A stretch of 58,704 nt of DNA. It comes from a virus. This document shows positions 1 through 58,704 of the stretch, piece after piece (position 1 is the first letter of the stretch; the number at the start of each line of letters is the position of its first letter). Where the stretch lies: the IMG/VR virus record IMGVR_UViG_3300035494_000106, positions 1 through 58,704 of that record. The stretch is one strand, 5' to 3'. A program made the translations under genes and the position numbers. The notes under the pieces are model-generated. The model was not told where the DNA came from. It saw only the letters and a program-made list of their open reading frames with translations, and did no database searches.

Positions 1-127
1 TTTGTATACCGAGTAATTTTGGGTCCGCGATATACGGGACGGGGGTAATACGCTACCCGCGCGCCCTGGTTCCCCCAGCCCCTCCGTCCCCTCGCCCAAA
101 AAGAATTATTTTTCTTCGCCCGTTCCC
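1..127. repeat. Terminal exact repeat, copy 1 (identical to 58578-58704)
   Basis: Hand comparison: tttgtataccgag...cttcgcccgttccc is present at both window ends, 127/127 identical. The length matches a common de Bruijn k-mer, so this is most likely a circular-closure overlap. Confidence 0.95.
64..97 (-). other. Run of C-tracts (G-tracts on the minus strand) in the divergent control region; potential G-quadruplex/i-motif
   Basis: ccc(64-66) ccccc(72-76) cccc(79-82) cccc(88-91) ccc(95-97) with loops of 7 nt or less. The complement reads GGGcgaGGGGacggaGGGGctGGGGG. Confidence 0.4.
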
Positions 128-139
128 TAGATTAGGGAA
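123..139. promoter_or_regulatory. Palindromic box 1, TTCCCTAGATTAGGGAA
   Basis: Perfect 7-bp arms around a 3-nt centre; 79 nt upstream of ATG 218. Confidence 0.7.
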
Positions 140-217
140 GCGCCCTGCAGCGCTTTGCCGGCTTGTGCATAATGGCATCGCCACTTCGGCAAACCGAAAC
201 TTTTTAGGAGAAACACC

Positions 218-784
218 ATGTCCCGTAAGAACTCCAACGCTCGCACTGTCGCCGCTTTCAACATCGCCGCATGGGCCACGCGCCTCGACAGCGCTGCGCT
301 CAACTTCGTGTCCGCTGGCAAAGCTATGCTCGACCTGATGCTCGAGGCGCGCGGCAAGGTCGAGCACGAAACCGCCAAGGAGAAGCTGCAGCACGCATTC
401 GGCCAGGCATACGCGGCCACCTACGGCGTGACCTTCGAAGAAGCCGTAAAAGCGAAGTCTGTACAGAACCGCGTGTCCGACGGTCTGGCCGTACTCAAAG
501 CCGCCAATCTGCCCGACTCGCTGCCGGGCAACATTCAGCAAGCGGCTGCCGCTTGCCGCAAGGCGAACCCGTCTGGCCGCAAGTCGAGCCCACGGCAGCC
601 AGTGGCGAAGGTCGCGGCCGCCGACGTTAACCCGCTCGCGCTGCTCGAGACCGCACTTGAAGCGCTGCGCAAACAAGCGGCCGACAACCAGCCAGCGCTG
701 GAACTGATTGGCGAGCTGGTCGACCTCGCCGGCGATCTGGCCACGGCGCTGGCTGGCGAGACCGAGGATCAAGCCGCTGCTTGA
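218..784 (+). CDS. Hypothetical early protein (188 aa), acidic C-terminus
   Basis: First gene of the + arm. Leader is tttttAGGAGaaacaccATG, and box 2 plus a hairpin follow the gene. Confidence 0.8.
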   Translation: MSRKNSNARTVAAFNIAAWATRLDSAALNFVSAGKAMLDLMLEARGKVEHETAKEKLQHAFGQAYAATYGVTFEEAVKAKSVQNRVSDGLAVLKAANLPDSLPGNIQQAAAACRKANPSGRKSSPRQPVAKVAAADVNPLALLETALEALRKQAADNQPALELIGELVDLAGDLATALAGETEDQAAA

Positions 785-801
785 TTCCCTAGTCTAGGGA
801 A
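785..801. promoter_or_regulatory. Palindromic box 2, TTCCCTAGTCTAGGGAA
   Basis: Starts 1 nt after stop codon 782-784 and is immediately followed by hairpin 803-826. Confidence 0.7.
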
Positions 802-802
802 T

Positions 803-826
803 AGCTAAGCCCCTCGGGGCTTAGCT
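803..826 (+). terminator. Hairpin terminator candidate after gene 218-784
   Basis: agctaagccc-ctcg-gggcttagct, a 10-bp perfect stem followed by actttgtat (weak U-tract). Confidence 0.5.
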
Positions 827-827
827 A

Positions 828-927
828 CTTTGTATGGATAGTACAGATAGCAGCGATGTTATCTTTCCACGCTAAATTAAGGTCTAGCGGAGCTTAATTT
901 AGCTAGATTTATACTATCTATACAAAG
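828..927. repeat. Nested inverted repeats (about 100-nt cruciform/structured-RNA candidate)
   Basis: Outer arms ctttgtatggatagta (828-843) and tactatctatacaaag (912-927), 15/16 complementary. Inner arms gctaaattaag (871-881) and cttaatttagc (893-903), perfect. Confidence 0.7.
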
Positions 928-969
928 TGGCTAAGGTTCGGCGGTAAATCCGCCTAATGTATCCAAGGA

Positions 970-1270
970 TAGTAAAAAGTCGGCGCGGAATAGTAAAAAT
1001 TCCAGAAGGCTTTACTACTCTGCAGGCCGCGTGGTTGCTGGTCTGTAGTAAGAATAGTAAGAATAGTAAAGGAAAAATTGAATACCCCTTAGGGATTTTT
1101 CAGCTAACTGGTTAAGTTAGCGCTGGCGCTCCGTCCCTTAGCGCTAAAATTAGCTTAGCCGCTTCCTAAACCGCCACCGCGTATAGGAGCGTCGAAAAAA
1201 CCCTTTACTATTCTTACTATTTGACTAGAGCCCAGTATCCATGCGGGTTCCAGCGATGCCGACTTTACTA
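970..1270. repeat. Iteron array, nine copies of TAGTAA(A/G)(A/G) in both orientations
   Basis: Plus-strand copies at 970, 991, 1046, 1055 and 1064 (the last three in direct tandem). Minus-strand copies at 1010-1018, 1203-1210, 1211-1219 and 1263-1270. The region is AT-rich and free of ORFs. Confidence 0.75.
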
Positions 1271-1369
1271 TTCCGTTAGCTACTGGGCGCCGTTTCTTTG
1301 CTATTTCGGCCCGAATCACGTGACAACGAGTTTTTTAAAGTTTCTCGGCCGCTTAGGCTTGGAGTTAGC

Positions 1370-1397
1370 TTGCCCGGAGTGCCCATTGTGAGATAAT
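1370..1397 (+). promoter_or_regulatory. sigma70-like promoter candidate (TTGCCC-N16-GATAAT) for the 1502 operon
   Basis: -35 at 1370-1375 and -10 at 1392-1397. The -10 is embedded in hairpin 1379-1403. Confidence 0.3.
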
Positions 1398-1403
1398 GGG
1401 CAC
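1379..1403. promoter_or_regulatory. 9-bp perfect hairpin/operator candidate, gtgcccatt-gtgagat-aatgggcac
   Basis: Seen directly; overlaps the candidate -10. Confidence 0.5.
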
Positions 1404-1453
1404 CTAATCTGTACAAACTGCACCAACGCTAGCATCCCTACCATCCGTGCCAT

Positions 1454-1470
1454 TTCCCTAATCTAGGGAA
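1454..1470. promoter_or_regulatory. Palindromic box 3, TTCCCTAATCTAGGGAA
   Basis: 32 nt upstream of ATG 1502. Confidence 0.7.
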
Positions 1471-1501
1471 TATGCCCGACCAACGCTGAATGGAGCTGAT
1501 C

Positions 1502-1654
1502 ATGACCTATTCGACCTTTGCCGTAGACGTCCTATGCCGCGGCGCGGTGTTCGCCTGCAATGTGGCTGACCAATGCGGCGTGCCTGGCGCCACGATAGCC
1601 AAGTGGCTTTCCCGCCTTAACCTCCGGGCCCGCGCGCAAGAGGTGGCAGCATGA
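1502..1654 (+). CDS. Small HTH-like protein (50 aa; below the ORF-track cut-off)
   Basis: Hand translation MTYSTFAVDVLCRGAVFACNVADQCGVPGATIAKWLSRLNLRARAQEVAA. GGAG lies upstream and the stop overlaps the next start (ATGA at 1651). Confidence 0.5.
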   Translation: MTYSTFAVDVLCRGAVFACNVADQCGVPGATIAKWLSRLNLRARAQEVAA

Positions 1655-1887
1655 TCAAGCTAGCCGCAGTGTGGTCGGCCGCAGTCGTGGCCACGGCGCT
1701 GGCCGCAGTCGCGCTGGCCGTTCGGATCGACGCCATCATGCGACTGGTAAAGGAAGCCGCACGCAAGGGCCCGATCAGCCGCCGGCGGATTGTCCGGCGA
1801 ATCCTGCTAGAACTGGTCGCGCTGGTCGCGCTGTCCGCTGCGCTGGGCGTGTTCGGCGCGTGGGTCTGGCTCGGCTGGACGGCATAA
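1651..1887 (+). CDS. Small membrane protein, two hydrophobic helices
   Basis: AAVWSAAVVATALAAVALAV and LELVALVALSAALGVFGAWVWLGW flank a basic loop. Confidence 0.7.
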   Translation: MIKLAAVWSAAVVATALAAVALAVRIDAIMRLVKEAARKGPISRRRIVRRILLELVALVALSAALGVFGAWVWLGWTA

Positions 1888-1904
1888 CCAAGAGTCGAAA
1901 CCCG

Positions 1905-1921
1905 TTCCCTAATCTAGGGAA
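1905..1921. promoter_or_regulatory. Palindromic box 4, TTCCCTAATCTAGGGAA, with extended arms (cccg...acggg)
   Basis: Intergenic between 1887 and 1987. The flanks lengthen the stem to about 11 bp. Confidence 0.7.
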
Positions 1922-1986
1922 ACGGGTCTGCCGGGCATAGCCTCCCGGCACTGACGAGACAGGCTAACCACAACTGATTGGAGGGC

Positions 1987-2616
1987 ATGATCATGCCTGA
2001 GACACGGGAAATAACCATATACCAGTTCGACGAGCTGAGCGACAAAGCCAAGGAGAAAGCCCGCGAGTGGTACCGCAACGGCCAGCTCGACTACGACTGG
2101 TGGGAGGCCGTCTACGACGACGCCGACAAGATCGCCTCGATCATCGGCATCGACATTGACCGCAAAGACAAGAACACGCCGGCGATCTACTTCAGCGGGT
2201 TCTCGAGTCAGGGCGACGGCGCCTGCTTCGAAGGCTCGTACCGTTACAAGAAGGGCTGGCGTAAAGAGCTGGCCGAGTACGCTCCGCGGATCGGGACCAA
2301 CGCCGACATCTGGCAAATCGCCGAAGCGCTACAAGCCATCCAGGCGCGCCAGTTCTACAAGCTGGAGGCAACCTGCTGGCAGCACGGCCACTACCGGCAC
2401 AGCGGCGGCATGAGCGTCGACGTGGAGCACGCTGACGACCGCTACCGCGACATTGGCGACGCCGAGGACGAGATTCGAGACCAGCTCCGACTATTCGCCG
2501 ACTGGATCTACGGCCGCCTCGAGCAGGAGCACGACTGGCTGACAAGCGACGAGCAGGTCGACGAGGCGATCCGCGCCAACGAATACGAATTTCTCGAAAA
2601 CGGGAGCCTAGCATGA
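1987..2616 (+). CDS. Conserved phage/plasmid-type protein of unknown function
   Basis: GGAGGG RBS; start at ATG 1987 or 1993. Motifs YQFDELSDKAKEKAREWY and FSGFSSQGDGACFEG. The family name is not verifiable here. Confidence 0.7.
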   Translation: MIMPETREITIYQFDELSDKAKEKAREWYRNGQLDYDWWEAVYDDADKIASIIGIDIDRKDKNTPAIYFSGFSSQGDGACFEGSYRYKKGWRKELAEYAPRIGTNADIWQIAEALQAIQARQFYKLEATCWQHGHYRHSGGMSVDVEHADDRYRDIGDAEDEIRDQLRLFADWIYGRLEQEHDWLTSDEQVDEAIRANEYEFLENGSLA

Positions 2617-3002
2617 TCGAAATGAAGACGAGCGAGCTGATTGGGCCGGCGCTGGATTGGGCGGTGGCTATGTCTGAAGGCGCCACCAACCTGTACTTCG
2701 ATACGGTGGCGTGCTGGTGGTTCACCCTCAATGGGGCGGACCGGGTACTGAGTAGCGGCTGGTCAGAGAAGCAGAACTACTGCCCATCGACCGACTGGCG
2801 CTACGGCGGGCCGCTGCTCAAACCGAACCGGATCAGCCTGACGCAAAAGCACTCCGGCTGGGTAATCGCGTGCATCTACGACTCCAATGATGAGCCTACC
2901 CATATGCAACTGGCAGAAGACCCTCTGATCGCCGCCATGCGCTGCCTTTGTGCATCCAAGCTGGGCGACACGGTGCAGGTGCCACAGGAGCTGCTGCCAT
3001 GA
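2613..3002 (+). CDS. DUF2591 (NinX-like) family protein, paralogue A
   Basis: N-terminal ELIGPALDWAVAMSEG is typical of DUF2591 as I recall it. ATGA coupling on both sides. Confidence 0.75.
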   Translation: MIEMKTSELIGPALDWAVAMSEGATNLYFDTVACWWFTLNGADRVLSSGWSEKQNYCPSTDWRYGGPLLKPNRISLTQKHSGWVIACIYDSNDEPTHMQLAEDPLIAAMRCLCASKLGDTVQVPQELLP

Positions 3003-3346
3003 CCACCAAACCAACACACACCACCGTGCGCCGGCGGCACTCCGTCGGCGCCCGCAGAGCTCTGGACAAGGCCAAGCGCGAGCAGCTGGAACGCGAACTG
3101 GCCGACGCACTGGCATCACTGGACACACCAGCCGGCAAGGTCGGACTCCCTAAAGTAGGGAAGCCCCGGATCGTCGTCACGCTGACCGTTCGGCTACTCA
3201 ACGAAGGCGGGCTGCCTCGGCGGTTCGAGTGGACTGCGCCTCCCGGCACGTGGCCGGCTGAGGCCGTCCATCTGGCGAAGTTGGCAGCCCGTAAGGCCGG
3301 GTTCGTCGTCCACGCCCACATCGACACCGAGGAGCGAGTCCTATGA
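2999..3346 (+). CDS. Hypothetical protein (115 aa)
   Basis: ATG 2999 overlaps the stop at 3000-3002. Contains palindromic box 5. Confidence 0.65.
   Translation: MTTKPTHTTVRRRHSVGARRALDKAKREQLERELADALASLDTPAGKVGLPKVGKPRIVVTLTVRLLNEGGLPRRFEWTAPPGTWPAEAVHLAKLAARKAGFVVHAHIDTEERVL
3146..3162. promoter_or_regulatory. Palindromic box 5, CTCCCTAAAGTAGGGAA (inside ORF 2999-3346)
   Basis: The only copy that is fully intragenic; it encodes LPKVGK. Confidence 0.5.
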
Positions 3347-3744
3347 CCAGCATCGAAGTGAAAACCGCCGACCTGATCGGGCCGGCGCTGGACTGGGCGG
3401 TGGCCATGGCCGAGGGTGCGAAGCCTGAGAGGCCACATGACGGTCAAGTAAGTTTCGGCAGCGTCCATCTGCTATGCGGCAGTGATCAGGAGCGTGGATT
3501 TCACGCCCCGTTCTACTCGCCGTCCACCGACTGGAGCCAGGGCGGGCCGCTGATTGCGCGAGAGCGCATCGGACTGTGGCCCACTTCCAATGGCTATTTT
3601 GCTGAGAAGCGACACTTCGGTCGCCATCACAAGGCAGGGCGCAGTTACGGCGAAGGCCCCACATCCTTGATCGCCGCCATGCGCTGCCTCGTCGCCGCCA
3701 AGCTGGGCGACACGGTGCAGGTGCCCGAGGAGCTGCTGCCATGA
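3343..3744 (+). CDS. DUF2591 (NinX-like) family protein, paralogue B
   Basis: DLIGPALDWAVAMAEG plus a C-terminus nearly identical to paralogue A (AAMRCL..KLGDTVQVP.ELLP). Confidence 0.75.
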   Translation: MTSIEVKTADLIGPALDWAVAMAEGAKPERPHDGQVSFGSVHLLCGSDQERGFHAPFYSPSTDWSQGGPLIARERIGLWPTSNGYFAEKRHFGRHHKAGRSYGEGPTSLIAAMRCLVAAKLGDTVQVPEELLP

Positions 3745-3947
3745 TCGCCGCCCTGCTGATGTACGTCTGCGCCAGCACCGTGCTGGACAGTTGCGAGGTG
3801 TTCGTCGACCGCACGTGGGAAGGCCCGGCAGCTGCCGCAGAGTGTGAGGACTACCTGCGTCGGACCCGGAACAAGGTGCCGCTGCTCTACCGCCAGCGCG
3901 GCGAGCACGTGCTTTACGTCTGTGACGTGCAATCGGTTGGAGAATAG
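3741..3947 (+). CDS. Hypothetical protein (68 aa)
   Basis: ATGA coupling at 3741; a hairpin follows the gene. Confidence 0.6.
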   Translation: MIAALLMYVCASTVLDSCEVFVDRTWEGPAAAAECEDYLRRTRNKVPLLYRQRGEHVLYVCDVQSVGE

Positions 3948-3960
3948 TTGCCTCGAACCG

Positions 3961-3983
3961 CAGGGCCAGGCATACTGGCCCTG
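3961..3983 (+). terminator. Hairpin terminator candidate after gene 3741-3947
   Basis: cagggccag-gcata-ctggccctg, a 9-bp perfect stem 14 nt after the stop. The downstream U-tract is poor. Confidence 0.4.
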
Positions 3984-4037
3984 TAAGTTCAGTTTACAGA
4001 GGGCTTACCGGCAAGCACGGGCTTGCCAGTGCGCCTT

Positions 4038-4054
4038 CTCCCTACTTTAGGGAA
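4038..4054. promoter_or_regulatory. Palindromic box 6, CTCCCTACTTTAGGGAA
   Basis: 33 nt upstream of ATG 4087. The centre is the complement of boxes 5/7/9. Confidence 0.7.
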
Positions 4055-4086
4055 CGCACAGCCTCAACTTTTCAGGAGACACCATC

Positions 4087-4569
4087 ATGCGCAAAATCAC
4101 CGAAGCCGCCATTCAGGCGTTCCTCGCCGGCGAGGAGTTCAGCCGCGACAACACTCGTGTCGAGGTCCGTCCGTTCAAGGGCGAACTCGGGGACCAAGTC
4201 ATTCTGGTTCTGCACGGGAACCCGATCGCTGCCTACCTCGAGGACGTTGGACCGACCAGCCTGCGGGTGTGCGACGGCAACCACCAGACCCGCACCACGA
4301 AGGAGCGCCTCAACGGCCTGCCCGGCGTACAGGTACACCAGAAAGCCGGCCAGTGGTACCTCAACGGCACGGCGTGGGACGGCAGCTGGACCCACGTCGG
4401 CGGGGTGATGATCATCAAGCGTGTTGGCGACCGCCGCTACCGCGTCGAGTACCCGCGCAGCGCCGCTCGGGAGCCGATGGTGTTCCCCAGCCGCAAGGCC
4501 GCCCGCGTGTTCGCCGAGGTGGAAGCCGCAAACCACGGGTACGACCTGATCGCCGAGGCCGAAGCATGA
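4087..4569 (+). CDS. Hypothetical protein (160 aa); the C-terminus carries an FPSxxAAxxFAEVE motif
   Basis: Consensus leader caacttttcAGGAGacaccatcATG. Distant member of the small-paralogue family. Confidence 0.8.
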   Translation: MRKITEAAIQAFLAGEEFSRDNTRVEVRPFKGELGDQVILVLHGNPIAAYLEDVGPTSLRVCDGNHQTRTTKERLNGLPGVQVHQKAGQWYLNGTAWDGSWTHVGGVMIIKRVGDRRYRVEYPRSAAREPMVFPSRKAARVFAEVEAANHGYDLIAEAEA

Positions 4570-4820
4570 ACGCCAAGCTGGAACACCTGCAGAAGCGCGA
4601 GATAGCGCGGGCGATCGCGCAGGTAGAAAAAGCCACGGGTCGGGGCGCTATTGCGGAAGCCGTGCAGTACGCAGGCCAGCTGATACACCAGGAAAACAAA
4701 CGCTCGGACCGCACGCTGGGCGCGGCCATGCAGAAAGCCTTGGCCGAGCGCGAAGACCTGCTGGAGCTGATGCGCCAGCTGAACGACGCGACGCGCAAGA
4801 AGATTGACTCCCTAAAGTAG
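4566..4820 (+). CDS. Hypothetical coiled-coil protein (84 aa)
   Basis: ATGA coupling at 4566; the stop lies inside box 7. Confidence 0.7.
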   Translation: MNAKLEHLQKREIARAIAQVEKATGRGAIAEAVQYAGQLIHQENKRSDRTLGAAMQKALAEREDLLELMRQLNDATRKKIDSLK

Positions 4821-4824
4821 GGAA
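4808..4824. promoter_or_regulatory. Palindromic box 7, CTCCCTAAAGTAGGGAA
   Basis: Contains the TAG stop (4818-4820) of ORF 4566-4820; 12 nt upstream of ATG 4836. Confidence 0.6.
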
Positions 4825-4835
4825 TGGAGCCGACA

Positions 4836-5387
4836 ATGACCGAACAAGCCGAACAGAACGCCCCGGGAATCAGCAGCGAGGAGCTGGCACGCCTGACCGC
4901 CGAGTTCCTCAACCGTGGGTGCCAGATCGCCGTCTGTGCGCAGGGAGAGACCGCCCTGCCCTACGGCGTCGCCGCCGCACGCAAAACCGAGACCGCCGCG
5001 CGCAACGCCCGCACAGAGGGGCTGCGCCGCAAGGCCGAGAAGGCCGACGCGCTGGACGTGGAAGCGATCCGCAAGGCGCTGGACGCCGACGACAAGTCGC
5101 TGATGCCGAGGATATCCAACGAACGCCTCAAGCGGTTGGTACACGCCTATTTCAAGGACGACGCCCGGGCGCAGGCGCTACTGCCGGTGAACCGTACGGT
5201 CGCAGCCGAGCGCCGAGCGCAGGAAGCGATCAAGCGAATCGTGGCGCTGCGCGACAGCGGCATGGTGGGGATCAAGAGCATCGCCGCCGCGCTCGACCTA
5301 CAGTACGACTACGTGGCCAAGCTGAACACCCAGCACCAGCTGGGAATCATGAAGGCTTCGCCCGGATTCAGGAGCAAGAAGGCATGA
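4836..5387 (+). CDS. Hypothetical protein (183 aa)
   Basis: GGAG at 4826-4829, 6 nt before ATG 4836. The ORF track offers an alternative ATG at 4824. Confidence 0.75.
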   Translation: MTEQAEQNAPGISSEELARLTAEFLNRGCQIAVCAQGETALPYGVAAARKTETAARNARTEGLRRKAEKADALDVEAIRKALDADDKSLMPRISNERLKRLVHAYFKDDARAQALLPVNRTVAAERRAQEAIKRIVALRDSGMVGIKSIAAALDLQYDYVAKLNTQHQLGIMKASPGFRSKKA

Positions 5388-5647
5388 TCACTCGAACCTC
5401 ATTCAACAAGCGATTGCTGGATAACATCGGCGAAGCCATGCGCGTGGCTGCCTACAACTCGCGGATGTGGTCGGCTGCTGCCGGCTGCGCCTCGAAGGGC
5501 ACGGCCTACGTGCCGAACGCCAGGGGCCGCCTGATGATGCGCGTGGACCACGCCCGGGGAGAGCCGCAGGCGTTCCAGTTTTACGACAAGCACCAGCGCA
5601 ACATCACCAGCATGGTGCTCGAAGCGCTGCGCCGGGGGCGACCATGA
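5384..5647 (+). CDS. Hypothetical protein (87 aa)
   Basis: ATGA coupling at 5384. This is the coding-like part of ORF 4919-5647. Confidence 0.65.
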   Translation: MITRTSFNKRLLDNIGEAMRVAAYNSRMWSAAAGCASKGTAYVPNARGRLMMRVDHARGEPQAFQFYDKHQRNITSMVLEALRRGRP

Positions 5648-5979
5648 CCCCGCTCCAGCGCTGGGCGGTATCGAACGCGTTCGCCCGCGCGCTGGTGATC
5701 ACGTGGAGTTGCGCGCCGTTCGGACCGATCAAGTTCGTCAAGTGGTTCATCCGCTGGAAGTCGTTGGGACGGGTGGCCGTCGACCTGAACTTGGCGTGCG
5801 ACAAGCCATCCGACGCTGGCTACCTGTTCGCCCCGCGCATGGTCGAAGTGTACGGGTACGAGCGAGCTCGGCGGGTGGCTCTCGCCACGGTGAGGATCGA
5901 AGGCAACATAGCGGCTGGGCACCCGTTCGACTTGGGCGTGCTGATGTGGTTCGTCCACCACGCCCGGGCGGTGATGTGA
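5644..5979 (+). CDS. Hypothetical protein (111 aa)
   Basis: ATGA coupling at 5644. Confidence 0.65.
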   Translation: MTPLQRWAVSNAFARALVITWSCAPFGPIKFVKWFIRWKSLGRVAVDLNLACDKPSDAGYLFAPRMVEVYGYERARRVALATVRIEGNIAAGHPFDLGVLMWFVHHARAVM

Positions 5980-6296
5980 TGGCCTACGCAACGGCCGACA
6001 TGGCCGCCCGGCTGTTCGAGCTCGGGTTCTCCAGTATGCGGATCGGCCTGGACCGCGAGGAGGGGTTCTGCAGGCTACGCAACGGCCGGACGGAGACGAT
6101 CATCTACACCTGGGACAAGCGCGACCGGACCTCGCTCGAGGTGCCGCCTGCCGAGGAGGTGTTCTGGGTCGCCAGTTCGGCCGGCGTGTCGAAGGCCGGC
6201 GGGCTCGAGGTGGTCGTGCCGGCCAGTGAGCGGTGCCCGGACCCGGTGACCTGTTTTGTAAGTGCGGAGGTGCGAGGATGGAAACGCCAGACCTGA
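5979..6296 (+). CDS. Hypothetical protein (105 aa)
   Basis: TGATG coupling at 5977-5981. Confidence 0.6.
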   Translation: MAYATADMAARLFELGFSSMRIGLDREEGFCRLRNGRTETIIYTWDKRDRTSLEVPPAEEVFWVASSAGVSKAGGLEVVVPASERCPDPVTCFVSAEVRGWKRQT

Positions 6297-6574
6297 TGCC
6301 GCCCGGCTGGGAGCGTGGGGACCGTGGGCTGACCACCTGCGCGCACGACTTGGTGTGGACCCGGCGCGACAGCAGCCTGAGCAAGATGGTGCAGCGGGTG
6401 CAGTTCGACTTGCACCAGGGTGGGTACGTGTTCGGCGTGGTCGGCGTAGACGCGACTTATAGTCGACCTCGGCCGAACGTTGCGCCCGCCACCTACAGGT
6501 TCAACCCAATGTCACCAGTGTTCCCTTCGCCGCAAGCAGCAGCTGTGTGGGCCACGATCGAGGGGCTGACATGA
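6278..6574 (+). CDS. Small paralogue-family protein (98 aa)
   Basis: N-terminal PPGWERGD; C-terminal VFPSPQAAAVWATIEG. Confidence 0.65.
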   Translation: METPDLMPPGWERGDRGLTTCAHDLVWTRRDSSLSKMVQRVQFDLHQGGYVFGVVGVDATYSRPRPNVAPATYRFNPMSPVFPSPQAAAVWATIEGLT

Positions 6575-6630
6575 GCAGGGGACAGCAGCCCACGACACCG
6601 TTCGGCGGCTGACAACCAGTTGGAGATTGC

Positions 6631-6657
6631 TTGCTACCGCCGTGGGTAGTGTAAACT
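6631..6657 (+). promoter_or_regulatory. Promoter candidate with a TGTAAACT box (-10-like TAAACT at 6652-6657)
   Basis: TTGCTA (6631-6636) lies 15 nt upstream, or CTTGCT at 16 nt. Intergenic, upstream of the MoxR gene. Confidence 0.35.
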
Positions 6658-6689
6658 AGGCTTACATTTTCAGTAACACCAACCGCAAC

Positions 6690-6706
6690 TTCCCTACTCT
6701 AGGGAA
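6690..6706. promoter_or_regulatory. Palindromic box 8, TTCCCTACTCTAGGGAA
   Basis: 28 nt upstream of ATG 6734 and downstream of the TGTAAACT box at 6650-6657. Confidence 0.7.
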
Positions 6707-6733
6707 TCAACCAACGATGTTCAGGAGAACACC

Positions 6734-7894
6734 ATGAAAGTCAACGACCTGACCGCTATCACCGTCGCCCTCTACAACGCGAACCGCACCGGCATGTACT
6801 GGGGTTCGCCAGGCATCGGCAAGTCGGACAGCTTCCGCGCCGCCGCTGAGCAGATCAAGAACTCGCTGGGCCTGACTGGTCCGGTGCTCGAGCGTCACCA
6901 GATCAAGCCGTTCCTCGCACGTGGTGGCGATATCCGCACGACCTTCGGCCTGTTCGACCTGCGCCTGTCGCAGATGGACCCGGTGGAAGTGGGCGGCCTG
7001 CCGCGCGAGAACCGCACCAATGGCACGATGGAGAAGCTGCCGCCAAGCTGGTTCGCCCACACCCTGCGCGACGACCTGCCTGACTTCGGCATCCTGCTGC
7101 TGGAGGAGCTGCCGTCCGCACCAATGAGCGTGCAGACCGCGGCGTACCAGATCACCCTGGACAAGGTGATCGAGGACTACAAGTTGAAGGAAGGCTGGGC
7201 CACGTTCGCTGCGGGCAACCGCCTGACCGACGGCGGCCAGTACTTCAAGATGCCGAACGCATTGGCCAACCGCCTGTGCCACATCGACGTCGAGTCGGAC
7301 GTGGACAGCTGGCGCCAGTGGGCACTGGAACACAACATCGACCATAGCCTGATCGCGTTCATCAGCTTCCGCTCGGACCTGCTGAACACCACCGAGGACC
7401 ACGTGAAGAACAAGGGCAAGGGCTTTGCCTTCGCCACCGAGCGCCAGTGGGCTGCGGTCAACGACTTCCTGACCAACAACCCAGGCGCCGACGCGTCGGT
7501 GATGCACGCTGTGGTGAGCGGCCTGGTGGGCTCCGGCCCGGCCGCCGAGTACATCGGGTTCCGTGACGTGTGGAACAACATGCCGAGCATCGACGGCATC
7601 CTGATCGAGCCGGACACTGCGATCCTGCCTGAGGACGCGGCCACCCAGTTCGCCGTGATGACTGCGCTGGCGGCACGTGCGACCTATGACAACCTCGCCC
7701 AGTGCCTGCGCTACACCGACCGTCTGATGGCCAAGGGTCGCCCGGAGATGGCCGTGCTGTTCATCAAGGACATGCAGATTCGCCAGAACCTGGCATTCGA
7801 ACAGGCCAAGGCAGAGGGCCGGGCGTTCCAGCGCGCTGAGGCGTCGCCGGCGTACACGATGTGGGCCTCGCGCAACGTCCAGCTGTTTGGCTGA
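6734..7894 (+). CDS. MoxR-type AAA+ ATPase
   Basis: Walker A GSPGIGKS and Walker B ILLLEEL. Consensus leader ttcAGGAGaacaccATG. Paired with a downstream VWA protein. Confidence 0.9.
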   Translation: MKVNDLTAITVALYNANRTGMYWGSPGIGKSDSFRAAAEQIKNSLGLTGPVLERHQIKPFLARGGDIRTTFGLFDLRLSQMDPVEVGGLPRENRTNGTMEKLPPSWFAHTLRDDLPDFGILLLEELPSAPMSVQTAAYQITLDKVIEDYKLKEGWATFAAGNRLTDGGQYFKMPNALANRLCHIDVESDVDSWRQWALEHNIDHSLIAFISFRSDLLNTTEDHVKNKGKGFAFATERQWAAVNDFLTNNPGADASVMHAVVSGLVGSGPAAEYIGFRDVWNNMPSIDGILIEPDTAILPEDAATQFAVMTALAARATYDNLAQCLRYTDRLMAKGRPEMAVLFIKDMQIRQNLAFEQAKAEGRAFQRAEASPAYTMWASRNVQLFG

Positions 7895-8199
7895 TGGCCA
7901 GCGAGCGGAAGAAGCGGGCCAAGCAAATGGCCCGCCTCGGCTGGGTGTGGGAGCCGAGCTGGAACAGCTGGGTATTCTTCGACCTGTGGTCCAACCCGGC
8001 AGCGTACATCCAGTATCGGGCGGGACAGAAAGACTGGCAGCTTGGCGAGGTGTTGCACCCTGACGGGGTTCCTGAGTGGGGCGAGGCGTTCGGCAGTCCC
8101 CTGGCCGCAGCTGTATTCGCTGAAGTGCAGCTCGCCGACAGGCTGGCCGCCGTGCGGAAGGAGATTGAGGGCTGCAACAGGGAGCGCATTGGACTATGA
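7894..8199 (+). CDS. Small paralogue-family protein (101 aa)
   Basis: TGATG coupling. LGWVWEPS ... EAFGSPLAAAVFAEVQ. Confidence 0.7.
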   Translation: MASERKKRAKQMARLGWVWEPSWNSWVFFDLWSNPAAYIQYRAGQKDWQLGEVLHPDGVPEWGEAFGSPLAAAVFAEVQLADRLAAVRKEIEGCNRERIGL

Positions 8200-8570
8200 A
8201 CGCCCAAAAAACACCGACCCAACTTCGCCGTGAGCACGAAGCCCGCACCGGAATGCGGGCGAACATGAGAACGTTCGGGTTCGAGGCGGTCAAGTACCGC
8301 CTCACTGGTGAGCCGACACGGTTCCGTGAGCAGACGGCGCGGGGCGAAGGAGGGTTCTTCATCCAGCGCACAATAGACAACATGTGGCGCATCGGCTGGC
8401 AGTCCGGCCGGCCGGTAGTCGGGGTCAAGGGAGGGCAGTGGTACCCCGAGCGCCCAGTCGAGTCACCATTATTTCCCGGGCCAGTAGCCGCAGCGCTGTG
8501 GTTCGAGGTGGAGAAATCAAATGGAACGATCCGTTTTAGACAGAGCCAAGACGCAGCTCGTACTCAATGA
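8196..8570 (+). CDS. Small paralogue-family protein (124 aa)
   Basis: ATGA coupling. ...GGQWYPERPVESPLFPGPVAAALWFEVE. The tail overlaps the VWA gene start by 50 nt. Confidence 0.65.
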   Translation: MNAQKTPTQLRREHEARTGMRANMRTFGFEAVKYRLTGEPTRFREQTARGEGGFFIQRTIDNMWRIGWQSGRPVVGVKGGQWYPERPVESPLFPGPVAAALWFEVEKSNGTIRFRQSQDAARTQ

Positions 8571-9723
8571 GCCGTTCTACGCCACGATTCTACTCAAGCT
8601 GGAACTGGTTGAGTGTGAGTCGGTGCCGGGGCTCGGCCCGCTGTGGCTGGCTGCCACCGACGGGCAGCACCTGTTCGTCAACCCGAAGAACTTCGAGCAG
8701 CTGTCCGTGGCCAAGGCCAAGGGCGTGCTCAAGCACGAGGTGATGCACGTCGCCCAGCTCCACCCGTTCCGCGGGCAGGGCAAGGAGCAGGTGCGCTGGA
8801 ACAAGGCGACCGACGACGTGATCAACCCGATGATCATCGACGAGGGCGGCGAACTACCTGACGGCGTGCGCTCCGGTGTGCGCGGCATGTCAGCCGAGGA
8901 GCGTTACAAAGACCTGCCGCCTGAGCCGCCGGGACAGGGAGGTGGCGGCTCTGGTCCGCACGACCCGCTGGGGCACGACGTCCTGCCGGCGCCGGACAAG
9001 AGCCAGGCTGCGGTGGACAAGACCAAGGCGATGATCGCCCAGGCTGCGTCGGTAGCGAAGGCACGCGGCAAGCTGCCCGAGTCGCTGCGCTCGGAGATCG
9101 ACAAGGTGCTCAAGCCCCGCGTCGACTGGAAGGAGCAGCTGCGCCAGTGGCTGACCGAGGCGTCGCAGGCGGACTACTCGTTCCGCCGACCGAACCGTCG
9201 CTTCATCACCGGCGACGATCCGATCTACCTGCCGTCGATGATGGGTGACAACCAGGCGATGGACACGCTGGTCGTGGTGCTGGATACCTCTGGCTCCATC
9301 ACGATGGCTGAGCTGTCGCAGGGGCTGGGCGAAATCTGCGGCGCCGTGGCTGACGTGTCTCCGAAGCGGTTGGTGGTAGCCTACTGCGACGCAAAGGTGC
9401 AGCACCACGACGTGTTCGACCAGCCGCAGGGTGCAGAGGTAGCCAAGTCGTTCGAGCACCACGACGTGTTCGACCAGCCGCAGGGTGCAGAGGTAGCCAA
9501 GTCGTTCGAGCGCCACGGCGCGGGCGGCACGAACATGGTGGCGGCCCTCAAGTGGGTCAACCGCAACTACCCGACGGCCAAGGGGGTGATCGTCTGGACC
9601 GACGGCGAGACTCCGTTCGGCAACGAGGAGGACTACGAGTACCCCGTGCTGTGGGCGATTACCTCCCCTCGTATCGAAGCGGACTGGGGGACAACGCTGC
9701 ACGTTGTCGTCGGCGATGACTAA
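8521..9723 (+). CDS. Metallopeptidase-like (HExxH) + von Willebrand A domain protein (DUF2201-type partner of MoxR)
   Basis: HEVMH zinc motif, MIDAS-like VVVLDTSGS and GGTN. Contains the 54-bp duplication. Confidence 0.9.
   Translation: MERSVLDRAKTQLVLNEPFYATILLKLELVECESVPGLGPLWLAATDGQHLFVNPKNFEQLSVAKAKGVLKHEVMHVAQLHPFRGQGKEQVRWNKATDDVINPMIIDEGGELPDGVRSGVRGMSAEERYKDLPPEPPGQGGGGSGPHDPLGHDVLPAPDKSQAAVDKTKAMIAQAASVAKARGKLPESLRSEIDKVLKPRVDWKEQLRQWLTEASQADYSFRRPNRRFITGDDPIYLPSMMGDNQAMDTLVVVLDTSGSITMAELSQGLGEICGAVADVSPKRLVVAYCDAKVQHHDVFDQPQGAEVAKSFEHHDVFDQPQGAEVAKSFERHGAGGTNMVAALKWVNRNYPTAKGVIVWTDGETPFGNEEDYEYPVLWAITSPRIEADWGTTLHVVVGDD
9403..9510 (+). repeat. Perfect 54-bp tandem duplication (x2), in frame within the VWA gene
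   Basis: 9403-9456 = 9457-9510. Encodes HHDVFDQPQGAEVAKSFE twice. Confidence 0.95.
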
Positions 9724-10006
9724 GTGGCAGCCGCTGCACTCGGCGTTCCCAGGTGATACGGCGCAGGTGCTCAAGTACCTGCTGCCGAACACGCTGGTGA
9801 ACGCCACGGCGGTTGCGAACGCGCCAACCCACGACGATCCGCTGGGTACAAAGCCGAAGCTGACGGCGGCATACAGGCCGAGCTTGTCCGGGGCGCCGAG
9901 ACTGCAGTTCAAGGTGTTCGACAGGCATACGCCAGAGCTCGAGCCCGAGGCGATGGAGGTGTACCTGTACGTCGAGTGGCCAGAGGTATTCAGGAGGGCG
10001 CCATGA
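9716..10006 (+). CDS. Hypothetical protein (96 aa)
   Basis: ATG 9716 overlaps the VWA stop. The ORF track offers a TTG start at 9704. Confidence 0.55.
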   Translation: MTKWQPLHSAFPGDTAQVLKYLLPNTLVNATAVANAPTHDDPLGTKPKLTAAYRPSLSGAPRLQFKVFDRHTPELEPEAMEVYLYVEWPEVFRRAP

Positions 10007-10269
10007 TCGCCGGCTGGGTGGCCCTCAAGGAAGGGTACTGCCGGGCCAAGCTGGAAGTCGGCGCCAATGGGCGGCCGCACATACCGAAGTTCGACCGGAT
10101 GCACGCGCCGCACGTCATGCCTGACAGCTGGGGTGGTGGATGGGTAGCCCTCGACGGTTCGCCGGAGGCCAGGCCATTCCCCAACCGACTGGTGGAGGGC
10201 GTGGTGTTTCCCACAGCAGAGGCTGCGATGGTCGCGGCCGAGGTAGAACTTGCCAATCGGCAACCATAG
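10003..10269 (+). CDS. Small paralogue-family protein (88 aa)
   Basis: AGGAGGG RBS and ATGA coupling. IAGWVALKEG ... VVFPTAEAAMVAAEVE. Confidence 0.7.
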   Translation: MIAGWVALKEGYCRAKLEVGANGRPHIPKFDRMHAPHVMPDSWGGGWVALDGSPEARPFPNRLVEGVVFPTAEAAMVAAEVELANRQP

Positions 10270-10277
10270 TGTAAACT
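10250..10277 (+). promoter_or_regulatory. sigma70-like promoter candidate, TTGCCA-N16-TAAACT
   Basis: -35 at 10250-10255 and -10 at 10272-10277, preceded by TG. Upstream of gene 10330. Confidence 0.5.
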
Positions 10278-10286
10278 CGGTATACA

Positions 10287-10303
10287 TTCCCTAAAGTAGG
10301 GAG
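10287..10303. promoter_or_regulatory. Palindromic box 9, TTCCCTAAAGTAGGGAG
   Basis: 27 nt upstream of ATG 10330. Begins about 10 nt after the -10-like TAAACT at 10272-10277. Confidence 0.7.
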
Positions 10304-10329
10304 TAGCCGCAACTTTTCAGGAGTAAGAC

Positions 10330-11202
10330 ATGAACGCATACGACACTTCGAACATCCATGCCCGTGTGATGTTGGTCAATCTGAACATCGCTCAGTGGTC
10401 GGCCCGCAAGATCGACAAGCGCGCCTCAGCCGAGGTGGCTGCGGCCAACAAGGCAGAGTCCCGCAACGGCGCGTACTACAAGTCATTAGTAGAAGGCGGC
10501 TCGCTCGAGAAGATCAAGCGCCTGGTCACCCAAGCCCGCGCCGAGCACTACCACCGCACTCTGCCATGGTCTGACGCCGGGCCCCGCGTGTTGGCGAACA
10601 CTGGCTACCTCGAGTACGCCCAGAAGATGGGCGAGTTCGGGCAGCAGTTCGACAGCCTGGTCGCTCAGTTCCTCAAGGAGTACCCGCTGATGAAGCAGGA
10701 GGCCAAGCGCCTGCTGGGCAACCTGTTCGACGAAGCGGACTACCCGGACCTGCAGCGTGTCGCCGACAAGTTCTCGTTCAAGACCAGTGTGACGCCGCTG
10801 CCGATCGGCGACGACTTCCGCTGCGACCTGGGCCAGGAAGAAGTCGACCGCATCCGCGCAGAGATCACGGCCACCACGACCAGCGCTGTGCAGCAGGCGG
10901 TGACCGAGGCGTACGAGCGGATCAGCAAGGTGGTCGACTCGTACATCGACCGGCTGGCCGGCGCCGAGACTGTGTTCCGCGACAGCCTGGTGGGCAACGC
11001 CCGCGATCTGGTGGATATCCTGCCGTCGCTGAACATCACGAACGATCCGAAGCTGGCCGAGCTGACCAGCCGACTGCAGAGCAAGCTGTGCGCCCACGAC
11101 CCGGACGCTCTGCGCAACAACCAAACCGTGCGCAAGGCCACCTATGAGGAGGCCGTGTCGATGCGCAAAGACCTGCTGGATTTCTTTGGGGGTGCGATGT
11201 GA
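10330..11202 (+). CDS. DUF3150-like protein (290 aa)
   Basis: Consensus leader caacttttcAGGAGtaagacATG. The family assignment is from memory of N-terminal LNI.QWSARK-type proteins that accompany MoxR/VWA pairs. Confidence 0.75.
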   Translation: MNAYDTSNIHARVMLVNLNIAQWSARKIDKRASAEVAAANKAESRNGAYYKSLVEGGSLEKIKRLVTQARAEHYHRTLPWSDAGPRVLANTGYLEYAQKMGEFGQQFDSLVAQFLKEYPLMKQEAKRLLGNLFDEADYPDLQRVADKFSFKTSVTPLPIGDDFRCDLGQEEVDRIRAEITATTTSAVQQAVTEAYERISKVVDSYIDRLAGAETVFRDSLVGNARDLVDILPSLNITNDPKLAELTSRLQSKLCAHDPDALRNNQTVRKATYEEAVSMRKDLLDFFGGAM

Positions 11203-11537
11203 GTCACCACGAATCGAACGACGAGCTCACCCGCCGGATGGTCCGGCTGGAGACCCGGGTCAGCAACGCACTGCGCTGCGTGGGGATTGTCCCCGGCGCC
11301 ACGCCGGCGGACGCCACGACTGGCCGGGCAATCTACGACGTGGAGGGCCCGCAAGGGCTCCCCGCGGTGTACGTCACCACGCCTGAGGTAACGATCGGGG
11401 AAGTCCTCGCTTGTGCAACACGTGGCGGCAACGGCAGCAGCACCGACGTGACAGTCGTGCTGTGCAACCAAGTGGTGGGCGTACTCCGCGTCCACGGAAA
11501 ACCCAGAGGGCATAAGCCATGCAAACAGAAAAACTGA
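11199..11537 (+). CDS. Hypothetical protein (112 aa)
   Basis: GTG start overlapping the stop (GTGA). Confidence 0.6.
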   Translation: MSHHESNDELTRRMVRLETRVSNALRCVGIVPGATPADATTGRAIYDVEGPQGLPAVYVTTPEVTIGEVLACATRGGNGSSTDVTVVLCNQVVGVLRVHGKPRGHKPCKQKN

Positions 11538-11890
11538 TCGCCACCGACGCACCGTCCAAAGAAGAACTGATGGCCGAGGCCAAGGCCGAAGCAACCAAGG
11601 CGCTTGAGAGCGGCGCGTCGTTCGTGCTGGTCACCGTGGCCCGGAACGAGTCAGGCTCCCAGATCGGCATGATCGCCGCCGTCGACCAGCGCGAGCTGTA
11701 CGAGGCAGCCGTGGCGCTGACCACTGCGGTGGGTGCCATCTCGATCGGCGACGCTGGCATGTCCGCCCTGCCCGCTGACGCAGCTCAGACCTTGGCCCTG
11801 ATCTCAGGCATCCGCTCGCTGCAGAGCTACGCCACCGACGCAGTCAATGCCGCTGCCTCGGTGCAGCCGACCACTGAATCCAAGCACTGA
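11519..11890 (+). CDS. Hypothetical protein (123 aa)
   Basis: ATG 11519 with an AGAGGG RBS. Confidence 0.7.
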   Translation: MQTEKLIATDAPSKEELMAEAKAEATKALESGASFVLVTVARNESGSQIGMIAAVDQRELYEAAVALTTAVGAISIGDAGMSALPADAAQTLALISGIRSLQSYATDAVNAAASVQPTTESKH

Positions 11891-11892
11891 CC

Positions 11893-12177
11893 GTGCGCCG
11901 GAGGCTCAGCAAACAGCACTGCCGGTGCACCTCGAAGACGAAGTGCGGCCGGCGGTTCAAGGGGTTCCCGGGCGTGACGCCTTGCCCTCACTGCGGAGCC
12001 GCCGGCAGGTTGGACAAGTGGGCGGACAAGAAGCCCTGGAAGAAACGCGACAGGCTCTGCTACTGCAGCGCCTATGAATGGGGCGCGTACGGGTCGCCGC
12101 ACCGTGAGGGGTACGGCGCCTGCTACTACGCACCGAGGAGGGACGATGACACCCAAGAAACCGATGCTGGCGTGTGA
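11893..12177 (+). CDS. Cys-rich putative zinc-ribbon protein (94 aa)
   Basis: CRC..KC and CPHC pairs, GC-rich third codon positions, GTG start. Overlaps the ligase start by 32 nt. Confidence 0.5.
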   Translation: MRRRLSKQHCRCTSKTKCGRRFKGFPGVTPCPHCGAAGRLDKWADKKPWKKRDRLCYCSAYEWGAYGSPHREGYGACYYAPRRDDDTQETDAGV

Positions 12178-13048
12178 CGCGCCGGCCGTTCTCAACTTCC
12201 CGCTGGTCGTCAGCCCTAAGCTGGACGGCATTCGCTGCACAGTCTGGCCAGGCGAGCCGATGACCCGGGCGCTCAAGCCAATCCCCAACAAGTTCGTGCG
12301 TGAGACACTGGCCACCGCCCGGCTGCCGGCTGTGTTCGACGGCGAGCTGGTGGTAGGTGAGGCGAACCACCCCGATGTGTACCGCCGCACTACTAGTGGG
12401 ATCATGTCGCACGAGGGCCAGCCCGACTTCACCTTCTGGGTGTTCGACTACGTGCCAGGGGTTACCAACGGACTTATCGAGAACACCTTCGAGGCCAGGT
12501 ATGCGCGGCTCACCAACCAGACCGGCGCGATCCAGGCAGTGCACCCCTGGTTTAAGGTGCTGCCTCAGACCGTGGTGCACAACCGCGACCAGCTGGATGG
12601 GTACGAGCAGCAGATGCTGGCCGAGGGGTTCGAGGGGATCATCGCCCGCAGCCTCGACGCCCCATACAAGCACGGTCGGTCGACCCCGAAGGAAGGCTAC
12701 CTGCTGAAGGTGAAGCGGTTCGTGGATACCGAGGTCGAGGTGGTCGGTGTCGAGGAGCTGATGCACAACGCCAACGAGGCGACGATCAACGAGTTGGGCC
12801 ACACCCAGCGCAGCAGCGCCATGGCAGGGCTCGTGCCGGCCGGCGTACTGGGTGCGCTGATCTGCCGCTGGGGCGCGCACACGTTCAAGGTCGGCACCGG
12901 GTTCACGGCTGAGCACCGGGCTGAGCTGTGGCAGAAGCGCGACGCGCTGATCGGCAGCCTGGCGAAGATCAAGTACTTCGAGCAGGGGATGAAAGACTTG
13001 CCTCGCCACCCGGTGTGGTTGGGGTTCCGCGACGGGAGGGACATGTGA
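12146..13048 (+). CDS. ATP-dependent DNA ligase
   Basis: Adenylation motif SPKLDGIR (KxDG), EGIIA and LLKVK motifs. GGAGGG RBS before ATG 12146. Confidence 0.9.
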
Positions 13049-13395
13049 TGAACAAGCAAGAGCACGAAGCCCTGCGGCTGTGTGTCGAAGCGCTCGACCA
13101 GCTGCTGCCGTACCTGGCCAAGGTGCCGGCCGACGTCGGGCTGCTGAACGATGCGCTGGTGGCAGCACGGCCGCTACTCAAGCAGGAGCCAGCCCCGGCG
13201 CAGACCGCCCCGCAGGGCAAGTTCGCCATCGGCGACCGCGTGAAGAAGACCAGTGGCAGCGAGTGGGTCGGCCGCGTCTGCGGCACCTACTCCACACCCC
13301 TGACCCCGGAAGGCTACGCCGTGGAGAGCGAAGCGCACGCCGGCAGTGTGCAGATTTACCCGGACAAGGCGCTGGAAGCTGCGCCGGAGGAGTGA
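13048..13395 (+). CDS. dfrB: R67/DfrB-type (type II) dihydrofolate reductase homologue with a 58-aa N-terminal extension
   Basis: Residues 59-110, [52 protein letters not shown], match 36/52 positions of R67 DHFR as remembered, including GSVQIYP. Confidence 0.8.
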
Positions 13396-13397
13396 CC

Positions 13398-13736
13398 ATG
13401 GCCTGCGTTGTGGTGTACCCGAACCCGATGAAGCCGAAGCCAGGGCGCCCGCTCTGGCACATGCTCAAGGGGCAGCTGGATGGCAAGCCGTGCCGCTGGT
13501 CAGTCACCGTCTGGTACGACGTACCCGAGCAGGCGCTCGGGTATGACGAGGTACTGGGCATCCACGAGAAGAACCCGCGCAAGCTGTCGCTACGAGTCGA
13601 CAAGCCAAGCTGGTTGCAGGACGTCATTCGGGAAGTGATCGACCCGGAGATGGCCGCCGAAGCCGAGCGCGTCCGCGCGATCGTGCCCGACGGCAAGATC
13701 ACCAACATCAAATGGCAAGCAGTTCAGGAGAGATAA
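13398..13736 (+). CDS. Hypothetical protein (112 aa)
   Basis: GGAGGAG RBS before ATG 13398. Confidence 0.7.
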   Translation: MACVVVYPNPMKPKPGRPLWHMLKGQLDGKPCRWSVTVWYDVPEQALGYDEVLGIHEKNPRKLSLRVDKPSWLQDVIREVIDPEMAAEAERVRAIVPDGKITNIKWQAVQER

Positions 13737-13737
13737 T

Positions 13738-14196
13738 GTGAACCAGAACGACGAGCAGGTGATGGTCGTACCGCGGGAGCTAGCAGCCCGCGCAGCGGGC
13801 AAGCTGAGCGACTTGGGACAAAGCCAAGTATCAGAACCTTTGTTTGAGATCATCAACGAGCAGGACGAGCTGCGTGGTACGCCCCGCCACCGGCGAGCTG
13901 GCTACGACGTCGACGTACCTGGCTACGAGAAGCTGCGCAACGTACTCGAGCGGGCGTACGACCAGGCAGCAGTAACCAAGGGCGCCGAGCGGCACGCCAA
14001 CGACAGACCGTTCCACGAGCAGCCGATGCAGACCATCGCCGACCGCCGTGGCATCGGCTTCATCCTCGGCCAGGTCGACAAGAAGACCGAGGAAGCGCAA
14101 GGCATGATCGACCGCGGCGAAAACGACAAGGCGGTCCACGAACTACTCGGTGCCATCGTGTACCTGGCTGGCGCCATCATCTTTCTGGAGAAGTGA
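13738..14196 (+). CDS. Possible MazG-like/all-alpha NTP pyrophosphohydrolase-family protein
   Basis: GTG start after AGGAG. KGAERHA...GQVDKKTEEA...ELLGAIVYLAGAIIFLE resembles phage NTP-PPase-like proteins, but the assignment is weak. Confidence 0.6.
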   Translation: MNQNDEQVMVVPRELAARAAGKLSDLGQSQVSEPLFEIINEQDELRGTPRHRRAGYDVDVPGYEKLRNVLERAYDQAAVTKGAERHANDRPFHEQPMQTIADRRGIGFILGQVDKKTEEAQGMIDRGENDKAVHELLGAIVYLAGAIIFLEK

Positions 14197-14197
14197 C

Positions 14198-14899
14198 ATG
14201 ACTCAAGATGTCAGCATCGACCTCGAAACCCTGGGCAAAAACCCGCAGGCGCTTATCCTTTCGATCGGCGCCGTGAAGTTCAACCGCCACACTGGCGTGA
14301 TCCTCGACGAGTTCTACCGTGTCATCGACATTGAGGCCGAGGGCGGCGGCGTCATTGACGCCAGCACCGTGGCCTGGTGGATGCGCCAGGAGGCAGCCGC
14401 GCGTGACGCTGTCTTCGGCGAGGAAGTAGATAAGGTGCCGCTGCTGCACGCACTGGTGGAGTTCAGCGAGTGGCTCGGCTACAACGAGGAGCTCGAGGAC
14501 GGCAAGTGGCCGGACGTGTACCTGTGGCAGCGCGGGGACAAGGATGCGCAGTGGCTGACCAGCGCCTACGAAGGCATGGGCCTGCGGGTTCCGTTCCCCT
14601 ACTGGGCGGTGGGCGACCAGCGCACCCTGTGCAACGCCATCCCTGCCACCTATCCTGGCCGTGCCGGCGTGCACCACAACGCGTTGGCGGACGCCATCTA
14701 CCAGGCGGGCTGCATCCACGCTGCGTTCGATCGGATCAAGCAGCTGGATACCCTGCGCGTCGAGCGTACTGAGGACGGCCTGCGCGTGCGCTGCGTGAAC
14801 GACGTTGGCACCGCCGCTGTGTACGTCGACCCGGTCGGACTGGCGCACGAGGTGTTCGCTGCTCAGGCCACGGCGCCGTCGGACAGCGAAACGGAGTGA
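14198..14899 (+). CDS. DnaQ-like 3'-5' exonuclease
   Basis: ExoI IDLETLG and ExoIII HHNALADA (H-x4-D). Confidence 0.85.
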   Translation: MTQDVSIDLETLGKNPQALILSIGAVKFNRHTGVILDEFYRVIDIEAEGGGVIDASTVAWWMRQEAAARDAVFGEEVDKVPLLHALVEFSEWLGYNEELEDGKWPDVYLWQRGDKDAQWLTSAYEGMGLRVPFPYWAVGDQRTLCNAIPATYPGRAGVHHNALADAIYQAGCIHAAFDRIKQLDTLRVERTEDGLRVRCVNDVGTAAVYVDPVGLAHEVFAAQATAPSDSETE

Positions 14900-14905
14900 C
14901 GTGTC

Positions 14906-14937
14906 GTGGGTGTGGTGTATACTCACACCACACCCAC
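14906..14937. promoter_or_regulatory. 13-bp perfect inverted repeat, gtgggtgtggtgt-atactc-acaccacacccac
   Basis: Intergenic between the exonuclease stop (14899) and the HTH gene start (14953). The loop plus flank reads TATACT, which is -10-like. Confidence 0.6.
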
Positions 14938-14952
14938 ATACCGAGAAGCAGC

Positions 14953-15204
14953 ATGATCAACTGGCGAGACGCCTACAACGCCCTGTCGAGGGCAGGCTAT
15001 AGCGACAGCCAGATCGCAGACCTGGCGCAGCTAAGCCGGTACGTTGTGAACCGCGTGCGCAACGGCAAGTACATTCACAACCACCTCGGGCCTGGCTACG
15101 AGGGTGGCATGGCAGTGCTCGGCGCTATCGACGCCGCGGTGGGCCAGGGTCTTTTGCCGGCAGACCCAATGAACAAAACGGCAGAAGGCGAGCCTGAGCA
15201 GTAG
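14953..15204 (+). CDS. Small HTH DNA-binding protein (83 aa)
   Basis: SDSQIADLAQLSRYVVNRVRNG. Preceded by the 13-bp inverted repeat. Confidence 0.7.
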   Translation: MINWRDAYNALSRAGYSDSQIADLAQLSRYVVNRVRNGKYIHNHLGPGYEGGMAVLGAIDAAVGQGLLPADPMNKTAEGEPEQ

Positions 15205-15245
15205 CGAGTTCACGGATAGGCCGTGGCCGCTACGGAGGCTATGCC

Positions 15246-16400
15246 ATGAGCAAGATTGCAGACGAGCTACACGCAGCATCCCGACCCCTGTTTGAGGCGA
15301 TCGCCGCCATCATCGAGGGCAAGAGTACGTCGGCACCCCAGCCGCAGCCGGACCCCCAGCCAGAGCCGCGCAAGCGGGGCGTCATGGGGCTGAACCTGGG
15401 TATGGGGGCTGGAGCCGAAGGGTTCCTGCCTGGCACGCAGGGGCAGCATTACATGCTGCCGGTGGAGTCGGAGATCAAGCGGGCCGTCGAGCAGTACGGC
15501 GTGAAGCGGTTCAGGATCGGTGGGCTGTGGGAGCGGTGCATCAAGCCCGGCGGCAAGTCGGAGGTGTACCTAGGGCACGATCCGCAGGGCAAGCCGTACA
15601 CCCTGACGCAGGCGCTGCAGGTGGGGCGCTGGTGCAAGAAGTATGGGGCCACGATCCTCTGGGACTTAATGCACAACTACGGCGGCTACAGCAGCACCGG
15701 CAGTGGGGCGCAGCGCAAGAAGGTAGGTGCCACTGGCGGACCAAGCACCAAGCTGTTCGCCAAAGACTGGGCGGCCATCATCAAGGTGCTGCGCTCCGAC
15801 CCGGATTGTTGGGAGGCGACGTACGGGATCGACACTATGAACGAGTGGGTAGGCGTCAGCCACGCCACCGTGTTCGACGCGGCGCAGCAGTTCCTCGACG
15901 AGTGCGCCCCGCTGCTGGACAAGAAGATGGCGGTGTTCGAGGGTGCGGACTGGTCCAGCACAATCAACTGGGTCAAGAACAATCCCGACTACCACAAGCT
16001 GAAAGACCCGCGCGGTCCTGGGCTGGTCGAGTTCTCCGGCCACCTGTACCTCGACCAGAACGCCGGCGGTGGGTATGACACCGGCGACACGATCAGCGCG
16101 CAGGAGATGGCGGCGGGCGCGACGTTCGAGAACATCGGCGTCAAGCGGGCCGAGTCGTTCTTCAACTGGTTGGAGAAGAACGGGGTGAAGGGCAGCATCG
16201 GCGAGACGATTGTGCCTGGCGATTTCCCCGGGCTGTTGAAGGGCATGGACAACCTGATCCGCGAGGCGCTGGACCGCGGAGTCGACGTCTACGTGTTCGG
16301 GATGGGCGACTGGTTCGGCAAGACCGCGCACCACAACGTCGAGAGCGCACGCAACAAGAACATGCTGGAGCTGGTTAAGACCCACGCGAAGGCGAGTTGA
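15246..16400 (+). CDS. Glycoside hydrolase family 5-like (clan GH-A TIM barrel) enzyme
   Basis: The ordered signature fits GH5: LWDLMHNY, TMNEW (acid/base NE), GHLYLD (HxY), SIGETIV (nucleophile GE), GDWFG. Has an N-terminal PQPQPDPQPEP linker and no obvious signal peptide. Confidence 0.75.
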   Translation: MSKIADELHAASRPLFEAIAAIIEGKSTSAPQPQPDPQPEPRKRGVMGLNLGMGAGAEGFLPGTQGQHYMLPVESEIKRAVEQYGVKRFRIGGLWERCIKPGGKSEVYLGHDPQGKPYTLTQALQVGRWCKKYGATILWDLMHNYGGYSSTGSGAQRKKVGATGGPSTKLFAKDWAAIIKVLRSDPDCWEATYGIDTMNEWVGVSHATVFDAAQQFLDECAPLLDKKMAVFEGADWSSTINWVKNNPDYHKLKDPRGPGLVEFSGHLYLDQNAGGGYDTGDTISAQEMAAGATFENIGVKRAESFFNWLEKNGVKGSIGETIVPGDFPGLLKGMDNLIREALDRGVDVYVFGMGDWFGKTAHHNVESARNKNMLELVKTHAKAS

Positions 16401-16441
16401 CAACCAACCGCCCGTCCAGGCGACGGGCACTCGGGGGCTAC

Positions 16442-18589
16442 ATGCTGACACCCATAACGATTGACTTCGAGACCTACTACTCGAGCAAGGCCAACGGCGA
16501 ATACTCACTGACGTGGATGACGGCCGAGGAGTACGTTCGTGACAAGCGGTTCCAGATCATCGGCTTCTCCCTGAAATACGGCGACGCCCCCAGCCAGTGG
16601 TTCTCTGGCGACGAAGCCTACATGCTCGGCATCATCCGCAGTATCGACTGGTCGAGGGCCATGGCGATCGGGCACAACATGTCTGAGTTCGACAGCCTGA
16701 TCCTGACGGAAATCTGCGGAGTACGGCCGCGTGCCTACGGCTGCACGCTGCAGATGGCACGCGCGCTGCACGCCGGCAAGCAGGCCAAGAGCCTGGAGAA
16801 ACTGTGCGAACTGTACCGCCTGCCACCCAAGGGCAAGGAGGTGCTCAAGGCGGTGGACAAACGCCGCGAGGACTTCACGCCGTACGAACTGGCTGAGTAC
16901 GGCGCCTACTGCGGCAACTCGGCGTACGCCCGCAACCCTGACGGCACGCCGCGCTGGGGCGACAGCGACCTGACCTGGGAGGTGTTCAAGCTCATGGCGC
17001 CGTTGATCCCGCGCAATGAGTTGCAGTTGGCGCACCTGTCCACCCGGATGTTTGCCGAGCCACGACTCGCCCTGGACCTGCCGCTGCTGCGCACGATGCA
17101 GGCAGACATGGCGGCGCGCAAGGGCGAGCTGCTGTTGAAGGTGGCCGATATCCTGAAGATTCCGCAGATGGCTCCAGCCGAACGGACCCTGGCGGTGCAG
17201 CGGGCGCTGCGCAAGGACGCTGTGCTGGCCGACGTGCTGGTCAATCAGTACGACCTGCAGCCGCCGATGAAGGCCAGCCCGAAGCAGCGCAACCCCGACG
17301 GCTCGCCGAAGATGGTGTATGCGTTCGCCAAGACCGACGAGGGCATGGACGAGCTGCTCAACTTCGAAGACCCCGACGATCCGGTCGGGTCGGAGGAGAT
17401 ACAGGCGCTGGCAGCTGCGCGCCTGGGCGTGAAGTCGACTCTGGCCGAGAGCCGCGTCGCTCGCTTCGTCGGTATCGCCGAGCGCGGCAACCTGCCAGTG
17501 CCCTTGGCATTCGGCAAGACGCACACCAGCCGGCTGGCCGGCGCGCAGAAGATCAACATGCAGAACCTGTCGGGCAGTAAGGGGGTACACGCCCGCACGC
17601 CGATCGGCACTTTGATCTGGACACCTGGCGGAGTGACAAGGCTTCACAAGTTTAACAAGGCTACCAACCAGCTAATGGATATCAACGGTACCATCTACTC
17701 GGCCGACGCATGCCACGTCGCCGGGCTGCGGGACGCGATCGTCGCGCCGCATGGCAAGAAGCTGGTGGTGGCCGACTCGAGTCAGATCGAACTGCGCGTC
17801 TGCCACCTGCTGGCCGGCCAGCTGGATACCGTCGAGGAGCTGCGCGCGGGCATCGACGTGTACTCGTCGTTCGCCTCTACCCTGTACGGCCGGCCGATCA
17901 CCAAGGCCGACAAGAAGGAGCGCCAGCACGGGAAGGTAGGCATGCTGCAGCTGCAGTACCAGGCGGGCGGCAGCTCGTTCCGCAACGCCGCGCGGATCAT
18001 GGGTGGAGTTCGCTTGACCGAGGACGAGGCGTACGGCACAGTGGACACATACCGCAACCGCTTCACCTACGTGCGTCAGTTCTGGGAGAAGTGCCGCCGG
18101 GCAATCGTGAAGATGCACCAGGGCGGCGGTGGCTACATCGACGAGTGGGGGCTTTGCCAGCTGGAGCACAATCGCATTGTGATGCCGGGGCGCATGCCGC
18201 TCGTCTACGAAAACCTCAGGCAGGAGATGCTAGAGGGGTTCGGCAATCGTGGGCCGGAGATGCAGTGGGTCTACGACGACAAAGAAAAGCGGATGATGAA
18301 GAAGATTTACGGGGGCTCCGTGACGGAGAACCTGTGCCAGTGGATCGCGCGGCACGTGGTGTTCGACCAGATGCTGGAGTGCGAGCGCCGCTGGGGCAAC
18401 TACCACCGCGATGGCGTGGGCGTGGTCCTGACCGTGCACGACGAGATCGGTCTGGTGGTGGACGAGGACGACGCCGAAGAATGCCTGGCGTTCTGCCTGG
18501 ACGTAATGAGTCAGCCGCCGGTGTGGTGGCCTCAGCTGCCGGTGAAGGCAGAAGGCGGCATCGGGCAACGATATTCAGAAGCGAAATAA
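16442..18589 (+). CDS. Family A DNA polymerase with an N-terminal 3'-5' exonuclease domain
   Basis: IDFETYY (ExoI); motif A DSSQIELRV; motif B RQHGKVGMLQLQYQAG; motif C VHDEI. A TTG at 16397 is an alternative start. Confidence 0.95.
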   Translation: MLTPITIDFETYYSSKANGEYSLTWMTAEEYVRDKRFQIIGFSLKYGDAPSQWFSGDEAYMLGIIRSIDWSRAMAIGHNMSEFDSLILTEICGVRPRAYGCTLQMARALHAGKQAKSLEKLCELYRLPPKGKEVLKAVDKRREDFTPYELAEYGAYCGNSAYARNPDGTPRWGDSDLTWEVFKLMAPLIPRNELQLAHLSTRMFAEPRLALDLPLLRTMQADMAARKGELLLKVADILKIPQMAPAERTLAVQRALRKDAVLADVLVNQYDLQPPMKASPKQRNPDGSPKMVYAFAKTDEGMDELLNFEDPDDPVGSEEIQALAAARLGVKSTLAESRVARFVGIAERGNLPVPLAFGKTHTSRLAGAQKINMQNLSGSKGVHARTPIGTLIWTPGGVTRLHKFNKATNQLMDINGTIYSADACHVAGLRDAIVAPHGKKLVVADSSQIELRVCHLLAGQLDTVEELRAGIDVYSSFASTLYGRPITKADKKERQHGKVGMLQLQYQAGGSSFRNAARIMGGVRLTEDEAYGTVDTYRNRFTYVRQFWEKCRRAIVKMHQGGGGYIDEWGLCQLEHNRIVMPGRMPLVYENLRQEMLEGFGNRGPEMQWVYDDKEKRMMKKIYGGSVTENLCQWIARHVVFDQMLECERRWGNYHRDGVGVVLTVHDEIGLVVDEDDAEECLAFCLDVMSQPPVWWPQLPVKAEGGIGQRYSEAK

Positions 18590-18601
18590 GCGGGGGTGAT
18601 T

Positions 18602-18769
18602 ATGGTAGTGGACATGAAGAAAGCCCGGCTCCGTGCCGGGCTGATGAAGGCGGCCGACACAGCCACACAGCTGGCCAACTTGGTGAAGTCGCCGGCCGAC
18701 CGGGCGCGGCTCAAGGCCAAGGCCGAGCGCCTGGCCAAGCGTGCAGAGGAGCTGCCGACATGCGGATGA
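18602..18769 (+). CDS. Small basic helical protein (55 aa; below the ORF-track cut-off)
   Basis: GGGGGTG RBS before ATG 18602 and GC-rich third codon positions. Overlaps the next gene start. Confidence 0.5.
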   Translation: MVVDMKKARLRAGLMKAADTATQLANLVKSPADRARLKAKAERLAKRAEELPTCG

Positions 18770-19857
18770 TCATTGCAGGGTCTCGCGGGATCGACAGCTC
18801 GGCTGACTACGTGCGGCTGAAGAACGCGGTGATGAAGTTCCCCATGCCGACGGAGATCATCAGTGGCGGGGCCAAGGGGCCGGACCAGATGGGCGAGCGT
18901 ATCGCCGCCGAGTTCGGCATCCCGGTCAAGCAGTTCATCCCGAAGTGGCAGAACCCCGACGGCTCGACCAACAAGGGCGCCGGCTTCATCCGCAACGGCG
19001 ACATGGCTGTGTACGCCAGCGAGGTGGAAGGTAGCGTGCTGGTGGCGATGTGGGACGGCGTCAGCCGTGGCACGGCGCAGATGATCGAAGTGGCCAAGAA
19101 CTACGGGCTGACCGTCGAGGTGGTTCACCCGATGGCTGGCATCCTCAAGGACGCCACGCCGGCGGAGCCGTATATCTTCCCACAGTCGCACTCGTCGCTG
19201 AGCGTGTTCGAGACCTGCCCGCGCCAGTACGAAGCCAAGTACATCACCCGCGAGGTCAAGTTCCAGCAGGGCGCAGCCGCTGCCTGGGGCGACAAGGTGC
19301 ACCTGGCGCTGGAAGGGTACCTGCTCAGTCAGGGTGCGCAGGCGCTGCCGCCGGAGATGGCACAGTACCAGGGGCTTGGGCAGTGGGTACTCCAGCGGGC
19401 GCAGCAGAACGGCGGCATCATCCACGTGGAGCGCAAGGCCGGGGTCAAGAAGGACCGGACCGCCAGCGCCTACGGCGCCAAGGGGAACTGGTTGCAGGGC
19501 AAGATCGACGTCACGATCGTCTACCCGCACCTTGCCAGCGCCGAGGTATTCGACTGGAAGACCAACGAGAAGATCAAGAACGACGCGACCCAGCTGAAGA
19601 TGTACAACGGGTTCACGCTCGCTGGCTTCCCTGAGGTCGAGGTGGTACGCAGCGGCTACGTGTGGCTCAAGCATGGGCAGATCGCCCCGCCGCTGGCCAC
19701 GTCGCGCGACGGCATCGACGATATCTGGGCCGTGTTCCAGCAGAAGTACGACCGCCTGCGCGACGCGTACATGCGAGGTACGTTCCCAGAGCGGCCGAAC
19801 GGACTGTGCAAGAAGTACTGCGACGTGCTGTCCTGCCCGCACAACGGGAGGAAGTAG
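18760..19857 (+). CDS. Fusion of a SLOG/DUF2493 (YspA-like) domain with a Cas4-like PD-(D/E)XK nuclease
   Basis: N-terminal MIIAGSRG..ISGGAKGPDQ..WDGVSRGT. C-terminal FETCPRQY, IDV...FDWKT, QLKMY and CKKYCDVLSCP (4-Cys cluster). Only the part from 18760 onward is taken from ORF 17710-19857. Confidence 0.85.
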   Translation: MRMIIAGSRGIDSSADYVRLKNAVMKFPMPTEIISGGAKGPDQMGERIAAEFGIPVKQFIPKWQNPDGSTNKGAGFIRNGDMAVYASEVEGSVLVAMWDGVSRGTAQMIEVAKNYGLTVEVVHPMAGILKDATPAEPYIFPQSHSSLSVFETCPRQYEAKYITREVKFQQGAAAAWGDKVHLALEGYLLSQGAQALPPEMAQYQGLGQWVLQRAQQNGGIIHVERKAGVKKDRTASAYGAKGNWLQGKIDVTIVYPHLASAEVFDWKTNEKIKNDATQLKMYNGFTLAGFPEVEVVRSGYVWLKHGQIAPPLATSRDGIDDIWAVFQQKYDRLRDAYMRGTFPERPNGLCKKYCDVLSCPHNGRK

Positions 19858-19859
19858 CC

Positions 19860-20099
19860 ATGGCGTCCGCACCGAGGGGGTGGACGGAGGAGCAGGCCAG
19901 GGCAGCGGTGCAGTTGGGGTTCACGTTCCCATTCGGCAGTCAAGCTAGGAGCGGGTTCGGCAACGCAGTGGCGGTACGTGGGAGGCACCGGGTGTACCCA
20001 CGGCTGGACCTGACTGTCGGCGGCCAGACGATGTTCGAGCCGTACACCGCAGGCCCGAATAGAAACGACGGGTGGGCGAAGCGTGGGTGCCCGAGGTGA
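19860..20099 (+). CDS. Small paralogue-family protein; the C-terminal motif is displaced into the -1 frame
   Basis: GGGAGGAAG RBS. N-terminal APRGWTEEQ. The family motif VTFPTPEAAVVWADIEG is encoded at 20096-20146 in another frame. Confidence 0.55.
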   Translation: MASAPRGWTEEQARAAVQLGFTFPFGSQARSGFGNAVAVRGRHRVYPRLDLTVGGQTMFEPYTAGPNRNDGWAKRGCPR

Positions 20100-20153
20100 C
20101 GTTCCCTACGCCGGAGGCCGCCGTGGTCTGGGCAGACATAGAGGGGTGGGGCA

Positions 20154-20582
20154 GTGGCACAAACTCCTGAGGGTAAGGTAAAGGACAAGGCCCGTGCGCT
20201 GTACAAGCAGCACGGTGCCAAGTACGACCGGGCCGCCATGACGGGGATGGGGCAGAACGGGCGGGCAGACGATCTGGTCTGCCGCAGCCCGGACGGCCAC
20301 TTCGGCGGCGTGGAGTTCAAGCGCGACAACGTGTTCAAGGTCAGTGCCCTGCAGCGCGTATGGCTGCAGGAGACGGAGCGCTGCGGCGGCAGCAGTATGG
20401 TGGTGAACCTCACCAACCTGACAATGCTCGAGCAGTGGCTCAAGGCGCCAGGCTGGCGGGTCAACGCGGTGTTCGAGAAGGACACTTGCGTCGGCCACGT
20501 GGCCAGAGCCACCGGGCACGAGGACGTGTTCATTAAAAACCCCGACGCGAAGTCGGGGAAAGACAGAGCATCACGGGCGTAG
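20154..20582 (+). CDS. VRR-NUC domain nuclease
   Basis: GRADDLVCRSPDGHFGGVEFKR fits the PD-(D/E)xK core of VRR-NUC. GTG start after GAGGGG. Confidence 0.8.
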   Translation: MAQTPEGKVKDKARALYKQHGAKYDRAAMTGMGQNGRADDLVCRSPDGHFGGVEFKRDNVFKVSALQRVWLQETERCGGSSMVVNLTNLTMLEQWLKAPGWRVNAVFEKDTCVGHVARATGHEDVFIKNPDAKSGKDRASRA

Positions 20583-20615
20583 GCCCGCCCATAAACTACA
20601 ACTGATTGGTGAGAC

Positions 20616-22187
20616 ATGCTAGTCCACAAGGAATCGAACAGTCTCATACTGAAGCTGCGCGACCCGTCGAGGGTCACAACCCACCTTCCCTACGCGAGGG
20701 TGGTACCGCTGGCAGGCGTCGGCGACGTCACCCAGGTGCGCTTCGGCCTGGACGAAGCGAGGGTGCTGCGCAACCTCGGGATCAACGCGCCGTCACCCAT
20801 TCGCTACTTCTACCAGTACCCGATGCGGTCGCCGCTGCGGCCGTTCGACCATCAGGTGACCACCGCCGAGTTCCTGACGCTGAACCGCCGGGCGATCTGC
20901 CTGAACGACATGGGCACTGGCAAGACGCTGTCCACGCTGTGGGCGGCCGACTACCTGATGGAGCACAAGCAGGTGCGCCGCGCGATCGTGGTGTGCCCGA
21001 AGTCGACCATGCACTCGGTGTGGGAGAACGAGGTGTTCACCCACCTGCTGGCCAAGCGTAAGGTGCTGGTGCTCAACGGCGACCGCGGCAAGCGCCTGCG
21101 CACCCTGGCCCAGCCGGCGGATATCTACGTGATCAACCACGACGGCCTCAAGGTCGTCGAGCACGAGCTGCGCAAGCGGGACGACATTGACCTGTGGATC
21201 GTCGACGAGGCCAGCGCCTTCCGCAACGCACAGAGCAAGCGACACAAGCTGCTGGCCGACCTGATCCGTCCGACCTGCACACTGTGGCTGCTGACCGGCA
21301 CACCGTGTCCGCAGGAACCGACTGACGCGTGGGGGCTGGCCAAGCTGCTGCACGGCAACGCCGTACGCCCGCAGTACTTCCGGCAGTTCAAGGAGCAGAC
21401 CATGCTCCAGATCACCCAGTACAAGTGGGTGCCCAAGCCCGACGCGTTCGAGCAGGCGTACGCCATCCTGCAGCCTGGTATCCGGTTCAAGAAGGAGGAC
21501 TGCCTGGACCTGCCGGACGTCACGTTCCAGACCCTGACGTGCCAGCTGTCGCCGGATCAGCAGGCGGCGTACAAGACCATGATCACCACGCTGGTGGCGA
21601 ACATCAAGGGCGTGGATATCACTGCGGCCAACGCGGCGGTGAAGATGGTCAAGCTGCTGCAGGTGTGCGTCGGCGCGGTGTACGACGAGTTCGGGCAAGG
21701 GTACGAGATCGACAGCTCCGACCGCCTCAAGGTGTGCGAGGAGCTGTGCGAGCAGGCGGCTCACAAGGTCATCATCTTCGTGCCGTTCACCCATGCGCTC
21801 AATCAGGTGGCTGCCCACCTGCGCAAGCGGTGGACGGTCGAGACGGTGGACGGTAGTACCTCCGACACGCGGCGCAAGGAAATCTTCAACGACTTCCAGA
21901 ACTCGCCCAACCCCAGGATTCTGGTGGCGCACCCGCAGACCACGGCCCACGGCCTGACGCTGACGGCGGCGGACACCACGATCTGGTACGCCCCGGTGAC
22001 CAGCCTCGAGATATTCGAGCAGGCGAACAACCGCATGAACCGTCCGGGCCAGAAGAACAAGATGACCGTGGCGATGATCGCCGCGACCACCCTGGAGCAG
22101 AACCTGTACCAGGCGCTGAAGACCAAGCAGGCCGACCAGAACGCAGTGCTGTCGATGTTCAAGTCGGAACTGGGATTGGATACTTGA
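20616..22187 (+). CDS. SNF2-family helicase/ATPase
   Basis: Motif I DMGTGKT, motif II VDEASAF, HPQTTAHGLTLT and QANNRMNRPGQ. Confidence 0.9.
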   Translation: MLVHKESNSLILKLRDPSRVTTHLPYARVVPLAGVGDVTQVRFGLDEARVLRNLGINAPSPIRYFYQYPMRSPLRPFDHQVTTAEFLTLNRRAICLNDMGTGKTLSTLWAADYLMEHKQVRRAIVVCPKSTMHSVWENEVFTHLLAKRKVLVLNGDRGKRLRTLAQPADIYVINHDGLKVVEHELRKRDDIDLWIVDEASAFRNAQSKRHKLLADLIRPTCTLWLLTGTPCPQEPTDAWGLAKLLHGNAVRPQYFRQFKEQTMLQITQYKWVPKPDAFEQAYAILQPGIRFKKEDCLDLPDVTFQTLTCQLSPDQQAAYKTMITTLVANIKGVDITAANAAVKMVKLLQVCVGAVYDEFGQGYEIDSSDRLKVCEELCEQAAHKVIIFVPFTHALNQVAAHLRKRWTVETVDGSTSDTRRKEIFNDFQNSPNPRILVAHPQTTAHGLTLTAADTTIWYAPVTSLEIFEQANNRMNRPGQKNKMTVAMIAATTLEQNLYQALKTKQADQNAVLSMFKSELGLDT

Positions 22188-22211
22188 CACGGATTGTATA
22201 AGGTGTAAACT
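22184..22211 (+). promoter_or_regulatory. sigma70-like promoter candidate, TTGACA-N16-TAAACT
   Basis: Consensus -35 at 22184-22189 (overlaps the SNF2 stop) and TGTAAACT at 22204-22211. Lies 30 nt upstream of ATG 22242. Confidence 0.6.
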
Positions 22212-22241
22212 GACAGCACACCAACCCAACGAGGTGACGAC

Positions 22242-22838
22242 ATGCAACAGAATGATCCGGTCCATCAGGACCAAGGCCAGTGGTGGTTCTACGACTGCAC
22301 ATGGACCGGGCGCTTCGGCCCCTATCCCGACGAGGCTACCGCTCGCGGGAACCTCCAGCAGTACGCCGCCTGGCTGGAAACCCAGAAGGTCGAGTCGGCT
22401 CAGCCGGCTGCAGAACAACCCGCTGAGCAGCAAGAGAAGGCTACCGAGGAGCCCAGCGAGGTCGCCGCAGCAGCCCAGCGCTACGCCGAACTGCGCGACC
22501 TCAAGGCCGAGATCACCGCCCGCCACAAGGAAGAACTGGCGGTGGTAGAGAAGGAACTGGCAATGGTGGACGCCGCATTGCTGGGTCACTTGAGCAACAT
22601 GGGGGTCGATTCCGTGAAGGCCGGTAACCTGACCGTGTTCTTCCAGACCGAGCTCCGCGCCGGCATCGGCGACAAGGGCGCACTGATGGACTTCATCCGC
22701 CAGAGCGGCCAGCCCGAGCTCCTCCAGAGCCGGGTCAGCAGCACCGTACTCCGTGAGTACATGGAGAAGAACGGTGGCCACACCCCGCCAGGTGTGACCG
22801 CCCAATTCGAACGTGTCATTCGTGTTCGCAAAAACTGA
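22242..22838 (+). CDS. Hypothetical protein with a central coiled coil (possibly Gp157-like)
   Basis: Own promoter candidate upstream. The family guess rests on position next to the SSB/nuclease genes and is weak. Confidence 0.7.
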   Translation: MQQNDPVHQDQGQWWFYDCTWTGRFGPYPDEATARGNLQQYAAWLETQKVESAQPAAEQPAEQQEKATEEPSEVAAAAQRYAELRDLKAEITARHKEELAVVEKELAMVDAALLGHLSNMGVDSVKAGNLTVFFQTELRAGIGDKGALMDFIRQSGQPELLQSRVSSTVLREYMEKNGGHTPPGVTAQFERVIRVRKN

Positions 22839-22853
22839 CGTAGGAGCTCCAAC

Positions 22854-24266
22854 ATGAGCAACGTGGTCCCCTTCCAAAACATGCAAGCCCCTGCCTTCCT
22901 GGCCCAGGTCAACCTTACCCCGGATCAGGTTCGCGCGATGAACGCAGCCGCAGCCGTCGGTACCGGCGGTGGCGGTCTGAACAAGATCAGCCTCAAGCAG
23001 TCCCGCTTCCGTATGGTCGTGGGTGGCCAGGAGCAGATCATCCCCTCCCTGTCGATCGACATGGTGCTGGTGCGCGTCAACGACGGCATCAACAAGACTT
23101 GGTACGAGAAGGACTGGAACCCGAACGAAGACGCCGGCATGCCGGACTGCTCCAGCGACGACGGCATCACCCCGCGCGCTGACTCTCCGAAGCGCCAGTG
23201 CGACACCTGTGCTGCCTGCCCTCGCAACCAGTGGGGCTCGAAGATCAATCAGGTGACCGGCGCCAAGGGCAAGCAGTGCCAGGACACCAAGCGCATGGCC
23301 ATCCTGCCGCCGGGTCCAGACGGACGCTACGCATCCAGCGACAGCCTGTTCCAGCTGGCCGTGCCGCCGGCATCGCTCGGCGACTTCGGTGGGTTCGTGC
23401 GCAACCTGGCTGCCATGCCAACCCCGGCTGCGTACAACATGGTGGTGTGCGAGGTCTCGTTTGACCCTCAGGTCACCTACCCGAAAATCCTGTTCCGCCC
23501 CAAGCGCTGGCTCGACAACGACGAGTGGGAGCATGTCAGCAAGCTGTACGATGATCAGGAGACCAAGCGCGTAGCTGGCCTCGCTGAGGCCCAGACCATG
23601 CAGCTGACCAATGCGAACAACGTCGCGCCGCAGGCCCAGCCGCAGATGCAGCAACAGGCTCAGCAGAACTGGAACCAACCTCAGCAGCAGGTGCAGCCGC
23701 AGCAGAACTGGAACCAACCTCAGCAGCAGGTGCAGCCGCAGCAGAACTGGAACCAGCCGCAGCAGATGGCTCAGCAGCCTCAGGCCGTTGACCAGGGCGC
23801 CAACTGGAACCAGCCCCAGCAGGCCCAGCCGCAGCAGAACTGGAACCAGCCGCAGCAGCAGCCTCAGCAGCCGGTGCAGCAGCAGCCTCAGCAGCAGCCT
23901 CAGCAGCCGGTGCAGCAGCCGGTGCAGCGCGAACGTGGCAAGCCGGCACCTGGTCGTAGTCGTCGGACCAAGGAGGAGATGGAGGAAGACCGCCTGGCCG
24001 ACGAGCGCGACGCTATGATGGCGCAGCAGAACGCTCAGACCCAGCAGCCGGCGCAACAGCAGGCTCAGCAACCGCAGCAGAGCTGGGGCCAGCCGCAGCC
24101 GGTGGCTCAACAGCCGGTACAGCAGGCCCAGCAGATGCAGGTCGACCCGAACAACCCCTGGGCCGGCGCCGGTCAGCAGCCTCAGCAGACGGGGGCTCCG
24201 ATCCAGCCCAACGTCATGGGCGGTGACGTAGCCAGTGCCTTCCAGGGCTGGGACGATCCGCAGTAA
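22854..24266 (+). CDS. Putative ssDNA-binding protein with a Cys4 cluster and a long Q/P/N-rich linker
   Basis: C..SDDG..C.TC..CP.NQWGS, then QQNWNQPQQ repeats and an acidic tip, FQGWDDPQ, reminiscent of the SSB linker and tip. Inferred function. Confidence 0.75.
   Translation: MSNVVPFQNMQAPAFLAQVNLTPDQVRAMNAAAAVGTGGGGLNKISLKQSRFRMVVGGQEQIIPSLSIDMVLVRVNDGINKTWYEKDWNPNEDAGMPDCSSDDGITPRADSPKRQCDTCAACPRNQWGSKINQVTGAKGKQCQDTKRMAILPPGPDGRYASSDSLFQLAVPPASLGDFGGFVRNLAAMPTPAAYNMVVCEVSFDPQVTYPKILFRPKRWLDNDEWEHVSKLYDDQETKRVAGLAEAQTMQLTNANNVAPQAQPQMQQQAQQNWNQPQQQVQPQQNWNQPQQQVQPQQNWNQPQQMAQQPQAVDQGANWNQPQQAQPQQNWNQPQQQPQQPVQQQPQQQPQQPVQQPVQRERGKPAPGRSRRTKEEMEEDRLADERDAMMAQQNAQTQQPAQQQAQQPQQSWGQPQPVAQQPVQQAQQMQVDPNNPWAGAGQQPQQTGAPIQPNVMGGDVASAFQGWDDPQ
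23661..23765 (+). repeat. 39-bp tandem repeat (about 2.7 copies) encoding QQNWNQPQQQVQP
   Basis: 23661-23699 = 23700-23738 exactly; a third partial copy follows and a degenerate copy lies near 23833. Confidence 0.9.
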
Positions 24267-24272
24267 CCACCC

Positions 24273-24294
24273 ACGGGGCGCTTCGGCGCCCCGT
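24273..24294 (+). terminator. Hairpin terminator candidate after the SSB-like gene
   Basis: acggggcgc-ttcg-gcgccccgt, a 9-bp GC-rich stem with a tetraloop, 7 nt after the stop at 24266. The U-tract is weak. Confidence 0.45.
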
Positions 24295-24312
24295 TCCTAA
24301 GAGGATACCGCT

Positions 24313-24639
24313 ATGCTTTCGAAAGAAGAGTTCGCCGCATTCCTGGCGCTGCTACTGGCCTTTGCCAAGGCCAATGGGTTCTCGGCCGTCATGGTCGCCA
24401 AGGCGCTCGGCGTGAGCCACCAGACTACCGCCCGCTGGATCGCCGAGGCACGCCGCCTGGCCGCCGGCGAGGAGCCGAAGATCACTGCCTACACCTTCAT
24501 GGTCGAGCCCGTTGCCGAGAAGCTCAACCGACTTAACGAACTGAACGAAGCCAGCGGCCTGTACGCCGCTATCACGCGCGAGACTCCGCAGAAGAAACTG
24601 GAGATTCTTCATGGGGCACTGGACGGCCGGGCGCTCTGA
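24313..24639 (+). CDS. HTH DNA-binding protein (108 aa)
   Basis: VMVAKALGVSHQTTARWIAEAR. Confidence 0.7.
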   Translation: MLSKEEFAAFLALLLAFAKANGFSAVMVAKALGVSHQTTARWIAEARRLAAGEEPKITAYTFMVEPVAEKLNRLNELNEASGLYAAITRETPQKKLEILHGALDGRAL

Positions 24640-24670
24640 TAGACTCAAAGCGCCCGCGAAGGAGGCCCAC

Positions 24671-27600
24671 GTGGATACCCTAGAATTTCTCCGTTTGGTT
24701 TGGCCGTCCAATGGCCAGTATCTGATCCTGATCCCCATCCAGTTTCCAGACAAGGTGACCGGGAAAACGATCAAAAGTTTCAAGCACTTCGCATACCAGA
24801 CTATTGAGGAGGCCGCAACCGCCGCACAATCTCTAGCCAACGATCGGGACAACCCGGTCGACGTGTTCTTCGCCCTCGGCTCCGTCAAGGAAGACTTGAC
24901 CCGGATGCGCAAGGAAGACCGCGAGGCACTGGGCAAAAAGGTTCGAGGCGTGCACCGCAGTGGTCACGACAACACCTGCGAGGTGAAGGCGTTCTGGCTG
25001 GACCTCGACGTCAAGGCTGATCCTCAGGCGTACGCCACCCAGCCAGAAGCGGCTACGGCGCTGCGCGAGTTCTGCCAGGTTATGGGTCTGCCCAAACCAA
25101 TGGTCACTTCGTCGGGCGGTGGCCTGCACGTGTACTGGCCACTGACCGAAGCGCTGGACCCGGACAAGTGGCAGCACTACGCTTCTATCCTGAAGCAGTT
25201 GTCAGATAGCTGGGGGCTGCGTGCCGACCCGTCCAGAACAGCAGACCGCGCGAGCGTCCTGCGGCCGGTAGGCACCCACAACTGGAAGACCGGTGCGCCT
25301 CGCACTGTGCAGGTCGTAATGGCCAGCCAGCCTGTGTCGACCGACGCGTTCCTCCAGCGACTGGCCTACCTCGTCGAGACGATGAACCTGCCGCCGGTGC
25401 AGCCGCCGCGCCACCAGCTGAACGTTGCGCAGGGGATGGTGCTGCCTGGCACCCCACTGGCCGGAAACCCACTGGCTGCGGCCGTGGACGTGGCAGCGAT
25501 GAACGAGGCGGCTGCGGCCGGCGCAGGCTACGAGCAGGCGGACCCGCGGGAGGTGGTTGCCAAGTGCCCGCAGCTAGCCTGGCAGGCGGCGAACCAAGCG
25601 GCTGTGCCCGAGCCACTCTGGTACGCCATGATCGGCTGCCTGCGCCACGCCAAGGACGGAGCCAAGGCGGTGCACTTCATGTCGAGGCAGAGCCCTACCT
25701 ACGACGTGATCGTCACCGACATGAAGCTGCAGCAGCACGCAGACGGTGGGTTCCCGCCAAGCCTGTGCGCCACGTTCGAGCACCATCGACCAGGCGGGTG
25801 CGACGGCTGTCCGTTCCGCGGCAAGATCAAGACACCGCTGCAGGTTGTGCGCAAGCTCGAGCAGGTGGCACCGCCGGTGGTTCAGCTGGCCGCGGCTGCC
25901 GGCACCGTGTCGATCGCACTGCCTCCGCCGCCCCCGCCGTTCAAGCGGGTGGTGAACCCTATGACCGGGACCGCGCGGATCGCAATGACGGTCGGCGACA
26001 AGAACGGGGTCGAGGAAGATATCGTCCTGTACGAGTACGACCTGTACCCGTCGCGGCTGATCTTCGACGAACGGGAGAACCGCTACAACGTGGTGGTCCA
26101 CCGGTGGCTGCCCAAGGACGGCTGGAAGGAGTTCGATATCCCGACCGGCAAGCTGTATGACCGCAAGCAACTGGCCATGACGCTCGGCGACATTGGCGTG
26201 ATGCCCGACCTGGGGCATGTGGAGGAGATCGTGCAATATCTCGTTGGCTACATCCGCGACCTGCAGAAAGTAGCTGCAGCGTCGACGATCTACGCTCAGC
26301 TGGGCTGGCGCCCGGAGATGGACAAGTTCGTGCTGCCAGACCGGATCATCACCGCCAGTGGCGTGGAGCCGATCACGGTCAGTCGCAACATCACCAACGC
26401 GCTCAGCTGGATGGAGCCGCGTGGCGACCTCGAAGTGTGGAAGCGCGTAGTGGCTGCGTACGAGCGCCCTGGCATGGAGGCCCACCAATTCGGCTTCGGC
26501 GTGGGGTTCGCGTCGCCACTGTTCGCGTTCACCAACTTCGGCGGCATGCTGGTATCCATGATCGGCGAGCGCGGCGCGGGCAAGTCGTCCTCAGCCATGT
26601 CGGCGAACTCGATCTATGGCCACCCGAAGATGGGCTGGGCTGACCGGGAGAACGACACTGCCAGGGCGTTCGTGCAGAAGCTGGGCGTGCTGAACAACCT
26701 GCCGGCCACCTACGACGAGCACACCAACCTCGACGGCGACATGGTGTCGGACCTGTGCTACATGGTCTCGAAGGGTCAGGGGCGCCAGCGCCTGCAGCAG
26801 AACGGCGACGCCGCGCAGAACCACGGCAACTGGCACCTGATGATGCTGATGACTGGCAACCGATCCCTGAATGCGCGGCTGGCCACAGCCAAGGCTGACA
26901 GCTCGGCAGAGGCGGCCCGGGTATTCGAGTACACGGTCCCACCGCAGACCATGAGCAAGGCCGACGCCGACCTCAACTGGGGACCGGGCGGTCTGATCTT
27001 CGACAACTTCGGCCTGGCCGGCGAGCCGTACATTCGGCACGTCATCCAGAACCAGGCTTGGGCGAAGGAGCGGGTCAAGTACTGGGTGCGCGAGGTGGAT
27101 GCCGCCGGCAACGTGAACAGCGGCGAGCGCTTCTGGTCAGCCGGCGTGGCGTGCGTACTGACTGGGTTCGAGCTGGCCAACCAGTGCGGGCTGACCAACG
27201 CCGACATTGGCCGGCTGTTCACCTTCGCCATCCGGGTCATCCACAGCATGCGCGCCGAGGTGGAGGAGAACACTCGTAGCCCGATCGGTCTGGTGTCCGA
27301 GTACATCAACTCGAACCTGCGCAGCATGATCGTGCTGACCAGCGACGCGAACACTCAGGGGTTGGCTCAGGTGCAACACGCGCCTACCAGCGACCGGCTG
27401 CGGATCAGGCTGGAGCGCCACACTGGGCGGCTGTACATCGACCGGGCTGACTTCCGCCGGTTCTGCGCCAAGGCACAGATCGACCCGAACACGGTGCAGC
27501 GCGAGCTCACGAACGCCGGTGTGCTGCGGGCCAACGCCACTCGTATCGTGCTGGGTCGGGACACGGTGTTCCGCACGGCGCAGACGATGTGCTGGCTCCT

Positions 27601-27697
27601 CGACGCCAACGCTCCGGCGCTGGCTGGCGTTGGCGACCTGTCGGCGGTGGCGACTGCTCCGGCACCTCAGCCTCAGCCAGCGGCGACGACGCCGTGA
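24671..27697 (+). CDS. Primase-polymerase (prim-pol) fused to a P-loop replicative helicase
   Basis: FWLDLDVK (DxD), SSGGGLHVYWPL, Walker A GERGAGKS and Walker B-like ATYDEH. GTG 24671 follows AGGAGG; an ATG at 24611 is an alternative. Confidence 0.9.
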   Translation: MDTLEFLRLVWPSNGQYLILIPIQFPDKVTGKTIKSFKHFAYQTIEEAATAAQSLANDRDNPVDVFFALGSVKEDLTRMRKEDREALGKKVRGVHRSGHDNTCEVKAFWLDLDVKADPQAYATQPEAATALREFCQVMGLPKPMVTSSGGGLHVYWPLTEALDPDKWQHYASILKQLSDSWGLRADPSRTADRASVLRPVGTHNWKTGAPRTVQVVMASQPVSTDAFLQRLAYLVETMNLPPVQPPRHQLNVAQGMVLPGTPLAGNPLAAAVDVAAMNEAAAAGAGYEQADPREVVAKCPQLAWQAANQAAVPEPLWYAMIGCLRHAKDGAKAVHFMSRQSPTYDVIVTDMKLQQHADGGFPPSLCATFEHHRPGGCDGCPFRGKIKTPLQVVRKLEQVAPPVVQLAAAAGTVSIALPPPPPPFKRVVNPMTGTARIAMTVGDKNGVEEDIVLYEYDLYPSRLIFDERENRYNVVVHRWLPKDGWKEFDIPTGKLYDRKQLAMTLGDIGVMPDLGHVEEIVQYLVGYIRDLQKVAAASTIYAQLGWRPEMDKFVLPDRIITASGVEPITVSRNITNALSWMEPRGDLEVWKRVVAAYERPGMEAHQFGFGVGFASPLFAFTNFGGMLVSMIGERGAGKSSSAMSANSIYGHPKMGWADRENDTARAFVQKLGVLNNLPATYDEHTNLDGDMVSDLCYMVSKGQGRQRLQQNGDAAQNHGNWHLMMLMTGNRSLNARLATAKADSSAEAARVFEYTVPPQTMSKADADLNWGPGGLIFDNFGLAGEPYIRHVIQNQAWAKERVKYWVREVDAAGNVNSGERFWSAGVACVLTGFELANQCGLTNADIGRLFTFAIRVIHSMRAEVEENTRSPIGLVSEYINSNLRSMIVLTSDANTQGLAQVQHAPTSDRLRIRLERHTGRLYIDRADFRRFCAKAQIDPNTVQRELTNAGVLRANATRIVLGRDTVFRTAQTMCWLLDANAPALAGVGDLSAVATAPAPQPQPAATTP

Positions 27698-27981
27698 GGA
27701 TCACCAACCACGCGAGGAAGCGGTGGCAGGAGCGCCACCCTTCCCTCGACATGCACGCAGAGCTGGCGGCAGCCAGGCGCCCTTCCAAGCGCCTACGCTG
27801 CCTGCTGGAGTTGCCGACCCATGCCGTGCCTACCAAGCTCCGGGCGGCGCGGCGCTACCTCATAACTGACAACGACGTGGTGTTTGTGCTGGACGGCGCC
27901 GACGTCGTCCTTACGGTGCTGCGCCTGGGCGAGGCCAAGCGCCGCGCCCGGAGCATGCGCAGGCGGGAGAAGTCAAACTAG
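27694..27981 (+). CDS. Hypothetical basic protein (95 aa), last gene of the + arm
   Basis: GTGA coupling with the primase stop. ITNHARKRWQER is faintly DUF4258-like (not verifiable here). Its 3' end overlaps the convergent gene by 9 nt. Confidence 0.55.
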   Translation: MRITNHARKRWQERHPSLDMHAELAAARRPSKRLRCLLELPTHAVPTKLRAARRYLITDNDVVFVLDGADVVLTVLRLGEAKRRARSMRRREKSN

Positions 27982-29016
27982 CTCGAGGGTACTCACGAAC
28001 CGTGTCCAGAAGGCGCTGGGCGGCTCGACTCCTGGCAGGTAGAACCCGAAGGGCTGGCCGTCGTCGTACTCGGCCGGCATAGCCACGCTGCTGCCAACGA
28101 GCGTCTCGATCGCTTGGCCAACGTCGAAACCTGCGGGGGCTGTGCTCTGCAGTGCGGTCGCCTCCTTGTCCAGGGTGTAAACGAGCGAGCGGCTTGCCGA
28201 GTAGATCATGGCCGCCTGATCGGTGCGGTACAGGTAGAACGGGCCAATATCCAGTCCGGGCGTACCCGTTACTGACGACGGCGTATAGAAGTTGACCGTT
28301 GCGCGCTCCACCGCCGGGGCATGCCGGAGCAGGCGCGCCGCCAGCATGTACAGTTGCCCGGCCGGGAACAGTTCAACCGGATCGCCCGAGCGCCACGACC
28401 ATTTGCTCGGGATGCTGGGGAACACCCCGGTATTACTCAGCGGCAGCGGCCCGAATACGTCCGCCCACGCCCATTTCCACATGTCCCCGTCGTGCCATGC
28501 CACCACCCCGTACAGCCCTTCGGTCGTATGAACCCACGACATGCGCGCGCCCTCGACAGAGCCCACCATGGGGCGATCGCCCAGAGAGTAGGACGCGCCC
28601 GTGATCGCCACGCCATCCCACCCGTACAGCACCGTGGTCAGGTACTCGGAGCCCTTTTCGACAAATACCTTGACGATCCCAGCAGCCGTTGGTACCAGAT
28701 CGAACAGCATGGCACCGTCCATGTACAGCCCGAGGCCTGCCAGCGGTGAGTCGTCACACACGACGTAGGTGTACTCCGGCGCATCCGCCGGCGAGGCGCT
28801 GACTGCACTCCACACGAGGCCGTTGAACAGCGGGTCGTAGCTGACCACCAGATCGCCGTAGGGGCGCGGCATGTCGCCGACCGAGACCTGACCAATGCGT
28901 TCAACGTCGCCCGCCGCGTCCTTGAGGTAGGCGTACATGTCCCATTGCAGGTCCGGGTAATCGGGGGTCAGGTGTGACCCAATGATGTGCAGAACAGCAG
29001 ACGGCGTAGCAGGCAT
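27973..29016 (-). CDS. Virion/tail-associated protein (347 aa), last gene of the late arm
   Basis: ATG 29016 lies 2 nt after the upstream stop. The N-terminal extension of the ORF track is not used. Confidence 0.7.
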   Translation of the reverse strand: MPATPSAVLHIIGSHLTPDYPDLQWDMYAYLKDAAGDVERIGQVSVGDMPRPYGDLVVSYDPLFNGLVWSAVSASPADAPEYTYVVCDDSPLAGLGLYMDGAMLFDLVPTAAGIVKVFVEKGSEYLTTVLYGWDGVAITGASYSLGDRPMVGSVEGARMSWVHTTEGLYGVVAWHDGDMWKWAWADVFGPLPLSNTGVFPSIPSKWSWRSGDPVELFPAGQLYMLAARLLRHAPAVERATVNFYTPSSVTGTPGLDIGPFYLYRTDQAAMIYSASRSLVYTLDKEATALQSTAPAGFDVGQAIETLVGSSVAMPAEYDDGQPFGFYLPGVEPPSAFWTRFVSTLELV

Positions 29017-29017
29017 A

Positions 29018-29968
29018 TCAGATGCTCTCGATCTGGGCCACGAGGGTACCGGCTGCGCTGGCCGCGCCGCTGGCAATGTTACCGAACGCCTGGGCTACCT
29101 GCCCCACTGCCGGCAGGCCGGCGCGCAGGATGCTGGCGGCTTCCATCTCGCGGTCGTCGCTGCGCAGGTCTGCGTTAAGTCCGGCCTTGGCGGCTTCGAG
29201 CCTCAGCTGTTCGAACGCCACCTCGACGTTGTGGTAGTTCGACAGCGCGGCGTAGAAGGCCGACATGGCCTGCGCTCTGATCCTGGCGCGCTCAATGTCT
29301 CGGTCTGGCACTGCGAACCACATCTGGTAGAAGCGGGCCATAGCGTCCATGATGCCCAGCTTCAGGCGGATCGCCTGCTCCTCGGCGAACTTCAGCAGCT
29401 CCAGCTTGATCTCCGCGTCCTTGATCGCCTGGGCGATGTTGACCTCGGCGATGGCCTGGTCGGCGTCCGACTCCGCCTGCGACAAGGCAGCCACCAGCGC
29501 GCCCGGCGGGAGCGAGAACCCGCGGGAGGAGAAGGACGCTTCCAGCGAGCGCATGGACGAGTTGGCAGAACGGTACGCCCGGTCTCGAGCCTGGTGCCAC
29601 ACGATCTCGAAGACGGTCTTGTCCATACCGAACGGCTTGGTGCCGCTGATCACGCCACACAGCCAGTCCTCTGGTAGCGTGCGCAGGCACTGGTTGATAG
29701 CCGGGAAGTACTTCTCGATCCAGGCATCGGCTTCGTTGTTCAGGCGGATGATCTCAGGCGCAGTGCTGTTGCCGTTCTCGAACAGCTCACTGAACTTCGG
29801 TGCCGGCCCCAGAGAGGGGCGGTTCACGCTGTGGCGAAACTTGGTGTCCGGCGCGCGCACGGAGTTGAACGCACCTATCCAGCCACGCGTGTTCTGGGCC
29901 TCCGCCAGCGCCCGCTGCGCGATCTCCATGAGGCTGTTCGTCGTCGTTTCGTATTCGGTGCTGGCCAT
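29018..29968 (-). CDS. Virion-associated helical protein (316 aa)
   Basis: Tightly packed in the late operon. Confidence 0.75.
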   Translation of the reverse strand: MASTEYETTTNSLMEIAQRALAEAQNTRGWIGAFNSVRAPDTKFRHSVNRPSLGPAPKFSELFENGNSTAPEIIRLNNEADAWIEKYFPAINQCLRTLPEDWLCGVISGTKPFGMDKTVFEIVWHQARDRAYRSANSSMRSLEASFSSRGFSLPPGALVAALSQAESDADQAIAEVNIAQAIKDAEIKLELLKFAEEQAIRLKLGIMDAMARFYQMWFAVPDRDIERARIRAQAMSAFYAALSNYHNVEVAFEQLRLEAAKAGLNADLRSDDREMEAASILRAGLPAVGQVAQAFGNIASGAASAAGTLVAQIESI

Positions 29969-29970
29969 GT

Positions 29971-32643
29971 CTATCCCTCAGCGGGTGGTTGCCTCAGTAT
30001 ATACCGTGGGTCGGACGAACTGTCTCCGACCCGCCCCAGCACGTGGAGGCCGAGCGACGGCGTCCCGTTATAGGCGAACTCTTGTCCCAACGAGTTGCGC
30101 ATAGACGTGGACGTGGCGTCGTAGAGCAGCTCCCACGTGGCGCCGCCATCGACCGACGTCAGCACCTGGCCGATCTCCTCGGCCTGGCCTCGCCGCAGCG
30201 TGAGGCACGGCTGCTGGACCACCGCACCCTCGGCGTCCTTGATCTCGAACTGGTAGCAGCTCAACGCCAAGAACATGCCGATCTGCTGGTTGCCGTCGTC
30301 AGGCAGCGTAGCCACCACCTGGGCAGTGCCCGTGGTGGCGGAGAACCTGCACACCACGGCGTCGTAGTACCGACTGGAGGAGATGAAGCGACGCCGGTGC
30401 AGCACGAACATAATGTCGGTGTCGCTGACCTGCGCGAAAGTGTTCATCTCCATGCCGGCGGTTACGAACTCGTCGGCGTAGAAGTCAAGCAGCTCGAAGT
30501 CATTGTCGTCCGCCAGGCTGAACATCCCCAACTGCTGGCGGCGTTGCGCGTTAACGGTGGAGCCGAACCAGCGCATGGGGTCCAGCAGGGCGTTGCCGTA
30601 CTTGGCCTCGGTGATCGGCTCTATGTTGCCACCCAGCGCGCGGGTGTCGACCACATGCTTCGCCCCGTCGACGATGAACCACAGCTCCTCGTACTTCGCG
30701 CGGTCCGGGTATGGGCCGAACTCCCGGTCGGTGTAGAAGACTGGTCCGCCTACCGAGCTGTTCTCGCGGCCGAGGTAGTCGACCGTATAGGGCATCGGCA
30801 CATTCACGCCGATCATGCTGAGGGCCGAGGCCAGGTACGGATTGCGTTCGTAGCGCACAGCGCGCACGGCGTACGTGCGGCGGGTACCAAGCACACAGCT
30901 GTAACGGACCTGCGGCAGGAAGGCGACAGCTGGGTCCATGCCGGAGCCGAACTGTGGGCAGTCAGCCGGACCGATCACGTCGTGGAAGGCTGACGTGACT
31001 GTGAACGAGTTGGGGTTGGCAATGCTGGTCCGCACGAACACCAGCCCAGTCTTCGCCACGGCCAGCAGCGCTTCGGTAGGCGCAGTCGGCTGGTCCTGGG
31101 TGGCGCGGCGGCTGGAGTCGACCGGCACTAGGGCGTTGTCCAGCGACTTGAACGCCACGGCGTACTCTACCTCGTCCCCCACCAGCGTGGTGTAGACGGC
31201 GCCGAAGACCGCAGGCATGGGGTTGTCACTGTCGATCAGCGGGATGTACGCCTCTGGCGCTGTGCCCATCGCCCACGTACCAATGGCCTGGCGAAACATG
31301 GCGGACCGAGCGGCCACAGTGCCAGGCTGGAACCAGGCCGGTAGATCACTGAGGCGCACGCGCGTGCCACTGACCCAGTCCATGGCGCTAGACCCTATGG
31401 ACGGGTACCCGTCAGGGTACGGGATGCCCTGGGCATCTAGCGGAAAGCCGGCGCGGCTCCTGTCAGTGCGCTGCACATAGCGAACGTCCGGCGCCGCGTC
31501 TACGCTGTATCGGAACCAGTTGTCGTTCTCCTCCGGCGTCACCGGCGTCGGTGCGAACTTCATAAGCACCAGTTCTGGGTGGCCGGCCGCTGGTACCAGC
31601 GCGGCGCCGACCTCGTAGAACGCCGAATAAACGAGGGACCGCGCCGACACGTAGCCGACCTGCGCATTGACGCCGTCTGGCGTAACGGACCCATGGAGAA
31701 GAAACAGGTCGTCATCCAGGCGGAACATCGGCGCGGCCACCAGAGCCTCAGTTCCGTTGTAGGCGATGCCAGGCAAGCAGTTCTGGCGGTACGCCAGGTG
31801 CGACTCGCGCGTAACGATGTGGGCGTACGTCGGGCCTACGCCGCCCTCATATTCGTCAGGCAGCAGGCGCGGAGTAGGTGTATCCCCCACGCGCAGCCAT
31901 GGATGGTCCGCCGGCTCGCCCGTGAGGTCGGTACGCTGGGCTGCGCCGATGAACAGTAGAGTGGCTCCAAGCCTGGCGCTGACCCAATCATCTTGCACCT
32001 GCACGGTCCACGAACCACGCGGGCTCCAGTGGGTGATCTGTAAGCTGGCGCTGATCAGCCGGAACCGCGTCAGCCACGGGGCGATGCCTATGCTGTTCTG
32101 ACCTGGGACGAACGAAGCCAGGGCGCCACCCACCCACGCGTGACTGACGCCGTAGCGCGCCGTATCCAGCTTTGCCCCAGGAGCATAGAAACCTGCGTAC
32201 GGACCGTCCAATAGCGCCGTGGTCGATGTGTGGTTCACGGCGCGGCTGGCGTCCCGGTCGCGGAACTTGGCCTGGTTCATATACCCGCTGAAGCGTGGAA
32301 GCCCCGTTCGTTGGCCGTCCGCTGGTCGGTCAGGATCGTACTGGCTCGGCGGCAGCCGCCCGCCACCAGCCTTCAGCCGCACGCTCGTAGGCAGCCGCCA
32401 CTGCTCGGTCTGGCTGTTCGTCTGCTCGTAGATCATGGCCACGCCCCACAGCGCGACCAGGCGGACCCCCAGCTCCACGGCCGTGGCTACGTTGAAATCC
32501 GCCTTGCCGGCGATGGTGACGATGTAGCCACGGAGCACGAACGACTTGGCCGTGCCCGTCGCTACTAGCCGCCCTACCTGAATAGCTCTGCGACGAACAA
32601 CCGGGTCTGGCTCGCCGGCGAACCGGACGATGACCCGCTTCAT
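29971..32643 (-). CDS. Large virion structural protein (890 aa)
   Basis: ATGA coupling at 32640-32643. Beta-rich composition; no enzymatic motif seen. Confidence 0.8.
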   Translation of the reverse strand: MKRVIVRFAGEPDPVVRRRAIQVGRLVATGTAKSFVLRGYIVTIAGKADFNVATAVELGVRLVALWGVAMIYEQTNSQTEQWRLPTSVRLKAGGGRLPPSQYDPDRPADGQRTGLPRFSGYMNQAKFRDRDASRAVNHTSTTALLDGPYAGFYAPGAKLDTARYGVSHAWVGGALASFVPGQNSIGIAPWLTRFRLISASLQITHWSPRGSWTVQVQDDWVSARLGATLLFIGAAQRTDLTGEPADHPWLRVGDTPTPRLLPDEYEGGVGPTYAHIVTRESHLAYRQNCLPGIAYNGTEALVAAPMFRLDDDLFLLHGSVTPDGVNAQVGYVSARSLVYSAFYEVGAALVPAAGHPELVLMKFAPTPVTPEENDNWFRYSVDAAPDVRYVQRTDRSRAGFPLDAQGIPYPDGYPSIGSSAMDWVSGTRVRLSDLPAWFQPGTVAARSAMFRQAIGTWAMGTAPEAYIPLIDSDNPMPAVFGAVYTTLVGDEVEYAVAFKSLDNALVPVDSSRRATQDQPTAPTEALLAVAKTGLVFVRTSIANPNSFTVTSAFHDVIGPADCPQFGSGMDPAVAFLPQVRYSCVLGTRRTYAVRAVRYERNPYLASALSMIGVNVPMPYTVDYLGRENSSVGGPVFYTDREFGPYPDRAKYEELWFIVDGAKHVVDTRALGGNIEPITEAKYGNALLDPMRWFGSTVNAQRRQQLGMFSLADDNDFELLDFYADEFVTAGMEMNTFAQVSDTDIMFVLHRRRFISSSRYYDAVVCRFSATTGTAQVVATLPDDGNQQIGMFLALSCYQFEIKDAEGAVVQQPCLTLRRGQAEEIGQVLTSVDGGATWELLYDATSTSMRNSLGQEFAYNGTPSLGLHVLGRVGDSSSDPRYILRQPPAEG

Positions 32644-34559
32644 CTACCCCACCGCCTAGCCGTAGCCGGCGCTATCCACTCGACGCCCTCGAGCGTGGCG
32701 CGGGTGGCATTCACCAGCTCCAACCGTACAGTCCACTGACGGGACCGGATGCCCTTGCCCGTGGCAGTGCGGTAGGTATAATCGTTGCGGCGGGCGCGGT
32801 ACATGCGCTCTACACCATCGTCGCCGCGCACTGCCACATACACGTCGCCGTCGGTTGCCAGGCCAACGTAGACGTACTGGAGCGCCTTGACCGCCAACGA
32901 CTCCGAACCGATTGTGGCGAACTCCACGATAGCGTCGATGGGGTCTTGATTCGGCTCGATCGCATACAGGCCGTCCGGCGCTACGCCGTAGGTGTGCTGT
33001 CCGACGGAGGTGAAGCCGGAGAAATTGAACCCCTCGAACCGAGTGACGGCCCCAGTCAGTACGTTGGTGGCGTACTGGACCGCCGCGTAGTGGGCGTTCT
33101 TGTCTGGCCAGCCACCGCGCGAGGCTTGGTCGGAGATACGCAGGCCGGAGCGTAGCGCCACTTCCAGCGTGGCGGCGAAGCTCATGTTGTCCTGCAACAG
33201 CAGGCTGTCGTAGACCGCCACGTCCAGCAGCAGGGCGAACGTGATCGTCGACCCTACTCCCAGCTCACTGTTGATCACCGCGTACAGGAGCCCGTCGGCC
33301 CGCATAGACGCAGCCGCGACGACGCCCTCGTACATGCGGACGTTACCCTCTGGCATATCCGGGTCGGTGCCGAAGACTTGCAGGGCAGGCAGATTCAGGC
33401 TGGCTTGACCGTACGGGTAATCGGCGCCGATGGAAGTGAAGCCGGGCAGCATCAGGTCGCCGCTGGCTATCGCTCCTACCTTGAGGTCGCCAGATACCAG
33501 CAGGCCGGGGATCGCCACCGCGCCGCCCACGACCGTCGGCACGTTGTATCCGCCATCAGCCTCGACCGCCAGAGCTGGCAGCCGGGCGCGCGCAGAGCCC
33601 ACCGGCCAGGCGCCGGCGAGACCTCCATAAAGCTGCAGGCCAGGGAGGGTCACTTGCCCAGTGGCACCTGGCTTGAGCACGCGCCCCTCGAAGCCAGCTG
33701 TGCCCTTGGCGCGAGCGGAGTAGTCGAGTATGCCAGAGGCCCGGCCCATGAACGCCGCGCTGCCGCGAGCCTCCATCTTGGCCATGCGGAAGCCGACGCG
33801 ACCACGGGCTCGAGCCCGGTCTGGCACCGAGTGCTTAAAGCCTACCGACCCCCGAGCCTTGCCCACCACCTCAGTGAGGAAGCGCGGGTTGTCGATGTAG
33901 TCGCCGGCGAGGAACAGCAGCGTCCTGATCTGGGCAGGCTGGCCAGCTGGCACGCCCAGCAGCTCGGCGCGCCAATCTCCCACCGTCACCACAGTGGTGT
34001 CGCCGCGGCGGGCCACGGTCACCAGCGGGCTGTCCGACGGCACGTACGGCGCCGTACCAACCACCTGGCCTGCAGCGAGCACTTCGATCACGCCGTCGCG
34101 CAGGTACACGCCAGCCGTCACCGTGGAAGGCAGGGTGCCCTTGCTCGGGTACGGAGCCACGCCGACGATGACGCCGACCGGGAACCGGTCGTAGTCGAAG
34201 ACGAAGGTAAAGTCGCCGGTGCTGTTGAAGATCGAGTCGGCCGCGGCGTTCCAGCCCTTGCGCATGTCGACGTAGTTGTAGCCGGCCACGTACGGCGCGG
34301 GCGGGATCGCCGGCACGCAGTAGATCGACCAGTTCCAGTAGTAGCGCGGGTTGGTCTTGAAGCTGCTGGTCGCCACGTTGTAGTTGTAGACCGCGTACGC
34401 CTCGGCCGGCGACATTGGCTCGTAGCGCACCGAGTCGGCGCCCTGACCAACAAGGGCGGGCGAGAACCCCGTGACGAAGCACCGAGCCGGAAGCCCAGGC
34501 GAAGCGGCTTGCCCCGGGTGATACTTGGTGACAGCCGGCTTCGTGAGCTTATTGGCCAT
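32640..34559 (-). CDS. Virion structural protein (639 aa)
   Basis: Late-operon position. Confidence 0.8.
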   Translation of the reverse strand: MANKLTKPAVTKYHPGQAASPGLPARCFVTGFSPALVGQGADSVRYEPMSPAEAYAVYNYNVATSSFKTNPRYYWNWSIYCVPAIPPAPYVAGYNYVDMRKGWNAAADSIFNSTGDFTFVFDYDRFPVGVIVGVAPYPSKGTLPSTVTAGVYLRDGVIEVLAAGQVVGTAPYVPSDSPLVTVARRGDTTVVTVGDWRAELLGVPAGQPAQIRTLLFLAGDYIDNPRFLTEVVGKARGSVGFKHSVPDRARARGRVGFRMAKMEARGSAAFMGRASGILDYSARAKGTAGFEGRVLKPGATGQVTLPGLQLYGGLAGAWPVGSARARLPALAVEADGGYNVPTVVGGAVAIPGLLVSGDLKVGAIASGDLMLPGFTSIGADYPYGQASLNLPALQVFGTDPDMPEGNVRMYEGVVAAASMRADGLLYAVINSELGVGSTITFALLLDVAVYDSLLLQDNMSFAATLEVALRSGLRISDQASRGGWPDKNAHYAAVQYATNVLTGAVTRFEGFNFSGFTSVGQHTYGVAPDGLYAIEPNQDPIDAIVEFATIGSESLAVKALQYVYVGLATDGDVYVAVRGDDGVERMYRARRNDYTYRTATGKGIRSRQWTVRLELVNATRATLEGVEWIAPATARRWGR

Positions 34560-34566
34560 AGGTACC

Positions 34567-35013
34567 TCAGCTGGAAGGCATGGCTACCGCGAAATAGTCG
34601 ACCTTCTGGACGGCGCCGGCCGTCATCGCAGTGCTGGAGAAGTTTAGTTCCGCGCCCGCTACGGCCACGTCGCCCTGAATGCGCAGGCGGGAGGCGCTGG
34701 CCCCCCCACTGTCGCCGGCGGTAACCCAGCGGAAGAACGTGGCCACGCCGGTTTTTGCGGCCGTGCCGCGCCACACCTCTGCCGTGTCCTTGGTGATGAC
34801 TGCCCCCTGCGGCGTAGTGGCCAGGTTGAGCCCGCCGCCGGCGCCGTCCAGGCTGATCTCCACCAGCAGCTCGGCACCGGCGGGGATAGCATCGTCTGCC
34901 GTAGCCGGCGCGGTGCCGGAGTACACACGCAGGAACGAGCTGGCCATAGCCTGCCGGAGAGACCCGGTGCCCAGCAGGTAACCGGCCAGGCCGGTGCTGA
35001 TCTTAGTTGTCAT
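34567..35013 (-). CDS. Small virion protein C (148 aa)
   Basis: ATG 35013 (MTTKISTG). Weak resemblance to the two upstream small proteins. Confidence 0.65.
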   Translation of the reverse strand: MTTKISTGLAGYLLGTGSLRQAMASSFLRVYSGTAPATADDAIPAGAELLVEISLDGAGGGLNLATTPQGAVITKDTAEVWRGTAAKTGVATFFRWVTAGDSGGASASRLRIQGDVAVAGAELNFSSTAMTAGAVQKVDYFAVAMPSS

Positions 35014-35425
35014 GGCTGATGCCCTCGATGATGATCTCGCCGATCGGGAAGCGCAGCTGGCCACCCACGTTCACCGTGCGCGCGGGGTCCAGTGGCAGCA
35101 CAGCCAGGGCGTCACCGCCGGTGGCTGCAGTGTGGATCACCAAGTAGTTGACCGTGTACGGAGCGGCTGCCCCAGACGCGTCGAACAAAACCTCGGCGGC
35201 GTTGGTGGCGTTCCAGAACCCGTTAGGGTCCAGCGCATCGGTAAAACTGATGGCCTTGCGCGCGTAGTTCGGGTCTTGCGAGGTCTGGACTTCGAAGTCC
35301 TGGCCCGCTGCGCCGGGCTCGCCGGTATGCAGCGCCGCGAACCACGCCGTGGGGCGGGTCGGTACAGCGCTGGTGGTGAATAGGTGCTTGATAATGTGTT
35401 CGCTGGAGAGCGTAGTAGTCGACAT
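35003..35425 (-). CDS. Small virion protein B (140 aa)
   Basis: MSTTTLSSEH...; late operon. Confidence 0.7.
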   Translation of the reverse strand: MSTTTLSSEHIIKHLFTTSAVPTRPTAWFAALHTGEPGAAGQDFEVQTSQDPNYARKAISFTDALDPNGFWNATNAAEVLFDASGAAAPYTVNYLVIHTAATGGDALAVLPLDPARTVNVGGQLRFPIGEIIIEGISHDN

Positions 35426-35435
35426 GATCTTGGCC

Positions 35436-35939
35436 TCAGGCGTCTACAGAAACGAGGACGGTACCCGCCAGCACGCGCAAGGTGCTGCCTGCCACCACGT
35501 CCACTGGGGATGGGAACCGAACGATCGACAGCAGCACGCCGGTGCCTGTGCCCTTGGCTTCGCTCGACACGACGAACCCACCGTAGAGGCGCTGGTCGGA
35601 AGTGAAGGTGAACTCGGCACGGGACAGGTTGTTGCTGATATCGTTCACGCCGTCGTACGCATGCACCCAGGCTGGGCGAGTGGTCTCGGAGTAGGCCACG
35701 CTCTCGCCAGCGGTTGTCGGCAGGTCGGCAGACGTGGTAGCCATGGTGGGCACGTAGTTGCCCGCGAACAGACCGATGTACCAGTTGCTGATCGGGGTGG
35801 CCAGGCCGCGCAGCAAGCCAGCGATGTGGTCGATGCCCACCTGCGGAATGAGGTTGTTCACCACGAACCGGTCGACAACGACGCCGTCGATCAGGTGCTC
35901 CACCTCGTACTGCAGCCCTCCCTTGATAATGCTTCGCAT
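35436..35939 (-). CDS. Small virion protein A (167 aa)
   Basis: ATG 35939 (MRSIIKGG), 2 nt after the upstream stop. Confidence 0.7.
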   Translation of the reverse strand: MRSIIKGGLQYEVEHLIDGVVVDRFVVNNLIPQVGIDHIAGLLRGLATPISNWYIGLFAGNYVPTMATTSADLPTTAGESVAYSETTRPAWVHAYDGVNDISNNLSRAEFTFTSDQRLYGGFVVSSEAKGTGTGVLLSIVRFPSPVDVVAGSTLRVLAGTVLVSVDA

Positions 35940-35941
35940 AG

Positions 35942-37180
35942 TCAGACGACCTCCACTTCGAAATAGTCTCGCGCGGCGAGCGGGTTTCGGCCTGTCTGCC
36001 CACGCATAGTTGTGACGACAGCTCTTACACCATCGCATTCTACAACGCCACTACTACCTGCGTCACCAATGTCGGGGGCGTAGCGGCTCTCGCTCGGGAG
36101 CGTCACGCTGCCGTCTGGCCCGCCTACTGCCAGGCCGTACGGAGTCATCCACCCGACTCGCAGTTGATCAGCAGTTTCGCCCCGCCCGGGCAGGCGTACG
36201 CCCGTACCGGAGACCGCGGGGTAGTCAAGGACAACGCGCTGCGCCGGGTCGCCGTCAACGCCGGCAACGAAGTAGGTCTTGTCGGCGCTGATGAACAGGC
36301 CGCTACCGCACGCCATAAGCATTCCGACTGGCGACGGGTACTGGAAGAACCGCTCAGCGTAGCGGCGCGAGTGCGGACGCAGCGGGTTCGTCAGCCACAC
36401 GGAGTTGCGAGTGGCCACCGCCAGCGTGCCGTGCACGGCTGCGATCCAGTAACCTGGCTCCGGCGCGGTCTCGCCCTCAGTCACCAGGCGCTGGGTGTAG
36501 TCGCGCGGGGCGCTCAGGAGTAGAGGCGTGGAAGCGTTCTCCGCCTGCAGGTAGAGCGTGCTGCCGTCAGCCACGCTGGCGTAGATTCGCAGCGTGTATC
36601 CAACAGGCGGCGCGGGCGGGGTGACCGACAGGGTACGGTCTGCTCCAACCACGATGACCTTCGATCGGTAGACCCCGCCTTCTTCCCCGAACTCGTTCAC
36701 CAGCGTAGCAGCCACCCGGTACACGCCTGGGCGCGACGGTACTCCGCCGGCTACCGCAGCCACCTGAGGCTCCGGCGCAGTTGGTACGCCCCACGGCCGC
36801 ACCACGCCTGCCTTGTATCTCAGGCATTCCGTCTCTGTAGAGAAGAACAACTCGTCGTTCAGTACCGCCCCGGCGAAGGCCCCAACCATGTCGATGGTGC
36901 GGATCACCCGCGAGCTGTTGGTGAGGCGGTTGTACTCGACCAGCTTATCGCCGTCGGCAATAAGAACCATGTCGCCAATAGCCAGCGCTCCGCGTACGTT
37001 CTGCCCGTCGTAGACCTTGCGTGCACCAGGGCGCAGGGCGAACGCGCCGTCCTGCGTGGCCACCACGTTGACGGCGTCGGCCACGTAGCCTTCCTGTACC
37101 CGCCCCCGGTGGGAGCGGTTGTCGATCCCGCCGGGCCAACGGTCCTCGCGGTACGATCCATCCTGCTGTAGGGTAGGCAT
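35942..37180 (-). CDS. Virion/tail protein (412 aa)
   Basis: ATG 37180 (MPTLQQDG) overlaps the endolysin stop (TGATG). Confidence 0.75.
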   Translation of the reverse strand: MPTLQQDGSYREDRWPGGIDNRSHRGRVQEGYVADAVNVVATQDGAFALRPGARKVYDGQNVRGALAIGDMVLIADGDKLVEYNRLTNSSRVIRTIDMVGAFAGAVLNDELFFSTETECLRYKAGVVRPWGVPTAPEPQVAAVAGGVPSRPGVYRVAATLVNEFGEEGGVYRSKVIVVGADRTLSVTPPAPPVGYTLRIYASVADGSTLYLQAENASTPLLLSAPRDYTQRLVTEGETAPEPGYWIAAVHGTLAVATRNSVWLTNPLRPHSRRYAERFFQYPSPVGMLMACGSGLFISADKTYFVAGVDGDPAQRVVLDYPAVSGTGVRLPGRGETADQLRVGWMTPYGLAVGGPDGSVTLPSESRYAPDIGDAGSSGVVECDGVRAVVTTMRGQTGRNPLAARDYFEVEVV

Positions 37181-37725
37181 CAGATCACCACCCGGTGGAG
37201 GAACCACCCGAAGACGAAGTCTTCGTTCTTCTCGCGCTTCTCGCAGAGGTAGATGTAGCGCTCGCCCTGCATGGCGTTGAGCGCCGTGAGCATGACGATC
37301 TCGCCGTCGCGGCCTCGATGCTTCAGGAACGCCTCGAGCGCGGCGCGGGTGTTCTTACCAACCACGCCGTCCGGCTTCAGGTCCGGGTACAGTTCGCCCT
37401 GTCCATTGAACACATTGAGCGCCCGCTGCAGAAAGCCGCCGGCGATTTCCACGCCCATGTTGACGCCGGTGTCGAACAGCTCCTCGGCGATGGCCTCAGA
37501 CAGCAGCATCACCCGGTCAAAACCAGGCTTGATCAGGTACTCGCTGCGGAAAATCTGCACCGCCTCACTGCGTGGCAGGTTGCGCATGTCGCCGGTGTAC
37601 CCGTTGGCTCTGGCCACCTTCTGGGTAATGCCCCACTTGGTGGGGCCGCCAAGGTCGCTTGGGTGGTCCGAGTACCGCCCCTCTTTGCCGATGGTGTTGT
37701 TGATGATCTGGTCGATTTTGCTCAC
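37180..37725 (-). CDS. Endolysin, GH108-type lysozyme with a C-terminal peptidoglycan-binding domain
   Basis: KEGRYSDHPSDLGGPTKWGIT is the GH108 N-terminal signature; the C-terminal DGVVGKNTRAAL is PG-binding-like. GTG 37725 follows GGGAGGG. Confidence 0.85.
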   Translation of the reverse strand: MSKIDQIINNTIGKEGRYSDHPSDLGGPTKWGITQKVARANGYTGDMRNLPRSEAVQIFRSEYLIKPGFDRVMLLSEAIAEELFDTGVNMGVEIAGGFLQRALNVFNGQGELYPDLKPDGVVGKNTRAALEAFLKHRGRDGEIVMLTALNAMQGERYIYLCEKREKNEDFVFGWFLHRVVI

Positions 37726-38027
37726 TGTACCCTCCCGCGCACCCAGCGCTGCAGCTCTATGTACCGATCCCGAACCTGGCGGGCGCACTTGTTGTTGGCT
37801 ATGGTAGCCGCTTCGCGCTCCAGCTGCGTCATCGCCACGGTGATCGGCGTGTACGCGCAGGCTTCCTCGACCAGCCTATCGTCCGGCTGCTCTGGCTTCG
37901 GGCACTGGGCAGGGTAGACCAAGCGATCGGTTGTAGATGCACACCCAGTCAAGGTCGCGCTCAGGATCAGTAGGGCACACAGCGTCGCGGTACTTCGTGA
38001 CATAGCGGATGACCTCGCGGTCGACAT
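37722..38027 (-). CDS. o-spanin (Rz1-like lipoprotein), partly embedded in the i-spanin gene
   Basis: Lipobox LTGC after a hydrophobic signal (LCALLILSATLTGC). Starts in a different frame inside Rz; an internal ATG at 38003 is also possible. Confidence 0.7.
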   Translation of the reverse strand: MSTARSSAMSRSTATLCALLILSATLTGCASTTDRLVYPAQCPKPEQPDDRLVEEACAYTPITVAMTQLEREAATIANNKCARQVRDRYIELQRWVRGRVQ

Positions 38028-38274
38028 ACTGCACCTCCACGGCGGCAGCTTTCTCTGCTGCGTCGATACGTTCGCTCGACGCCTTCCTGTTCTCGACGCC
38101 AGCCGCCTCGACCTTCATCGCCAGCTGCTTCTGGTCTTCCTGCTGCTGCGCCAAGTCCTGCTTGAACGAATACATCTCGTTCTCGGCTATGGTACCGCGC
38201 AGCCACCACGCAGCGGCTGCAGCCACCAGCGCGGCCGCTGCGTACGGCAGGAGCCGCAGCACTAGGGGGTGCAT
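37876..38274 (-). CDS. i-spanin (Rz-like)
   Basis: N-terminal TM helix LLPYAAAALVAAAAAWWL followed by a coiled-coil region. Confidence 0.75.
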   Translation of the reverse strand: MHPLVLRLLPYAAAALVAAAAAWWLRGTIAENEMYSFKQDLAQQQEDQKQLAMKVEAAGVENRKASSERIDAAEKAAAVEVQYVDREVIRYVTKYRDAVCPTDPERDLDWVCIYNRSLGLPCPVPEARAAGR

Positions 38275-38567
38275 GCGTGCGCCAGCCTGTGTCGAGTCAC
38301 CATCTGTACCTGGCCGAGGAACACGATGGCCACGGCCAGGTTGTAGGCGATGAACATGGGGCCGCTGAGCAGCTGACTATGCGCCAGTGGCGGGTGCTCC
38401 AGCCACGCCAGTGAGGTGGCCAGGAGGAACAGGACGCTCAACATGCAGATGGACGCCACGGCCGTCTTGTCGCTTTCTCGAACCTGGCCTGCTTTGCGGA
38501 AGAACATCACCGACTTGGCGATGATGAACAAATGGATCAGTGCGGTTAGTACCGAGACGATGATCAT
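38262..38567 (-). CDS. Membrane protein, 3 TM helices (second holin/antiholin candidate)
   Basis: Three hydrophobic helices; lower GC than the surroundings. Confidence 0.65.
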   Translation of the reverse strand: MIIVSVLTALIHLFIIAKSVMFFRKAGQVRESDKTAVASICMLSVLFLLATSLAWLEHPPLAHSQLLSGPMFIAYNLAVAIVFLGQVQMVTRHRLAHACTP

Positions 38568-38568
38568 G

Positions 38569-38934
38569 TTATTTGCTCCCGAAGGGCAACAGTCGGTCTA
38601 TGAACGCGATGAACCTGGCCTCAAGAGCGTGCACTACGGGGAAAGCGAAGAAGCCGAGTAGCATCACAATACTATCCCTGAACTGGTTTTCCTCTGGGAT
38701 CAGCCCGCCAAGGGCTTTGCCAAGGAACGCGGCGAGGATCACGTTCGCCACCAGCACGCCCCATAAGAACTTGCGGTTCTTCGTTGCGTTCAAATAGTAG
38801 AAGTTGGCAATGCCCCCGAATGCGCCGAGGAGGCCGAGGTGCCCCCAGAGCAACACCCCCTCGAAAAAACGTAGCAGTCGATCGACTATATCCACAGCGC
38901 GCTCCTTAGGCTTGTGCTCGCACAATGCTACCAC
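38569..38934 (-). CDS. Holin candidate, 3 TM helices
   Basis: GVLLWGHLGLLGAFGGIANFY, FLWGVLVANVILAAFLG and SIVMLLGFFAFPVV. GTG start overlaps the stop of the giant gene. Confidence 0.7.
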   Translation of the reverse strand: MVALCEHKPKERAVDIVDRLLRFFEGVLLWGHLGLLGAFGGIANFYYLNATKNRKFLWGVLVANVILAAFLGKALGGLIPEENQFRDSIVMLLGFFAFPVVHALEARFIAFIDRLLPFGSK

Positions 38935-41900
38935 GTACCAACCTGTTCCATAATAGACCGGGCTGGTGGCCGTGCCGACGCGGCGCCGTACGAGCTGGCG
39001 TTGAGCTGTGACTTGACCCGCGTAACGATGGCCCGGCGCAGGTCGGAGCCTTTGACGGCCATGTCGGGGAAGTCAGAGTTCCACCGGTGGATGCTGTCCA
39101 TCGCCTCGTTGATCATGTCCTGATCGCTGGTGGCGTGGCCCAGGGCGAGGCGCCCCAGGTACCGCTGCTTTAAGGTCTGAGCCCGGATGCTGGCTTCGTA
39201 GGTGGCGCCGCGGATTTCCTCAGCCTCACGGCGCCCGCCGCTGCGCAGGCCCATCACACCAGTGACGGTGTCCCAGATGCCCGGCTCGTAGTAGACGATC
39301 TGGCGGGAGTCCTTGGCGCCCTGCTGCCCCTCGAAGAACGCCTTGTATACGTCGCGCACGCCGGCCGGAGCCAGGTTCTTGACGGCTGCCACGTGGTCGC
39401 CCTGGATCGCCTTCTCGATGCCGGTGAACAGGTTGGCGCCCAAGCCTGCCCATGGGCCGAGGTGCTGCAGGACGTAGTACTGGAACGTCTCCTTGGCGCT
39501 GGCACCCGCCGGGGCGTAGTTGCCGCCGAACGACACCAGGCCATCGGCGCCCACGCGGCTCAGGTCCAACGCTCCTGCGAGCAGGCCGTGGGCCAGCCAC
39601 TGCGGTGCTGCGCGAACGAACTCGGTGCGGCTATCCAGCAGGTCGTCATCGTCGCGGAACGCGTCGGCGATAAAGAACGCGATCGGCGCCAGGACTGTGC
39701 CGGCGGCGCCGGTGAGTGCAAGCTGGGTGCCCAGCTGCCAGGCCAACGCGCGGCGGGCCACCTGCTTCTCCTCCGGCGTGCCGGAGAACGAGTCGCGGAT
39801 ATCCTTGGCCATCATGGCCAGCATGTTCACGCGGTACTGCTGAAACTGGAACACCACCTTGCGCCACGGCCCCTGCATCACGGTCGGCTTGTTCGACTGG
39901 CTGTAGTCGTACTGAGTGGTCAGGGTCGCTGCGTCCGCCACGTCAGCGATCTCTGCCAGCTGTTCCGGCGTAGCCTGCCCCTTGATCCCGCGCTTCTGCA
40001 TCTCCAACCGGGTTGCGGCCAAAGCCACCACCTGGCGGTTGAACACCTCGGAACGGTGCATGAACATCCCGCCGATCTCTAGCGCCTTGCGCCAGCCACC
40101 GGACATGGACATGCCGACGTCGCCGGCGGCGAGGCTGGCCATGTCGTGCCACAGGGTGAAGTCCAGAGTGCCGCGCACGAACAGTTCCTGCAGTACCTGC
40201 CGCTCGACGCTATCTGCAGCCAGGATGGACTTGGCTCCCAGCATGTCGCCGCGGCTCTTGGCGAAGTCGGCCAGCGCCTGCTTGACGCCGCGCAGTGCTG
40301 CGCCGCTGCCGTAGCTGCCAGCCAGTCGCGGTAGGGTGACCATCGGGGTCTGCATGGAGTTGATCAGCAACTGGCTCGGCGAGGACAGGAACCACAGGAA
40401 GCCAGCCTGGCTAAGCGCGTCTGCCACAGGTGAGCGCTCCTGACGAAGGGACGCTTGGTGCTGCCGCTTGGCCGCCTCCAGTACGCGCTGGCGCTTGATA
40501 CCGTCTGCGTCGTTGGCGTTGTCGCTAGCCACTTCCTGCAGTTGCACCAACTTCTCGCTGATCTGCCCGTCGTAGCGCAGGCTGGCCACGCTGCGGGCCG
40601 CCTTGATCGAGTAGTCGCTGAACGCGCGGAACGCGTCAGTGGTTGCGCCCTTGGTGTTCTTCCGGCGGTTGGCGTGCTGCAGGAACGAGCCCTGGGGCAG
40701 TGACTGCAGGTACGCTTCCACCAGCCCCTCGCGGATAGCGCGGTGCAGCTGCGGGTCGGCCGCCTGCGACACGATGCCGTCGGTAGCTCGCTCGATCGCC
40801 CGGATGGTCTGCTGACTGATGCCGTCCAGCTCCCAGTTCTGCTCGCGGCGCAGCGTTGGCTGCGACACGCTGTAGCTCGAGGAGTCGGCGTAGTCGCCAG
40901 TCAGCAGTTCCTTGCGGGTGGCGTTCGCCTCCTCGATGGTGTCGTGGCCAGAGAACCACTCGATCCGGCCGTTCTTATCGCGGACGGTTACCAAGTAGTC
41001 GCCGTAACGCTGCAGCGGGGAATAAGGACCGGTCCGCATCTTCTTCATGGCCGACTCGATCCGGTCGCCATACAGCTCCTTGAACTTGTCGCTGGCGAAG
41101 AACTCGGCGTCGGTCTGGCCGCCGGTCTTGTAGACCCGGGCGATCTCGTTGCGCAGTGCGTTGAAGCGGGCATTCCACATGTAGGAGTAGAGTGCCTGGG
41201 TCTCCTTGTACAGCTGCTGACCTTCCTGCCCTACGGACTTCCACAGCTTGACCAGGTCTCGGTGCGCCTGCTCCCGCTCGGCCTGCGTGAAGTTCATCTC
41301 GGCGTAGTTGAGCTGCGACTGCTTGTCCATGGAGCGGTCAGGCCATAGCCGGTAGAGCGTGCCCACCTGCTGCATCTGGTTCCAGGCTTCCATGCGCGCC
41401 GGGTTCCGCTGCGCGAACGCCTTGATCTTGTTGGCCGTGGCCATCGGCGAGACTTCGCCGAGCTGCTCGCCGTGGTAGTTCAGCTCACGCCCAGAGGTGA
41501 TGATCTTGTTGAAGGTGGCTTCCTTGCCACGCTTCAGGCGGGCGAACTCACCCAGCTTGCCGCTGAAGTACTTGTCGTAGAGGTTGGCCAGCTGGTTGAG
41601 CGGGACGGCGTCCAGAACCCCAGCCCGTACCTTGTCAGCCGCAGTGGCGGTGCCCAGCGACTTGACCTTCTGCAGTGCGTCGAGGCCAATGCCCTTGGCG
41701 ACGTCGGCGATGTTGCGGCGGGTGCCGTCGCCCTCGGCGGAAGCAGCAGCGATCACCTCGTCTATGTCAGCCACAGCGCGGGAGAACCGAGCGTCGCCGG
41801 CGAGCCAGGATGCTGGGTCGTTCATGGCGAACTCTAGCCCCTGCAGGTGCCCAGCGTTGCGGTTGAGCGCGGCGGGACTGGTACCCTTCGCCACTGCGGC

Positions 41901-44900
41901 GGTGTCTCGCAGCAGGGCGTCGACCTGCTCGTTGGTCATGGTCAGCTTGGAGTAGCCCAGCATGGAGGCGAACGCGTTCTCCACGGCGGAACGCGCCTTG
42001 GTCAGCACGTCGCCGCTGACCTTCTCCCCGCCGGCCAGCATGTCGGCCAGCACTTCTTCCGCAGCCAAGCGGCGCAGACCGCCCTGCTCTGGGTCGGTGG
42101 TGCCGGCCAGCTCGTGCATCTTGGCCTTGATCCGAGTGCGGGTCGCGGCGTTGGTCCACAGGCGGTTCACCACCGCAGGCAGCCGGTCGCCCAGCAGGGC
42201 AGCCAAACCAGCGTGGCCGCGCTCGTGAGCCAGCGTCAGCGCCATCTGCTCGCCGTTGGCCAGGTTCTCGCGGATCAGGTACACCTTATCGCCAGCGAAC
42301 ACACCGCGCGCGTCTGGCGGGGCGGCGTGGCCGGTCATAGCCTCGAAGTCGGCCACAGTTTCCACAGCCACCACCTCCGGGCTGCCGGCCGCGCGGTTGC
42401 GGTTGGCTGCAGCTACGAGGGTGGCGAACTGGGTCAGGTCCATAGGCGCGCCGCGCTCGCCGGCCGGTGTGCGATCGAACCGGGCGGTGCCGTTTTCGAG
42501 GGCGTCGTACCGCAGGTTGAAGTCGTTCGCCAGCGTGTCTTGGTCCTTGGGCTTCAGCTTGGCCCAGCCGGAGTGATTCTTGATAGCGATGAAGTACTCG
42601 TCCAGCATGTCGGTGCTGTTGGCGTCCATCAGCATGTCGGCATAGGCGTCCACCGTCGCGGTGTAAGCATCGGTGGTCGGGTCCAGGCGCATGTTGCGCT
42701 GAATCATCTGGTCGATGTTGAGCGGCTGCGGCGAGGAGAAGTCGACCGGCGCCGGCGCGGTAACGGCAGGAATCCGACCCGGCAGTTCGCGCAGGGCTTC
42801 GGCCTTGGTCTCGCCGAGGTAGATGCCCTGGTTACCGCCCACAGCCTGGCCGTCCACCTCCGACAGTATCCAGCCGCTCAGCGTCACGCCGCCGTCTCCC
42901 TGCTGCCGGAAGATTCGCGCGCTACGTCCGTCGCTCAGGCCGACCTCGTAGTAGGTGCCGCCGTCCGTGTAGCCGCCGCGTACCTGCTTGGAGCCGGTGA
43001 CGCGGGGCAGGGTCGGTGCTTCCGCAGTTTCGCGTGCGGCCGAGCCTCGGTCGCCGGGTTCTGCGCCCTGCGTAGGGGCGACAGCATCCATCTCGTTGTT
43101 CAGGCCGTCGTCGACCGCAGGGGCAGGCTCGACCGCAGGGGCAGGCTCGACCGCAGGGACAGGCTCGACCGCAGGGGCAGGCTCGACCGCAGGGGCAGGC
43201 TCGACCGCAGGGACAGGCTCGACCGCAGGGACAGGCTCGACCGCAGGGACAGGCGATCCTGCCAGCGCGGCGTACTTCTCGGCCAGCTTCGCTGCGAACA
43301 ACGGCGCGCTGGCAGGATCGCCGGCCACCTTCGGCGCTACCTCAGCCAGGAACTGCGCCGCGTTCGGGCTGAGCGGGTTCACGCCGGCCGCCTGAGCAGC
43401 AGCCTCGAAATCCTGCCACGCCTTGCCGCGGAAGTGCTGCGGCTTCAACCCGAGCTCGCGGGCCAGGGCTTTCTTCCACGTCGGGGCTGGGGCGTCGAAG
43501 TCGATCGCCTGCTGGTTCTTCGGCGCAGGAGTCGGGGCCGGCTCTACCGGCGCTGCGTCCACAACCTGCGGGAACGCTCCCTCAGCCGGCAGCGGGCCGG
43601 CAAACAGGTCGGTTCCGCCGAGGCGTCCACGGTTGCGCTGTGCATCCACCACGCCGAGCAGGCCGGCACGCGGCGGAGCCGGCACCTCCTCGACTTCCAT
43701 GAGCGGTGGAGTAGGTGGGGTTACCTGCGGCCGGCGGCCAGTAATGTCGTAGAGCGAGCGCAGCGGCGCGGGCGCCGGGGTCACTTCCTCTACAGCCACC
43801 TCCTCCACGGTCGGCGTCGGTATGCCGACCGGAGTGGCGCCCATGTCGATCTCCTCGACAGGGACCGGCGCGGCGCCAAGGTCGATCTCCTCGATAGGCG
43901 AGTCACCGAGCCCGCTAGGCTTGATCGGCGAGCCCTGGCTGGCGTTCTCCCGCTGCAGTTGGTCGCGCAGTGCTTGGCCCAGCGGAGTGTCTGCACTCGG
44001 GCGCGCGCTGCGCAACGAGACCAGTCCGCCCATACCGCCGCCGAGGACGCCGCCAGCCAAGCCACCGAGGGCGGCCTGCTCGCCTACGCCGGCGAACAGA
44101 TCAGTGTTGGGGGTGAACAAGTTCTGAGCTATACGCTCGGTAGCGGACTGCGCCGATTCCTCAGCAGCCTCGCGCGCGAAGCCGCCGCCTACGTTGCCGG
44201 CCAAGCTACCAGTGAGCCCCAGCCGCGCACCGCCAGGCAACGCATTGGCTGCGGCGGTCTCAAGCGCACCGGCGCCCGTAAGGCGCATGACGGCGGGGGC
44301 CGCCACCCCCGCCAGCACGCCGGCCCCCAGGCCGCCCAGCTGCTGCTCCAACTCTGTTGCGCCTGCCTCACGGGCGGCGTTGATCGTGTCCACGTTGACC
44401 GCGCCTGCTACCTGGCCGCCCACCGCCCTACCAAGCGCCTTCTGCGCCGCTTTACTGGCCACCTGCTGAGCAGCCTGACCAGTCAGCCCACGAGCGGTAG
44501 CATTCGCTGCGCCAGCCACTGCGCCGGCGCGAGCAGCTGCGGCGCCCGGCAACAGCGACGGCAGGTTGCTTACAAGCAGTTGCTGCAGGAACGCCGGGGA
44601 GGTAGCAGCTTCGCCTAGACCGGCCAGTACGCCCTCATTCTCTAACGTCTGCGAGACATTCTGCGCAGCCCGCTGTGTCGGGGCTGACTGCCACGAGGAG
44701 AGAATCTGCTGCGTCTCGCCAAAGTTGTCGGACAGCCCAGTCACGCGGTCGAGCACACCGAGGCTGGCCATGTTAGCAAGGCCGTAGCCGGCCTGGCCGA
44801 GGCTGACAGCGCCGCTTAGCAGCTGAATCGGGACGTTCGCCAGTGCCTCGCCCCAGGTATTCGAGCGCGTCGCCTCGGCCTCAGCTGCAGCCTGACGCAG

Positions 44901-44987
44901 GGCCGCGGCTTCGTCCGCCGCTCGCTGCGCGCGTTGCGCCTCTTGAAGCTGCCTTGCGCGTGCTACGATCTCGGCGTACGTGGCCAC
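38928..44987 (-). CDS. Giant virion protein (2019 aa) with a zincin HExxH motif and a PLxR(Y/F)G-type motif
   Basis: GTG start after GGGGAGA. AHERGHAG at 42213-42227; SPLQRYGDY at 41001-41018. Has Gly/Ala-rich hydrophobic N- and C-terminal segments and 8x PAVEP(A/V). Confidence 0.85.
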   Translation of the reverse strand: MATYAEIVARARQLQEAQRAQRAADEAAALRQAAAEAEATRSNTWGEALANVPIQLLSGAVSLGQAGYGLANMASLGVLDRVTGLSDNFGETQQILSSWQSAPTQRAAQNVSQTLENEGVLAGLGEAATSPAFLQQLLVSNLPSLLPGAAAARAGAVAGAANATARGLTGQAAQQVASKAAQKALGRAVGGQVAGAVNVDTINAAREAGATELEQQLGGLGAGVLAGVAAPAVMRLTGAGALETAAANALPGGARLGLTGSLAGNVGGGFAREAAEESAQSATERIAQNLFTPNTDLFAGVGEQAALGGLAGGVLGGGMGGLVSLRSARPSADTPLGQALRDQLQRENASQGSPIKPSGLGDSPIEEIDLGAAPVPVEEIDMGATPVGIPTPTVEEVAVEEVTPAPAPLRSLYDITGRRPQVTPPTPPLMEVEEVPAPPRAGLLGVVDAQRNRGRLGGTDLFAGPLPAEGAFPQVVDAAPVEPAPTPAPKNQQAIDFDAPAPTWKKALARELGLKPQHFRGKAWQDFEAAAQAAGVNPLSPNAAQFLAEVAPKVAGDPASAPLFAAKLAEKYAALAGSPVPAVEPVPAVEPVPAVEPAPAVEPAPAVEPVPAVEPAPAVEPAPAVDDGLNNEMDAVAPTQGAEPGDRGSAARETAEAPTLPRVTGSKQVRGGYTDGGTYYEVGLSDGRSARIFRQQGDGGVTLSGWILSEVDGQAVGGNQGIYLGETKAEALRELPGRIPAVTAPAPVDFSSPQPLNIDQMIQRNMRLDPTTDAYTATVDAYADMLMDANSTDMLDEYFIAIKNHSGWAKLKPKDQDTLANDFNLRYDALENGTARFDRTPAGERGAPMDLTQFATLVAAANRNRAAGSPEVVAVETVADFEAMTGHAAPPDARGVFAGDKVYLIRENLANGEQMALTLAHERGHAGLAALLGDRLPAVVNRLWTNAATRTRIKAKMHELAGTTDPEQGGLRRLAAEEVLADMLAGGEKVSGDVLTKARSAVENAFASMLGYSKLTMTNEQVDALLRDTAAVAKGTSPAALNRNAGHLQGLEFAMNDPASWLAGDARFSRAVADIDEVIAAASAEGDGTRRNIADVAKGIGLDALQKVKSLGTATAADKVRAGVLDAVPLNQLANLYDKYFSGKLGEFARLKRGKEATFNKIITSGRELNYHGEQLGEVSPMATANKIKAFAQRNPARMEAWNQMQQVGTLYRLWPDRSMDKQSQLNYAEMNFTQAEREQAHRDLVKLWKSVGQEGQQLYKETQALYSYMWNARFNALRNEIARVYKTGGQTDAEFFASDKFKELYGDRIESAMKKMRTGPYSPLQRYGDYLVTVRDKNGRIEWFSGHDTIEEANATRKELLTGDYADSSSYSVSQPTLRREQNWELDGISQQTIRAIERATDGIVSQAADPQLHRAIREGLVEAYLQSLPQGSFLQHANRRKNTKGATTDAFRAFSDYSIKAARSVASLRYDGQISEKLVQLQEVASDNANDADGIKRQRVLEAAKRQHQASLRQERSPVADALSQAGFLWFLSSPSQLLINSMQTPMVTLPRLAGSYGSGAALRGVKQALADFAKSRGDMLGAKSILAADSVERQVLQELFVRGTLDFTLWHDMASLAAGDVGMSMSGGWRKALEIGGMFMHRSEVFNRQVVALAATRLEMQKRGIKGQATPEQLAEIADVADAATLTTQYDYSQSNKPTVMQGPWRKVVFQFQQYRVNMLAMMAKDIRDSFSGTPEEKQVARRALAWQLGTQLALTGAAGTVLAPIAFFIADAFRDDDDLLDSRTEFVRAAPQWLAHGLLAGALDLSRVGADGLVSFGGNYAPAGASAKETFQYYVLQHLGPWAGLGANLFTGIEKAIQGDHVAAVKNLAPAGVRDVYKAFFEGQQGAKDSRQIVYYEPGIWDTVTGVMGLRSGGRREAEEIRGATYEASIRAQTLKQRYLGRLALGHATSDQDMINEAMDSIHRWNSDFPDMAVKGSDLRRAIVTRVKSQLNASSYGAASARPPARSIMEQVGTW
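43111..43254 (-). repeat. 18-bp tandem repeat x8 encoding (PAVEP[AV])n in the giant virion protein
   Basis: Units tcgaccgcagggGcaggc / tcgaccgcagggAcaggc in the order G,G,A,G,G,A,A,A. Confidence 0.9.
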
Positions 44988-44990
44988 TGC

Positions 44991-46244
44991 TTATCTCCCC
45001 TGCGCTAGCCCTGATGCCTGGCGGTAACGTGCCAGTTGCGTTTCGTCGTAGGGTATCAGGTTGCCAGCCGCGTCATAAGTACCCACCGGGTTGCCGAGCA
45101 TATCGAGTGCGATACGCTGGTTGGGCTGCCCGCTGCCGGATACGATCGAGGCTGCAGTCTGCAGGTCTCCGTTCTGCAGCGCGTCGAGCGCCAGCTGAAG
45201 CTGGAGCTGACGAAGCTCGGCCTGCGCCGCGGCGTTGACGTTGGTGCCGCTGGTGTTCTTCGCCAGCGCTGCCTGCAGCGTTGCATCGGCAGCCGCTTGC
45301 CGGCCCGCCAGGCCGTATTGCCCACTCAGGTCGGTGGCTAGCAACCGATTCTCGCCCTCAGCCAGGGTGCGAGCCATGGCCCCGGCGTTCTGCACGTCGG
45401 CGATCGCTCGCTGCCCTGCAGTCTGCTGGGCCTGCAGCCCAAGTTCGGTGACACCGCGGGACTCTTGCATTGCGGCCGGAGCCGTCGCCTCCAGCACGCG
45501 CCGTGCCTGCCGGATTTCCAGCGGGGTGCGGGCGTCGCGCAGGTCGTCCACAGCGCGCTGCTGTTCTAGCCCTGCCAGCGCGGCCTGACGGCGCTGTGCC
45601 CGCTGCTGGTCAACCACCTGCATGTTCGCCAGGTACTGGGCAGCCGTCGGCGCGCCGTTCACGCCGAAGCCAAAGTTGATGCCGGCGGTTTGCGGTGCGC
45701 GGGGGGTTGTGTTCTGTGCGTTGAATACGCCGCGTTGGGCCGGCTGCATGATGCCGCCTTCCGGGCGTAGGCTGGCGATCGACTGGGCGATCTGGGAATT
45801 GATCGCGTTGACCTCGCCCTGACCGAGCAGCGGTACCGCCGGCGGCTGGGGCGCAGTAGGCGCAGTAGGTGCAGTAGGAGCGACCGCAGCCGGCGGGCTC
45901 GGCTCGCGCGGGGGGTTTTGAGTCGGAGCTGCCGGCTGGGCGCCGAGCAATCCTAACACCCGACGCTGGATGTTGCGACCCAGAGACGCGTTCGCCTCTG
46001 CGAAGTTGGCCACACCCTGATCCATGGTGCCCAGCGCGCGGCTGGTGTAGAAGTCCTGACCACCGGCCAGGGTGCTTGGGTCACCGCCTACCAAGCGGGT
46101 GACGCCGCTCCGCGCTGCGTCTAGCGCCATGGCGGGTACAGCGGTGTACGCCCCGAGGTACGCTTGGCCAACGGCCTGGCCCACGTTGATCGGGCGCCCG
46201 TCGTCGACCATGCGCCCAGTGACAGGATCATAAACAAGCGCCAC
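44991..46244 (-). CDS. Virion protein (417 aa), Ala/Gln-rich coiled coil
   Basis: GTG 46244 follows GGAGGT. The upstream part of ORF 44991-46418 overlaps the previous gene and is not used. Confidence 0.7.
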   Translation of the reverse strand: MALVYDPVTGRMVDDGRPINVGQAVGQAYLGAYTAVPAMALDAARSGVTRLVGGDPSTLAGGQDFYTSRALGTMDQGVANFAEANASLGRNIQRRVLGLLGAQPAAPTQNPPREPSPPAAVAPTAPTAPTAPQPPAVPLLGQGEVNAINSQIAQSIASLRPEGGIMQPAQRGVFNAQNTTPRAPQTAGINFGFGVNGAPTAAQYLANMQVVDQQRAQRRQAALAGLEQQRAVDDLRDARTPLEIRQARRVLEATAPAAMQESRGVTELGLQAQQTAGQRAIADVQNAGAMARTLAEGENRLLATDLSGQYGLAGRQAAADATLQAALAKNTSGTNVNAAAQAELRQLQLQLALDALQNGDLQTAASIVSGSGQPNQRIALDMLGNPVGTYDAAGNLIPYDETQLARYRQASGLAQGR

Positions 46245-46249
46245 GGTCG

Positions 46250-46972
46250 TTACCTCCAGTTTGCGTTTACGCGGAACTGTACGTCCTGCGCGAGAAGTCG
46301 TTTGGATTGCTTGGACAATTCCCCTACCGTCTCCTCGAACCGCTTGCGGTGCTGGCTCGCCTTGGCCAGGGCTTCGAGGTCGGCGTCGTGGTTGCGCAGT
46401 GCACGCCATGCAGCCCACTCAAGAATGTCGAGGTGGTATTCGTCGGGGATTTCAGGCTCGGCCTTCAGGTCCGTAGCCTCGAGCTTGCGCAGCGGCTTGC
46501 GCGCGACCCGAAGGATCAGATCGACCCCGACAACATCTTCGCCCGGCACCGGCCACACGCCCAGCTTTCCAGATTCGCGGTCGGTGTAGAACCAGCGCGG
46601 CGCGCAGTTGGTGTGCTGCCGTCCCCAGTCCTCAATACTGGTCGAGTAGGTGACGTCTGCGCCGCTAGTCATGCCGGAGTAAGTAGCCCGGCGAAGGTTC
46701 ACGTGACCAACGCGAGCGCCGAACACAGCAATTACCCGAGGGTCAAGCGCATAGCTATCCACCCCTGGAGACAGCCGGATGCGCGTGACGTCTGGCGTGG
46801 TCTCGTCGCGGATGCACAGCGTGCCCACGGCGAACTTGACCACGCCTTCCTCGATGTACCGAACGAGCGATCTGTCGTCGAGGAGGTAGCTGTCCTGGCT
46901 GTGCCCGACTTCGTCGCTCACGTCGCGCAGGATGTTCTCCCGCAACTCCTCCAGCAGCTCCTCCAGGCTCAT
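46250..46972 (-). CDS. Head-completion/adaptor-like protein (240 aa)
   Basis: Position between the capsid genes and the internal/tail proteins. The function call is inferred. Confidence 0.7.
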   Translation of the reverse strand: MSLEELLEELRENILRDVSDEVGHSQDSYLLDDRSLVRYIEEGVVKFAVGTLCIRDETTPDVTRIRLSPGVDSYALDPRVIAVFGARVGHVNLRRATYSGMTSGADVTYSTSIEDWGRQHTNCAPRWFYTDRESGKLGVWPVPGEDVVGVDLILRVARKPLRKLEATDLKAEPEIPDEYHLDILEWAAWRALRNHDADLEALAKASQHRKRFEETVGELSKQSKRLLAQDVQFRVNANWR

Positions 46973-46973
46973 G

Positions 46974-47360
46974 TCACACGTCCGGGTGCAGGGTGTACGG
47001 GAGGCGCGGTGCGCTGCGCATGCCTACGATCTGCATCTTCTCGTTGATTTCGGGCAGCGCATGCACTGCGTTGTTCAGCACTTCGAGCACGCTGGCCGGC
47101 ACGCGAGTGCGTACGCCGGGCATCAGGATGTACTGCTTGCCGTTGACCCCGATGAACTGGCCGTTCGGTGGAATCTCACGGTTGTCGTGCAGGGTGATCT
47201 CGTAGGTGCGCTCACCCTTGGTGGCGGCCTCAGCCTCAGCTGCCTTCGCGGCGTTCTGACGCTTGTTGGTCTGGCGCGGTTTGGTTTCCTTCTTCACCTG
47301 CGGCGGGGCGATTGCGGATTCTGCGCTGGCGCCAGGTACTTGAGTTCCCAGGTTTTCCAT
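46974..47360 (-). CDS. Hypothetical virion protein (128 aa)
   Basis: Tightly packed late gene. Confidence 0.7.
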   Translation of the reverse strand: MENLGTQVPGASAESAIAPPQVKKETKPRQTNKRQNAAKAAEAEAATKGERTYEITLHDNREIPPNGQFIGVNGKQYILMPGVRTRVPASVLEVLNNAVHALPEINEKMQIVGMRSAPRLPYTLHPDV

Positions 47361-47635
47361 CAGTTTTCACCTCGTTTGAATGCTTCTGTCAGTGCATCGT
47401 CGTAGTCTTCGCCGTCGTCAGGCTTCTTGCGCAGCTGCGGCAGGAGCTCCGTCAGGTCGGCTAGCAACGCTTCTGGTGTGGCGTAGACACGCTGGCGCTC
47501 GGGGTCTTGCCACGAGCTGTTTTCCTGGCGGTTCTGCGCACGTATTTGGGGGTCGTCGTAGCTCAGGATAAGGCCGTTGTCGGCCACGCTGATTCTCATG
47601 TAGTCCATGTGCACGCTCGCCGGTTGTGCGTCCAT
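47360..47635 (-). CDS. Hypothetical acidic protein (91 aa)
   Basis: First gene after the capsid terminator. Confidence 0.65.
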   Translation of the reverse strand: MDAQPASVHMDYMRISVADNGLILSYDDPQIRAQNRQENSSWQDPERQRVYATPEALLADLTELLPQLRKKPDDGEDYDDALTEAFKRGEN

Positions 47636-47640
47636 AAAGC

Positions 47641-47663
47641 AAACCCCGTACTAGACGGGGTTT
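47641..47663 (-). terminator. Rho-independent terminator just after the major capsid gene
   Basis: The minus strand reads aaaccccgt-ctagt-acggggttt followed by gcttt. Stem of 9 bp, 26 nt after the stop at 47689. Confidence 0.7.
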
Positions 47664-47688
47664 ACTATCAGCCAATGCCTACAAAGTG

Positions 47689-48729
47689 TCAATTCGAGGC
47701 GGCGACTTCGGCGCGTACCAAGAACGCATCCTGCAGGATAACCGTGGCATTCCACAGCTTCCAACCGGCGGTGCCGCGCTGGGCCAGCGGGTCGTCCGAG
47801 GACGGCTTCGGCTGAACGACCATGATGGTGGCGACGTTCTTGCCGCGCAGCACCACAGCACCGAAGGCGTCGCGGGCCAGGTAGAGGATCGGGTACACGT
47901 CGGCGTTGGTGCCGCCGGTGCTGATCATCGTGCCTGCCGCACCACCAGCGTCGGCCCACGGCTCGAACACGGTGGAACGGATGTAGCGCACATCTTCCAC
48001 CGAACCCAGCTCGCCCGGGAACGGAGTCACGGAAGCGTAGTGCTTGGTGGAGATGAACCCGTCCATGTCGCGGATATCGTTCTCGACGTCCGGGTGGATC
48101 AGGGCGATGTACGACGCCTCGATCGGCTGGGTGTTGTACGCCGGGCTCGACTTCAGGGCCGAGGTGATCATCGGAGCGTTCTGACGCTTCAGCGAACGGG
48201 TGATCCGACGCTGCAGCTCCAGGGTGATCGGGGTGTTCACCGCAGCGCGGGTAGCGCCGTTGGCGTAGAACACGTTGGTGCCGGACTTCAGCACGTTGAA
48301 ACGCAGGGTCTCGACGGTCAGAGCAGCCTCGTCACCGAGGATGTTCATCAGCTCGCGGAGCAGCGCCGGGTAATCTTCGTGGGTGTCCTGAATGACGTCA
48401 GTGAACCCTACGAAGTCACCGTACTGCTGCAGCTGGACGCTGTAGTCCTTGCTCGCCAGCTTCTTGCCGACGGGAGTAACACCCTCGGTCAGCGGGGTCA
48501 GGGCCAGCGGCATGCCGTAGTTGCCCGGATTGCCGGAGTAAGAACCGGTGCCACCCTCGAGGAAGTAGCGACGGAACTTGGCAGTCTGGGTGTTGTTGGT
48601 CGGCACCACGAACGACTGACCAAAACGCTCGATGGTCATGTTCGGGATGGCGCGGGTCAGAAAACCGGCTACGGAGTAGGCGGCCTGGCGCGGGGTAATG
48701 TCGCCGTATGCGGTTCCAGTGTAGGCCAT
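47689..48729 (-). CDS. Major capsid protein (346 aa), probably N4 gp56-type
   Basis: Follows the scaffold gene and is followed by a strong terminator. The C-terminal DDPLAQRGTAGWKLWNATVILQD resembles N4-like capsid proteins as I recall them. Confidence 0.8.
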   Translation of the reverse strand: MAYTGTAYGDITPRQAAYSVAGFLTRAIPNMTIERFGQSFVVPTNNTQTAKFRRYFLEGGTGSYSGNPGNYGMPLALTPLTEGVTPVGKKLASKDYSVQLQQYGDFVGFTDVIQDTHEDYPALLRELMNILGDEAALTVETLRFNVLKSGTNVFYANGATRAAVNTPITLELQRRITRSLKRQNAPMITSALKSSPAYNTQPIEASYIALIHPDVENDIRDMDGFISTKHYASVTPFPGELGSVEDVRYIRSTVFEPWADAGGAAGTMISTGGTNADVYPILYLARDAFGAVVLRGKNVATIMVVQPKPSSDDPLAQRGTAGWKLWNATVILQDAFLVRAEVAASN

Positions 48730-48755
48730 TATGGCGCTCCTTTTCGTTCAGTCGT

Positions 48756-49775
48756 TCAAGAATTGGCCAGCTGCGCCGAGGCTTCTTCGAACGCTCCATC
48801 GAAGTCGTTCCGATCTGCCCCTTGCTGCCGCGGACGCTGTGCTGCTGGTACTGCTGCCAGTGCAGCCACCGCCTTCTGGTCTACGACCTTGGTCGGTTTC
48901 GGCTGCTGTTCTTGCGCGGCTGACGAGGCTGGTGTAACTGGCGCTGCACCCGTCGGAACCTTCGCTGCCTTGTAGAGGTTCAGCACCTCTACGACTTCCG
49001 CCGCGCTGCCCTGTTCAAGCACCCGCTTGAACGCCGGACGTACCACGGACGGTTGAGTTTCCACCCACGCATGCACCTCGGGCGCAATCTGATCGAGATC
49101 AGGGTGCGCGGCGAGCACAGTTGCTCGGTGGTTGTTCACCTCCACTGATTGCACAGAGGTCATCAGTGGCGCCAGGAACTGGTTTAGCTGCTGAGTATAC
49201 GCGCTCAGCGCGTTGGATACAGCGGCCTGCGTGTTGGCCTGCATCATCCGCTCGATGGCCACGTACTCGTCGGGCCATTCGGTCTTGAACTTGGCGATCG
49301 ACGCCTTATCCGCGTCGTTCAGCAGGTCGTCGACGTTGACTACCTTCGGCTTGGCCGGCTCCTCGGCCGGCGCCTGCTGGCTGCGTTTCTTCTCAGCCTC
49401 GATCTGGGCCTCGGCGATAGCCTGAGCCAGGAACTTTGGGTCGATCTGATCGGCTGCCGGCGGCTGCGCAGGCGGCGTAGCGTCAGGCTTCGCAGGTTCC
49501 TGAGGCTTATCGCTGCCCTCAGCACCTTCAGCGCCCTCACCACCTTCAGCTCCCTCGCCACCTTCAGCGCCCTCAGCACCTTCGGCACCCGCGTCGGCGC
49601 CCGCGTCGGCGCCCTCGCCGCCTTCGGCACCATCAGTACCCGCAGCCTCGTCCACACCGCCTTTGCCCGCAGTGTCGTCGGTTGGCACCACTGGTTCTCC
49701 AGACGCAGCAGCGAACGCGGCGTCGAAGTCGTCCGTAGTATCCAATGTTTCTTTAGTATCGTTTTCTTGGTCCAT
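48756..49775 (-). CDS. Scaffolding protein
   Basis: Acidic and low-complexity ((GAEG)n), helical, located between the portal and capsid genes. Confidence 0.75.
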   Translation of the reverse strand: MDQENDTKETLDTTDDFDAAFAAASGEPVVPTDDTAGKGGVDEAAGTDGAEGGEGADAGADAGAEGAEGAEGGEGAEGGEGAEGAEGSDKPQEPAKPDATPPAQPPAADQIDPKFLAQAIAEAQIEAEKKRSQQAPAEEPAKPKVVNVDDLLNDADKASIAKFKTEWPDEYVAIERMMQANTQAAVSNALSAYTQQLNQFLAPLMTSVQSVEVNNHRATVLAAHPDLDQIAPEVHAWVETQPSVVRPAFKRVLEQGSAAEVVEVLNLYKAAKVPTGAAPVTPASSAAQEQQPKPTKVVDQKAVAALAAVPAAQRPRQQGADRNDFDGAFEEASAQLANS

Positions 49776-49823
49776 AGTGGCTATCTACTCCGCAGTTTAC
49801 TCTCTGTCAAGTTTTTGGCCCTA

Positions 49824-50051
49824 TTACTGGACCTTTAGTAGGGAAACCAACCGGTCTATCCGCCCAAGGTCTCCCTGGTGCCGGTAGATTTCCACCGGGT
49901 TGTCCGACCGTTGCAGGGCGTTGCCGATCTTGTCTTGCTCGTCACCCAGATACTTGAGCAAGGCTAGGTGCAGCGGGCTGCCCGCCTGCGCCTTGGCGAC
50001 TTTCTGCAGTTCGTTGCGCGAGGGCGACGAGTTGTTCTGGGCTTGTTCCAT
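49824..50051 (-). CDS. Small protein (75 aa) overlapping the portal 3' end
   Basis: GGAGG lies 9 nt before ATG 50051. Third codon positions are much more GC-rich than in the portal frame across the overlap. Confidence 0.6.
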   Translation of the reverse strand: MEQAQNNSSPSRNELQKVAKAQAGSPLHLALLKYLGDEQDKIGNALQRSDNPVEIYRHQGDLGRIDRLVSLLKVQ

Positions 50052-52068
50052 TTTTCAGCGCCTCCAATAGGGCTTTGAGCACGGCCGTGTCGGCAGCGTC
50101 CAAGTTCTTCTGTGCCTGCGTGAGCGCCTTCATGGTGTCGGCGTTCATCGACTTCAGCTGAGCCGCGAGCATCTCTGCCTGCTGCTGTTGGGCCTGCTGT
50201 TGGGCCTGCTGTTCTGCCTCCTGGGCCTGCCGAACTTCTTCCTCCGAAGCCATGAGGTCTTCGATAGGGAGGTCGCGTACCTTCAGCCGCTCCTGCAGCA
50301 GCCGCTGCGGGCGCAGGTAGATTCGTTCTTCCGGGCGCAGCGTATTGGCCAGGTTGTCCAGCGCGAACGCGCGCACTTCCTTCGCCATCAGGCTGGTTGC
50401 ACCGCGCGCTATGGGGCGAACGTCGCCCTGCATCTTGTCGCTGTCCACGTGGAACTGACGATTCCACTGTACCAGGGCGTGGATCACGCTGACGGTGAAG
50501 CGGTCGAAGTTGCGCACGATATCCTTGAACGGCAGGGCGGCGTTGCCGTAGATCATCGACGCCCCGCCGGTGGTCCGCAGCGCCTCGCCCGACACACCTT
50601 CCACGTCTCCGCCGGTCACCGGGCTGACGAACGTCTCACTGTCGGCGAACTGGTCGAAGCGAGCAATGGCCTGCAGCAGTTCTGGGATGTGCGAGTTGAA
50701 CGAGATCGAGCGCACGGCCTGCTGTTGGCCGTTGCCGCCCTCACGGAGCCAGACCTTGAACGGCTGAATCTCGTGGTTCGTCTGGCTGGAGGAGATCAGG
50801 TCGAGGTCGACCTCGACGTTCGGGCCGCAGACAGTCGCCGCGTTGTCCACCAGCATGCGCGAGAACGACGACACAGCCAGCTGGCTGTCGCGCATGATCG
50901 GAGGGAGGCCCGACCCCATCAGGTTTACCTCGTCTTCCTCGAACACGAACTGGTGGTAGACCTTCGTGCCGAAATCGAACGGGTTGCGGGCCAGCTTTAC
51001 CACCCTGCCGCACAGTAGCCAGGCGGTGTAGCGAACGTCGTCCCGGTCGGTGACGTCCTCTGGCAGCTCCATCCCCGCAGCCCGGAGCAGCTTCGCCGGG
51101 GCCGAGCCCCAGTACTCGAGCAGCTCATACTTGCGCGAGTCGCGCACGGCGTCCTTGGCCTGGCCGCCCAGCGTCTGCAGCAGGTCTTCGTGGCTGTAGC
51201 GCTGGTAGTTCCCCTCGGGGTGGGCGTCGACCAGATACTGGATCAGCGACCCGTCGAACTCAGGCCGCTTGGCCAGCTGCATCAGCTGCGCGCGCGAGTA
51301 GACATGGCGCTGGAACTCACCCTCCATCTGCTCGAACGAGGAGGCGCTCATGTCGGGGTAGTAGTCCCAGCACGGGACGAACTCGAAGTAGGGGCGGAAC
51401 GAGTCCACGTCGACGACCTGCACAACGCCGGCGTCGTCGATCTGGTACCGGGACATGCGGTCGGTGACGATCATCGGACCCTTGACGACGCCTGGGCCGT
51501 ACAGCACAGCCGAGTGCACCACGCGGCGCACCAGCGTCTCATAGTCGCAGCTGTCGTACGGGTTCACGTCCTGCAGCTGGTCGATGATGGCCTTCTCCTG
51601 AGCCTCCGCCGACTTCTTCGCGGTGTCGTGCACCAGCTGGTCGAGCACAGCCTGGGTCGGCTGCTGGTCAGGGTTCGCTGCGCGCCACTCGTTGAGGGCG
51701 TTGATCAGCACCTCGGCGGGCATGCTCGGCACCGCACTGGCCGACAGCGACCAGTTGCGTTCGCCGGACGGGAACAGCAGAGACATGAGGCGGGAGACCA
51801 TACTCACGCACTTCACGCGGGTGCGCTTCGGGTACGCCCGGCTCTTGCCGGCGGCCATGTTCTGCTCGTAGTCTGGGTCGTACTTGCCGAGGTACTGGCG
51901 CAGGTTCTTGAGCCACTGTTCCTCAGCTACTGCCCGGTCCTTCTTGTAGATGGCGAACCGGTTGGTCAGTATCGTGCCGAGCTTGCCCAACCCCTCACTC
52001 GGCTCTGGCGCCGGATCAGTGCTTGGTTGATCGAGTTCGTTGTCGTCCGCCATTTTTTCACCAGGCAT
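49942..52068 (-). CDS. Portal protein (about 700 aa)
   Basis: Size and position immediately after TerL. An alternative ATG lies at 52053. Confidence 0.8.
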   Translation of the reverse strand: MPGEKMADDNELDQPSTDPAPEPSEGLGKLGTILTNRFAIYKKDRAVAEEQWLKNLRQYLGKYDPDYEQNMAAGKSRAYPKRTRVKCVSMVSRLMSLLFPSGERNWSLSASAVPSMPAEVLINALNEWRAANPDQQPTQAVLDQLVHDTAKKSAEAQEKAIIDQLQDVNPYDSCDYETLVRRVVHSAVLYGPGVVKGPMIVTDRMSRYQIDDAGVVQVVDVDSFRPYFEFVPCWDYYPDMSASSFEQMEGEFQRHVYSRAQLMQLAKRPEFDGSLIQYLVDAHPEGNYQRYSHEDLLQTLGGQAKDAVRDSRKYELLEYWGSAPAKLLRAAGMELPEDVTDRDDVRYTAWLLCGRVVKLARNPFDFGTKVYHQFVFEEDEVNLMGSGLPPIMRDSQLAVSSFSRMLVDNAATVCGPNVEVDLDLISSSQTNHEIQPFKVWLREGGNGQQQAVRSISFNSHIPELLQAIARFDQFADSETFVSPVTGGDVEGVSGEALRTTGGASMIYGNAALPFKDIVRNFDRFTVSVIHALVQWNRQFHVDSDKMQGDVRPIARGATSLMAKEVRAFALDNLANTLRPEERIYLRPQRLLQERLKVRDLPIEDLMASEEEVRQAQEAEQQAQQQAQQQQAEMLAAQLKSMNADTMKALTQAQKNLDAADTAVLKALLEALKNGTSPEQLVALAQRTAESRQGAGGQPAAPSLAQVSG

Positions 52069-53479
52069 AGGAGTTGGGCTTGTTGAATCCGAAGCCTACA
52101 GACGCGGCCTTGCGACGTCTAGCATCGCGGGCGTTGCCACTCTTGAACTCCATGCACATGTACTGACAAGCGTCGTGTACGTGGCTGAAGCTGTTCTTCT
52201 CCGGCGAGTCGGCCGTCTGCCCCTTGTTGCTCACGGCGTACCGGTACCCAGACTTAAACCCGCGGATCAGGGTGGTGCAGGACGGGTCGATCAGCAGCGC
52301 AGGTCCGGCGTCGGTCAGACGGCAGAGGTAGTCGTTAACGGCGTCTAGGCGATCTACCAACGAGTTGCTGCTTGCCGGCCTGACCTTGACGCCCAGCTCC
52401 TCCTCCAGAATCTGGCGCACCGAGCGCTCGTCTGTCTGCGCGCGCTGGGCCGTAGCCGGGTCGGCGGCGATCAGCAACTGGGCACGCGGCAGCTCCATGT
52501 TGAGCATCGGCCGGACCTTCTCGCGGCAGAACCGTCGTGCCCCCATGTTCTCGCTGGTCAGCTCGCGCAGGATCAGCAGCCGGCCATGCGGGTCGTACTG
52601 CCCGAACGTAGCCGCCGGGGTCAAGCCGGCGTCGAACCCCATGACCAGGGGCAGGTGCGGGTTGTAAATCAGCGGGCGCTTGGACACGTGCAGGTCGGGG
52701 TTGAACGCGCGGTACACCGGCTTGCCCTTGAGGCTGTAGCCCCACTGCACCTCGATGAACTGCTTGATCCACTCCTCGGACTTACCGTCCGCCAGGTTCG
52801 TATAGTACTCGCGCCCGCCAGGCAGGTTGCCGACGTTCTCCGCATGCGGGCTGAATCCACTCGGCTGCTGGTAGTAGCCCAGCTTCTTCGCCTTGGCCGA
52901 GCCGTCGTGGTCGTTCTCCCACGGCTGGTACAGCCAGTCGTACCACCAGCTGTCCTCGTTGCCCGGGTTGGTCGCGCCCCACATTCCCCACCACGTGGCG
53001 CCGCCGTCCTTCGCCGACGGGTACCGACCGCAACGGCCGGACAGGGCTTCGACGATCGCCTGCGGAATCTCCACGAACTCGTCGAGGATCGCGCCGGTGA
53101 CCTCCAGCGACAGCACGCGCCGCACGTCTTCCGGGGTGTCGAGGGGGCGGAACATGATCTCGGCCTCGACGTCGCCGTAGCGCAGCCAGAACGTTTTGCT
53201 GTGCGAGACGTACTTACCGGCCTGGCCGTCTGGGAACCACGTGAACCACGACTTCAGTGTGGTGTCCGCCAGCTGCGGGGCGGTGTTACGGACGATCACC
53301 CAGCGGGTCCGGCGAATGCCATCCACCGGCGATGGCGCCTGCAGCGCTGCACGGTGGATGATCTTGAACAGGATCGCCGTGGTCTTTGCCGAACCGACTG
53401 GGCCGACGATGAACGAGTAGAACCGGTCATCGAGGATGAACTGCTCAGCAATCGGTTCGGGTGTGTAGCTGATCGTCAT
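52058..53479 (-). CDS. terL: Terminase large subunit
   Basis: Walker A GPVGSAKT, Walker B AILDEF, and nuclease-domain acidic motifs GFDAG and HVHDA. Confidence 0.9.
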   Translation of the reverse strand: MTISYTPEPIAEQFILDDRFYSFIVGPVGSAKTTAILFKIIHRAALQAPSPVDGIRRTRWVIVRNTAPQLADTTLKSWFTWFPDGQAGKYVSHSKTFWLRYGDVEAEIMFRPLDTPEDVRRVLSLEVTGAILDEFVEIPQAIVEALSGRCGRYPSAKDGGATWWGMWGATNPGNEDSWWYDWLYQPWENDHDGSAKAKKLGYYQQPSGFSPHAENVGNLPGGREYYTNLADGKSEEWIKQFIEVQWGYSLKGKPVYRAFNPDLHVSKRPLIYNPHLPLVMGFDAGLTPAATFGQYDPHGRLLILRELTSENMGARRFCREKVRPMLNMELPRAQLLIAADPATAQRAQTDERSVRQILEEELGVKVRPASSNSLVDRLDAVNDYLCRLTDAGPALLIDPSCTTLIRGFKSGYRYAVSNKGQTADSPEKNSFSHVHDACQYMCMEFKSGNARDARRRKAASVGFGFNKPNSYAW

Positions 53480-53931
53480 GCGTCATCCCCGTCGATCGTG
53501 ATGCCGCGCTTTTCGTTCTGGCCGAAGTTGATGCTGATGCTGAACCCGGCGATGTTCCCCTTGTTCAGCTGCGCCGGCTGGTCCAGCCCGCCCCAGCGCA
53601 CGACGTCCTCGATCAGGCGGGTGACGACCTTCTGGTCAGTCTCCGGCGACATGATCATCTCGTGCACCTTGGTCAGGTAGAAGTCGGCCTGCAGCTGCGA
53701 CTTGAGGCGGAACGTCGCGCCTTCCTTCTCGAGCTGCTTGCGCAGGTCAGCTACCTGCAACGCGAACTGCGGGTTCTTGCAGATGGCCTCGAACTGATGG
53801 TACTGCAGATCGTGGGCGTCAAGGATCGACTCGGTGCTGGTGCCCAGCGCGACGTCCATGACCAAGTGCATGGACCACTCCGGGCGCAGCTCCGGGCCTA
53901 CCGGGGATACGAGCGCTAAATTCGTGGACAC
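53476..53931 (-). CDS. Terminase small subunit candidate (151 aa)
   Basis: ATGA coupling to terL. GTG start after AAGGAGGG. The call is by position only. Confidence 0.55.
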   Translation of the reverse strand: MSTNLALVSPVGPELRPEWSMHLVMDVALGTSTESILDAHDLQYHQFEAICKNPQFALQVADLRKQLEKEGATFRLKSQLQADFYLTKVHEMIMSPETDQKVVTRLIEDVVRWGGLDQPAQLNKGNIAGFSISINFGQNEKRGITIDGDDA

Positions 53932-54005
53932 AATGCGGCCCTCCTTTTGTGGCGAGGGTAGTCTTACGCGCGCGAGTTTACAAGGCCGCTCGGTGGCGGG
54001 CTAGG

Positions 54006-55625
54006 CTACGCGTCTCCGTAGTAGAGCGCCCACCTTGTCGCAGTCATACTGCTCCCAGTCAGGTTCCACGTTATCGCCGGCATGGTGCCCTCGAACGGCT
54101 GCGACACACCGACTAGCGTGGAGACGCTGTTGGTGCTGGTTATCCCCATGGTGCCGTGGTTGTAGTCGACTAGCACTTCGCCGCTGGGGTACGGCTGCAC
54201 CGCCTTCGTCTCAGGCCCGACTGAGTCGGCCGCGATCATGTCAAATACGAACTTCGACACCTCAGGGAGCAGCGGGCTGGCCGGGACAACGCCGGAAGGG
54301 GGAGACATTGAGTAGAACGAGGTAAGACGCCTAGCGAGCGGCTTGGTCCCGGCGCCTCGGAAAACCATCAGCGCTACGACGCACCTCGACGAAGCTGCGT
54401 CAAACACCACCGGGTCTAGGGACGTTACCTGTTTGGTGCGGACAAACCACGCCTCGTCCCCTGTCTCCAGCTTGCATGGGTTCCATCCGGCGTGGGACGG
54501 GTCGTATAGGTACCCTTGGGTGTAAGCGACAATCGTATCGCCTATTTGCGTCCCCGCCGGCAGCGGCAGCGTAAGGCTCTGGACGCTGGTGTTCTCAAGC
54601 GCCTTGTGGCGCACTACGGAGCCGACGAATTGGATGTGCGCGCCAGCGCTCAGTGTCATGGTCCGAGAGCCTGAGCCGACGTTTGCCACGGCAACGAACC
54701 GCTTAAGCGCCGGCGCCCACGCGATGCCTACCCAGTTGTCATCGCTCGGCGTGGTCTTCTTCGTCCATGTTATCCCGTCCGGGCTGGTGGCCGAGCGCGC
54801 GCCAGTGCCGGCCAGGCTTGTAGCGACGAACTGCTTTGCTTCTTCGCACCACACAACGTCAGAAAGCGACAGATCGGACGGAGTTGTGCGCTGCGTCCAG
54901 TTGATGCCGTCAGGGCTGGTCATCGCCCCATTGGCTCCAGAACTCACAGCCGTGGCGACGAGCAACCCCAAGGACTGCGACCAACACACCCCCACCCATA
55001 TCTGTTGCGGGCTAGGGCGCGAAGTCCAATTGATCCCATCCGGGCTGGTCATAACGCGCGACCCTGTGCCGGACGAAGCCACTGCGACGAATAGCCCTAT
55101 CCCCGGCGCCCAGCACACCTCTTGCCAGCTCTCCGGGGCAGAGTTCTGGCGTAGCGTCCAGTTCGCCCCATCTGGACTGGTCATAACGCATTGGCCAGTC
55201 CCGTCCGGCGACACTGCGACTATGAGCGACAACTCGGGAGACCAGCACAACCCCAGCCACGTCCTCACGGGCGCTGATCTGGCAGTCCAGATGATCCCGT
55301 CCGAGCTCGCGGCGACGCCGCCACCGCCAACCGCGACGAACAAGCCTATCCCGCTGCACCATACGACCTTCGACAACGAGCCCCCGGAAATGGGATTCGT
55401 TCTGGACGTCCAGTTGATTCCGTCGGGACTGGTAATGATGAAGCCGCCCGTCGCCGACTCTACGGCAACAAAAAGCCCTCGCTCCGGCGACCAACACACG
55501 TCGCGCCAGGCTCTGCCCGATACAGATGTGCGCGCCTTCCATGCGCTGTCCAGTACTAACGTTGCCGACGGCTCTGGTGGCGCGATGGCCCGGCGAATCG
55601 CCGCGGCCAGAATACCGAGCATCAT
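54006..55625 (-). CDS. Asp-box (BNR-like) repeat beta-propeller protein, probable receptor-binding/tail protein (539 aa)
   Basis: Six repeats of ...CWSPE.GLFVAV...TSPDGINWT.R. ATGA coupling to the tail fibre gene. The upstream part of ORF 54006-55934 is not used. Confidence 0.8.
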   Translation of the reverse strand: MMLGILAAAIRRAIAPPEPSATLVLDSAWKARTSVSGRAWRDVCWSPERGLFVAVESATGGFIITSPDGINWTSRTNPISGGSLSKVVWCSGIGLFVAVGGGGVAASSDGIIWTARSAPVRTWLGLCWSPELSLIVAVSPDGTGQCVMTSPDGANWTLRQNSAPESWQEVCWAPGIGLFVAVASSGTGSRVMTSPDGINWTSRPSPQQIWVGVCWSQSLGLLVATAVSSGANGAMTSPDGINWTQRTTPSDLSLSDVVWCEEAKQFVATSLAGTGARSATSPDGITWTKKTTPSDDNWVGIAWAPALKRFVAVANVGSGSRTMTLSAGAHIQFVGSVVRHKALENTSVQSLTLPLPAGTQIGDTIVAYTQGYLYDPSHAGWNPCKLETGDEAWFVRTKQVTSLDPVVFDAASSRCVVALMVFRGAGTKPLARRLTSFYSMSPPSGVVPASPLLPEVSKFVFDMIAADSVGPETKAVQPYPSGEVLVDYNHGTMGITSTNSVSTLVGVSQPFEGTMPAITWNLTGSSMTATRWALYYGDA

Positions 55626-57454
55626 GCCGGCATCTCCAGGGCGCCGATCAGCGTCCATGTGTCTGCCGCTACACGCTTGAGCGTCACGGCGACGTACTGC
55701 TCGGCCGTTACAGCGTTGAGGCTGGCGGGCTTGTTGATCGTTACTCCGGCCCCGGCCGTGAACGTAACGGCCCCGGCTGCGGCCTGCTCGAAGTGAATCT
55801 CGGCGTTCGCTTCCCACGCCACGCTGGACTGCGGCGGCACCGTTATCGTCACCGCGTCGGTGCAGCGGAGGTACTTGCCGGCGTCCGCCAGGGCTAGCGT
55901 CTTCGAGGTGGCCAGGCTTTCGACCGTCGACCACGGCTGCACCGTGCCGCCACCTCCAGCCGCCGCGATGGTGATGGTGTTCGCCACGTCGTCATAGGTG
56001 ATCGTGACGTTAGCGCCCTGCACCAGGGTTGCGCCCATCACGTCCTGCACCGCCTCGGCGAAGTCGCTGATCGTGGTGCTGGCCTGCGTGCCGGTATGGT
56101 TCGCCCGGTCAAGCAGGTATGCGTCGGTCTGGTTCGCCGTGGCATTGGGGGCGATGCCATCGAGCTTGGTCCGCATCGCGGTGATCTGCGCCTGGAGCTT
56201 GCCCAGGGCTACCAGTACAGAGTCAGTCGCCGCGATCACCGCGTCGGTGGCCAGGCTGAGCCCTGTCAGCACCGTGGCGCGCACGCGGGCAGCGGTGAAC
56301 CATAGGTTCGTCGAGCCTTCGGCGAGCGTGTCGGTGCTCGTGTTCGCCGTAGCGCCCGCCGCGATGCCGGCGAGCTTTGTCTTCTCGCTGTCCGTGAACG
56401 CGTTGGTGTCAGCGTTCGACTCGTAGAGGGTCTTTACCTGCGCCGCAGTAATAGGGTCCGCGGCGCCTGCCTGCGCTGTCCAGCCGTCGTCAGTGTCCCA
56501 GATGTACCGCAGCACGGGCGAACCGGCGCCTGCGTCCACGTCTGCATAGTCGCCCGCGCTCGCCGTGGGCAATGCTGTCTGGAGCGCGGTCAGGTTGGTG
56601 AACGTGCCCCGGTAATGCGAGCCCTCGAGCCCGGCCAGCTTCGCCTTCTCGGCGCTGGTGAAGTCCTCGGTAGAGAGCTGTTTGCCCACCACCTTGTCGA
56701 CCTTCGTCGCCAGACCGTCAGCGAGCGCCTGCGGCTGTACGGCCGTATCGGCGAGCTCACCCTGGGCAGCAGTGGCCGCGCCTATGTCGCCGGCAGTGGC
56801 TGGGATGAACGGCTTGTCTGCTAGGTCCACGTAGGAGCCGCTGGTAGCGACGGCGGCCAATACCGGCAGATCGCTCGGCTGCAGCGGGGTGAACCCGAGC
56901 GCGCTGGTGACGTCGGAGCTGAGCAGCGTAACTGTCCCCGCCCGACCGTTGAACGTCGACACGCCCGCAGCCAGTGCTTCTACGACTACCCACAGGCCGT
57001 CCTTGCGCCCGTACACCTGACCGTTGGCCGGCGCCTCCTCGACGTAGGATACCGTCGGCAACGGCGTCGACCCGGAGGCCGACACGTCGCGCACGGTAAA
57101 CAGCAACTCGTTGTCATTCAGGTCGCACAGTACCTGCCCACGCGGATGCTGCGCATCGTACGCAATCAGCTGCGCCTCGTAAACGCCAGGGTCCATGGCG
57201 AAGTTGCTGAGATCAATCGTCAGCGCGCCCCCGGCTGCCGCAGTGAAGACTTCCGGGTAGGCCGTCGAGTCGATCACAACCGGCGTGTCGGAAGGCAGAA
57301 TCAGGACGAACTGGGTCACTTCGGTCAAGTCGACCGGTACAAACTTGCGGTCTACGACCTTCTGGACGACAAGCGAGAACTTGTTGTCGCGCCCTGTGTA
57401 GACGACCCCAGTGTGGATCAAGCGCAGCTGCTTCGGGGATACGTCACCAAGCAT
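55622..57454 (-). CDS. Tail fibre protein (610 aa)
   Basis: Repeated FTSAEKAKLAGL / FTDSEKTKLAGI motifs and HTGTQ..TISDF, both typical of phage tail fibres. Confidence 0.85.
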   Translation of the reverse strand: MLGDVSPKQLRLIHTGVVYTGRDNKFSLVVQKVVDRKFVPVDLTEVTQFVLILPSDTPVVIDSTAYPEVFTAAAGGALTIDLSNFAMDPGVYEAQLIAYDAQHPRGQVLCDLNDNELLFTVRDVSASGSTPLPTVSYVEEAPANGQVYGRKDGLWVVVEALAAGVSTFNGRAGTVTLLSSDVTSALGFTPLQPSDLPVLAAVATSGSYVDLADKPFIPATAGDIGAATAAQGELADTAVQPQALADGLATKVDKVVGKQLSTEDFTSAEKAKLAGLEGSHYRGTFTNLTALQTALPTASAGDYADVDAGAGSPVLRYIWDTDDGWTAQAGAADPITAAQVKTLYESNADTNAFTDSEKTKLAGIAAGATANTSTDTLAEGSTNLWFTAARVRATVLTGLSLATDAVIAATDSVLVALGKLQAQITAMRTKLDGIAPNATANQTDAYLLDRANHTGTQASTTISDFAEAVQDVMGATLVQGANVTITYDDVANTITIAAAGGGGTVQPWSTVESLATSKTLALADAGKYLRCTDAVTITVPPQSSVAWEANAEIHFEQAAAGAVTFTAGAGVTINKPASLNAVTAEQYVAVTLKRVAADTWTLIGALEMPA

Positions 57455-57471
57455 GATCAGCCCTCAGAAGG

Positions 57472-57747
57472 TTACGGGGTGACCGGACCTGCCTGGTACG
57501 CCACTGCCACTCGGTTGAGCTTGCGGCACATCATCTGGCGGGTATCACTGGTGGTGAACACCGGCGGCTGCCCGTCGAACGCGTACTCGTCGATCACCAT
57601 CTGGCGCACGATCGCATTGAGCTGGCGGCGCCACTGGTCGAGGGTCGGGGATGGGGCAGTGAACTGGGCGTCGCCGCTGAGGTTGAACAGCTCGTTGAGC
57701 TTGCGGCGCGTTGCTGCGCGGGTGTCTTGCGTGCGAAAGCGGATCAT
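57472..57747 (-). CDS. Hypothetical protein (91 aa)
   Basis: Precedes the tail fibre gene; a promoter candidate lies upstream. Confidence 0.65.
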   Translation of the reverse strand: MIRFRTQDTRAATRRKLNELFNLSGDAQFTAPSPTLDQWRRQLNAIVRQMVIDEYAFDGQPPVFTTSDTRQMMCRKLNRVAVAYQAGPVTP

Positions 57748-57777
57748 CGTCGTCTCCGGGCCGGCGGGAATGAGCCC

Positions 57778-57806
57778 AGACTAGGCCGTCCGTGGCGTGC
57801 AGTCAA
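57778..57806 (-). promoter_or_regulatory. sigma70-like promoter candidate on the minus strand, TTGACT-N17-TAGTCT
   Basis: Reverse complement of agtcaa (57801-57806) and agacta (57778-57783), in the 107-nt gap upstream of gene 57747-57472. Confidence 0.3.
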
Positions 57807-57854
57807 GGCTCTCCAGAGCCGGTCGGACTAGCCGCCGGCTCCCTTGGTCTCGCC

Positions 57855-58460
57855 TCAGACCTGGGCTTTGCCGTCTGCGCCTGGAGCTACCGGCTTGACG
57901 CCGGGGCCACCACCGGTGAACCGGCCATAACCCGACACGTCGGTGCGCAGGGACGCGGTCGACTTCAGGGTCGGCATGTCCTCTGGCAGGTCGGTCGTGT
58001 CTTCGCCCAGACCCAGCTGGCGAGCCAGCTCCTCGATCACCAGACGCTGGGCTTCGTGCGGGAACGCTTCGCCGATGCGGTCGAAGATATCGGCCGGGCG
58101 AACTGCCGCCGCTCCGTCGGGATCATCCACCCATTGCTCGGTCTGTTCGTCGTAGACCTTACCCACCACCGATCGGCCGTTGACCATGTGCGGCTTCGGC
58201 GTGTCGCCGGCGTGTGCCAGGGTCTGGCGCACTCGGGCCTTGACCTCGGGGTTTTCTTCGACGCCTTCGACTGCGGGCTTGATCGCCTGCTCGGCGTTGG
58301 AGTCAGCTGTTTCCTGAGCCTTGGCCTGATCTTGCTGCTGCTTCGCAGTTTCCTGCTGGGCCTGCTTCTCGGCTTCGGTAGGCTCGGGCTTTGTGGCTTC
58401 GGAAGTCTGCTATTCGGTTGGCTTCTGATCTTCCGGCTTGGTGTTCTGTGACTTGGCCAT
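57855..58460 (-). CDS. First late-arm gene, 201 codons, interrupted by an in-frame TAG at codon 17
   Basis: GGGAGAG RBS plus ATG at 58460, with TAG at 58410-58412. The 60 codons after it are coding-like with no start codon before GTG 58232 (where ORF-track entry 57855-58232 begins). Confidence 0.6.
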
Positions 58461-58577
58461 GGTGTCTCTCCCGGGAGGTTGGCTTCGCTATTGACCCGCT
58501 GCGCAGCGGAGGGTTCAGCGTAGGAGGCTGGTTAAAATTTGGCCAGAAAATTTTTGGGGCTTGGTAACTTTGGGGAC

Positions 58578-58704
58578 TTTGTATACCGAGTAATTTTGGG
58601 TCCGCGATATACGGGACGGGGGTAATACGCTACCCGCGCGCCCTGGTTCCCCCAGCCCCTCCGTCCCCTCGCCCAAAAAGAATTATTTTTCTTCGCCCGT
58701 TCCC
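58578..58704. repeat. Terminal exact repeat, copy 2 (identical to 1-127)
   Basis: Same 127 nt as the window start. Confidence 0.95.

Follow-up and report, generated by a model that had tools for sequence, protein, structure and literature searches.

Results

The window analyzed here (the whole 58,704-nt stretch of viral DNA) carries a circular-assembly overlap in which bases 1 to 127 recur at 58578 to 58704, so that the genome comprises ~58,577 bp and the first of the repeats described below lies between the divergent late and early arms. An exact search of the window returned nine matches to TCCCTANNNTAGGGA, a 15-base perfect palindrome (TCCCTA-N3-TAGGGA, here called the box), with starts at 124, 786, 1455, 1906, 3147, 4039, 4809, 6691, and 10288 and a span of 124 to 10302. 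The first-pass annotation had placed each start one base lower, since a 17-mer was used there. It had described nine palindromes confined to the first 10 kb and had called for a one-mismatch search, with shuffled controls, and for a search of related phage genomes. The confinement was borne out: the exact box was absent from the other 48 kb of the window and from 100 dinucleotide-preserving shuffles, no copy with one mismatch was present in the window, and a two-mismatch search added only the site at 20687 (TCCCTACGCGAGGGT), with 0.74 such sites expected by chance. Isolated half-sites outside the boxes were neither enriched nor depleted (7 on both strands versus 11 ± 3 expected).

As annotated, eight of the boxes are located at gene boundaries; the exception, box 5, is within a conserved open reading frame (ORF), g6 (2999 to 3346). 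Box 1 (TCCCTA GAT TAGGGA, 124 to 138) occupies the divergent early/late intergenic region, where it ends 25 nt upstream of a conserved −10-like element, TGTGCATAATGG (164 to 175), and 79 nt upstream of the g1 ATG at 218. Its orthologue is present in the relatives L030, L034, L040, and L041, and in all relatives its end lies at about −41 relative to the TGTGCATAATGG promoter. Box 2 (786 to 800, center GTC) begins 1 nt past the g1 stop codon (782 to 784) and ends 1 nt ahead of an 11-bp intrinsic-terminator-like stem (802 to 827), with orthologues at 669 in L003, 3944 in L034, 7746 in L040, and 7299 in L041. The 5′ leader of g2, which encodes 50 amino acids (aa) from the ATG at 1502, contains box 3 (1455 to 1469, center ATC) ~50 nt downstream of the promoter-like TTGCCC-16-GATAAT (1370 to 1397), and the g2 orthologue is preceded by a box in every relative.

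The intragenic copy, box 5 (3147 to 3161, center AAG), codes for LPKVG within a variable linker of g6. All four of its synonymous third positions are retained in L003 and L004, and L039 keeps the arms while coding for PSLG; the L038 copy is degraded and expanded, and P0005 has none. Box 6 (4039 to 4053, center CTT) lies in the leader of g9 (ATG at 4087), ~45 nt downstream of the −10-like TGTAAGTT (3982 to 3989), and its orthologues start at L003 5512, L004 3389, L034 7708, and L040 11795. The TAG of box 7 (4809 to 4823, center AAG) is itself the g10 stop codon (4818 to 4820), with 12 nt separating the box from the g11 ATG at 4836; orthologues are found at L003 6427, L004 4191, L034 8490, and L040 12577. 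Box 8 (6691 to 6705, center CTC) is in the leader of an AAA-ATPase gene (ATG at 6734), 33 nt downstream of the promoter-like TTGCTA...TGTAAACT (6631 to 6657), and corresponds to L003 8471, L004 7105, L034 10598, and L040 14685. Box 9 (10288 to 10302, center AAG) starts 10 nt past the −10 hexamer of TTGCCA-16-TAAACT (10250 to 10277), at about +4 of the predicted transcript, and ends 27 nt upstream of the ATG at 10330. Its orthologues are at L003 12555, where the center is flipped to CTT, L004 11126 (GAG), and L040 17941.

The sigma70-like promoters that had been proposed upstream of boxes 8 and 9 were confirmed, and both are conserved in relatives. Each of the five sigma70-like promoters of the first 10.3 kb is accompanied by a box somewhere between about −55 and +65, and no box accompanies a comparable promoter in the replication module (22204). 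Boxes 2, 4, 5, and 7, four of the nine, have no predicted promoter nearby.

Every relative recovered from metagenomes contained the box. The eight phage lineages yielded 62 distinct copies in ~145 kb, not one of them with a single arm mismatch, and the box was unchanged even in lineages in which the neighboring protein is just 47 to 51% identical. The arms are spaced by exactly 3 nt in every one of the 62 copies. Two details of the first-pass description need correction. Its invariant 7-nt arms shrink to 6 nt, the seventh position being T or C on the left and A or G on the right, and the center, said to vary freely, has A or T as its middle base in 9/9 window copies and 60/62 clade copies. Among the clade copies, T is absent from the first center position and A from the third, and AAG and CTT dominate at roughly equal frequencies. 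Of 124 half-sites, 104 have A or T at the outer flank and none has T at the inner flank, giving the consensus W-TCCCTA-V-W-B-TAGGGA-W, in which flank and center preferences are two-fold symmetric at three positions. The center triplet differs even among relatives that are 96% identical. In three copies whose arms are split by a 21-nt insert, each arm pair is defective (TCCCCA or TCC-TA), which suggests that the arms are no longer under selection where the 3-nt spacing has been lost. A transcribed box is predicted to form a hairpin of 6 bp with a 3-nt loop (about −7 kcal/mol), and stand-alone boxes show almost no extension of this helix (mean, 0.9 versus 0.55 extra pairs).

Box 4 (1906 to 1920, plus strand, center ATC) lies in a type II hammerhead ribozyme (1893 to 1968, plus strand), a feature absent from the first-pass annotation. 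The match to Rfam RF02276 scored 46.2 bits against a gathering score of 37 (E values of 3e−6 and 5e−7), and the ribozyme sits between g3 (stop codon at 1885 to 1887) and g4 (ATG at 1987). Its elements comprise the 3′ strand of stem II with GAAA (1893 to 1900), stem III (1901 to 1927), the GUC (1926 to 1928), stem I (1929 to 1950), CUGACGA (1951 to 1957), and GAC (1958 to 1960), followed by a tail, AGGCUA (1961 to 1966), that pairs with UAGCCU in loop I (1938 to 1943). Box 4 forms the tip of stem III, providing its distal 6 bp and the triloop, and cleavage is predicted after C1928, 8 nt downstream of the box.

All 19 hammerheads of the clade carry the box in stem III, two of them in an expanded, degraded form. 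In 13 homologous copies, the inner 5 to 7 bp of stem III covary freely (CCCGT/ACGGG, CCACA/TGTGG, CGCAAA/TTTGCG, and CGCTGAA/TTCAGCG), whereas the distal box arms are constant; the constraint is therefore on sequence and not on pairing alone. In four intergenic regions, the hammerhead with its box is followed by a second box, a Shine-Dalgarno sequence (SD), and an ATG. A second box directly after a hammerhead, 27 to 30 nt before the next ATG, was found in four lineages.

The element at 1893 to 1968 is a bona fide member of the type II family (Perreault et al. 2011, PMC3088659; RF02276), with which it shares the core, the three stems, an open stem II, the pseudoknot between loop I and the tail, and an intergenic position. 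Type II hammerheads flank genes in polycistronic transcripts of phages and prophages (PMC3088659), and relatives of the present phage have two or three hammerhead copies flanking single genes. Unlike known type II hammerheads, those of this clade have a stem III lengthened by an invariant 15-nt palindrome, and this palindrome occurs without a hammerhead at ~70% of its sites. No description of a module shared between a ribozyme and a stand-alone palindrome was found in the literature searched.

Discussion

Since the box is confined to the early 10 kb, is identical in relatives, and in one copy caps a hammerhead, it is a real recognition signal for early genes. The earlier view that selection acts on a symmetric site or a hairpin rather than on coding is upheld, and it is strengthened by the conservation in relatives. 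As its function, we tentatively favor, at somewhat below an even chance, a two-fold symmetric site for a putative dimeric DNA-binding regulator of early genes, acting as an operator or in the manner of a "stoperator." The boxes would be identical two-fold symmetric sites marking the transcription units of the early 10 kb, and their reader, a dimeric sequence-specific DNA-binding protein that may be either phage encoded or a host factor that is conserved, would bind every box and so regulate the early genes as one block. Boxes 1 and 9 would mediate repression at promoters, and the leader, intercistronic, and intragenic boxes would serve as roadblocks to elongation. Where a hammerhead takes up the intergenic space, the site might be accommodated solely at the hairpin tip of the ribozyme (stem III); a transcribed box would fold as an RNA hairpin because the site is a palindrome.

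Fixed arms around a variable center typify the reading of two major grooves by a dimer; recognition of RNA hairpins typically shows the reverse. The parity of AAG and CTT centers, their flipping between orthologues, and the occurrence of C..A flanks at least as often as their reverse complement T..G (in RNA, C·A mismatches at least as often as U·G wobbles) argue that neither the loop nor the seventh pair is under strand-specific selection of the RNA type. Comparison of the sequences indicates that box function is independent of orientation. Some boxes also lie upstream of conserved −10 elements, namely, box 1 and the L003 boxes at 1065 and 1292, which are in an iteron region upstream of a second early promoter. 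We infer that the recognized form is double-stranded DNA, that the reader is dimeric, and that it represses or roadblocks early transcription.

In mycobacteriophage L5, near-identical sites at intergenic positions far from promoters are stoperators; L5 and cluster A phages have >20 sites for the repressor gp71, which are considered to act against initiation as well as elongation (PMC9283540). The boxes resemble these in being many near-identical short sites at promoters, in short intergenic spaces, and inside transcription units. In contrast, the L5 sites are 13 bp, asymmetric, monomer bound, and functional in one orientation relative to transcription, whereas the boxes are perfect palindromes that work in either orientation, and the L5 sites are spread genome-wide in a temperate phage, whereas all boxes fall in the early 17% of the genome of a podophage that appears to be lytic. 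The L5 repressor is gp71, whereas the boxes have no identified cognate protein: Pfam and PHROGs searches of the early ORFs detected no DNA-binding family other than a marginal MerR-like match for the 50-aa g2 product, and AlphaFold models of g2 and g6 were uninformative. The operator set suggested in the first-pass annotation is the reading favored for the box family, but no binder was identified, and the 50-aa protein encoded at 1502 is only a weak candidate. The spread of box-to-promoter distances, from about −50 to +50, is also unusual for classical operators, as is invariance of a phage operator across ~50% protein identity, since phage repressor specificities normally diverge quickly. The universal presence of the box in the clade's hammerheads (19/19) and the layout of hammerhead with box, box, SD, and ATG are more naturally explained by a role at the RNA level.

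In the main alternative, which is possible if rather doubtful, the box acts as an RNA hairpin in early transcripts, is recognized by a conserved RNA-binding protein or endoribonuclease of phage or host origin, and marks sites of cutting, stabilization, or translational control in the polycistronic early RNA. In the hammerheads, it would then terminate the upstream product of cleavage on its 3′ side, or it could allow a protein to modulate ribozyme folding. The annotation's reading of the boxes as RNA hairpins marking processing sites holds literally for box 4 but is unproven for the eight that stand alone. Transcription and folding are certain for box 4 and for 16 boxes in relatives, given their place within stem III of type II hammerheads; each hammerhead of the clade has a box or a derivative of one, and the predicted cleavage site is 6 to 10 nt 3′ of it. 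The second box straight after the hammerhead in four lineages would fit a downstream RNA that needs its own copy after cleavage. The predicted sense transcripts include all of boxes 2 to 9, which are located in leaders, at stop codons, or ahead of a terminator; the predicted hairpin is reasonably stable, and box 9, at +4, would occupy the position at which 5′ hairpins stabilize bacterial mRNAs. However, it is rare for a regular 6-bp A-form stem to be read by its sequence while the loop is ignored. AAG and CUU loops are interchangeable, loop length is constant with no stable loop motif favored, the box-to-start-codon distance ranges from 12 to 79 nt, and box 1 and the two L003 boxes upstream of −10 elements may be untranscribed. 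The nut boxB of lambda is likewise a short CCCU...AGGG hairpin in an A/C-rich early leader, but it is read via a conserved GNRA-like pentaloop and occurs twice per genome, paired with boxA, whereas the boxes have variable loops and 9 to 14 copies, with no boxA seen.

We consider it improbable that the box is the core of a small regulatory cassette, together with a leader or hammerhead, that has spread and been homogenized by gene conversion or illegitimate recombination and delimits exchangeable early-gene modules with little direct regulatory role. Spread of this kind would account for the differing number (9, 11, 12, or 14 copies) and position of boxes among close relatives, the additional hammerhead-gene units in L034, L040, and L003, and the (C)GAAACTTTTCAGGAG common to leaders downstream of boxes. 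The flank at the seventh position also shifts genome-wide (T..A in the window and A..T in L003, L038, and L039), and an expanded variant, TCCCCA-xTA-AGGCCNAATCGGCCT-ATx-TAGGGA, at two nonhomologous sites (stem III of an L041 hammerhead and the L038 g6 ORF) implies copying between box sites. Such spread does not account for the frozen sequence. The lack of decaying copies and the deep invariance point to direct purifying selection on each copy, and the box in g6 is retained at synonymous sites. No transposase-like or RAYT-like gene was found, and a 15-bp unit is far below the size of known mobile palindromes. A precedent is provided by the promoter-early stem-loop (PeSL) motifs of T4 (PMC2839356, PMC4122927), which, like bacterial REP elements, are conserved repeated stem-loops that border small early or accessory genes, vary in number and position among relatives, and show signs of copying between sites. 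PeSL is, however, a composite promoter-terminator motif of ~50 to 100 bp that tolerates variation, whereas the box is 15 bp and exact, and REP is an imperfect 20- to 40-bp palindrome mobilized by a RAYT transposase, whereas the boxes have no associated transposase.

The remaining suggestion, that the boxes extrude from supercoiled DNA as hairpin promoters for a virion-delivered single-subunit RNA polymerase, as in coliphage N4, is largely refuted and has only the slimmest chance of being correct, given that no polymerase domain was found, that the loops are not strand specific, and that the early genes already have sigma70-like promoters, which relatives conserve. The match of residues 14 to 349 of the 2019-aa virion protein to the N4 virion RNA polymerase family profile (phrog_2206, E = 5.6e−13) is limited to profile positions 85 to 443 of 3406, which represent the N-terminal region rather than the polymerase. 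Beyond this match, the protein consists of Pro/Ala/Val/Glu repeats, an HExxH motif, and a DarB-like C-terminal domain; as a whole, it has no match among PDB sequences, and no ORF of 340 aa or more matched an RNA polymerase family. N4 promoters depend on a loop that is conserved and strand specific (−11G, −10G) and on a start fixed at 8 nt from −8 (PMC4496689), whereas box loops vary and flip strand, with pyrimidine centers on either strand. N4 also has 3 hairpin promoters, versus 9 to 14 box copies, of which one in the window is within an ORF and one within a ribozyme. What the two phages share is a short inverted repeat (6- to 7-bp stem) whose arms are 3 nt apart, located at the end of a podophage genome where the early genes lie (PMC4496689), and the N-terminal segment of N4 gp50, which recurs in the giant virion protein.

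The palindromic box is a clade-wide feature of the early region

An exact search of the window for TCCCTA-N3-TAGGGA, a 15-nt palindrome referred to here as the box, returned nine matches, at positions 124, 786, 1455, 1906, 3147, 4039, 4809, 6691, and 10288 (boxes 1 to 9), and 100 dinucleotide-preserving shuffles returned none. A mismatch-tolerant search detected no one-mismatch copies in the window, and allowing up to two mismatches added one box-like site, at 20687, which is within chance expectation. All nine boxes lie within the first 10.3 kb; gene boundaries account for eight of them, and the other, box 5, is inside ORF 2999-3346 (the early gene g6), so the confinement to the early 10 kb and the placement at gene boundaries described in the first-pass annotation both held. 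Two details of that description were corrected: the invariant arms are 6 nt rather than 7 nt long, as the seventh position varies, and the center is not free to vary, since its middle base is A or T in 9 of 9 window copies. Isolated half-sites outside the boxes numbered 7, versus 11 ± 3 expected; this depletion was not significant and was dropped.

The genome is ~58.6 kb with 64% G+C. Because bases 1 to 127 recur exactly at 58578-58704 as a 127-bp terminal duplication, the window represents a circularized assembly of ~58,577 bp. The early/replication arm occupies the plus strand from 1 to ~28 kb and the structural arm the minus strand from ~28 to 58.5 kb, and the divergent early/late control region straddles the circular junction.

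Near and distant nucleotide searches revealed no close relative among GenBank phages. Pseudomonas phage Rollin gave a 69% nucleotide match across part of the head genes and a 50% amino acid match for the portal, and the uncultured podophage clade of the window is its distant kin. Rollin and the window have the replication and head modules in common but not the early 13 kb, and Rollin carries neither the box nor a hammerhead. A different palindrome, 23 bp long, occurs four times in Rollin's own AT-rich early control region (positions 1-500): AAAGGTAG(T/C)AA(C/G)TT(A/G)CTACCTTT.

With proteins as anchors, searches of IMG/VR, JGI, ENA, and Logan assemblies brought up seven more lineages with the early module (metagenomic loci L003/L030, L004/L037, L034-36, L038, L039, L040, and L041/42). 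The check for the box in related phage genomes, which the first-pass annotation had proposed, was positive in all seven; the clade as a whole has 62 distinct copies over ~145 kb, none carrying a single arm mismatch. L038 and L039 have the box even though their g6 orthologues are only 47 to 51% identical to that of the window. The box is kept at orthologous positions while its flanks diverge, and the center triplet differs even among 96%-identical relatives. Within the intragenic box, all four synonymous third positions are kept in L003 and L004, and L039 retains the arms with a change of the peptide from PKVG to PSLG; selection therefore acts on the nucleotide sequence itself. The intragenic box is degraded in L038 and absent from one other homologue. 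The shuffles and the presence in relatives together rule out an artifact of chance or composition, and the repeat is genuine, under strong selection, and present throughout the clade. Judged by these comparisons, it is a 15-bp site frozen across deep divergence, and for the early genes of this uncultured podophage group it supplies a regulon signal that is both clean and testable.

An exact-pattern scan of IMG/VR found multiple box copies in one related contig only. The same type of scan across 185k genomes yielded scattered single chance matches and an unrelated multicopy insertion sequence (IS)-like repeat in a Trueperaceae MAG, and it provided no clue to a host or a host regulon. In the five loci of that MAG (L060, L061, L071, L083, and L084), an identical 15-mer, TCCCTAAAGTAGGGA, lies ~60 nt upstream of the ATG of the IS-like repeat; since the flanks are unrelated and AT-rich, this match is probably a coincidence.

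Box 4 forms the tip of stem III in a hammerhead ribozyme

A type II hammerhead ribozyme (Rfam RF02276) was identified on the plus strand at 1893-1968, between the early genes g3 and g4, with a covariance model score of 46.2 bits, above the gathering score of 37 (E = 3e-6). It was the sole hammerhead in an E-value scan of positions 1-12000, and near the stand-alone boxes the same scan gave no match to any further ribozyme or RNA family. Relative to the type II core (CUGANGA, GAAA, and an NUH cleavage triplet), the window has CUGACGA at 1951-1957, GAAA at 1897-1900, and GUC at 1926-1928, and the predicted cleavage site follows C1928, in the g3-g4 interval. [quoted passage not shown] Stem I (TGCCGGG/CCCGGCA) and the pseudoknot (UAGCCU/AGGCUA, 1938-1943/1961-1966) covary in relatives (CGGTAGG/CCTGCCG with GGTCAA; CGCAGG/CCTGCG with GATCA). 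The same core is present in 13 homologous copies, except for one with CUGAGGAU and one with GCC instead of GUC as the stem II strand. Relatives have two or three hammerhead copies flanking single small genes.

Box 4 (1906-1920), flanked by GAGUCGAAAC...CUGACGAGACAG, constitutes the distal 6 bp and the loop of stem III. Among 19 hammerhead cores in related loci, 17 have the exact box in stem III and the remaining 2, both in L041, have an expanded derivative. In the 13 copies that were parsed, the inner 5 to 7 bp of stem III, stem I, and the loop I-tail pseudoknot all covary, whereas the six distal pairs of stem III (the box arms) are invariant. With the inner part of stem III as an internal control beside the box, pairing by itself fails to account for the conservation. 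Something evidently reads the sequence of the box. The link between hammerhead and box is secure. It stands out as the most interesting of the new elements, since it shows at least some boxes operating in folded RNA beside a predicted processing site. Hammerheads flanking genes in phage polycistronic RNAs are already known (PMC3088659); an invariant palindrome common to stem III and stand-alone sites was not described in the literature that we searched.

The expanded boxes (L041 8427-8515 and 8790-8880; L038 2015-2060) read TCCCCA/TCC-TA + xTA + AGGCCNAATCGGCCT + ATx + TAGGGA and have a second small palindrome nested in the center. All three copies whose arms are parted by this 21-nt inserted hairpin carry an arm defect, a hint that the 3-nt spacing is needed for selection on the arms. 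Given that the same expanded variant occurs in two hammerhead stem IIIs of L041 and in the g6 ORF of L038, and that the seventh position shifts in concert between genomes (T..A versus A..T), boxes have been copied between sites.

Symmetry and placement of the box

The spacing is invariably 3 nt throughout the clade, and the arms are 6 bp long, extending to 7 in about 60% of copies. The center base is A or T in 60 of 62 copies, the inner flank is T in 0 of 124 half-sites, and the outer flank is A or T in 104 of 124. The center triplets fall into seven complementary types; AAG and its complement CTT occur with similar frequency, even though all genes are transcribed one way, and orthologous boxes flip (AAG at 10288 versus CTT at L003 12555). 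C..A occurs at the seventh position no less often than its reverse complement, T..G. Extra flank pairing is almost absent from stand-alone boxes, the extension being only marginal. This anatomy points to a two-fold symmetric duplex-DNA site for a dimer, and these properties are incompatible with a strand-specific reading of the loop.

Sigma70-like promoters conserved in relatives were found at 164-175 (TGTGCATAATGG), 1370-1397, about 3982, 6631-6657, 10250-10277, and 22204. A box accompanies each of the first five, between about -55 and +65, but not the one at 22204, which belongs to the replication module. In all relatives box 1 precedes its -10 element, and L003 has two extra boxes in an AT-rich iteron region upstream of the second promoter. 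Boxes 2, 4, 5, and 7 are away from promoters, in settings that comprise the space between a stop codon and a terminator, the ribozyme, an ORF, and an overlap with a stop codon.

We tentatively favor a dimeric DNA-binding regulator of the early transcription units as the reader of the box. Operator and stoperator sets have many near-identical sites at promoters and in intergenic spaces; the window has nine sites, eight of them at gene boundaries, and their distribution is reminiscent of the operator-plus-stoperator sets of mycobacteriophage L5 (PMC9283540). In contrast with L5 stoperators, which are asymmetric and oriented with transcription, the boxes are palindromic and show both center orientations in a region transcribed one way. 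If such a regulator reads the box, an apparently lytic Gram-negative phage would have its own version of mycobacteriophage stoperators, palindromic and limited to the early region.

Alternative readings

Ranked second, and somewhat less likely, is an RNA hairpin that serves as a handle for the processing or stability of early mRNA. Box 4 lies in an RNA that folds, and if read as RNA the box would tie self-cleaving ribozymes to a protein-recognized hairpin, which would bear on the long-standing puzzle of the purpose of phage hammerheads. In typical RNA-hairpin recognition, however, the loop is conserved and the stem covaries; the box has the opposite pattern, with frozen arms and a variable loop. 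An improbable elaboration is that the box is an RNA protein-binding handle common to the stand-alone sites and every hammerhead of the clade, through which one early or host protein would control hammerhead cleavage, via stem III, as well as the fate of all early mRNAs; these would be the first natural protein-responsive hammerheads within a phage-wide RNA regulon. The nine sites and the ribozyme are exact mutagenesis targets under either the DNA or the RNA reading.

Third in rank, and doubtful, is a self-propagating cassette boundary, a reading to be weighed beside the copying of boxes between sites. REP/RAYT mobile palindromes were rejected: they are imperfect palindromes of 20 to 40 bp, whereas the box is a perfect one of 15 bp, and Pfam and PHROGs scans of the ORFs found no HUH (RAYT/TnpA) transposase. 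A lambda-type nut was likewise rejected. Lambda nut has a conserved loop for the arginine-rich N protein and an upstream boxA, but loops here are variable and the box flanks contain no GCTCTT-like boxA; the N-terminus of g6 is arginine rich, but its fold search was uninformative. CRISPR-repeat mimics (Racr), CsrA/RsmA sites, RNase III sites, a recombinase core, a protelomerase site, and a T7-like promoter (suggested by the resemblance of TAGGGA) do not fit the palindromy, size, variable loop, or gene content.

The first-pass annotation had also raised hairpin promoters of the kind used by the N4 virion RNA polymerase, a reading that now seems extremely improbable. The 6-bp arms and 3-nt center fit the N4 geometry throughout (5- to 7-bp stem, 3-nt loop), but N4 promoters need conserved strand-specific loop and stem bases (-11G/-10G, -8G) and a fixed start site (PMC4496689), and the variable, strand-flipping loops of the box lack this specificity. 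Nor does the giant 2019-aa virion protein (38928-44987, minus strand) have a polymerase domain: it aligned with positions 85-443 only of the 3406 in the N4 virion RNA polymerase profile phrog_2206 and had no PDB sequence match, and Pfam and PDB searches of the large ORFs found no RNA polymerase family. It is a polyvalent protein with an N-terminal segment in common with N4 gp50; the remainder has Pro/Ala/Val/Glu (PAVEP-type) repeats, an HExxH motif (LAHERGHAG), a weak LPD39 match, and a DarB-like C-terminal 750 aa. Its central region has one real homologue, and the repeats and HExxH motif were seen by inspection.

Candidate readers and other features of the early region

Almost all early ORFs are orphans in Pfam and PHROGs, and scans of both found no DNA-binding family among them, apart from a marginal match of g2. 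This 50-aa protein (ATG at 1502) has a helix-turn-helix-like sequence and a MerR-like match (E = 0.009), and a box precedes its gene in every relative; its model has two helices at low confidence (pLDDT 69). With respect to coevolution of the box and a candidate binder, the box is identical across relatives, and the g2 homologues found are all at least 84% identical. We consider g2 a marginal candidate reader of the box. The g6 protein, whose gene carries the intragenic box, was modeled with a pLDDT of 79 and had no significant PDB structural match. The g11 product (4836-5387, plus strand) has a weak, below-cutoff match to the SutA RNA polymerase-binding domain (E = 0.004), a possible hint of an early protein that binds host RNA polymerase.

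The AT-rich, noncoding stretch at 830-1450, which separates the g1 terminator from the second early promoter, may be an origin or partition-like region. It contains iterons, AATAGTAA(G/A)AA and the inverse TTTACTATT, and many TTAGC/GCTAA palindromes, such as the KorB/parS-like CTTAGCGCTAA near 1137-1147; covarying iterons (AATAGCAAGAAT) are present in L003. A near-palindrome at 3982-3999, TGTAAGTTCAGTTTACA, follows a GGGCCAG...CTGGCCC hairpin and is conserved in L004. One of its strands reads as a -10-like TGTAAGTT and the opposite strand as TGTAAACT, and the element resembles a GacA box, TGTAAG-N6-CTTACA. The early leaders are A/C-rich and G-poor, and those at 190-217, 4060-4086, 6712-6733, and 10308-10329 have (C)GAAACTTTTCAGGAG-like sequences in common 5' of the ATG. 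Farther downstream, the ORF at 13048-13395 (plus strand) encodes a clear R67-type (type II) dihydrofolate reductase domain (PF06442, E = 7.5e-24).

Follow-up and report, generated by a model that had tools for sequence, protein, structure and literature searches.

We propose that the core of a gene-free gap at positions 785–1501 of the window (the whole 58,704-nucleotide stretch of viral DNA analyzed here), approximately 967–1304, may well be where bidirectional DNA replication of the phage originates. The iterons of this core form one imperfect dyad of ~340 bp, which the first-pass annotation had overlooked, and the element is most likely a new example of a familiar origin design. That annotation had suggested an origin-type role from the iterons and the AT-rich DNA. 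The suggestion is strengthened by the conservation of the dyad, the instability of its tandem arrays, and a SaPI-Rep/Cch-type helicase encoded in the window. We infer that the helicase binds these iterons and that replication starts here. The features discussed below are as follows.

218–784, + strand: gene of a 188-aa all-helical protein, always directly upstream of the dyad in relatives
785–801, unstranded: 17-bp palindrome TTCCCTAGTCTAGGGAA, left bracket of the gap
802–827, + strand: terminator-like hairpin, 11–12 bp stem followed by CTTTGT, ending the unit of the 188-aa gene
822–933, unstranded: nested inverted repeat of 112 nt, its outer arms carrying CTTTGTAT and a GATAGTA iteron-like half-site
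967–1072, + strand: left arm of the dyad, with iterons at 970–977 (+), 991–998 (+), and 1010–1017 (−)
1018–1045: GC-rich spacer of the left arm, CCGCGTGG
1046–1072, + strand: three tandem 9-bp iterons of the left arm
1073–1201, unstranded: dyad center, 129 bp, with AT-rich margins at 1073–1085 and the A6 tract at 1195–1200
1202–1304, − strand: right arm of the dyad, with tandem iterons at 1203–1210 and 1212–1219, a spacer, and iterons at 1263–1270 and 1296–1303
1370–1403, + strand: candidate sigma-70-type promoter for the downstream early genes, TTGCCC-16-GATAAT with a TG-extended −10
1454–1470, unstranded: the 17-bp palindrome again, here bracketing the gap on its right
24611–27697, + strand: gene of a 1028-aa primase (PrimPol-like)-DUF927 helicase, the proposed trans-acting iteron binder

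The nine TAGTAARR iterons described earlier are all present, and they are the only copies in the window. Five lie on the + strand (970, 991, 1046, 1055, and 1064) and four on the − strand (1010, 1203, 1212, and 1263), all within 970–1270, against 0.83 expected and with none of 100 shuffles reaching nine. The TAGTAA core itself occurs nine times, where local shuffles average 0.46. The − strand has a tenth site, TAGCAAAG, at 1296–1303, and the relaxed pattern WAGYAARR gives 10 sites in 970–1303. The right arm also contains degenerate copies, one near 1221 that would be a third tandem unit and another at 1276–1284. The arms extend to ~105 nt each and include a perfect 20-nt inverted repeat (1053–1072/1202–1221). 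A search of the window for a second iteron cluster, including the surroundings of the helicase gene, found none.

The three least stable 30-bp segments of the genome are located at 892–921, 1051–1080, and 1194–1223, with duplex stabilities of −29 to −32 kcal/mol, compared with a genome mean of −46.0 ± 3.1 kcal/mol. Two of these three are the tandem iteron arrays. The least stable AT-rich DNA is found at the two inner edges of the center, where the A6 tract noted earlier was confirmed, and not across the center as a whole. The center is ~50% GC without a plain AT-rich block, an observation that runs against the origin model, and it carries a GC-rich core at ~1125–1144 that is conserved family-wide in an alignment of 13 relatives. 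This core, together with GCTAA/GCTNAGC and ATACAAAG, belongs to the conserved motifs of the gap that the origin model leaves unexplained, which is a further point against it. The clustering of GCTAA/TTAGC pentamers was borne out, with 13 of the 22 window copies in 804–1369 (local shuffles: mean 1.5, maximum 7).

The dyad layout and the spacing of its sites recur after a homologous gene of ~190 aa in all metagenomic relatives whose downstream sequence is long enough. In the seven closely related genomes, two forward sites 20–21 bp apart are followed 19–20 bp on by a reverse site, a GC spacer of ~36 bp, two to three tandem sites stepped by 9 bp, a center of ~110–150 bp, and then the mirror image. 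Six more distant relatives retain the inverted tandem arrays and a center of similar size, while their outer sites differ. A search with an arm profile found inverted pairs only in loci with the 190-aa gene. Scanning for the inner inverted iterons returned from IMG/VR only contigs of the known loci and AT-rich chance matches, and from the GTDB genomes 21 chance matches, none with the 190-aa gene or the arms. The tandem triplets read TAG-TAA-GAA in the window and AAG-CAA-GAA or AAG-GAA-GAA in relatives, the central A of each triplet being kept. One 8-bp step interrupts the 9-bp register in six of seven right arms; a tandem step of 9 bp, sometimes 8 bp, is unusual for binding on one face of a duplex, which also counts against the origin model. 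The contigs of relatives often end in the dyad region, at differing points that coincide with the inverted-repeat arms. These arms break short-read assemblies of such phages, so that knowledge of the element aids genome finishing.

To separate RNA-level from DNA-level constraint, the mismatch spectrum of the arms was used in place of a pair count over the whole dyad. Mismatches between arms comprise 33 G:T, 34 A:C, and 120 other pairs, plus 84 gap columns, which is the chance expectation. The TAG.AA cores are near-invariant and the spacers between sites variable, and both one right-arm site of the window and the CCTAGTGCCACG motif reverse orientation among relatives. This pattern favors selection on individual sites and not on arm pairing, with the sites behaving as protein-binding DNA and not as RNA.

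The gap indeed has no ORF of at least 60 aa, the longest being 52–56 aa; with a GC content of 0.40–0.51 (genome mean 0.64), it is the sole long low-GC tract of the genome. Its DNA had no blastn match among GenBank phages or PLSDB plasmids. Small proteins hidden in the gap were considered and rejected: stop-free segments of the gaps align with one another whichever of the six frames is read, and between opposite strands as well, so the conservation is at the nucleotide level and not at the protein level. The bracketing palindrome TTCCCTAGTCTAGGGAA, whose second copy precedes the ATG at 1502 by 31 nt, has nine sites in the early region, whereas 0.01 are expected. The terminator-like hairpin previously placed at 803–826 was recovered at 802–827, and most of the 13 relatives have a GC-rich hairpin with a T-run behind the gene, as read directly from their sequences. 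On the other side of the dyad, a 9-bp inverted repeat (1379–1387/1395–1403) overlies GATAAT (1392–1397), as first described; overlapping the candidate promoter, it looks like an operator. A TG-extended promoter occupies the equivalent place in five relatives (L046, L054, L057, L062, and L060), and L042 has there a promoter with an 11/12 consensus match that lacks the TG. A terminator is upstream of the dyad in the window and most relatives, and the sole conserved promoter is downstream; this transcriptional isolation fits the origin reading. We also considered a sigma-54 promoter in the GC spacer; the match, TGGCAC-N5-CTGCA, is found in L054 and L062 only; as the window lacks it, it is no family feature. 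The recurrence of CTTTGTATA at 58577–58585 is real. The site had been taken for a contig junction; it is an assembler overlap and no genome end, with positions 1–127 identical to 58578–58704, and the map is therefore circular, with 58,577 bp.

The candidate initiator is the primase-DUF927 helicase. Its Pfam matches are DUF927 (4.8e-25) and, weakly, LigD_Prim-Pol (22 bits), and it matches Cch (PDB 5DGK) by sequence at 3.5e-6. For a model of its C-terminal 289 aa, Foldseek gives a probability of 1.00 to both SaPIbov1 Rep (8TCH) and Cch (5DGK), but the TM-score is low (0.28) and the model, built from an alignment of nine sequences, has a mean pLDDT of 65, a point against the origin model. A putative winged helix in the C-terminal region is read solely from a helix–helix–strand–strand pattern at fragment residues 206–259 of this model. 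The protein shares 54% identity with the corresponding protein of Pseudomonas phage Rollin, which carries a TAGTAA/TAGCAA (TAGYAA) core in an AT-rich region of its own. In a DNA similarity search, that region matched itself alone, and a literature search on phage Rollin found nothing. Rollin and the window share replication and structural modules only. Since Rollin has the same core nonetheless, the common binder should be a replication (or structural/packaging) protein and not an early regulator.

Among the closest parallels are the staphylococcal pathogenicity islands. SaPI Reps, which are self-loading helicases, use a C-terminal winged helix to bind 6–12 penta- or hexanucleotide iterons. 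An AT-rich region separates these into two equal sets that point in opposite directions, and each set is bound by one hexamer of 3′–5′ polarity (PMC9371898). In the putative SCCmec origin, direct repeats are the iterons bound by the helicase, and three 5-nt iterons adjoin the gene (PMC7581432). The present dyad likewise has hexamer-core iterons, 10–12 compared with 6–12 in SaPIs (PMC9371898, PMC7581432). They form two oppositely pointing sets of at least two sites each, the left mostly + and the right mostly −, on the two sides of a center with AT-rich DNA. The AAA+ helicase of the window is of the DUF927/Cch/SaPIbov1-Rep type and carries a fused primase, as in SaPI5 PriRep5, and by analogy one hexamer per side is predicted here. 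Its match to Cch by both sequence and fold extends the likeness to SCCmec Cch/Cch2. However, the SaPI origin is directly downstream of the rep ORF, whereas 23 kb separate the dyad from the helicase gene, and SCCmec likewise has no counterpart of such a large two-armed array distant from the gene. This distance is itself an observation against the origin model, SaPI and SCCmec origins both lying directly downstream of their helicase genes. At ~340 bp, the dyad is also larger than the SaPI origin, with three classes of site position per arm and a conserved GC spacer, and its 129-bp center is ~50% GC with a conserved GC-rich core. Finally, SaPIs are satellites, whereas the element here is a tailed phage of 58.6 kb from a Gram-negative-type lineage.

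Two further systems share part of this layout. The gp-alpha protein of P4 unites primase, helicase (SF3/D5-like), and a C-terminal origin-binding domain in one polypeptide; P4 replication needs a second, distant cis site, crr, and its iteron is TGTTCACC. The similarity to P4 lies in the single primase-helicase polypeptide, the short repeats in both orientations, and an origin possibly away from the gene. Conversely, the helicase family and the iteron sequence differ, and the window has no second iteron cluster. In bacterial oriC, DnaA boxes are followed in order by a GC cluster, DnaA-trios, and the unwinding element. The dyad resembles this order in its double-strand sites, GC-rich cluster, A-centered purine-rich repeats of 3-nt periodicity (TAG-TAA-GAA), and AT-rich DNA. 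It differs in being two-sided and in its TAG strand, which has the opposite polarity with respect to the outer sites. In addition, the 8-nt step breaks the 3-nt phase in most right arms, and the gap shows no enrichment of DnaA boxes. An origin dependent on host DnaA, whether oriC-like or lambda/P1-like, was rejected on this last ground: matches to TTATCCACA with 2 mismatches number 87 in the window, of which the gap has two (833 and 926) and the dyad none. The detrended cumulative GC-skew minimum falls at 4370, away from the dyad; skew is confounded by gene orientation in two divergent transcription blocks and is thus uninformative as an origin marker.

In the origin model, ten to twelve hexamer-core iterons (WAGYAA, here TAGTAA) in two mirror-image arms would be recognized by hexamers of the primase-DUF927 helicase through the winged-helix-like C-terminal region, one assembly per arm. 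Duplexes containing TAGTAAGAA would be the expected specific target of the 1028-aa protein or of its C-terminal domain. The tandem 9-bp arrays and flanking A-tracts would then melt, two 3′–5′ helicases would load on the purine-rich strands and travel outward, and synthesis would be begun by the primase domain together with the A-family polymerase of the phage. A bolder version, which we consider improbable, is that the tandem purine-rich arrays, instead of being ordinary iterons bound as duplex, are single-strand loading tracks read 3 nt at a time by an MCM-like DUF927 helicase. The element would then be a two-sided phage counterpart of the DnaA-trios with two 3′–5′ helicases leaving in opposite directions, and the invariant central GC core would be the PrimPol start site. 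If the origin model is true, it provides a concrete origin for a little-studied clade, comprising the P. aeruginosa phage Rollin and ~40 metagenomic relatives. The two-sided-iteron logic of a self-loading helicase, so far known from staphylococcal islands, would then hold as well for a tailed phage of 58.6 kb in which primase and DUF927 helicase are fused. With its separable parts (outer sites, GC spacer, tandem arrays, and core), the ~340-bp element is a handy substrate for studying melting and loading by MCM-like helicases of bacteria or viruses.

The dyad could instead be a DNA site on which another protein assembles for a role outside replication, a reading we consider rather unlikely. It might be a silencer or insulator governing the switch from the first early gene to the remainder of the early operon, or a checkpoint of DNA entry similar to that of phage T5, whose DNA enters stepwise with a repeat-rich injection-stop region. 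The DNA-level evidence is equally compatible with this reading and with an origin, and several features of the neighborhood favor this reading: the 188-aa gene always adjoins the dyad in a unit of its own closed by the terminator, the conserved promoter with its operator-like inverted repeat follows the dyad, and the 17-bp palindromes stand at both gap edges. The binder might be the 188-aa protein or a small HTH-like protein (1502–1654). Although 40 homologues of the 188-aa protein were found, it has no match in Pfam, PHROGs, NCBIfam, a PDB sequence search, or Foldseek against PDB and BFVD. Sequence and structure searches thus give no recognizable DNA-binding fold; the protein was set aside as iteron binder. 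Additionally, Rollin has the iteron core while no homologue of the 188-aa protein was detected in it, a weak point because the Rollin record has an N-gap. The extreme instability of the arrays and the two-sided layout suit origins and not operators. A partition site, also offered by the first-pass annotation, appears unlikely because no ParA/ParB-like gene was found among the ORFs scanned, a subset of all window ORFs in which ParM/ParR and TubZ/TubR families were likewise absent.

A structured non-coding RNA, as a long hairpin between the arms, a transcript of the center, or the 822–933 hairpin, appears very unlikely, and the earlier suggestion that the region could "equally" encode a small RNA is not supported. 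Single strands of 800–940 would fold very stably, the 20-nt inverted repeat is perfect, the innermost iteron varies between genomes alike on both arms, and a hammerhead ribozyme lies 400 bp downstream, in a type of neighborhood that can harbor further RNAs. However, Rfam gave no match for the window at E ≤ 10 or for 18 related loci at the gathering score. G:U mismatches between the arms are in excess on neither strand and indels are many, and iteron sites reverse orientation between relatives. The consensus fold of the center reaches only −4.4 kcal/mol (RNAalifold, 13 relatives), with pairing confined to the iterons. A terminator stands upstream of the dyad, into which none of the conserved promoters is directed. 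Very unlikely, too, is a packaging or genome-end signal (pac, cos, or a terminal-repeat border) for terminase. A small-terminase candidate (53476–53931) is among the proteins common to the window and Rollin, many contigs of relatives end in the dyad region, and two-sided repeat arrays are known at some pac sites, such as that of P1. Against it, the terminase genes are ~5.4 kb away with tail-fiber genes between, the contig ends are scattered and coincide with the arms as assembly breaks would, and the window was assembled as a circle through the dyad region.

Upstream of the dyad, the nested inverted repeat seen earlier was confirmed, with outer arms at 820–848/907–935 (29 nt, 86%) and inner arms at 871–884/890–903, the inner hairpin spanning 871–903. 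Folded as RNA, 800–940 gives −64.1 kcal/mol (z = −9.4). The covariation in the 828–927 stems for which a comparison with relatives had been suggested was not found: among the relatives compared, the 822–933 hairpin is shared with L046 only and has no compensatory change. The outer arms of this repeat carry two iteron-like half-sites, at 837–843 and 913–919.

The iterons in the AT-rich gap at 785-1501, between a 188-aa gene (218-784) and a small gene at 1502, are not scattered but make up a single imperfect dyad of about 340 bp:

967-1072, left arm: two forward sites at a distance of 21 bp, a reverse site after another 19 bp, then a GC-rich spacer and the tandem sites
between the arms, 129 bp: dyad centre
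1202-1304, right arm: mirror image of the left arm

The left-arm spacer includes CCGCGTGG, the inner end of this arm carries three forward sites in tandem with a step of 9 bp, and the two arms are perfectly complementary over the inner 20 nt. The nine TAGTAARR sites reported by the first-pass annotation are all the copies in the entire window (0.83 expected), and a tenth site, TAGCAAAG, was found at 1296-1303. Among 30-bp windows, which average -46.0 ± 3.1 kcal/mol over the genome, the duplex is least stable at 892-921, 1051-1080 and 1194-1223 (-29 to -32 kcal/mol). The latter two correspond to the tandem iteron arrays with their flanking A-tracts, and in both the purine-rich strand runs 5'-3' toward the centre. 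This would presumably be the strand that a 3'-5' helicase tracks on leaving the centre.

The sole long tract below 52% GC (750-1500) in a genome with a mean GC of 64% coincides with this region, and no ORF of at least 60 aa lies within 785-1501. Other elements described there earlier were also recovered: the terminator-like hairpin (802-827), the A6 tract (1195-1200), the 9-bp inverted repeat over GATAAT, and the nested inverted repeat (820-848/907-935, inner arms 871-884/890-903), which as a single strand has a very stable fold (-64.1 kcal/mol, z = -9.4). Covariation in the nested stems was not found; the 822-933 hairpin is common to one metagenomic relative only (L046), with no compensatory change. 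The reported GCTAA/TTAGC cluster holds 13 of the 22 copies in the window, where local shuffles averaged 1.5 and never exceeded 7. It belongs to a second motif class that is concentrated in the gaps:

804-1369, window
6562-7166, metagenomic relative L001
4611-4978, L046
156-891, Pseudomonas phage Rollin (L064)

In several relatives and Rollin the class takes the form of the 7-bp palindrome GCTNAGC (GCTCAGC/GCTGAGC in L001), and the spacing between its inverted copies varies. A further motif (TGTAYAAAGT in relatives) flanks the dyad region and is also found in the divergent early/late promoter region; in the relatives L041 and L049 it stands on each side of the dyad in inverted orientation:

828-835, minus strand: ATACAAAG
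58577-58584, minus strand: the same motif
920-927, plus strand: the same motif
1410-1417: variant

The motif CTTTGTATA, earlier noted at the contig junction, is present there but lies in the assembler overlap, and is uninformative about a genome end. Positions 1-127 are identical to 58578-58704; the contig is therefore a closed circle with a unique length of 58,577 bp, and its start coordinate is arbitrary.

The 188-aa protein has 40 homologues in public metagenomes, and 24 loci were fetched around them. In every locus with a called downstream gene, the homologous 190-aa gene is followed by about 690-1100 bp without an ORF, and these gaps have a GC content of 0.45-0.52 against 0.58-0.64 for the locus (11 gaps measured). 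In seven closely related genomes the dyad is present with identical site order and spacing, and in six that are less closely related, inverted tandem arrays still surround a centre of similar size but the outer sites differ. A profile built from 14 arms found arms solely in loci with the 190-aa gene, as plus/minus pairs wherever the contig is long enough. The core varies among genomes (TAGTAA, TAGCAA, AAGCAA, AAGGAA; consensus WAGYAA(R)). Across the alignment of 14 arms, hardly any change is seen in the TAG.AA cores or the tandem block, whereas the outer-site spacers vary freely. A GC-rich core of about 20-25 bp in the centre (GCGCCCCGTGGCTTAGCC) is recognisable in most of 13 aligned relatives. 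The nearest cultured phage is Rollin, with 49-61% amino acid identity in polymerase, helicases, terminase and capsid. Its AT-rich region (1-1100) contains palindromes, AAAAGGTAGCAAGTTACTACCTTTT, made of the same TAGYAA core, many GCTAA/TTAGC-type motifs, and CCTAGTGCCACGTGG, which also occurs in the spacers of several relatives. Contigs of relatives often end at a dyad arm or within about 170 bp of it (L048, L049, L050, L052), and the Rollin record (OR577172.1) starts within iteron palindromes (1-26), with a 100-N gap nearby (987-1086). Short-read assembly evidently breaks at the inverted repeats.

Several independent lines point to DNA over RNA. When each left arm was aligned to the reverse complement of its own right arm in seven genomes, 527 matches, 33 G:T, 34 A:C and 120 other mismatches, and 84 gap columns were obtained. 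This 1:1:4 ratio is the chance expectation, so wobble tolerance is absent on both strands. In the window's right arm, the third outer site points the other way from its counterpart in relatives, and the CCTAGTGCCACG motif is inverted in the relative L051 and direct in L054; such flips preserve a protein site and abolish pairing. A 1-nt deletion is common to six of the seven right arms and missing from the left arms; each arm thus evolves as an orthologous unit of its own, without homogenisation. RNAalifold on the centre gave the iteron arms as the sole pairing (-4.4 kcal/mol). No Rfam family matches the window gap even at E <= 10, or the gaps of 18 related loci searched at the gathering score. 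The small RNA proposed earlier is thus not borne out, given the missing Rfam match and wobble bias, the flips, and a centre without a consensus fold beyond the arms; a noncoding RNA is very improbable here. We are confident that the dyad is an array of protein-binding sites under selection at the DNA level. Stop-free segments in the gaps are alike in all six frames, which indicates conservation at the nucleotide rather than the protein level, and hidden small proteins were rejected. A GC-rich hairpin with a T-run follows the 190-aa gene in the window and most relatives, and the sole promoter conserved across relatives, of TG-extended sigma-70 type, lies downstream of the dyad (1370-1397 in the window).

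The replication module comprises an ATP-dependent ligase, an Rv2179c-like exonuclease, an A-family polymerase, a PD-(D/E)XK nuclease, an SNF2 helicase and a 1028-aa primase-DUF927 helicase (24611-27697, plus strand). In the last, the PrimPol match is weak and the DUF927 match strong, and SCCmec Cch (5DGK) is a sequence match for the helicase part. The C-terminal 289 residues of the protein were modelled with AlphaFold (mean pLDDT 65, and 75-92 over the helix-helix-strand-strand segment at the end); against SaPIbov1 Rep (8TCH) and Cch the model gave a Foldseek probability of 1.00 with a low TM-score. The DUF927/Rep/Cch helicases are described as self-loading initiators, and in SaPI Reps a C-terminal winged helix recognises 6-12 penta- or hexanucleotide iterons, which flank an AT-rich region, half to either side and in opposite directions, with one hexamer of 3'-5' polarity per side (PMC9371898, PMC7581432). 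Rollin and the window have only the replication and structural modules in common, yet share the iteron core, which makes an early-region protein unlikely as the binder in both phages. The best single reading, for which the balance is even, is that the dyad may be a replication origin served by this helicase. Of the origin suggested by the first-pass annotation, the iterons are real and form a conserved dyad; the origin function itself we infer. Against it, 23 kb separate the dyad from the helicase gene, GC makes up about 50% of the centre, the tandem step of 9/8 bp is unusual, GC skew (confounded by gene orientation) has its minimum at 4370, and conserved motifs fall outside the model (GCTAA/GCTNAGC, ATACAAAG, the central core). 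The A-centred, 3-nt-periodic tandem arrays might be tracks for single-strand loading, in the manner of DnaA-trios, but we consider this unlikely, and the 8-nt step found in most right arms tells against it.

By analogy, the closest functional systems are SaPI origins with Rep and the SCCmec Cch/Cch2 sites. The dyad has the plan of a SaPI origin on a larger scale. Its iteron number and two-sided opposite orientation fit that class, as does the helicase family of the 1028-aa protein, whose origin-binding domain is tentative; unlike a SaPI origin, the dyad is not adjacent to the rep gene. It would work like a SaPI-type origin, without a claim of proven membership, and would represent an element of SaPI-like type in a phage clade hitherto unstudied. 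The P4 ori with gp-alpha and the papilloma and SV40 origins are more distant analogues.

A regulatory or DNA-entry site of another kind, perhaps bound by the 188-aa protein, is a less probable alternative that merits some weight: the gene of this protein always adjoins the dyad. Searches of Pfam, PHROGs and NCBIfam, of PDB by sequence, and with Foldseek gave no match for the protein. That the dyad is a packaging signal is highly unlikely, as about 5.4 kb separate it from the terminase genes, and contigs of relatives end at the arms in the way expected of assembly breaks. The partition site raised earlier is also unlikely, with no Par-type family among the ORFs scanned. No DNA similar to the gap was found in plasmids, a pattern scan of bacterial genomes for the iterons gave chance hits only, and host DnaA boxes are not enriched in the gap.

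The early region beside the gap contains further elements:

1893-1968, plus strand: type II hammerhead ribozyme between early genes (46.2 bits, gathering score 37)
5781-5856 in L046, 2439-2503 in L059, 2868-2967 in L051: hammerhead ribozymes of relatives, at varying positions in early operons
123, 785, 1454, 1905, 3146, 4038, 4808, 6690, 10287: 17-bp palindrome TTCCCTANNCTAGGGAA, nine copies against 0.01 expected
6647-6667 and 10267-10287, plus strand: 21-bp motif TAGTGTAAACTNGGNWTACAT, twice in the window
1502-1654, plus strand: gene of a 50-aa protein, first after the gap, with an HTH-like stretch GVPGATIAKWLSRL

Stem I of the window's hammerhead is a copy of the palindrome. The palindrome copies are confined to the first 10.3 kb; six of the nine precede the start codon of an early gene by 15-80 nt, and the gap is bracketed by two. 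Relatives carry a variant of their own (e.g., ATCCCTACCGTAGGGAT), which brackets their gaps in the same way. The palindrome could be an operator or a 5'-UTR hairpin. The 21-bp motif is found upstream of a palindrome copy, directly (10267) or by about 20 nt (6647), and 40-65 nt ahead of the gene starts at 6734 and 10330; it looks like a candidate phage-specific promoter. Genes of 51-55 aa occupy the position of the 50-aa gene in L046, L054 and L057, and the 50-aa protein may act on the inverted repeat over the promoter (1379-1403).

Follow-up and report, generated by a model that had tools for sequence, protein, structure and literature searches.

A lineage-specific family of small alpha/beta-domain paralogues around an N4 gp24/gp25-like ATPase/VWA gene pair of a phage

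Bacterial MoxR-vWA ternary conflict systems include, besides the pair, a conserved third component (VMAP, iSTAND), and small DUF397 genes in multiple copies are associated with them (Kaur, Burroughs, Iyer and Aravind 2020, PMC7159879). In the Schitoviridae, e.g., in Pseudomonas phage YH6 (KM974184), a two-gene module is formed by the N4 gp24/gp25 pair (phrog_1297 and phrog_1314), with gp25 being a DUF2201 metallopeptidase-VWA protein (Pfam DUF2201_N and DUF2201). The same module with the same Pfam domains was found in the viral DNA analysed here (the window; 58,704 nt in full), at only 28% identity.

The first gene of the pair (6734–7894, + strand) encodes an N4 gp24-like P-loop ATPase, assigned via phrog_1297 'ATPase' (E 2e-79) and 28% identity to Litunavirus 'N4 gp24-like' ATPases; its translation contains the Walker A sequence GSPGIGKS. 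As no Pfam or PDB match was obtained, even by profile, the label 'MoxR' given to this gene in the original prediction is not borne out. The second gene (8521–9723, + strand) encodes an N4 gp25-like protein combining a DUF2201_N metallopeptidase (HEVMH) with a VWA-like part (Pfam PF13203, E 4.8e-43; PF09967, E 5.7e-15). Its MIDAS residues (DTSGS...T...D) are intact in the translation, and an 18-aa in-frame duplication (tandem repeat 9401–9517) is specific to the window.

Like the bacterial systems, the phage locus joins an ATPase/VWA pair to a strictly syntenic third gene, here of the D-type described below, with small multi-copy genes alongside as diversifying associated components (PMC7159879). 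The gene order differs, being VMAP-MoxR-vWA in bacteria and ATPase-(C)-D-VWA in the phage; VMAP-C is a far larger alpha+beta domain of 7 strands and 6–7 helices, and the ternary systems serve cellular defence (PMC7159879), whereas the present locus is that of a phage. Unlike in those systems, MoxR identity of the ATPase is without Pfam or PDB support, and no sequence or fold similarity between them and the phage family was found. YH6, like the window, has an ORF between its ATPase and VWA genes, but this ORF encodes 186 aa without a family-HMM match, and the 9 kb YH6 locus as a whole yielded no family member. Since YH6 has the pair without a detectable family member, the family is not generally required by the ATPase/VWA machine.

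Member D (8196–8570, + strand; motif at 8472–8513) belongs to the core subfamily and has 124 aa, a pI of 11.0 and a basic N-terminal helix. Its start and stop codons overlap those of its neighbours, the overlap with the VWA gene start being 50 nt. D-type sequences form the largest cluster of the family (24 sequences) and occupy the interval between ATPase and VWA genes in each of the 9 distinct loci covering it; placement after the ATPase gene (or C) and before the VWA gene was seen in the window, L001, L002/L005, L003, L004, L006, L007, L008, L031 and L033. Among all members, strict synteny argues for a link with the ATPase/VWA pair in the D-type alone and, less strongly, in the C-type.

The motif F-[PG]-x-x-x-A-A-x-[VL]-[WFA]-x-x-[VI]-[EQ] forms the C-terminal close of six + strand ORFs (members A–F), and the six peptides quoted in the original prediction were all found at their places on that strand. 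The pattern F-[PG]-[STG]-[PAR]-x-A-A-x-[VL]-[WFA]-[AF]-x-[VI]-[EQ] gave six matches in the six-frame translation of the window and 0 in 100 shuffles, a circular test in that the pattern was written from the six copies themselves. In leave-one-out motif HMMs, the left-out copy ranked 6th among 1,170 window ORFs each time, right behind the five training copies, with E-values of 3.8e-8 to 1.2e-3 and the top non-member at E >= 0.033. Because the copies outrank the other 1,164 six-frame ORFs, the similarity is not the mere Ala-rich compositional bias that had been considered at the outset. The window-trained HMM recovered untrained copies in the related contigs L001–L009, and a full-length HMM also matched untrained members in related loci.

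Links revealed by hhalign among B, C, D, E and F span 35–83 columns, with values of 93.5% for B-c11 (83 columns), 92% for B-C (47 columns), 89% for D-C (45 columns), 86% for MFPL-c10 (79 columns), 85% for F-L2x3 (75 columns) and 83% for F-E (35 columns). The underlying subfamily alignments are shallow, and the best links were weak for G (26%) and for the candidate H (30% versus C over 44 columns); A, G and H are tied to the family through the motif region and the architecture only. The leave-one-out tests, the untrained full-length matches, the profile links and the predicted topologies of D and B agree in that the members are paralogues of one small fold, as had been proposed, and constitute a lineage-specific multigene family.

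Member A (4087–4569, + strand; motif at 4483–4524; leave-one-out E 1.6e-5) is a Kyano_Gp96-like domain (residues 1–94) fused to a family module without helix 1 (about residues 94–155). The N-terminal 94 residues match Kyano_Gp96 above the gathering threshold (PF23790, E 4.3e-13, 49.8 bits, cut-off 27; also phrog_554); Kyano_Gp96 covers this domain only and has no similarity to members B–G, the motif-bearing module of A being an addition, to which the family HMM aligns over positions 26–95 of 100. The module extension is retained in the orthologues of L001 and L003; in L031, a more distant locus, the Gp96 homologue has 107 aa, too few for it.

Member G (5979–6296, + strand), a seventh member overlooked in the original prediction, is a divergent copy just upstream of B, with the C-terminal end ...ERCPDPVTCFVSAEVRGWKRQT and the N-terminal helix ...AARLFELGF. 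It shares one base at its start with the stop of the preceding ORF and runs into B at its end. Against an HMM built without G-type sequences, G reached only E 0.2, yet across its full length. L001 and L003 have orthologues at the equivalent place, intermediate forms from L031 (FQDPVTALVTAEVRGWRAQ) and L033 match the family HMM at 2e-5 to 4e-5, and G probably belongs to the family. Member B (6278–6574, + strand; 98 aa; motif at 6521–6562) has the same start as the identical database gene call P0001 and only 3 other homologues among 5.8e9 proteins. Member C (7894–8199, + strand; 101 aa; motif at 8089–8130), the start of which agrees with gene call P0010, abuts the ATPase stop and overlaps the D start with its own stop; C orthologues follow the ATPase in L003, L004 and L033.

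Member E (10003–10269, + strand; 88 aa; motif at 10207–10248; leave-one-out E 8.1e-8) has orthologues in L001 and L003 that are 64–69% identical. It had been counted among four members directly flanking the ATPase and VWA genes, which does not apply to E, as a conserved 100-aa ORF, candidate H (9704–10006, + strand), intervenes between the VWA gene and E. H has a motif-like C-terminus (LEPEAMEVYLYVEWPEVF) and orthologues in six related loci; it gave no family-HMM match in the window at E <= 1, and its membership in the family is not established.

Member F (19860–20171, + strand) is a frameshifted allele, and the frame displacement noted earlier is real. The 79-aa frame-0 ORF stops at the TGA at 20097–20099, and the rest of the domain, with the motif at 20102–20143, lies in the -1 frame, up to 20171, because one G has been lost from a GGGG run (GGG at 20074–20076 in the window). 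Intact orthologues (P0053–P0059) have 100–103 aa, and the DNA aligns to that of L039 at 97% identity, interrupted by just one 1-nt gap. At least 10 contigs encode the same truncated product, and 5 independent assemblies have identical DNA here; F is a real, freshly frameshifted allele. At this position, intact members are present in L012 and L013, whereas the closest relative, L011, carries an unrelated gene.

Searches of Pfam, PHROGs, NCBIfam and PDB sequences revealed no relative of the family, and fold searches of PDB and BFVD returned nothing significant for the D or B models. The family is real and new to databases, and its domain is previously undescribed, in line with the original prediction, in which the motif was not recognised. 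A search of 1.84e9 representatives gave 34 matches, two of which are spurious repeat proteins; the about 32 family clusters all fall within one syntenic lineage of little-known phages. There, copy number is 7 in the window, about 8 in L031, about 11 in L003 and about 13 in L033, copies other than the D-type have been gained and lost between relatives, and the copies diverge faster than the ATPase (orthologues 39–72% identical where the ATPase is 85% identical). Together with the fresh frameshift, this supports the repeated diversification that had been suspected. The genes sit close together, with overlaps, in + strand blocks within the leftmost 10 kb of the genome; isolated copies occur in the replication module. 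Nine copies of a TCCCTA-NNN-TAGGGA palindrome are interspersed in these 10 kb.

The family domain is a small alpha/beta domain of ~85–100 aa. Its N-terminal helix, which terminates with G-[WFY], is followed by an antiparallel beta-meander of 4–5 strands with R and W conserved, then by a loop containing Pro and finally by an amphipathic helix at the C-terminus. The signature columns of 90 sequences are G (86%), an aromatic residue (100%), W (95%), R/K (74%), A (79%), V/I (89%) and E (83%); the N-proximal G-W noted earlier corresponds to the G and W/F/Y columns at the end of the N-terminal helix. The AF2 model of D (pLDDT 78.2, pTM 0.69) comprises a helix at residues 7–26, five strands and a helix at residues 96–109; that of B, of moderate confidence only (pLDDT 67.7, pTM 0.61), shows the beta-meander and the C-terminal helix. 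This core is common to both models, which were built on overlapping family alignments, so that their like topology is not independent evidence. The motif corresponds to the C-terminal helix with its [STDG]-P N-cap, preceded by F as the final core residue of the strand before it, and its conservation is therefore mainly structural.

We infer from these data, tentatively and with a probability of about 45%, that the copies other than D are a diversifying host-interaction scaffold and that D is a fixed partner of the ATPase/VWA pair. A single function common to all copies is not assured.

An unlikely alternative is the shared docking peptide raised in the original prediction and now disfavoured. 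In this case, otherwise unrelated small proteins would bind one partner through the motif as a short recognition element, linear or helical. The partner might be the VWA protein, whose MIDAS site would receive the conserved Glu, or else a host protein, and the paralogues would serve the ATPase/VWA/metallopeptidase machine as alternative adaptors or substrates. It is consistent with the motif being the sole alignable part in pairs such as D-B (17 columns) and F-B (16 columns), the near-invariant acidic residue at the motif end, the retained MIDAS and HExxH peptidase motifs, the position of B, C and D beside the ATPase and VWA genes with D strictly syntenic between them, the appearance of A as a Gp96-like domain that acquired the module, and the dedicated third components of bacterial MoxR-vWA systems (PMC7159879). 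However, in the globular model the motif forms an integral helix, which is the best-predicted part of D (pLDDT about 90, residues 91–110). Its conserved residues are spaced i, i+1, i+3, i+4, i+7, i+8, as those of a buried helix face would be, behind the helix cap, and the most invariant residue of the family, the Trp, lies outside the motif in a beta-strand. Moreover, homology covers the greater part of the sequence in several pairs, and copies also occur far from the ATPase/VWA pair (F after a nuclease, an L033 copy after a ligase and L031 copies at 11955 and 12218).

Less probable still is that the domain binds DNA or RNA and that the paralogues are small regulators tuning early or middle expression, for example near the palindromes. 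The basic character of D and of the C N-terminus, the location of the nine palindrome copies and the occurrence of PUR/Whirly-like beta-sheet-plus-helix domains among weak fold matches point in this direction, but most members are neutral to acidic (pI 4.5–6.7), only D being strongly basic, no HTH, RHH or other DNA-binding family was recurrently detected, and the fold matches have TM <= 0.38 and E >= 0.09.

Slightly more doubtful again is the idea that the domain belongs, in divergent form, to a known alpha-beta-alpha fold, for instance UBC/RWD-like (E2-like) or dsRBD/HicA-like, by which the family would already be explained in principle. The order of helix, 4-strand meander and helix is comparable to that of UBC/RWD-like (Atg3/Atg10), dsRBD/HicA-like and PUR/Whirly-like folds, which are among the top but non-significant Foldseek matches; the best ones of B are Atg3/Atg10 E2-like proteins (E 0.35, TM 0.33–0.38), and several members have an aromatic-Pro step (YP, FP, HP) ahead of the motif. 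Against this, no Foldseek match of the D or B models in PDB or BFVD had E < 0.08 or TM > 0.4 (small alpha-beta(4)-alpha folds in PDB: TM <= 0.38, E >= 0.35), E2 or RWD proteins are absent from the results for D, 29 members gave no Pfam match at E <= 10 beyond singletons, and neither a sequence-profile match nor common functional residues, such as a conserved catalytic Cys or HPN motif, were found. A chance artefact of a 64% GC, Ala-rich genome, to which two giant repetitive Ala-rich proteins in the representative search and solely weak Ala-rich matches in the PDB profile search might point, is ruled out by the leave-one-out ranks and E-values, the placement of every copy on the coding strand at an ORF C-terminus, the conservation of copies in orthologues on contigs with ATPases 61–85% identical, and the conserved positions outside the motif.

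On the favoured reading of a diversifying scaffold with D as a fixed partner, the conserved scaffold would display variable strands and loops, and the paralogues would be small protein-binding modules, each for a different host or phage target. The high copy number, fast divergence, gain and loss in close relatives and occasional pseudogene would then arise because the paralogues engage different targets. The outcome of binding may be host takeover or counter-defence, a role that we infer for the family from the genomic pattern alone. The basic D-type would be the exception, probably serving the N4 gp24/gp25-like machine as its dedicated third subunit, be it adaptor, substrate or regulator.

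Translation placed all six peptides on which the original prediction of a paralogous family had been built on the plus strand and at the positions claimed for them. They belong to the ORFs designated here A (4087-4569), B (6278-6574), C (7894-8199), D (8196-8570), E (10003-10269) and F (19860-20171, frameshifted). The consensus F-[PG]-[STG]-[PAR]-x-A-A-x-[VL]-[WFA]-[AF]-x-[VI]-[EQ] gave exactly six matches in the six-frame translation of the window (4483-4524, 6521-6562, 8089-8130, 8472-8513, 10207-10248 and 20102-20143, all plus strand), each at the C-terminal end of its ORF, and none in 100 shuffles. Since this consensus was derived from the six copies themselves, the count is circular, and leave-one-out tests were therefore run. 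When a motif HMM was trained on five copies, the left-out copy ranked directly after the training set and above 1,164 other window ORFs (length cut-off, at least 25 aa), with E-values of 3.8e-8 to 1.2e-3, the best non-member having an E-value of at least 0.033. Alanine richness alone is insufficient to account for this result, because the composition correction of HMMER was active; the reservation that the similarity might be Ala-rich bias was not borne out. The window-trained motif HMM also picked up untrained copies in related contigs. In BLASTP comparisons of window members, only 15-28 C-terminal residues aligned, which explains why the similarity had been perceived as a motif.

Alignment of the window copies with those of related loci revealed a shared architecture, in which the N-terminal helix closes with L-x3-G-[FWY] and is followed by several strands, a conserved Trp, a loop containing Pro and, lastly, the motif. 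A full-length HMM matched non-training members over nearly its whole length, as seen for the untrained ORFs L004_237 (3e-8), L006_952 (7e-7), L004_25 (8e-7), L002_9544 (5e-6), L002_7551 (5e-6) and L003_6437 (3e-5) of related loci. After clustering of the sequences into orthologous subfamilies, profile-profile comparisons linked B with cluster c11 (93.5% probability, 83 columns) and with C (92%, 47 columns), D with C (89%, 45 columns), cluster MFPL with c10 (86%, 79 columns), c7 with L4s (82%, 65 columns), and F with L2x3 (85%, 75 columns) and with E (83%, 35 columns). For some pairs, the link comprised the motif only (D-B, 17 columns; F-B, 16 columns).

Column conservation over 90 weighted sequences showed helix 1 to be followed by G (86%) and then by W/F/Y (100%), which confirms the N-proximal G-W remarked on earlier. 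Further informative columns are an aromatic residue in strand 1 and an R/K (74%); apart from the initiator Met column, no residue of the family is more invariant than the strand Trp (95%). The motif-helix columns are A (79%), A (55%), V (50%), W/F/Y (87%), V/I (89%) and E (83%). Our working definition of the family comprised three features: G-[WFY] after helix 1, a Trp conserved in a strand and, within the C-terminal helix, F-x-[STDG]-P-x-A-A-x-V-[WFY]-x-x-[VI]-E. All three are present in B, C, D and E and in intact F orthologues. We conclude that the proteins form a multigene family that is new, confined to one lineage and built on a single small alpha/beta domain, whose C-terminal helix is the 'motif'.

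An AlphaFold2 model of D based on a 28-row family alignment (pLDDT 78.2, pTM 0.69) contains helix 7-26, strands 29-33, 40-45, 52-58, 64-70 and 85-88, and helix 96-109; in 10-residue blocks, confidence was highest across the motif helix, reaching 91. The model of B from a 19-row alignment (pLDDT 67.7, pTM 0.61) shows five strands and helix 85-95, B being naturally without helix 1; the two runs have alignment rows in common, and their agreement is not independent evidence. The conserved positions of the motif helix are spaced i, i+1, i+3, i+4, i+7 and i+8, which by established helix geometry would be the signature of a buried face, and the preceding [STDG]-P would be a typical helix N-cap. Together, the confidence of the motif helix, this spacing and the N-cap argue that the motif, as modelled, is most plausibly a structural part of a globular domain and not a free docking peptide. 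A docking peptide retains some weight, given the conserved Glu, a VWA protein whose MIDAS site is intact and member pairs that are alike in the motif only, but it is disfavoured by the structural evidence. The original interpretation is supported in part: the proteins are paralogues of one small undescribed domain, a host-takeover or anti-defence role is at most suggested by the genomic pattern, and the shared docking peptide has lost ground.

No match was found for B-F in Pfam (E ≤ 10) or PHROGs (E ≤ 1), no significant Pfam or PHROG match for the divergent member G (5979-6296), and no NCBIfam match for family members; among 29 members, no Pfam or PHROG family was matched by more than one. A 29-member profile searched against PDB sequences reached at best E 0.83, with Ala-rich helices of unrelated enzymes. 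With fold significance set at Foldseek E < 1e-3 and TM > 0.5, non-significant matches were obtained for the D model in the PDB (best E 0.78, TM ≤ 0.29) and BFVD (best E 0.089, TMq ≤ 0.38), and for the B model in the PDB (best E 0.35, TMq ≤ 0.38). The best fold matches of B were Atg3/Atg10 E2-like proteins (TM 0.33-0.38, E 0.35, non-significant); E2-like, PAS, levivirus-coat and Pur-alpha folds were all rejected as noise-level matches. In its alpha / beta-meander / alpha order of elements, the domain is reminiscent of UBC/RWD-like or dsRBD/HicA-like folds, which is a lead and not a result. AP2/integrase-type, DUF2188 and HicA/HicB-like domains were rejected, as none of the 29 members matched them in Pfam at E ≤ 10; the AP2 consensus presumably also has an aromatic offset unlike that of the family motif. 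That the family might be an already characterised domain is contradicted by these searches of Pfam, PHROGs, NCBIfam, PDB sequences and PDB/BFVD folds, none of which gave a significant match. Literature on phage DUF2201, N4-like vWFA and bacteriophage MoxR yielded no account of it. The family is genuinely undescribed, while its category is familiar, namely lineage-specific small paralogue families in phage early regions.

Two members depart from the standard architecture. Residues 1-94 of A match positions 1-92 of the 110-position Kyano_Gp96 profile (PF23790) with 49.8 bits (gathering cut-off 27, E 4.3e-13), and A also matches phrog_554 (E 6.3e-18). Its residues ~94-155 align to positions 26-95 of the family HMM, corresponding to the domain without helix 1; both helix 1 and the G-[WFY] step are missing. 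Judged from these alignments, A is a fusion of a Kyano_Gp96-like N-terminal domain with the family module. The Gp96 homologue of L031, a more distant locus, has 107 aa, which is too short for an A-type extension. G, which lies directly upstream of B and reads MAYATADMAARLFELGF...ERCPDPVTCFVSAEVRGWKRQT, shows the architecture of the family, its helix being degenerate (CPDPVTCFVSAEVRGW). Against an HMM built without G-type sequences it scored only E 0.2; it has positional orthologues in the related loci L001 and L003, and G-like intermediates, such as one in L031 reading ...FQDPVTALVTAEVRGWRAQ, score 2e-5 against the family HMM. On these sequence comparisons, G is probably a family member. ORF H (9704-10006), conserved 3' of the VWA gene in six loci, ends in the motif-like LEPEAMEVYLYVEWPEVF, satisfies only a loose version of the motif helix, has a best profile link of only 30% and is kept as a candidate member.

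The frame-0 product of F is 79 aa long and ends at a stop codon at 20097-20099, with the rest of the domain intact in the -1 frame to 20171. Intact orthologues (database gene calls P0053-P0059) have 100-103 aa and 91-43% identity. Comparison of the F DNA with that of the syntenic contig L039 (97% identical) revealed a single 1-nt gap, the GGGG of the intact gene being shortened to GGG (20074-20076) in the window. The truncated product is identical on at least 10 contigs, and five assemblies of separate projects share the 312-nt F region without a difference, which implies that the truncation is a genuine allele and not a one-off assembly error. Programmed frameshifting is the less likely reading: inspection of the sequence at the shift site showed no X_XXY_YYZ slippery heptamer, and the change is a simple 1-nt deletion relative to the intact orthologue. 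In the simplest reading of the sequence, F would be a very recent pseudogene.

Megablast against 50,697 GenBank phage records revealed no near-identical relative of the window. Using the ATPase (6734-7894) as an anchor, two IMG/VR loci and seven metagenome loci (L001-L009) were retrieved, with ATPases 61-85% identical; no ATPase relatives were found in 185,579 bacterial and archaeal genomes, and a broader IMG/VR scan with an ATPase profile yielded the two contigs already retrieved there and no others. Protein look-ups added the syntenic contigs L031, L033 and L039. Common to all loci is the gene order small genes, ATPase, (C-type), D-type, DUF2201 metallopeptidase/VWA, small genes, ~290-aa protein, ligase, Rv2179c-like exonuclease, DNA polymerase A, SLOG/PD-(D/E)XK nuclease and SNF2 helicase. 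The window and its syntenic loci are a rare, coherent phage lineage. The GC content is 64%, and the host is probably a proteobacterium. Among 5.8 billion proteins, B had three homologues and the family profile 21 at E ≤ 10, none of the latter with a Pfam domain or an informative name. An exhaustive HMMER scan of 1.84 billion representatives gave 34 at E ≤ 1e-3, including two giant proteins (P0031, P0039) that on inspection proved to be repetitive, Ala-rich and spurious and were discarded.

Loci are rich in copies, with 7 in the window, ~11 in L003, at least 6 in L002/L005, ~8 in L031 and ~13 in L033. The arrays lie 5' of the ATPase and 3' of the VWA gene, with lone copies after the ligase (L033) or after the nuclease (F in the window, L012, L013). 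Member orthologues of the window and L001/L003 are 39-72% identical, the ATPase 85%. At the F position, the closest IMG/VR relative is L011 (nuclease 86% identical), in which unrelated DNA is found instead. Insertion of family members 3' of the SLOG/PD-(D/E)XK nuclease is recurrent (L012, L013, L039); in the window, the gene directly upstream of F (18760-19857) encodes a YspA/SLOG-like domain fused to a PD-(D/E)XK nuclease. A 'MKKPWEKGYIP...' subfamily, in which the domain carries a C-terminal extension of 60-100 aa, occurs in L001 (13022-13759), L003 (10206-10844) and L033 (6697-7104) and has no counterpart in the window. One of its proteins, P0025, is named 'Terminase' in UniRef, a name that nothing in the analysis backs; it is encoded among small genes downstream of the VWA gene, with no database family match recorded.

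Only the D-type has a fixed position. In every locus covering the interval (window, L001, L002/L005, L003, L004, L006, L007, L008, L031 and L033), its gene has the ATPase (or C) on one side and the VWA gene (8521-9723) on the other, and overlaps both of these neighbours. D is also the only strongly basic member (pI 11.0), most others having pI values of 4.5-6.7. The VWA protein matches DUF2201_N with 148.2 bits and DUF2201 with 56 bits (Pfam cut-offs 23.2 and 26.4), and its translation contains the zinc-peptidase motif HEVMH (HExxH) and intact MIDAS residues (DTSGS...GGT...TDG). An in-frame 54-bp tandem duplication at 9401-9517 (2.2 copies, 98% identical), which duplicates HHDVFDQPQGAEVAKSFE, appears to be specific to the window genome, because the orthologues in L001, L031 and L033 have 381-386 aa versus 400 aa in the window.

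The label 'MoxR' originally given to the ATPase could not be confirmed, as no Pfam match at E ≤ 10 and no PDB match by sequence or 6-member profile was obtained. The protein has a Walker A motif and matches only phrog_1297 'ATPase' and N4 gp24-like proteins; with the 'N4 gp24-like' ATPases of Litunavirus phages of Pseudomonas it shares just 28% identity. Its pairing with a VWA gene may be called MoxR-like by analogy, which is not a test of membership. To our knowledge, the N4 gp24/gp25-type module has no established role, and no functional study of it was found in literature on phage DUF2201, N4-like vWFA and phage MoxR. In the N4-like phage YH6, the homologous N4 gp24/gp25-like pair is split by an unannotated 186-aa ORF; the family HMM found no member at that locus, this ORF included. 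The nearest conceptual analogue is provided by bacterial MoxR-vWA systems, which have a dedicated third component and associated multi-copy small genes (PMC7159879) but no detectable homology with the family. No protein resembling their large alpha+beta domain VMAP-C (PMC7159879) was seen in the neighbourhood of the ATPase in a comparison by published description and Pfam matches; the neighbouring proteins have 84-187 aa, with no VMAP-type domain among their Pfam matches.

The early region is further marked by a perfect palindrome, TCCCTA-NNN-TAGGGA, of which nine copies (0.04 expected by chance) all lie in the first 10.3 kb of the window (124-138, 786-800, 1455-1469, 1906-1920, 3147-3161, 4039-4053, 4809-4823, 6691-6705 and 10288-10302). 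The four whose flanks were read (4039, 4809, 6691 and 10288) are situated ~1-35 nt upstream of a gene start; those at 4039, 6691 and 10288 are followed by a conserved sequence ending in ttcaggag, which resembles a ribosome-binding site, and TAGTGTAAACTnGGnnTACAT precedes the palindrome at about 6648 and 10268. The palindrome is a candidate phage promoter, operator or hairpin by which the early region would be split into units. Scans of 3700-10500 for promoter and terminator consensus sequences stayed at background level. Two paralogous NinX-like genes (2613-3002 and 3343-3744; Pfam Phage_P22_NinX, E 5.5e-16 and 6.8e-18) are located ~340 nt apart upstream of the family array. The 187-aa early protein encoded at 4824-5387 has a sub-threshold match to the Pfam SutA RNA-polymerase-binding domain (E 0.0042, 16.8 bits versus a cut-off of 29.3), which may hint at a function directed at host RNA polymerase in the early block. 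In the replication module, a glycosyl hydrolase family 5 (cellulase-like) gene (15246-16400, Pfam E 3.1e-9) lies between the exonuclease and DNA polymerase A and is conserved in the corresponding position in L039.

A scaffold that is conserved but varies in its strands and loops, together with copy-number variation, fast divergence, gene turnover and a fresh pseudogene, fits a role in host interaction, from which we infer that the paralogues would act as accessory proteins in host takeover or counter-defence, with D as a fixed partner of the ATPase/VWA-peptidase machine. A more specific and rather improbable extension is that the paralogues are interchangeable specificity adaptors or decoy substrates for the ATPase/VWA/zinc-peptidase machine; the C-terminal helix would dock, the near-invariant Glu would ligate the VWA MIDAS and the variable beta-sheet face would capture different host proteins, such as a component of a defence system, which would then undergo ATP-driven remodelling or proteolysis, D being the constitutive adaptor. 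If so, the N4 gp24/gp25-type module would be a retargetable phage counter-defence protease.

At the least, the analysis defines a domain family that is new and whose clear signature can serve database curation, and it documents a naturally frameshifted allele of identical sequence in several independent assemblies. If the family acts in host interaction as proposed, it would represent a compact, evolvable protein-binding scaffold multiplied up to ~13-fold per genome in one phage lineage and a natural place to seek new anti-defence or host-takeover activities, and the D-type partner would offer a first experimental handle on the widespread, functionally obscure N4 gp24/gp25-like module.
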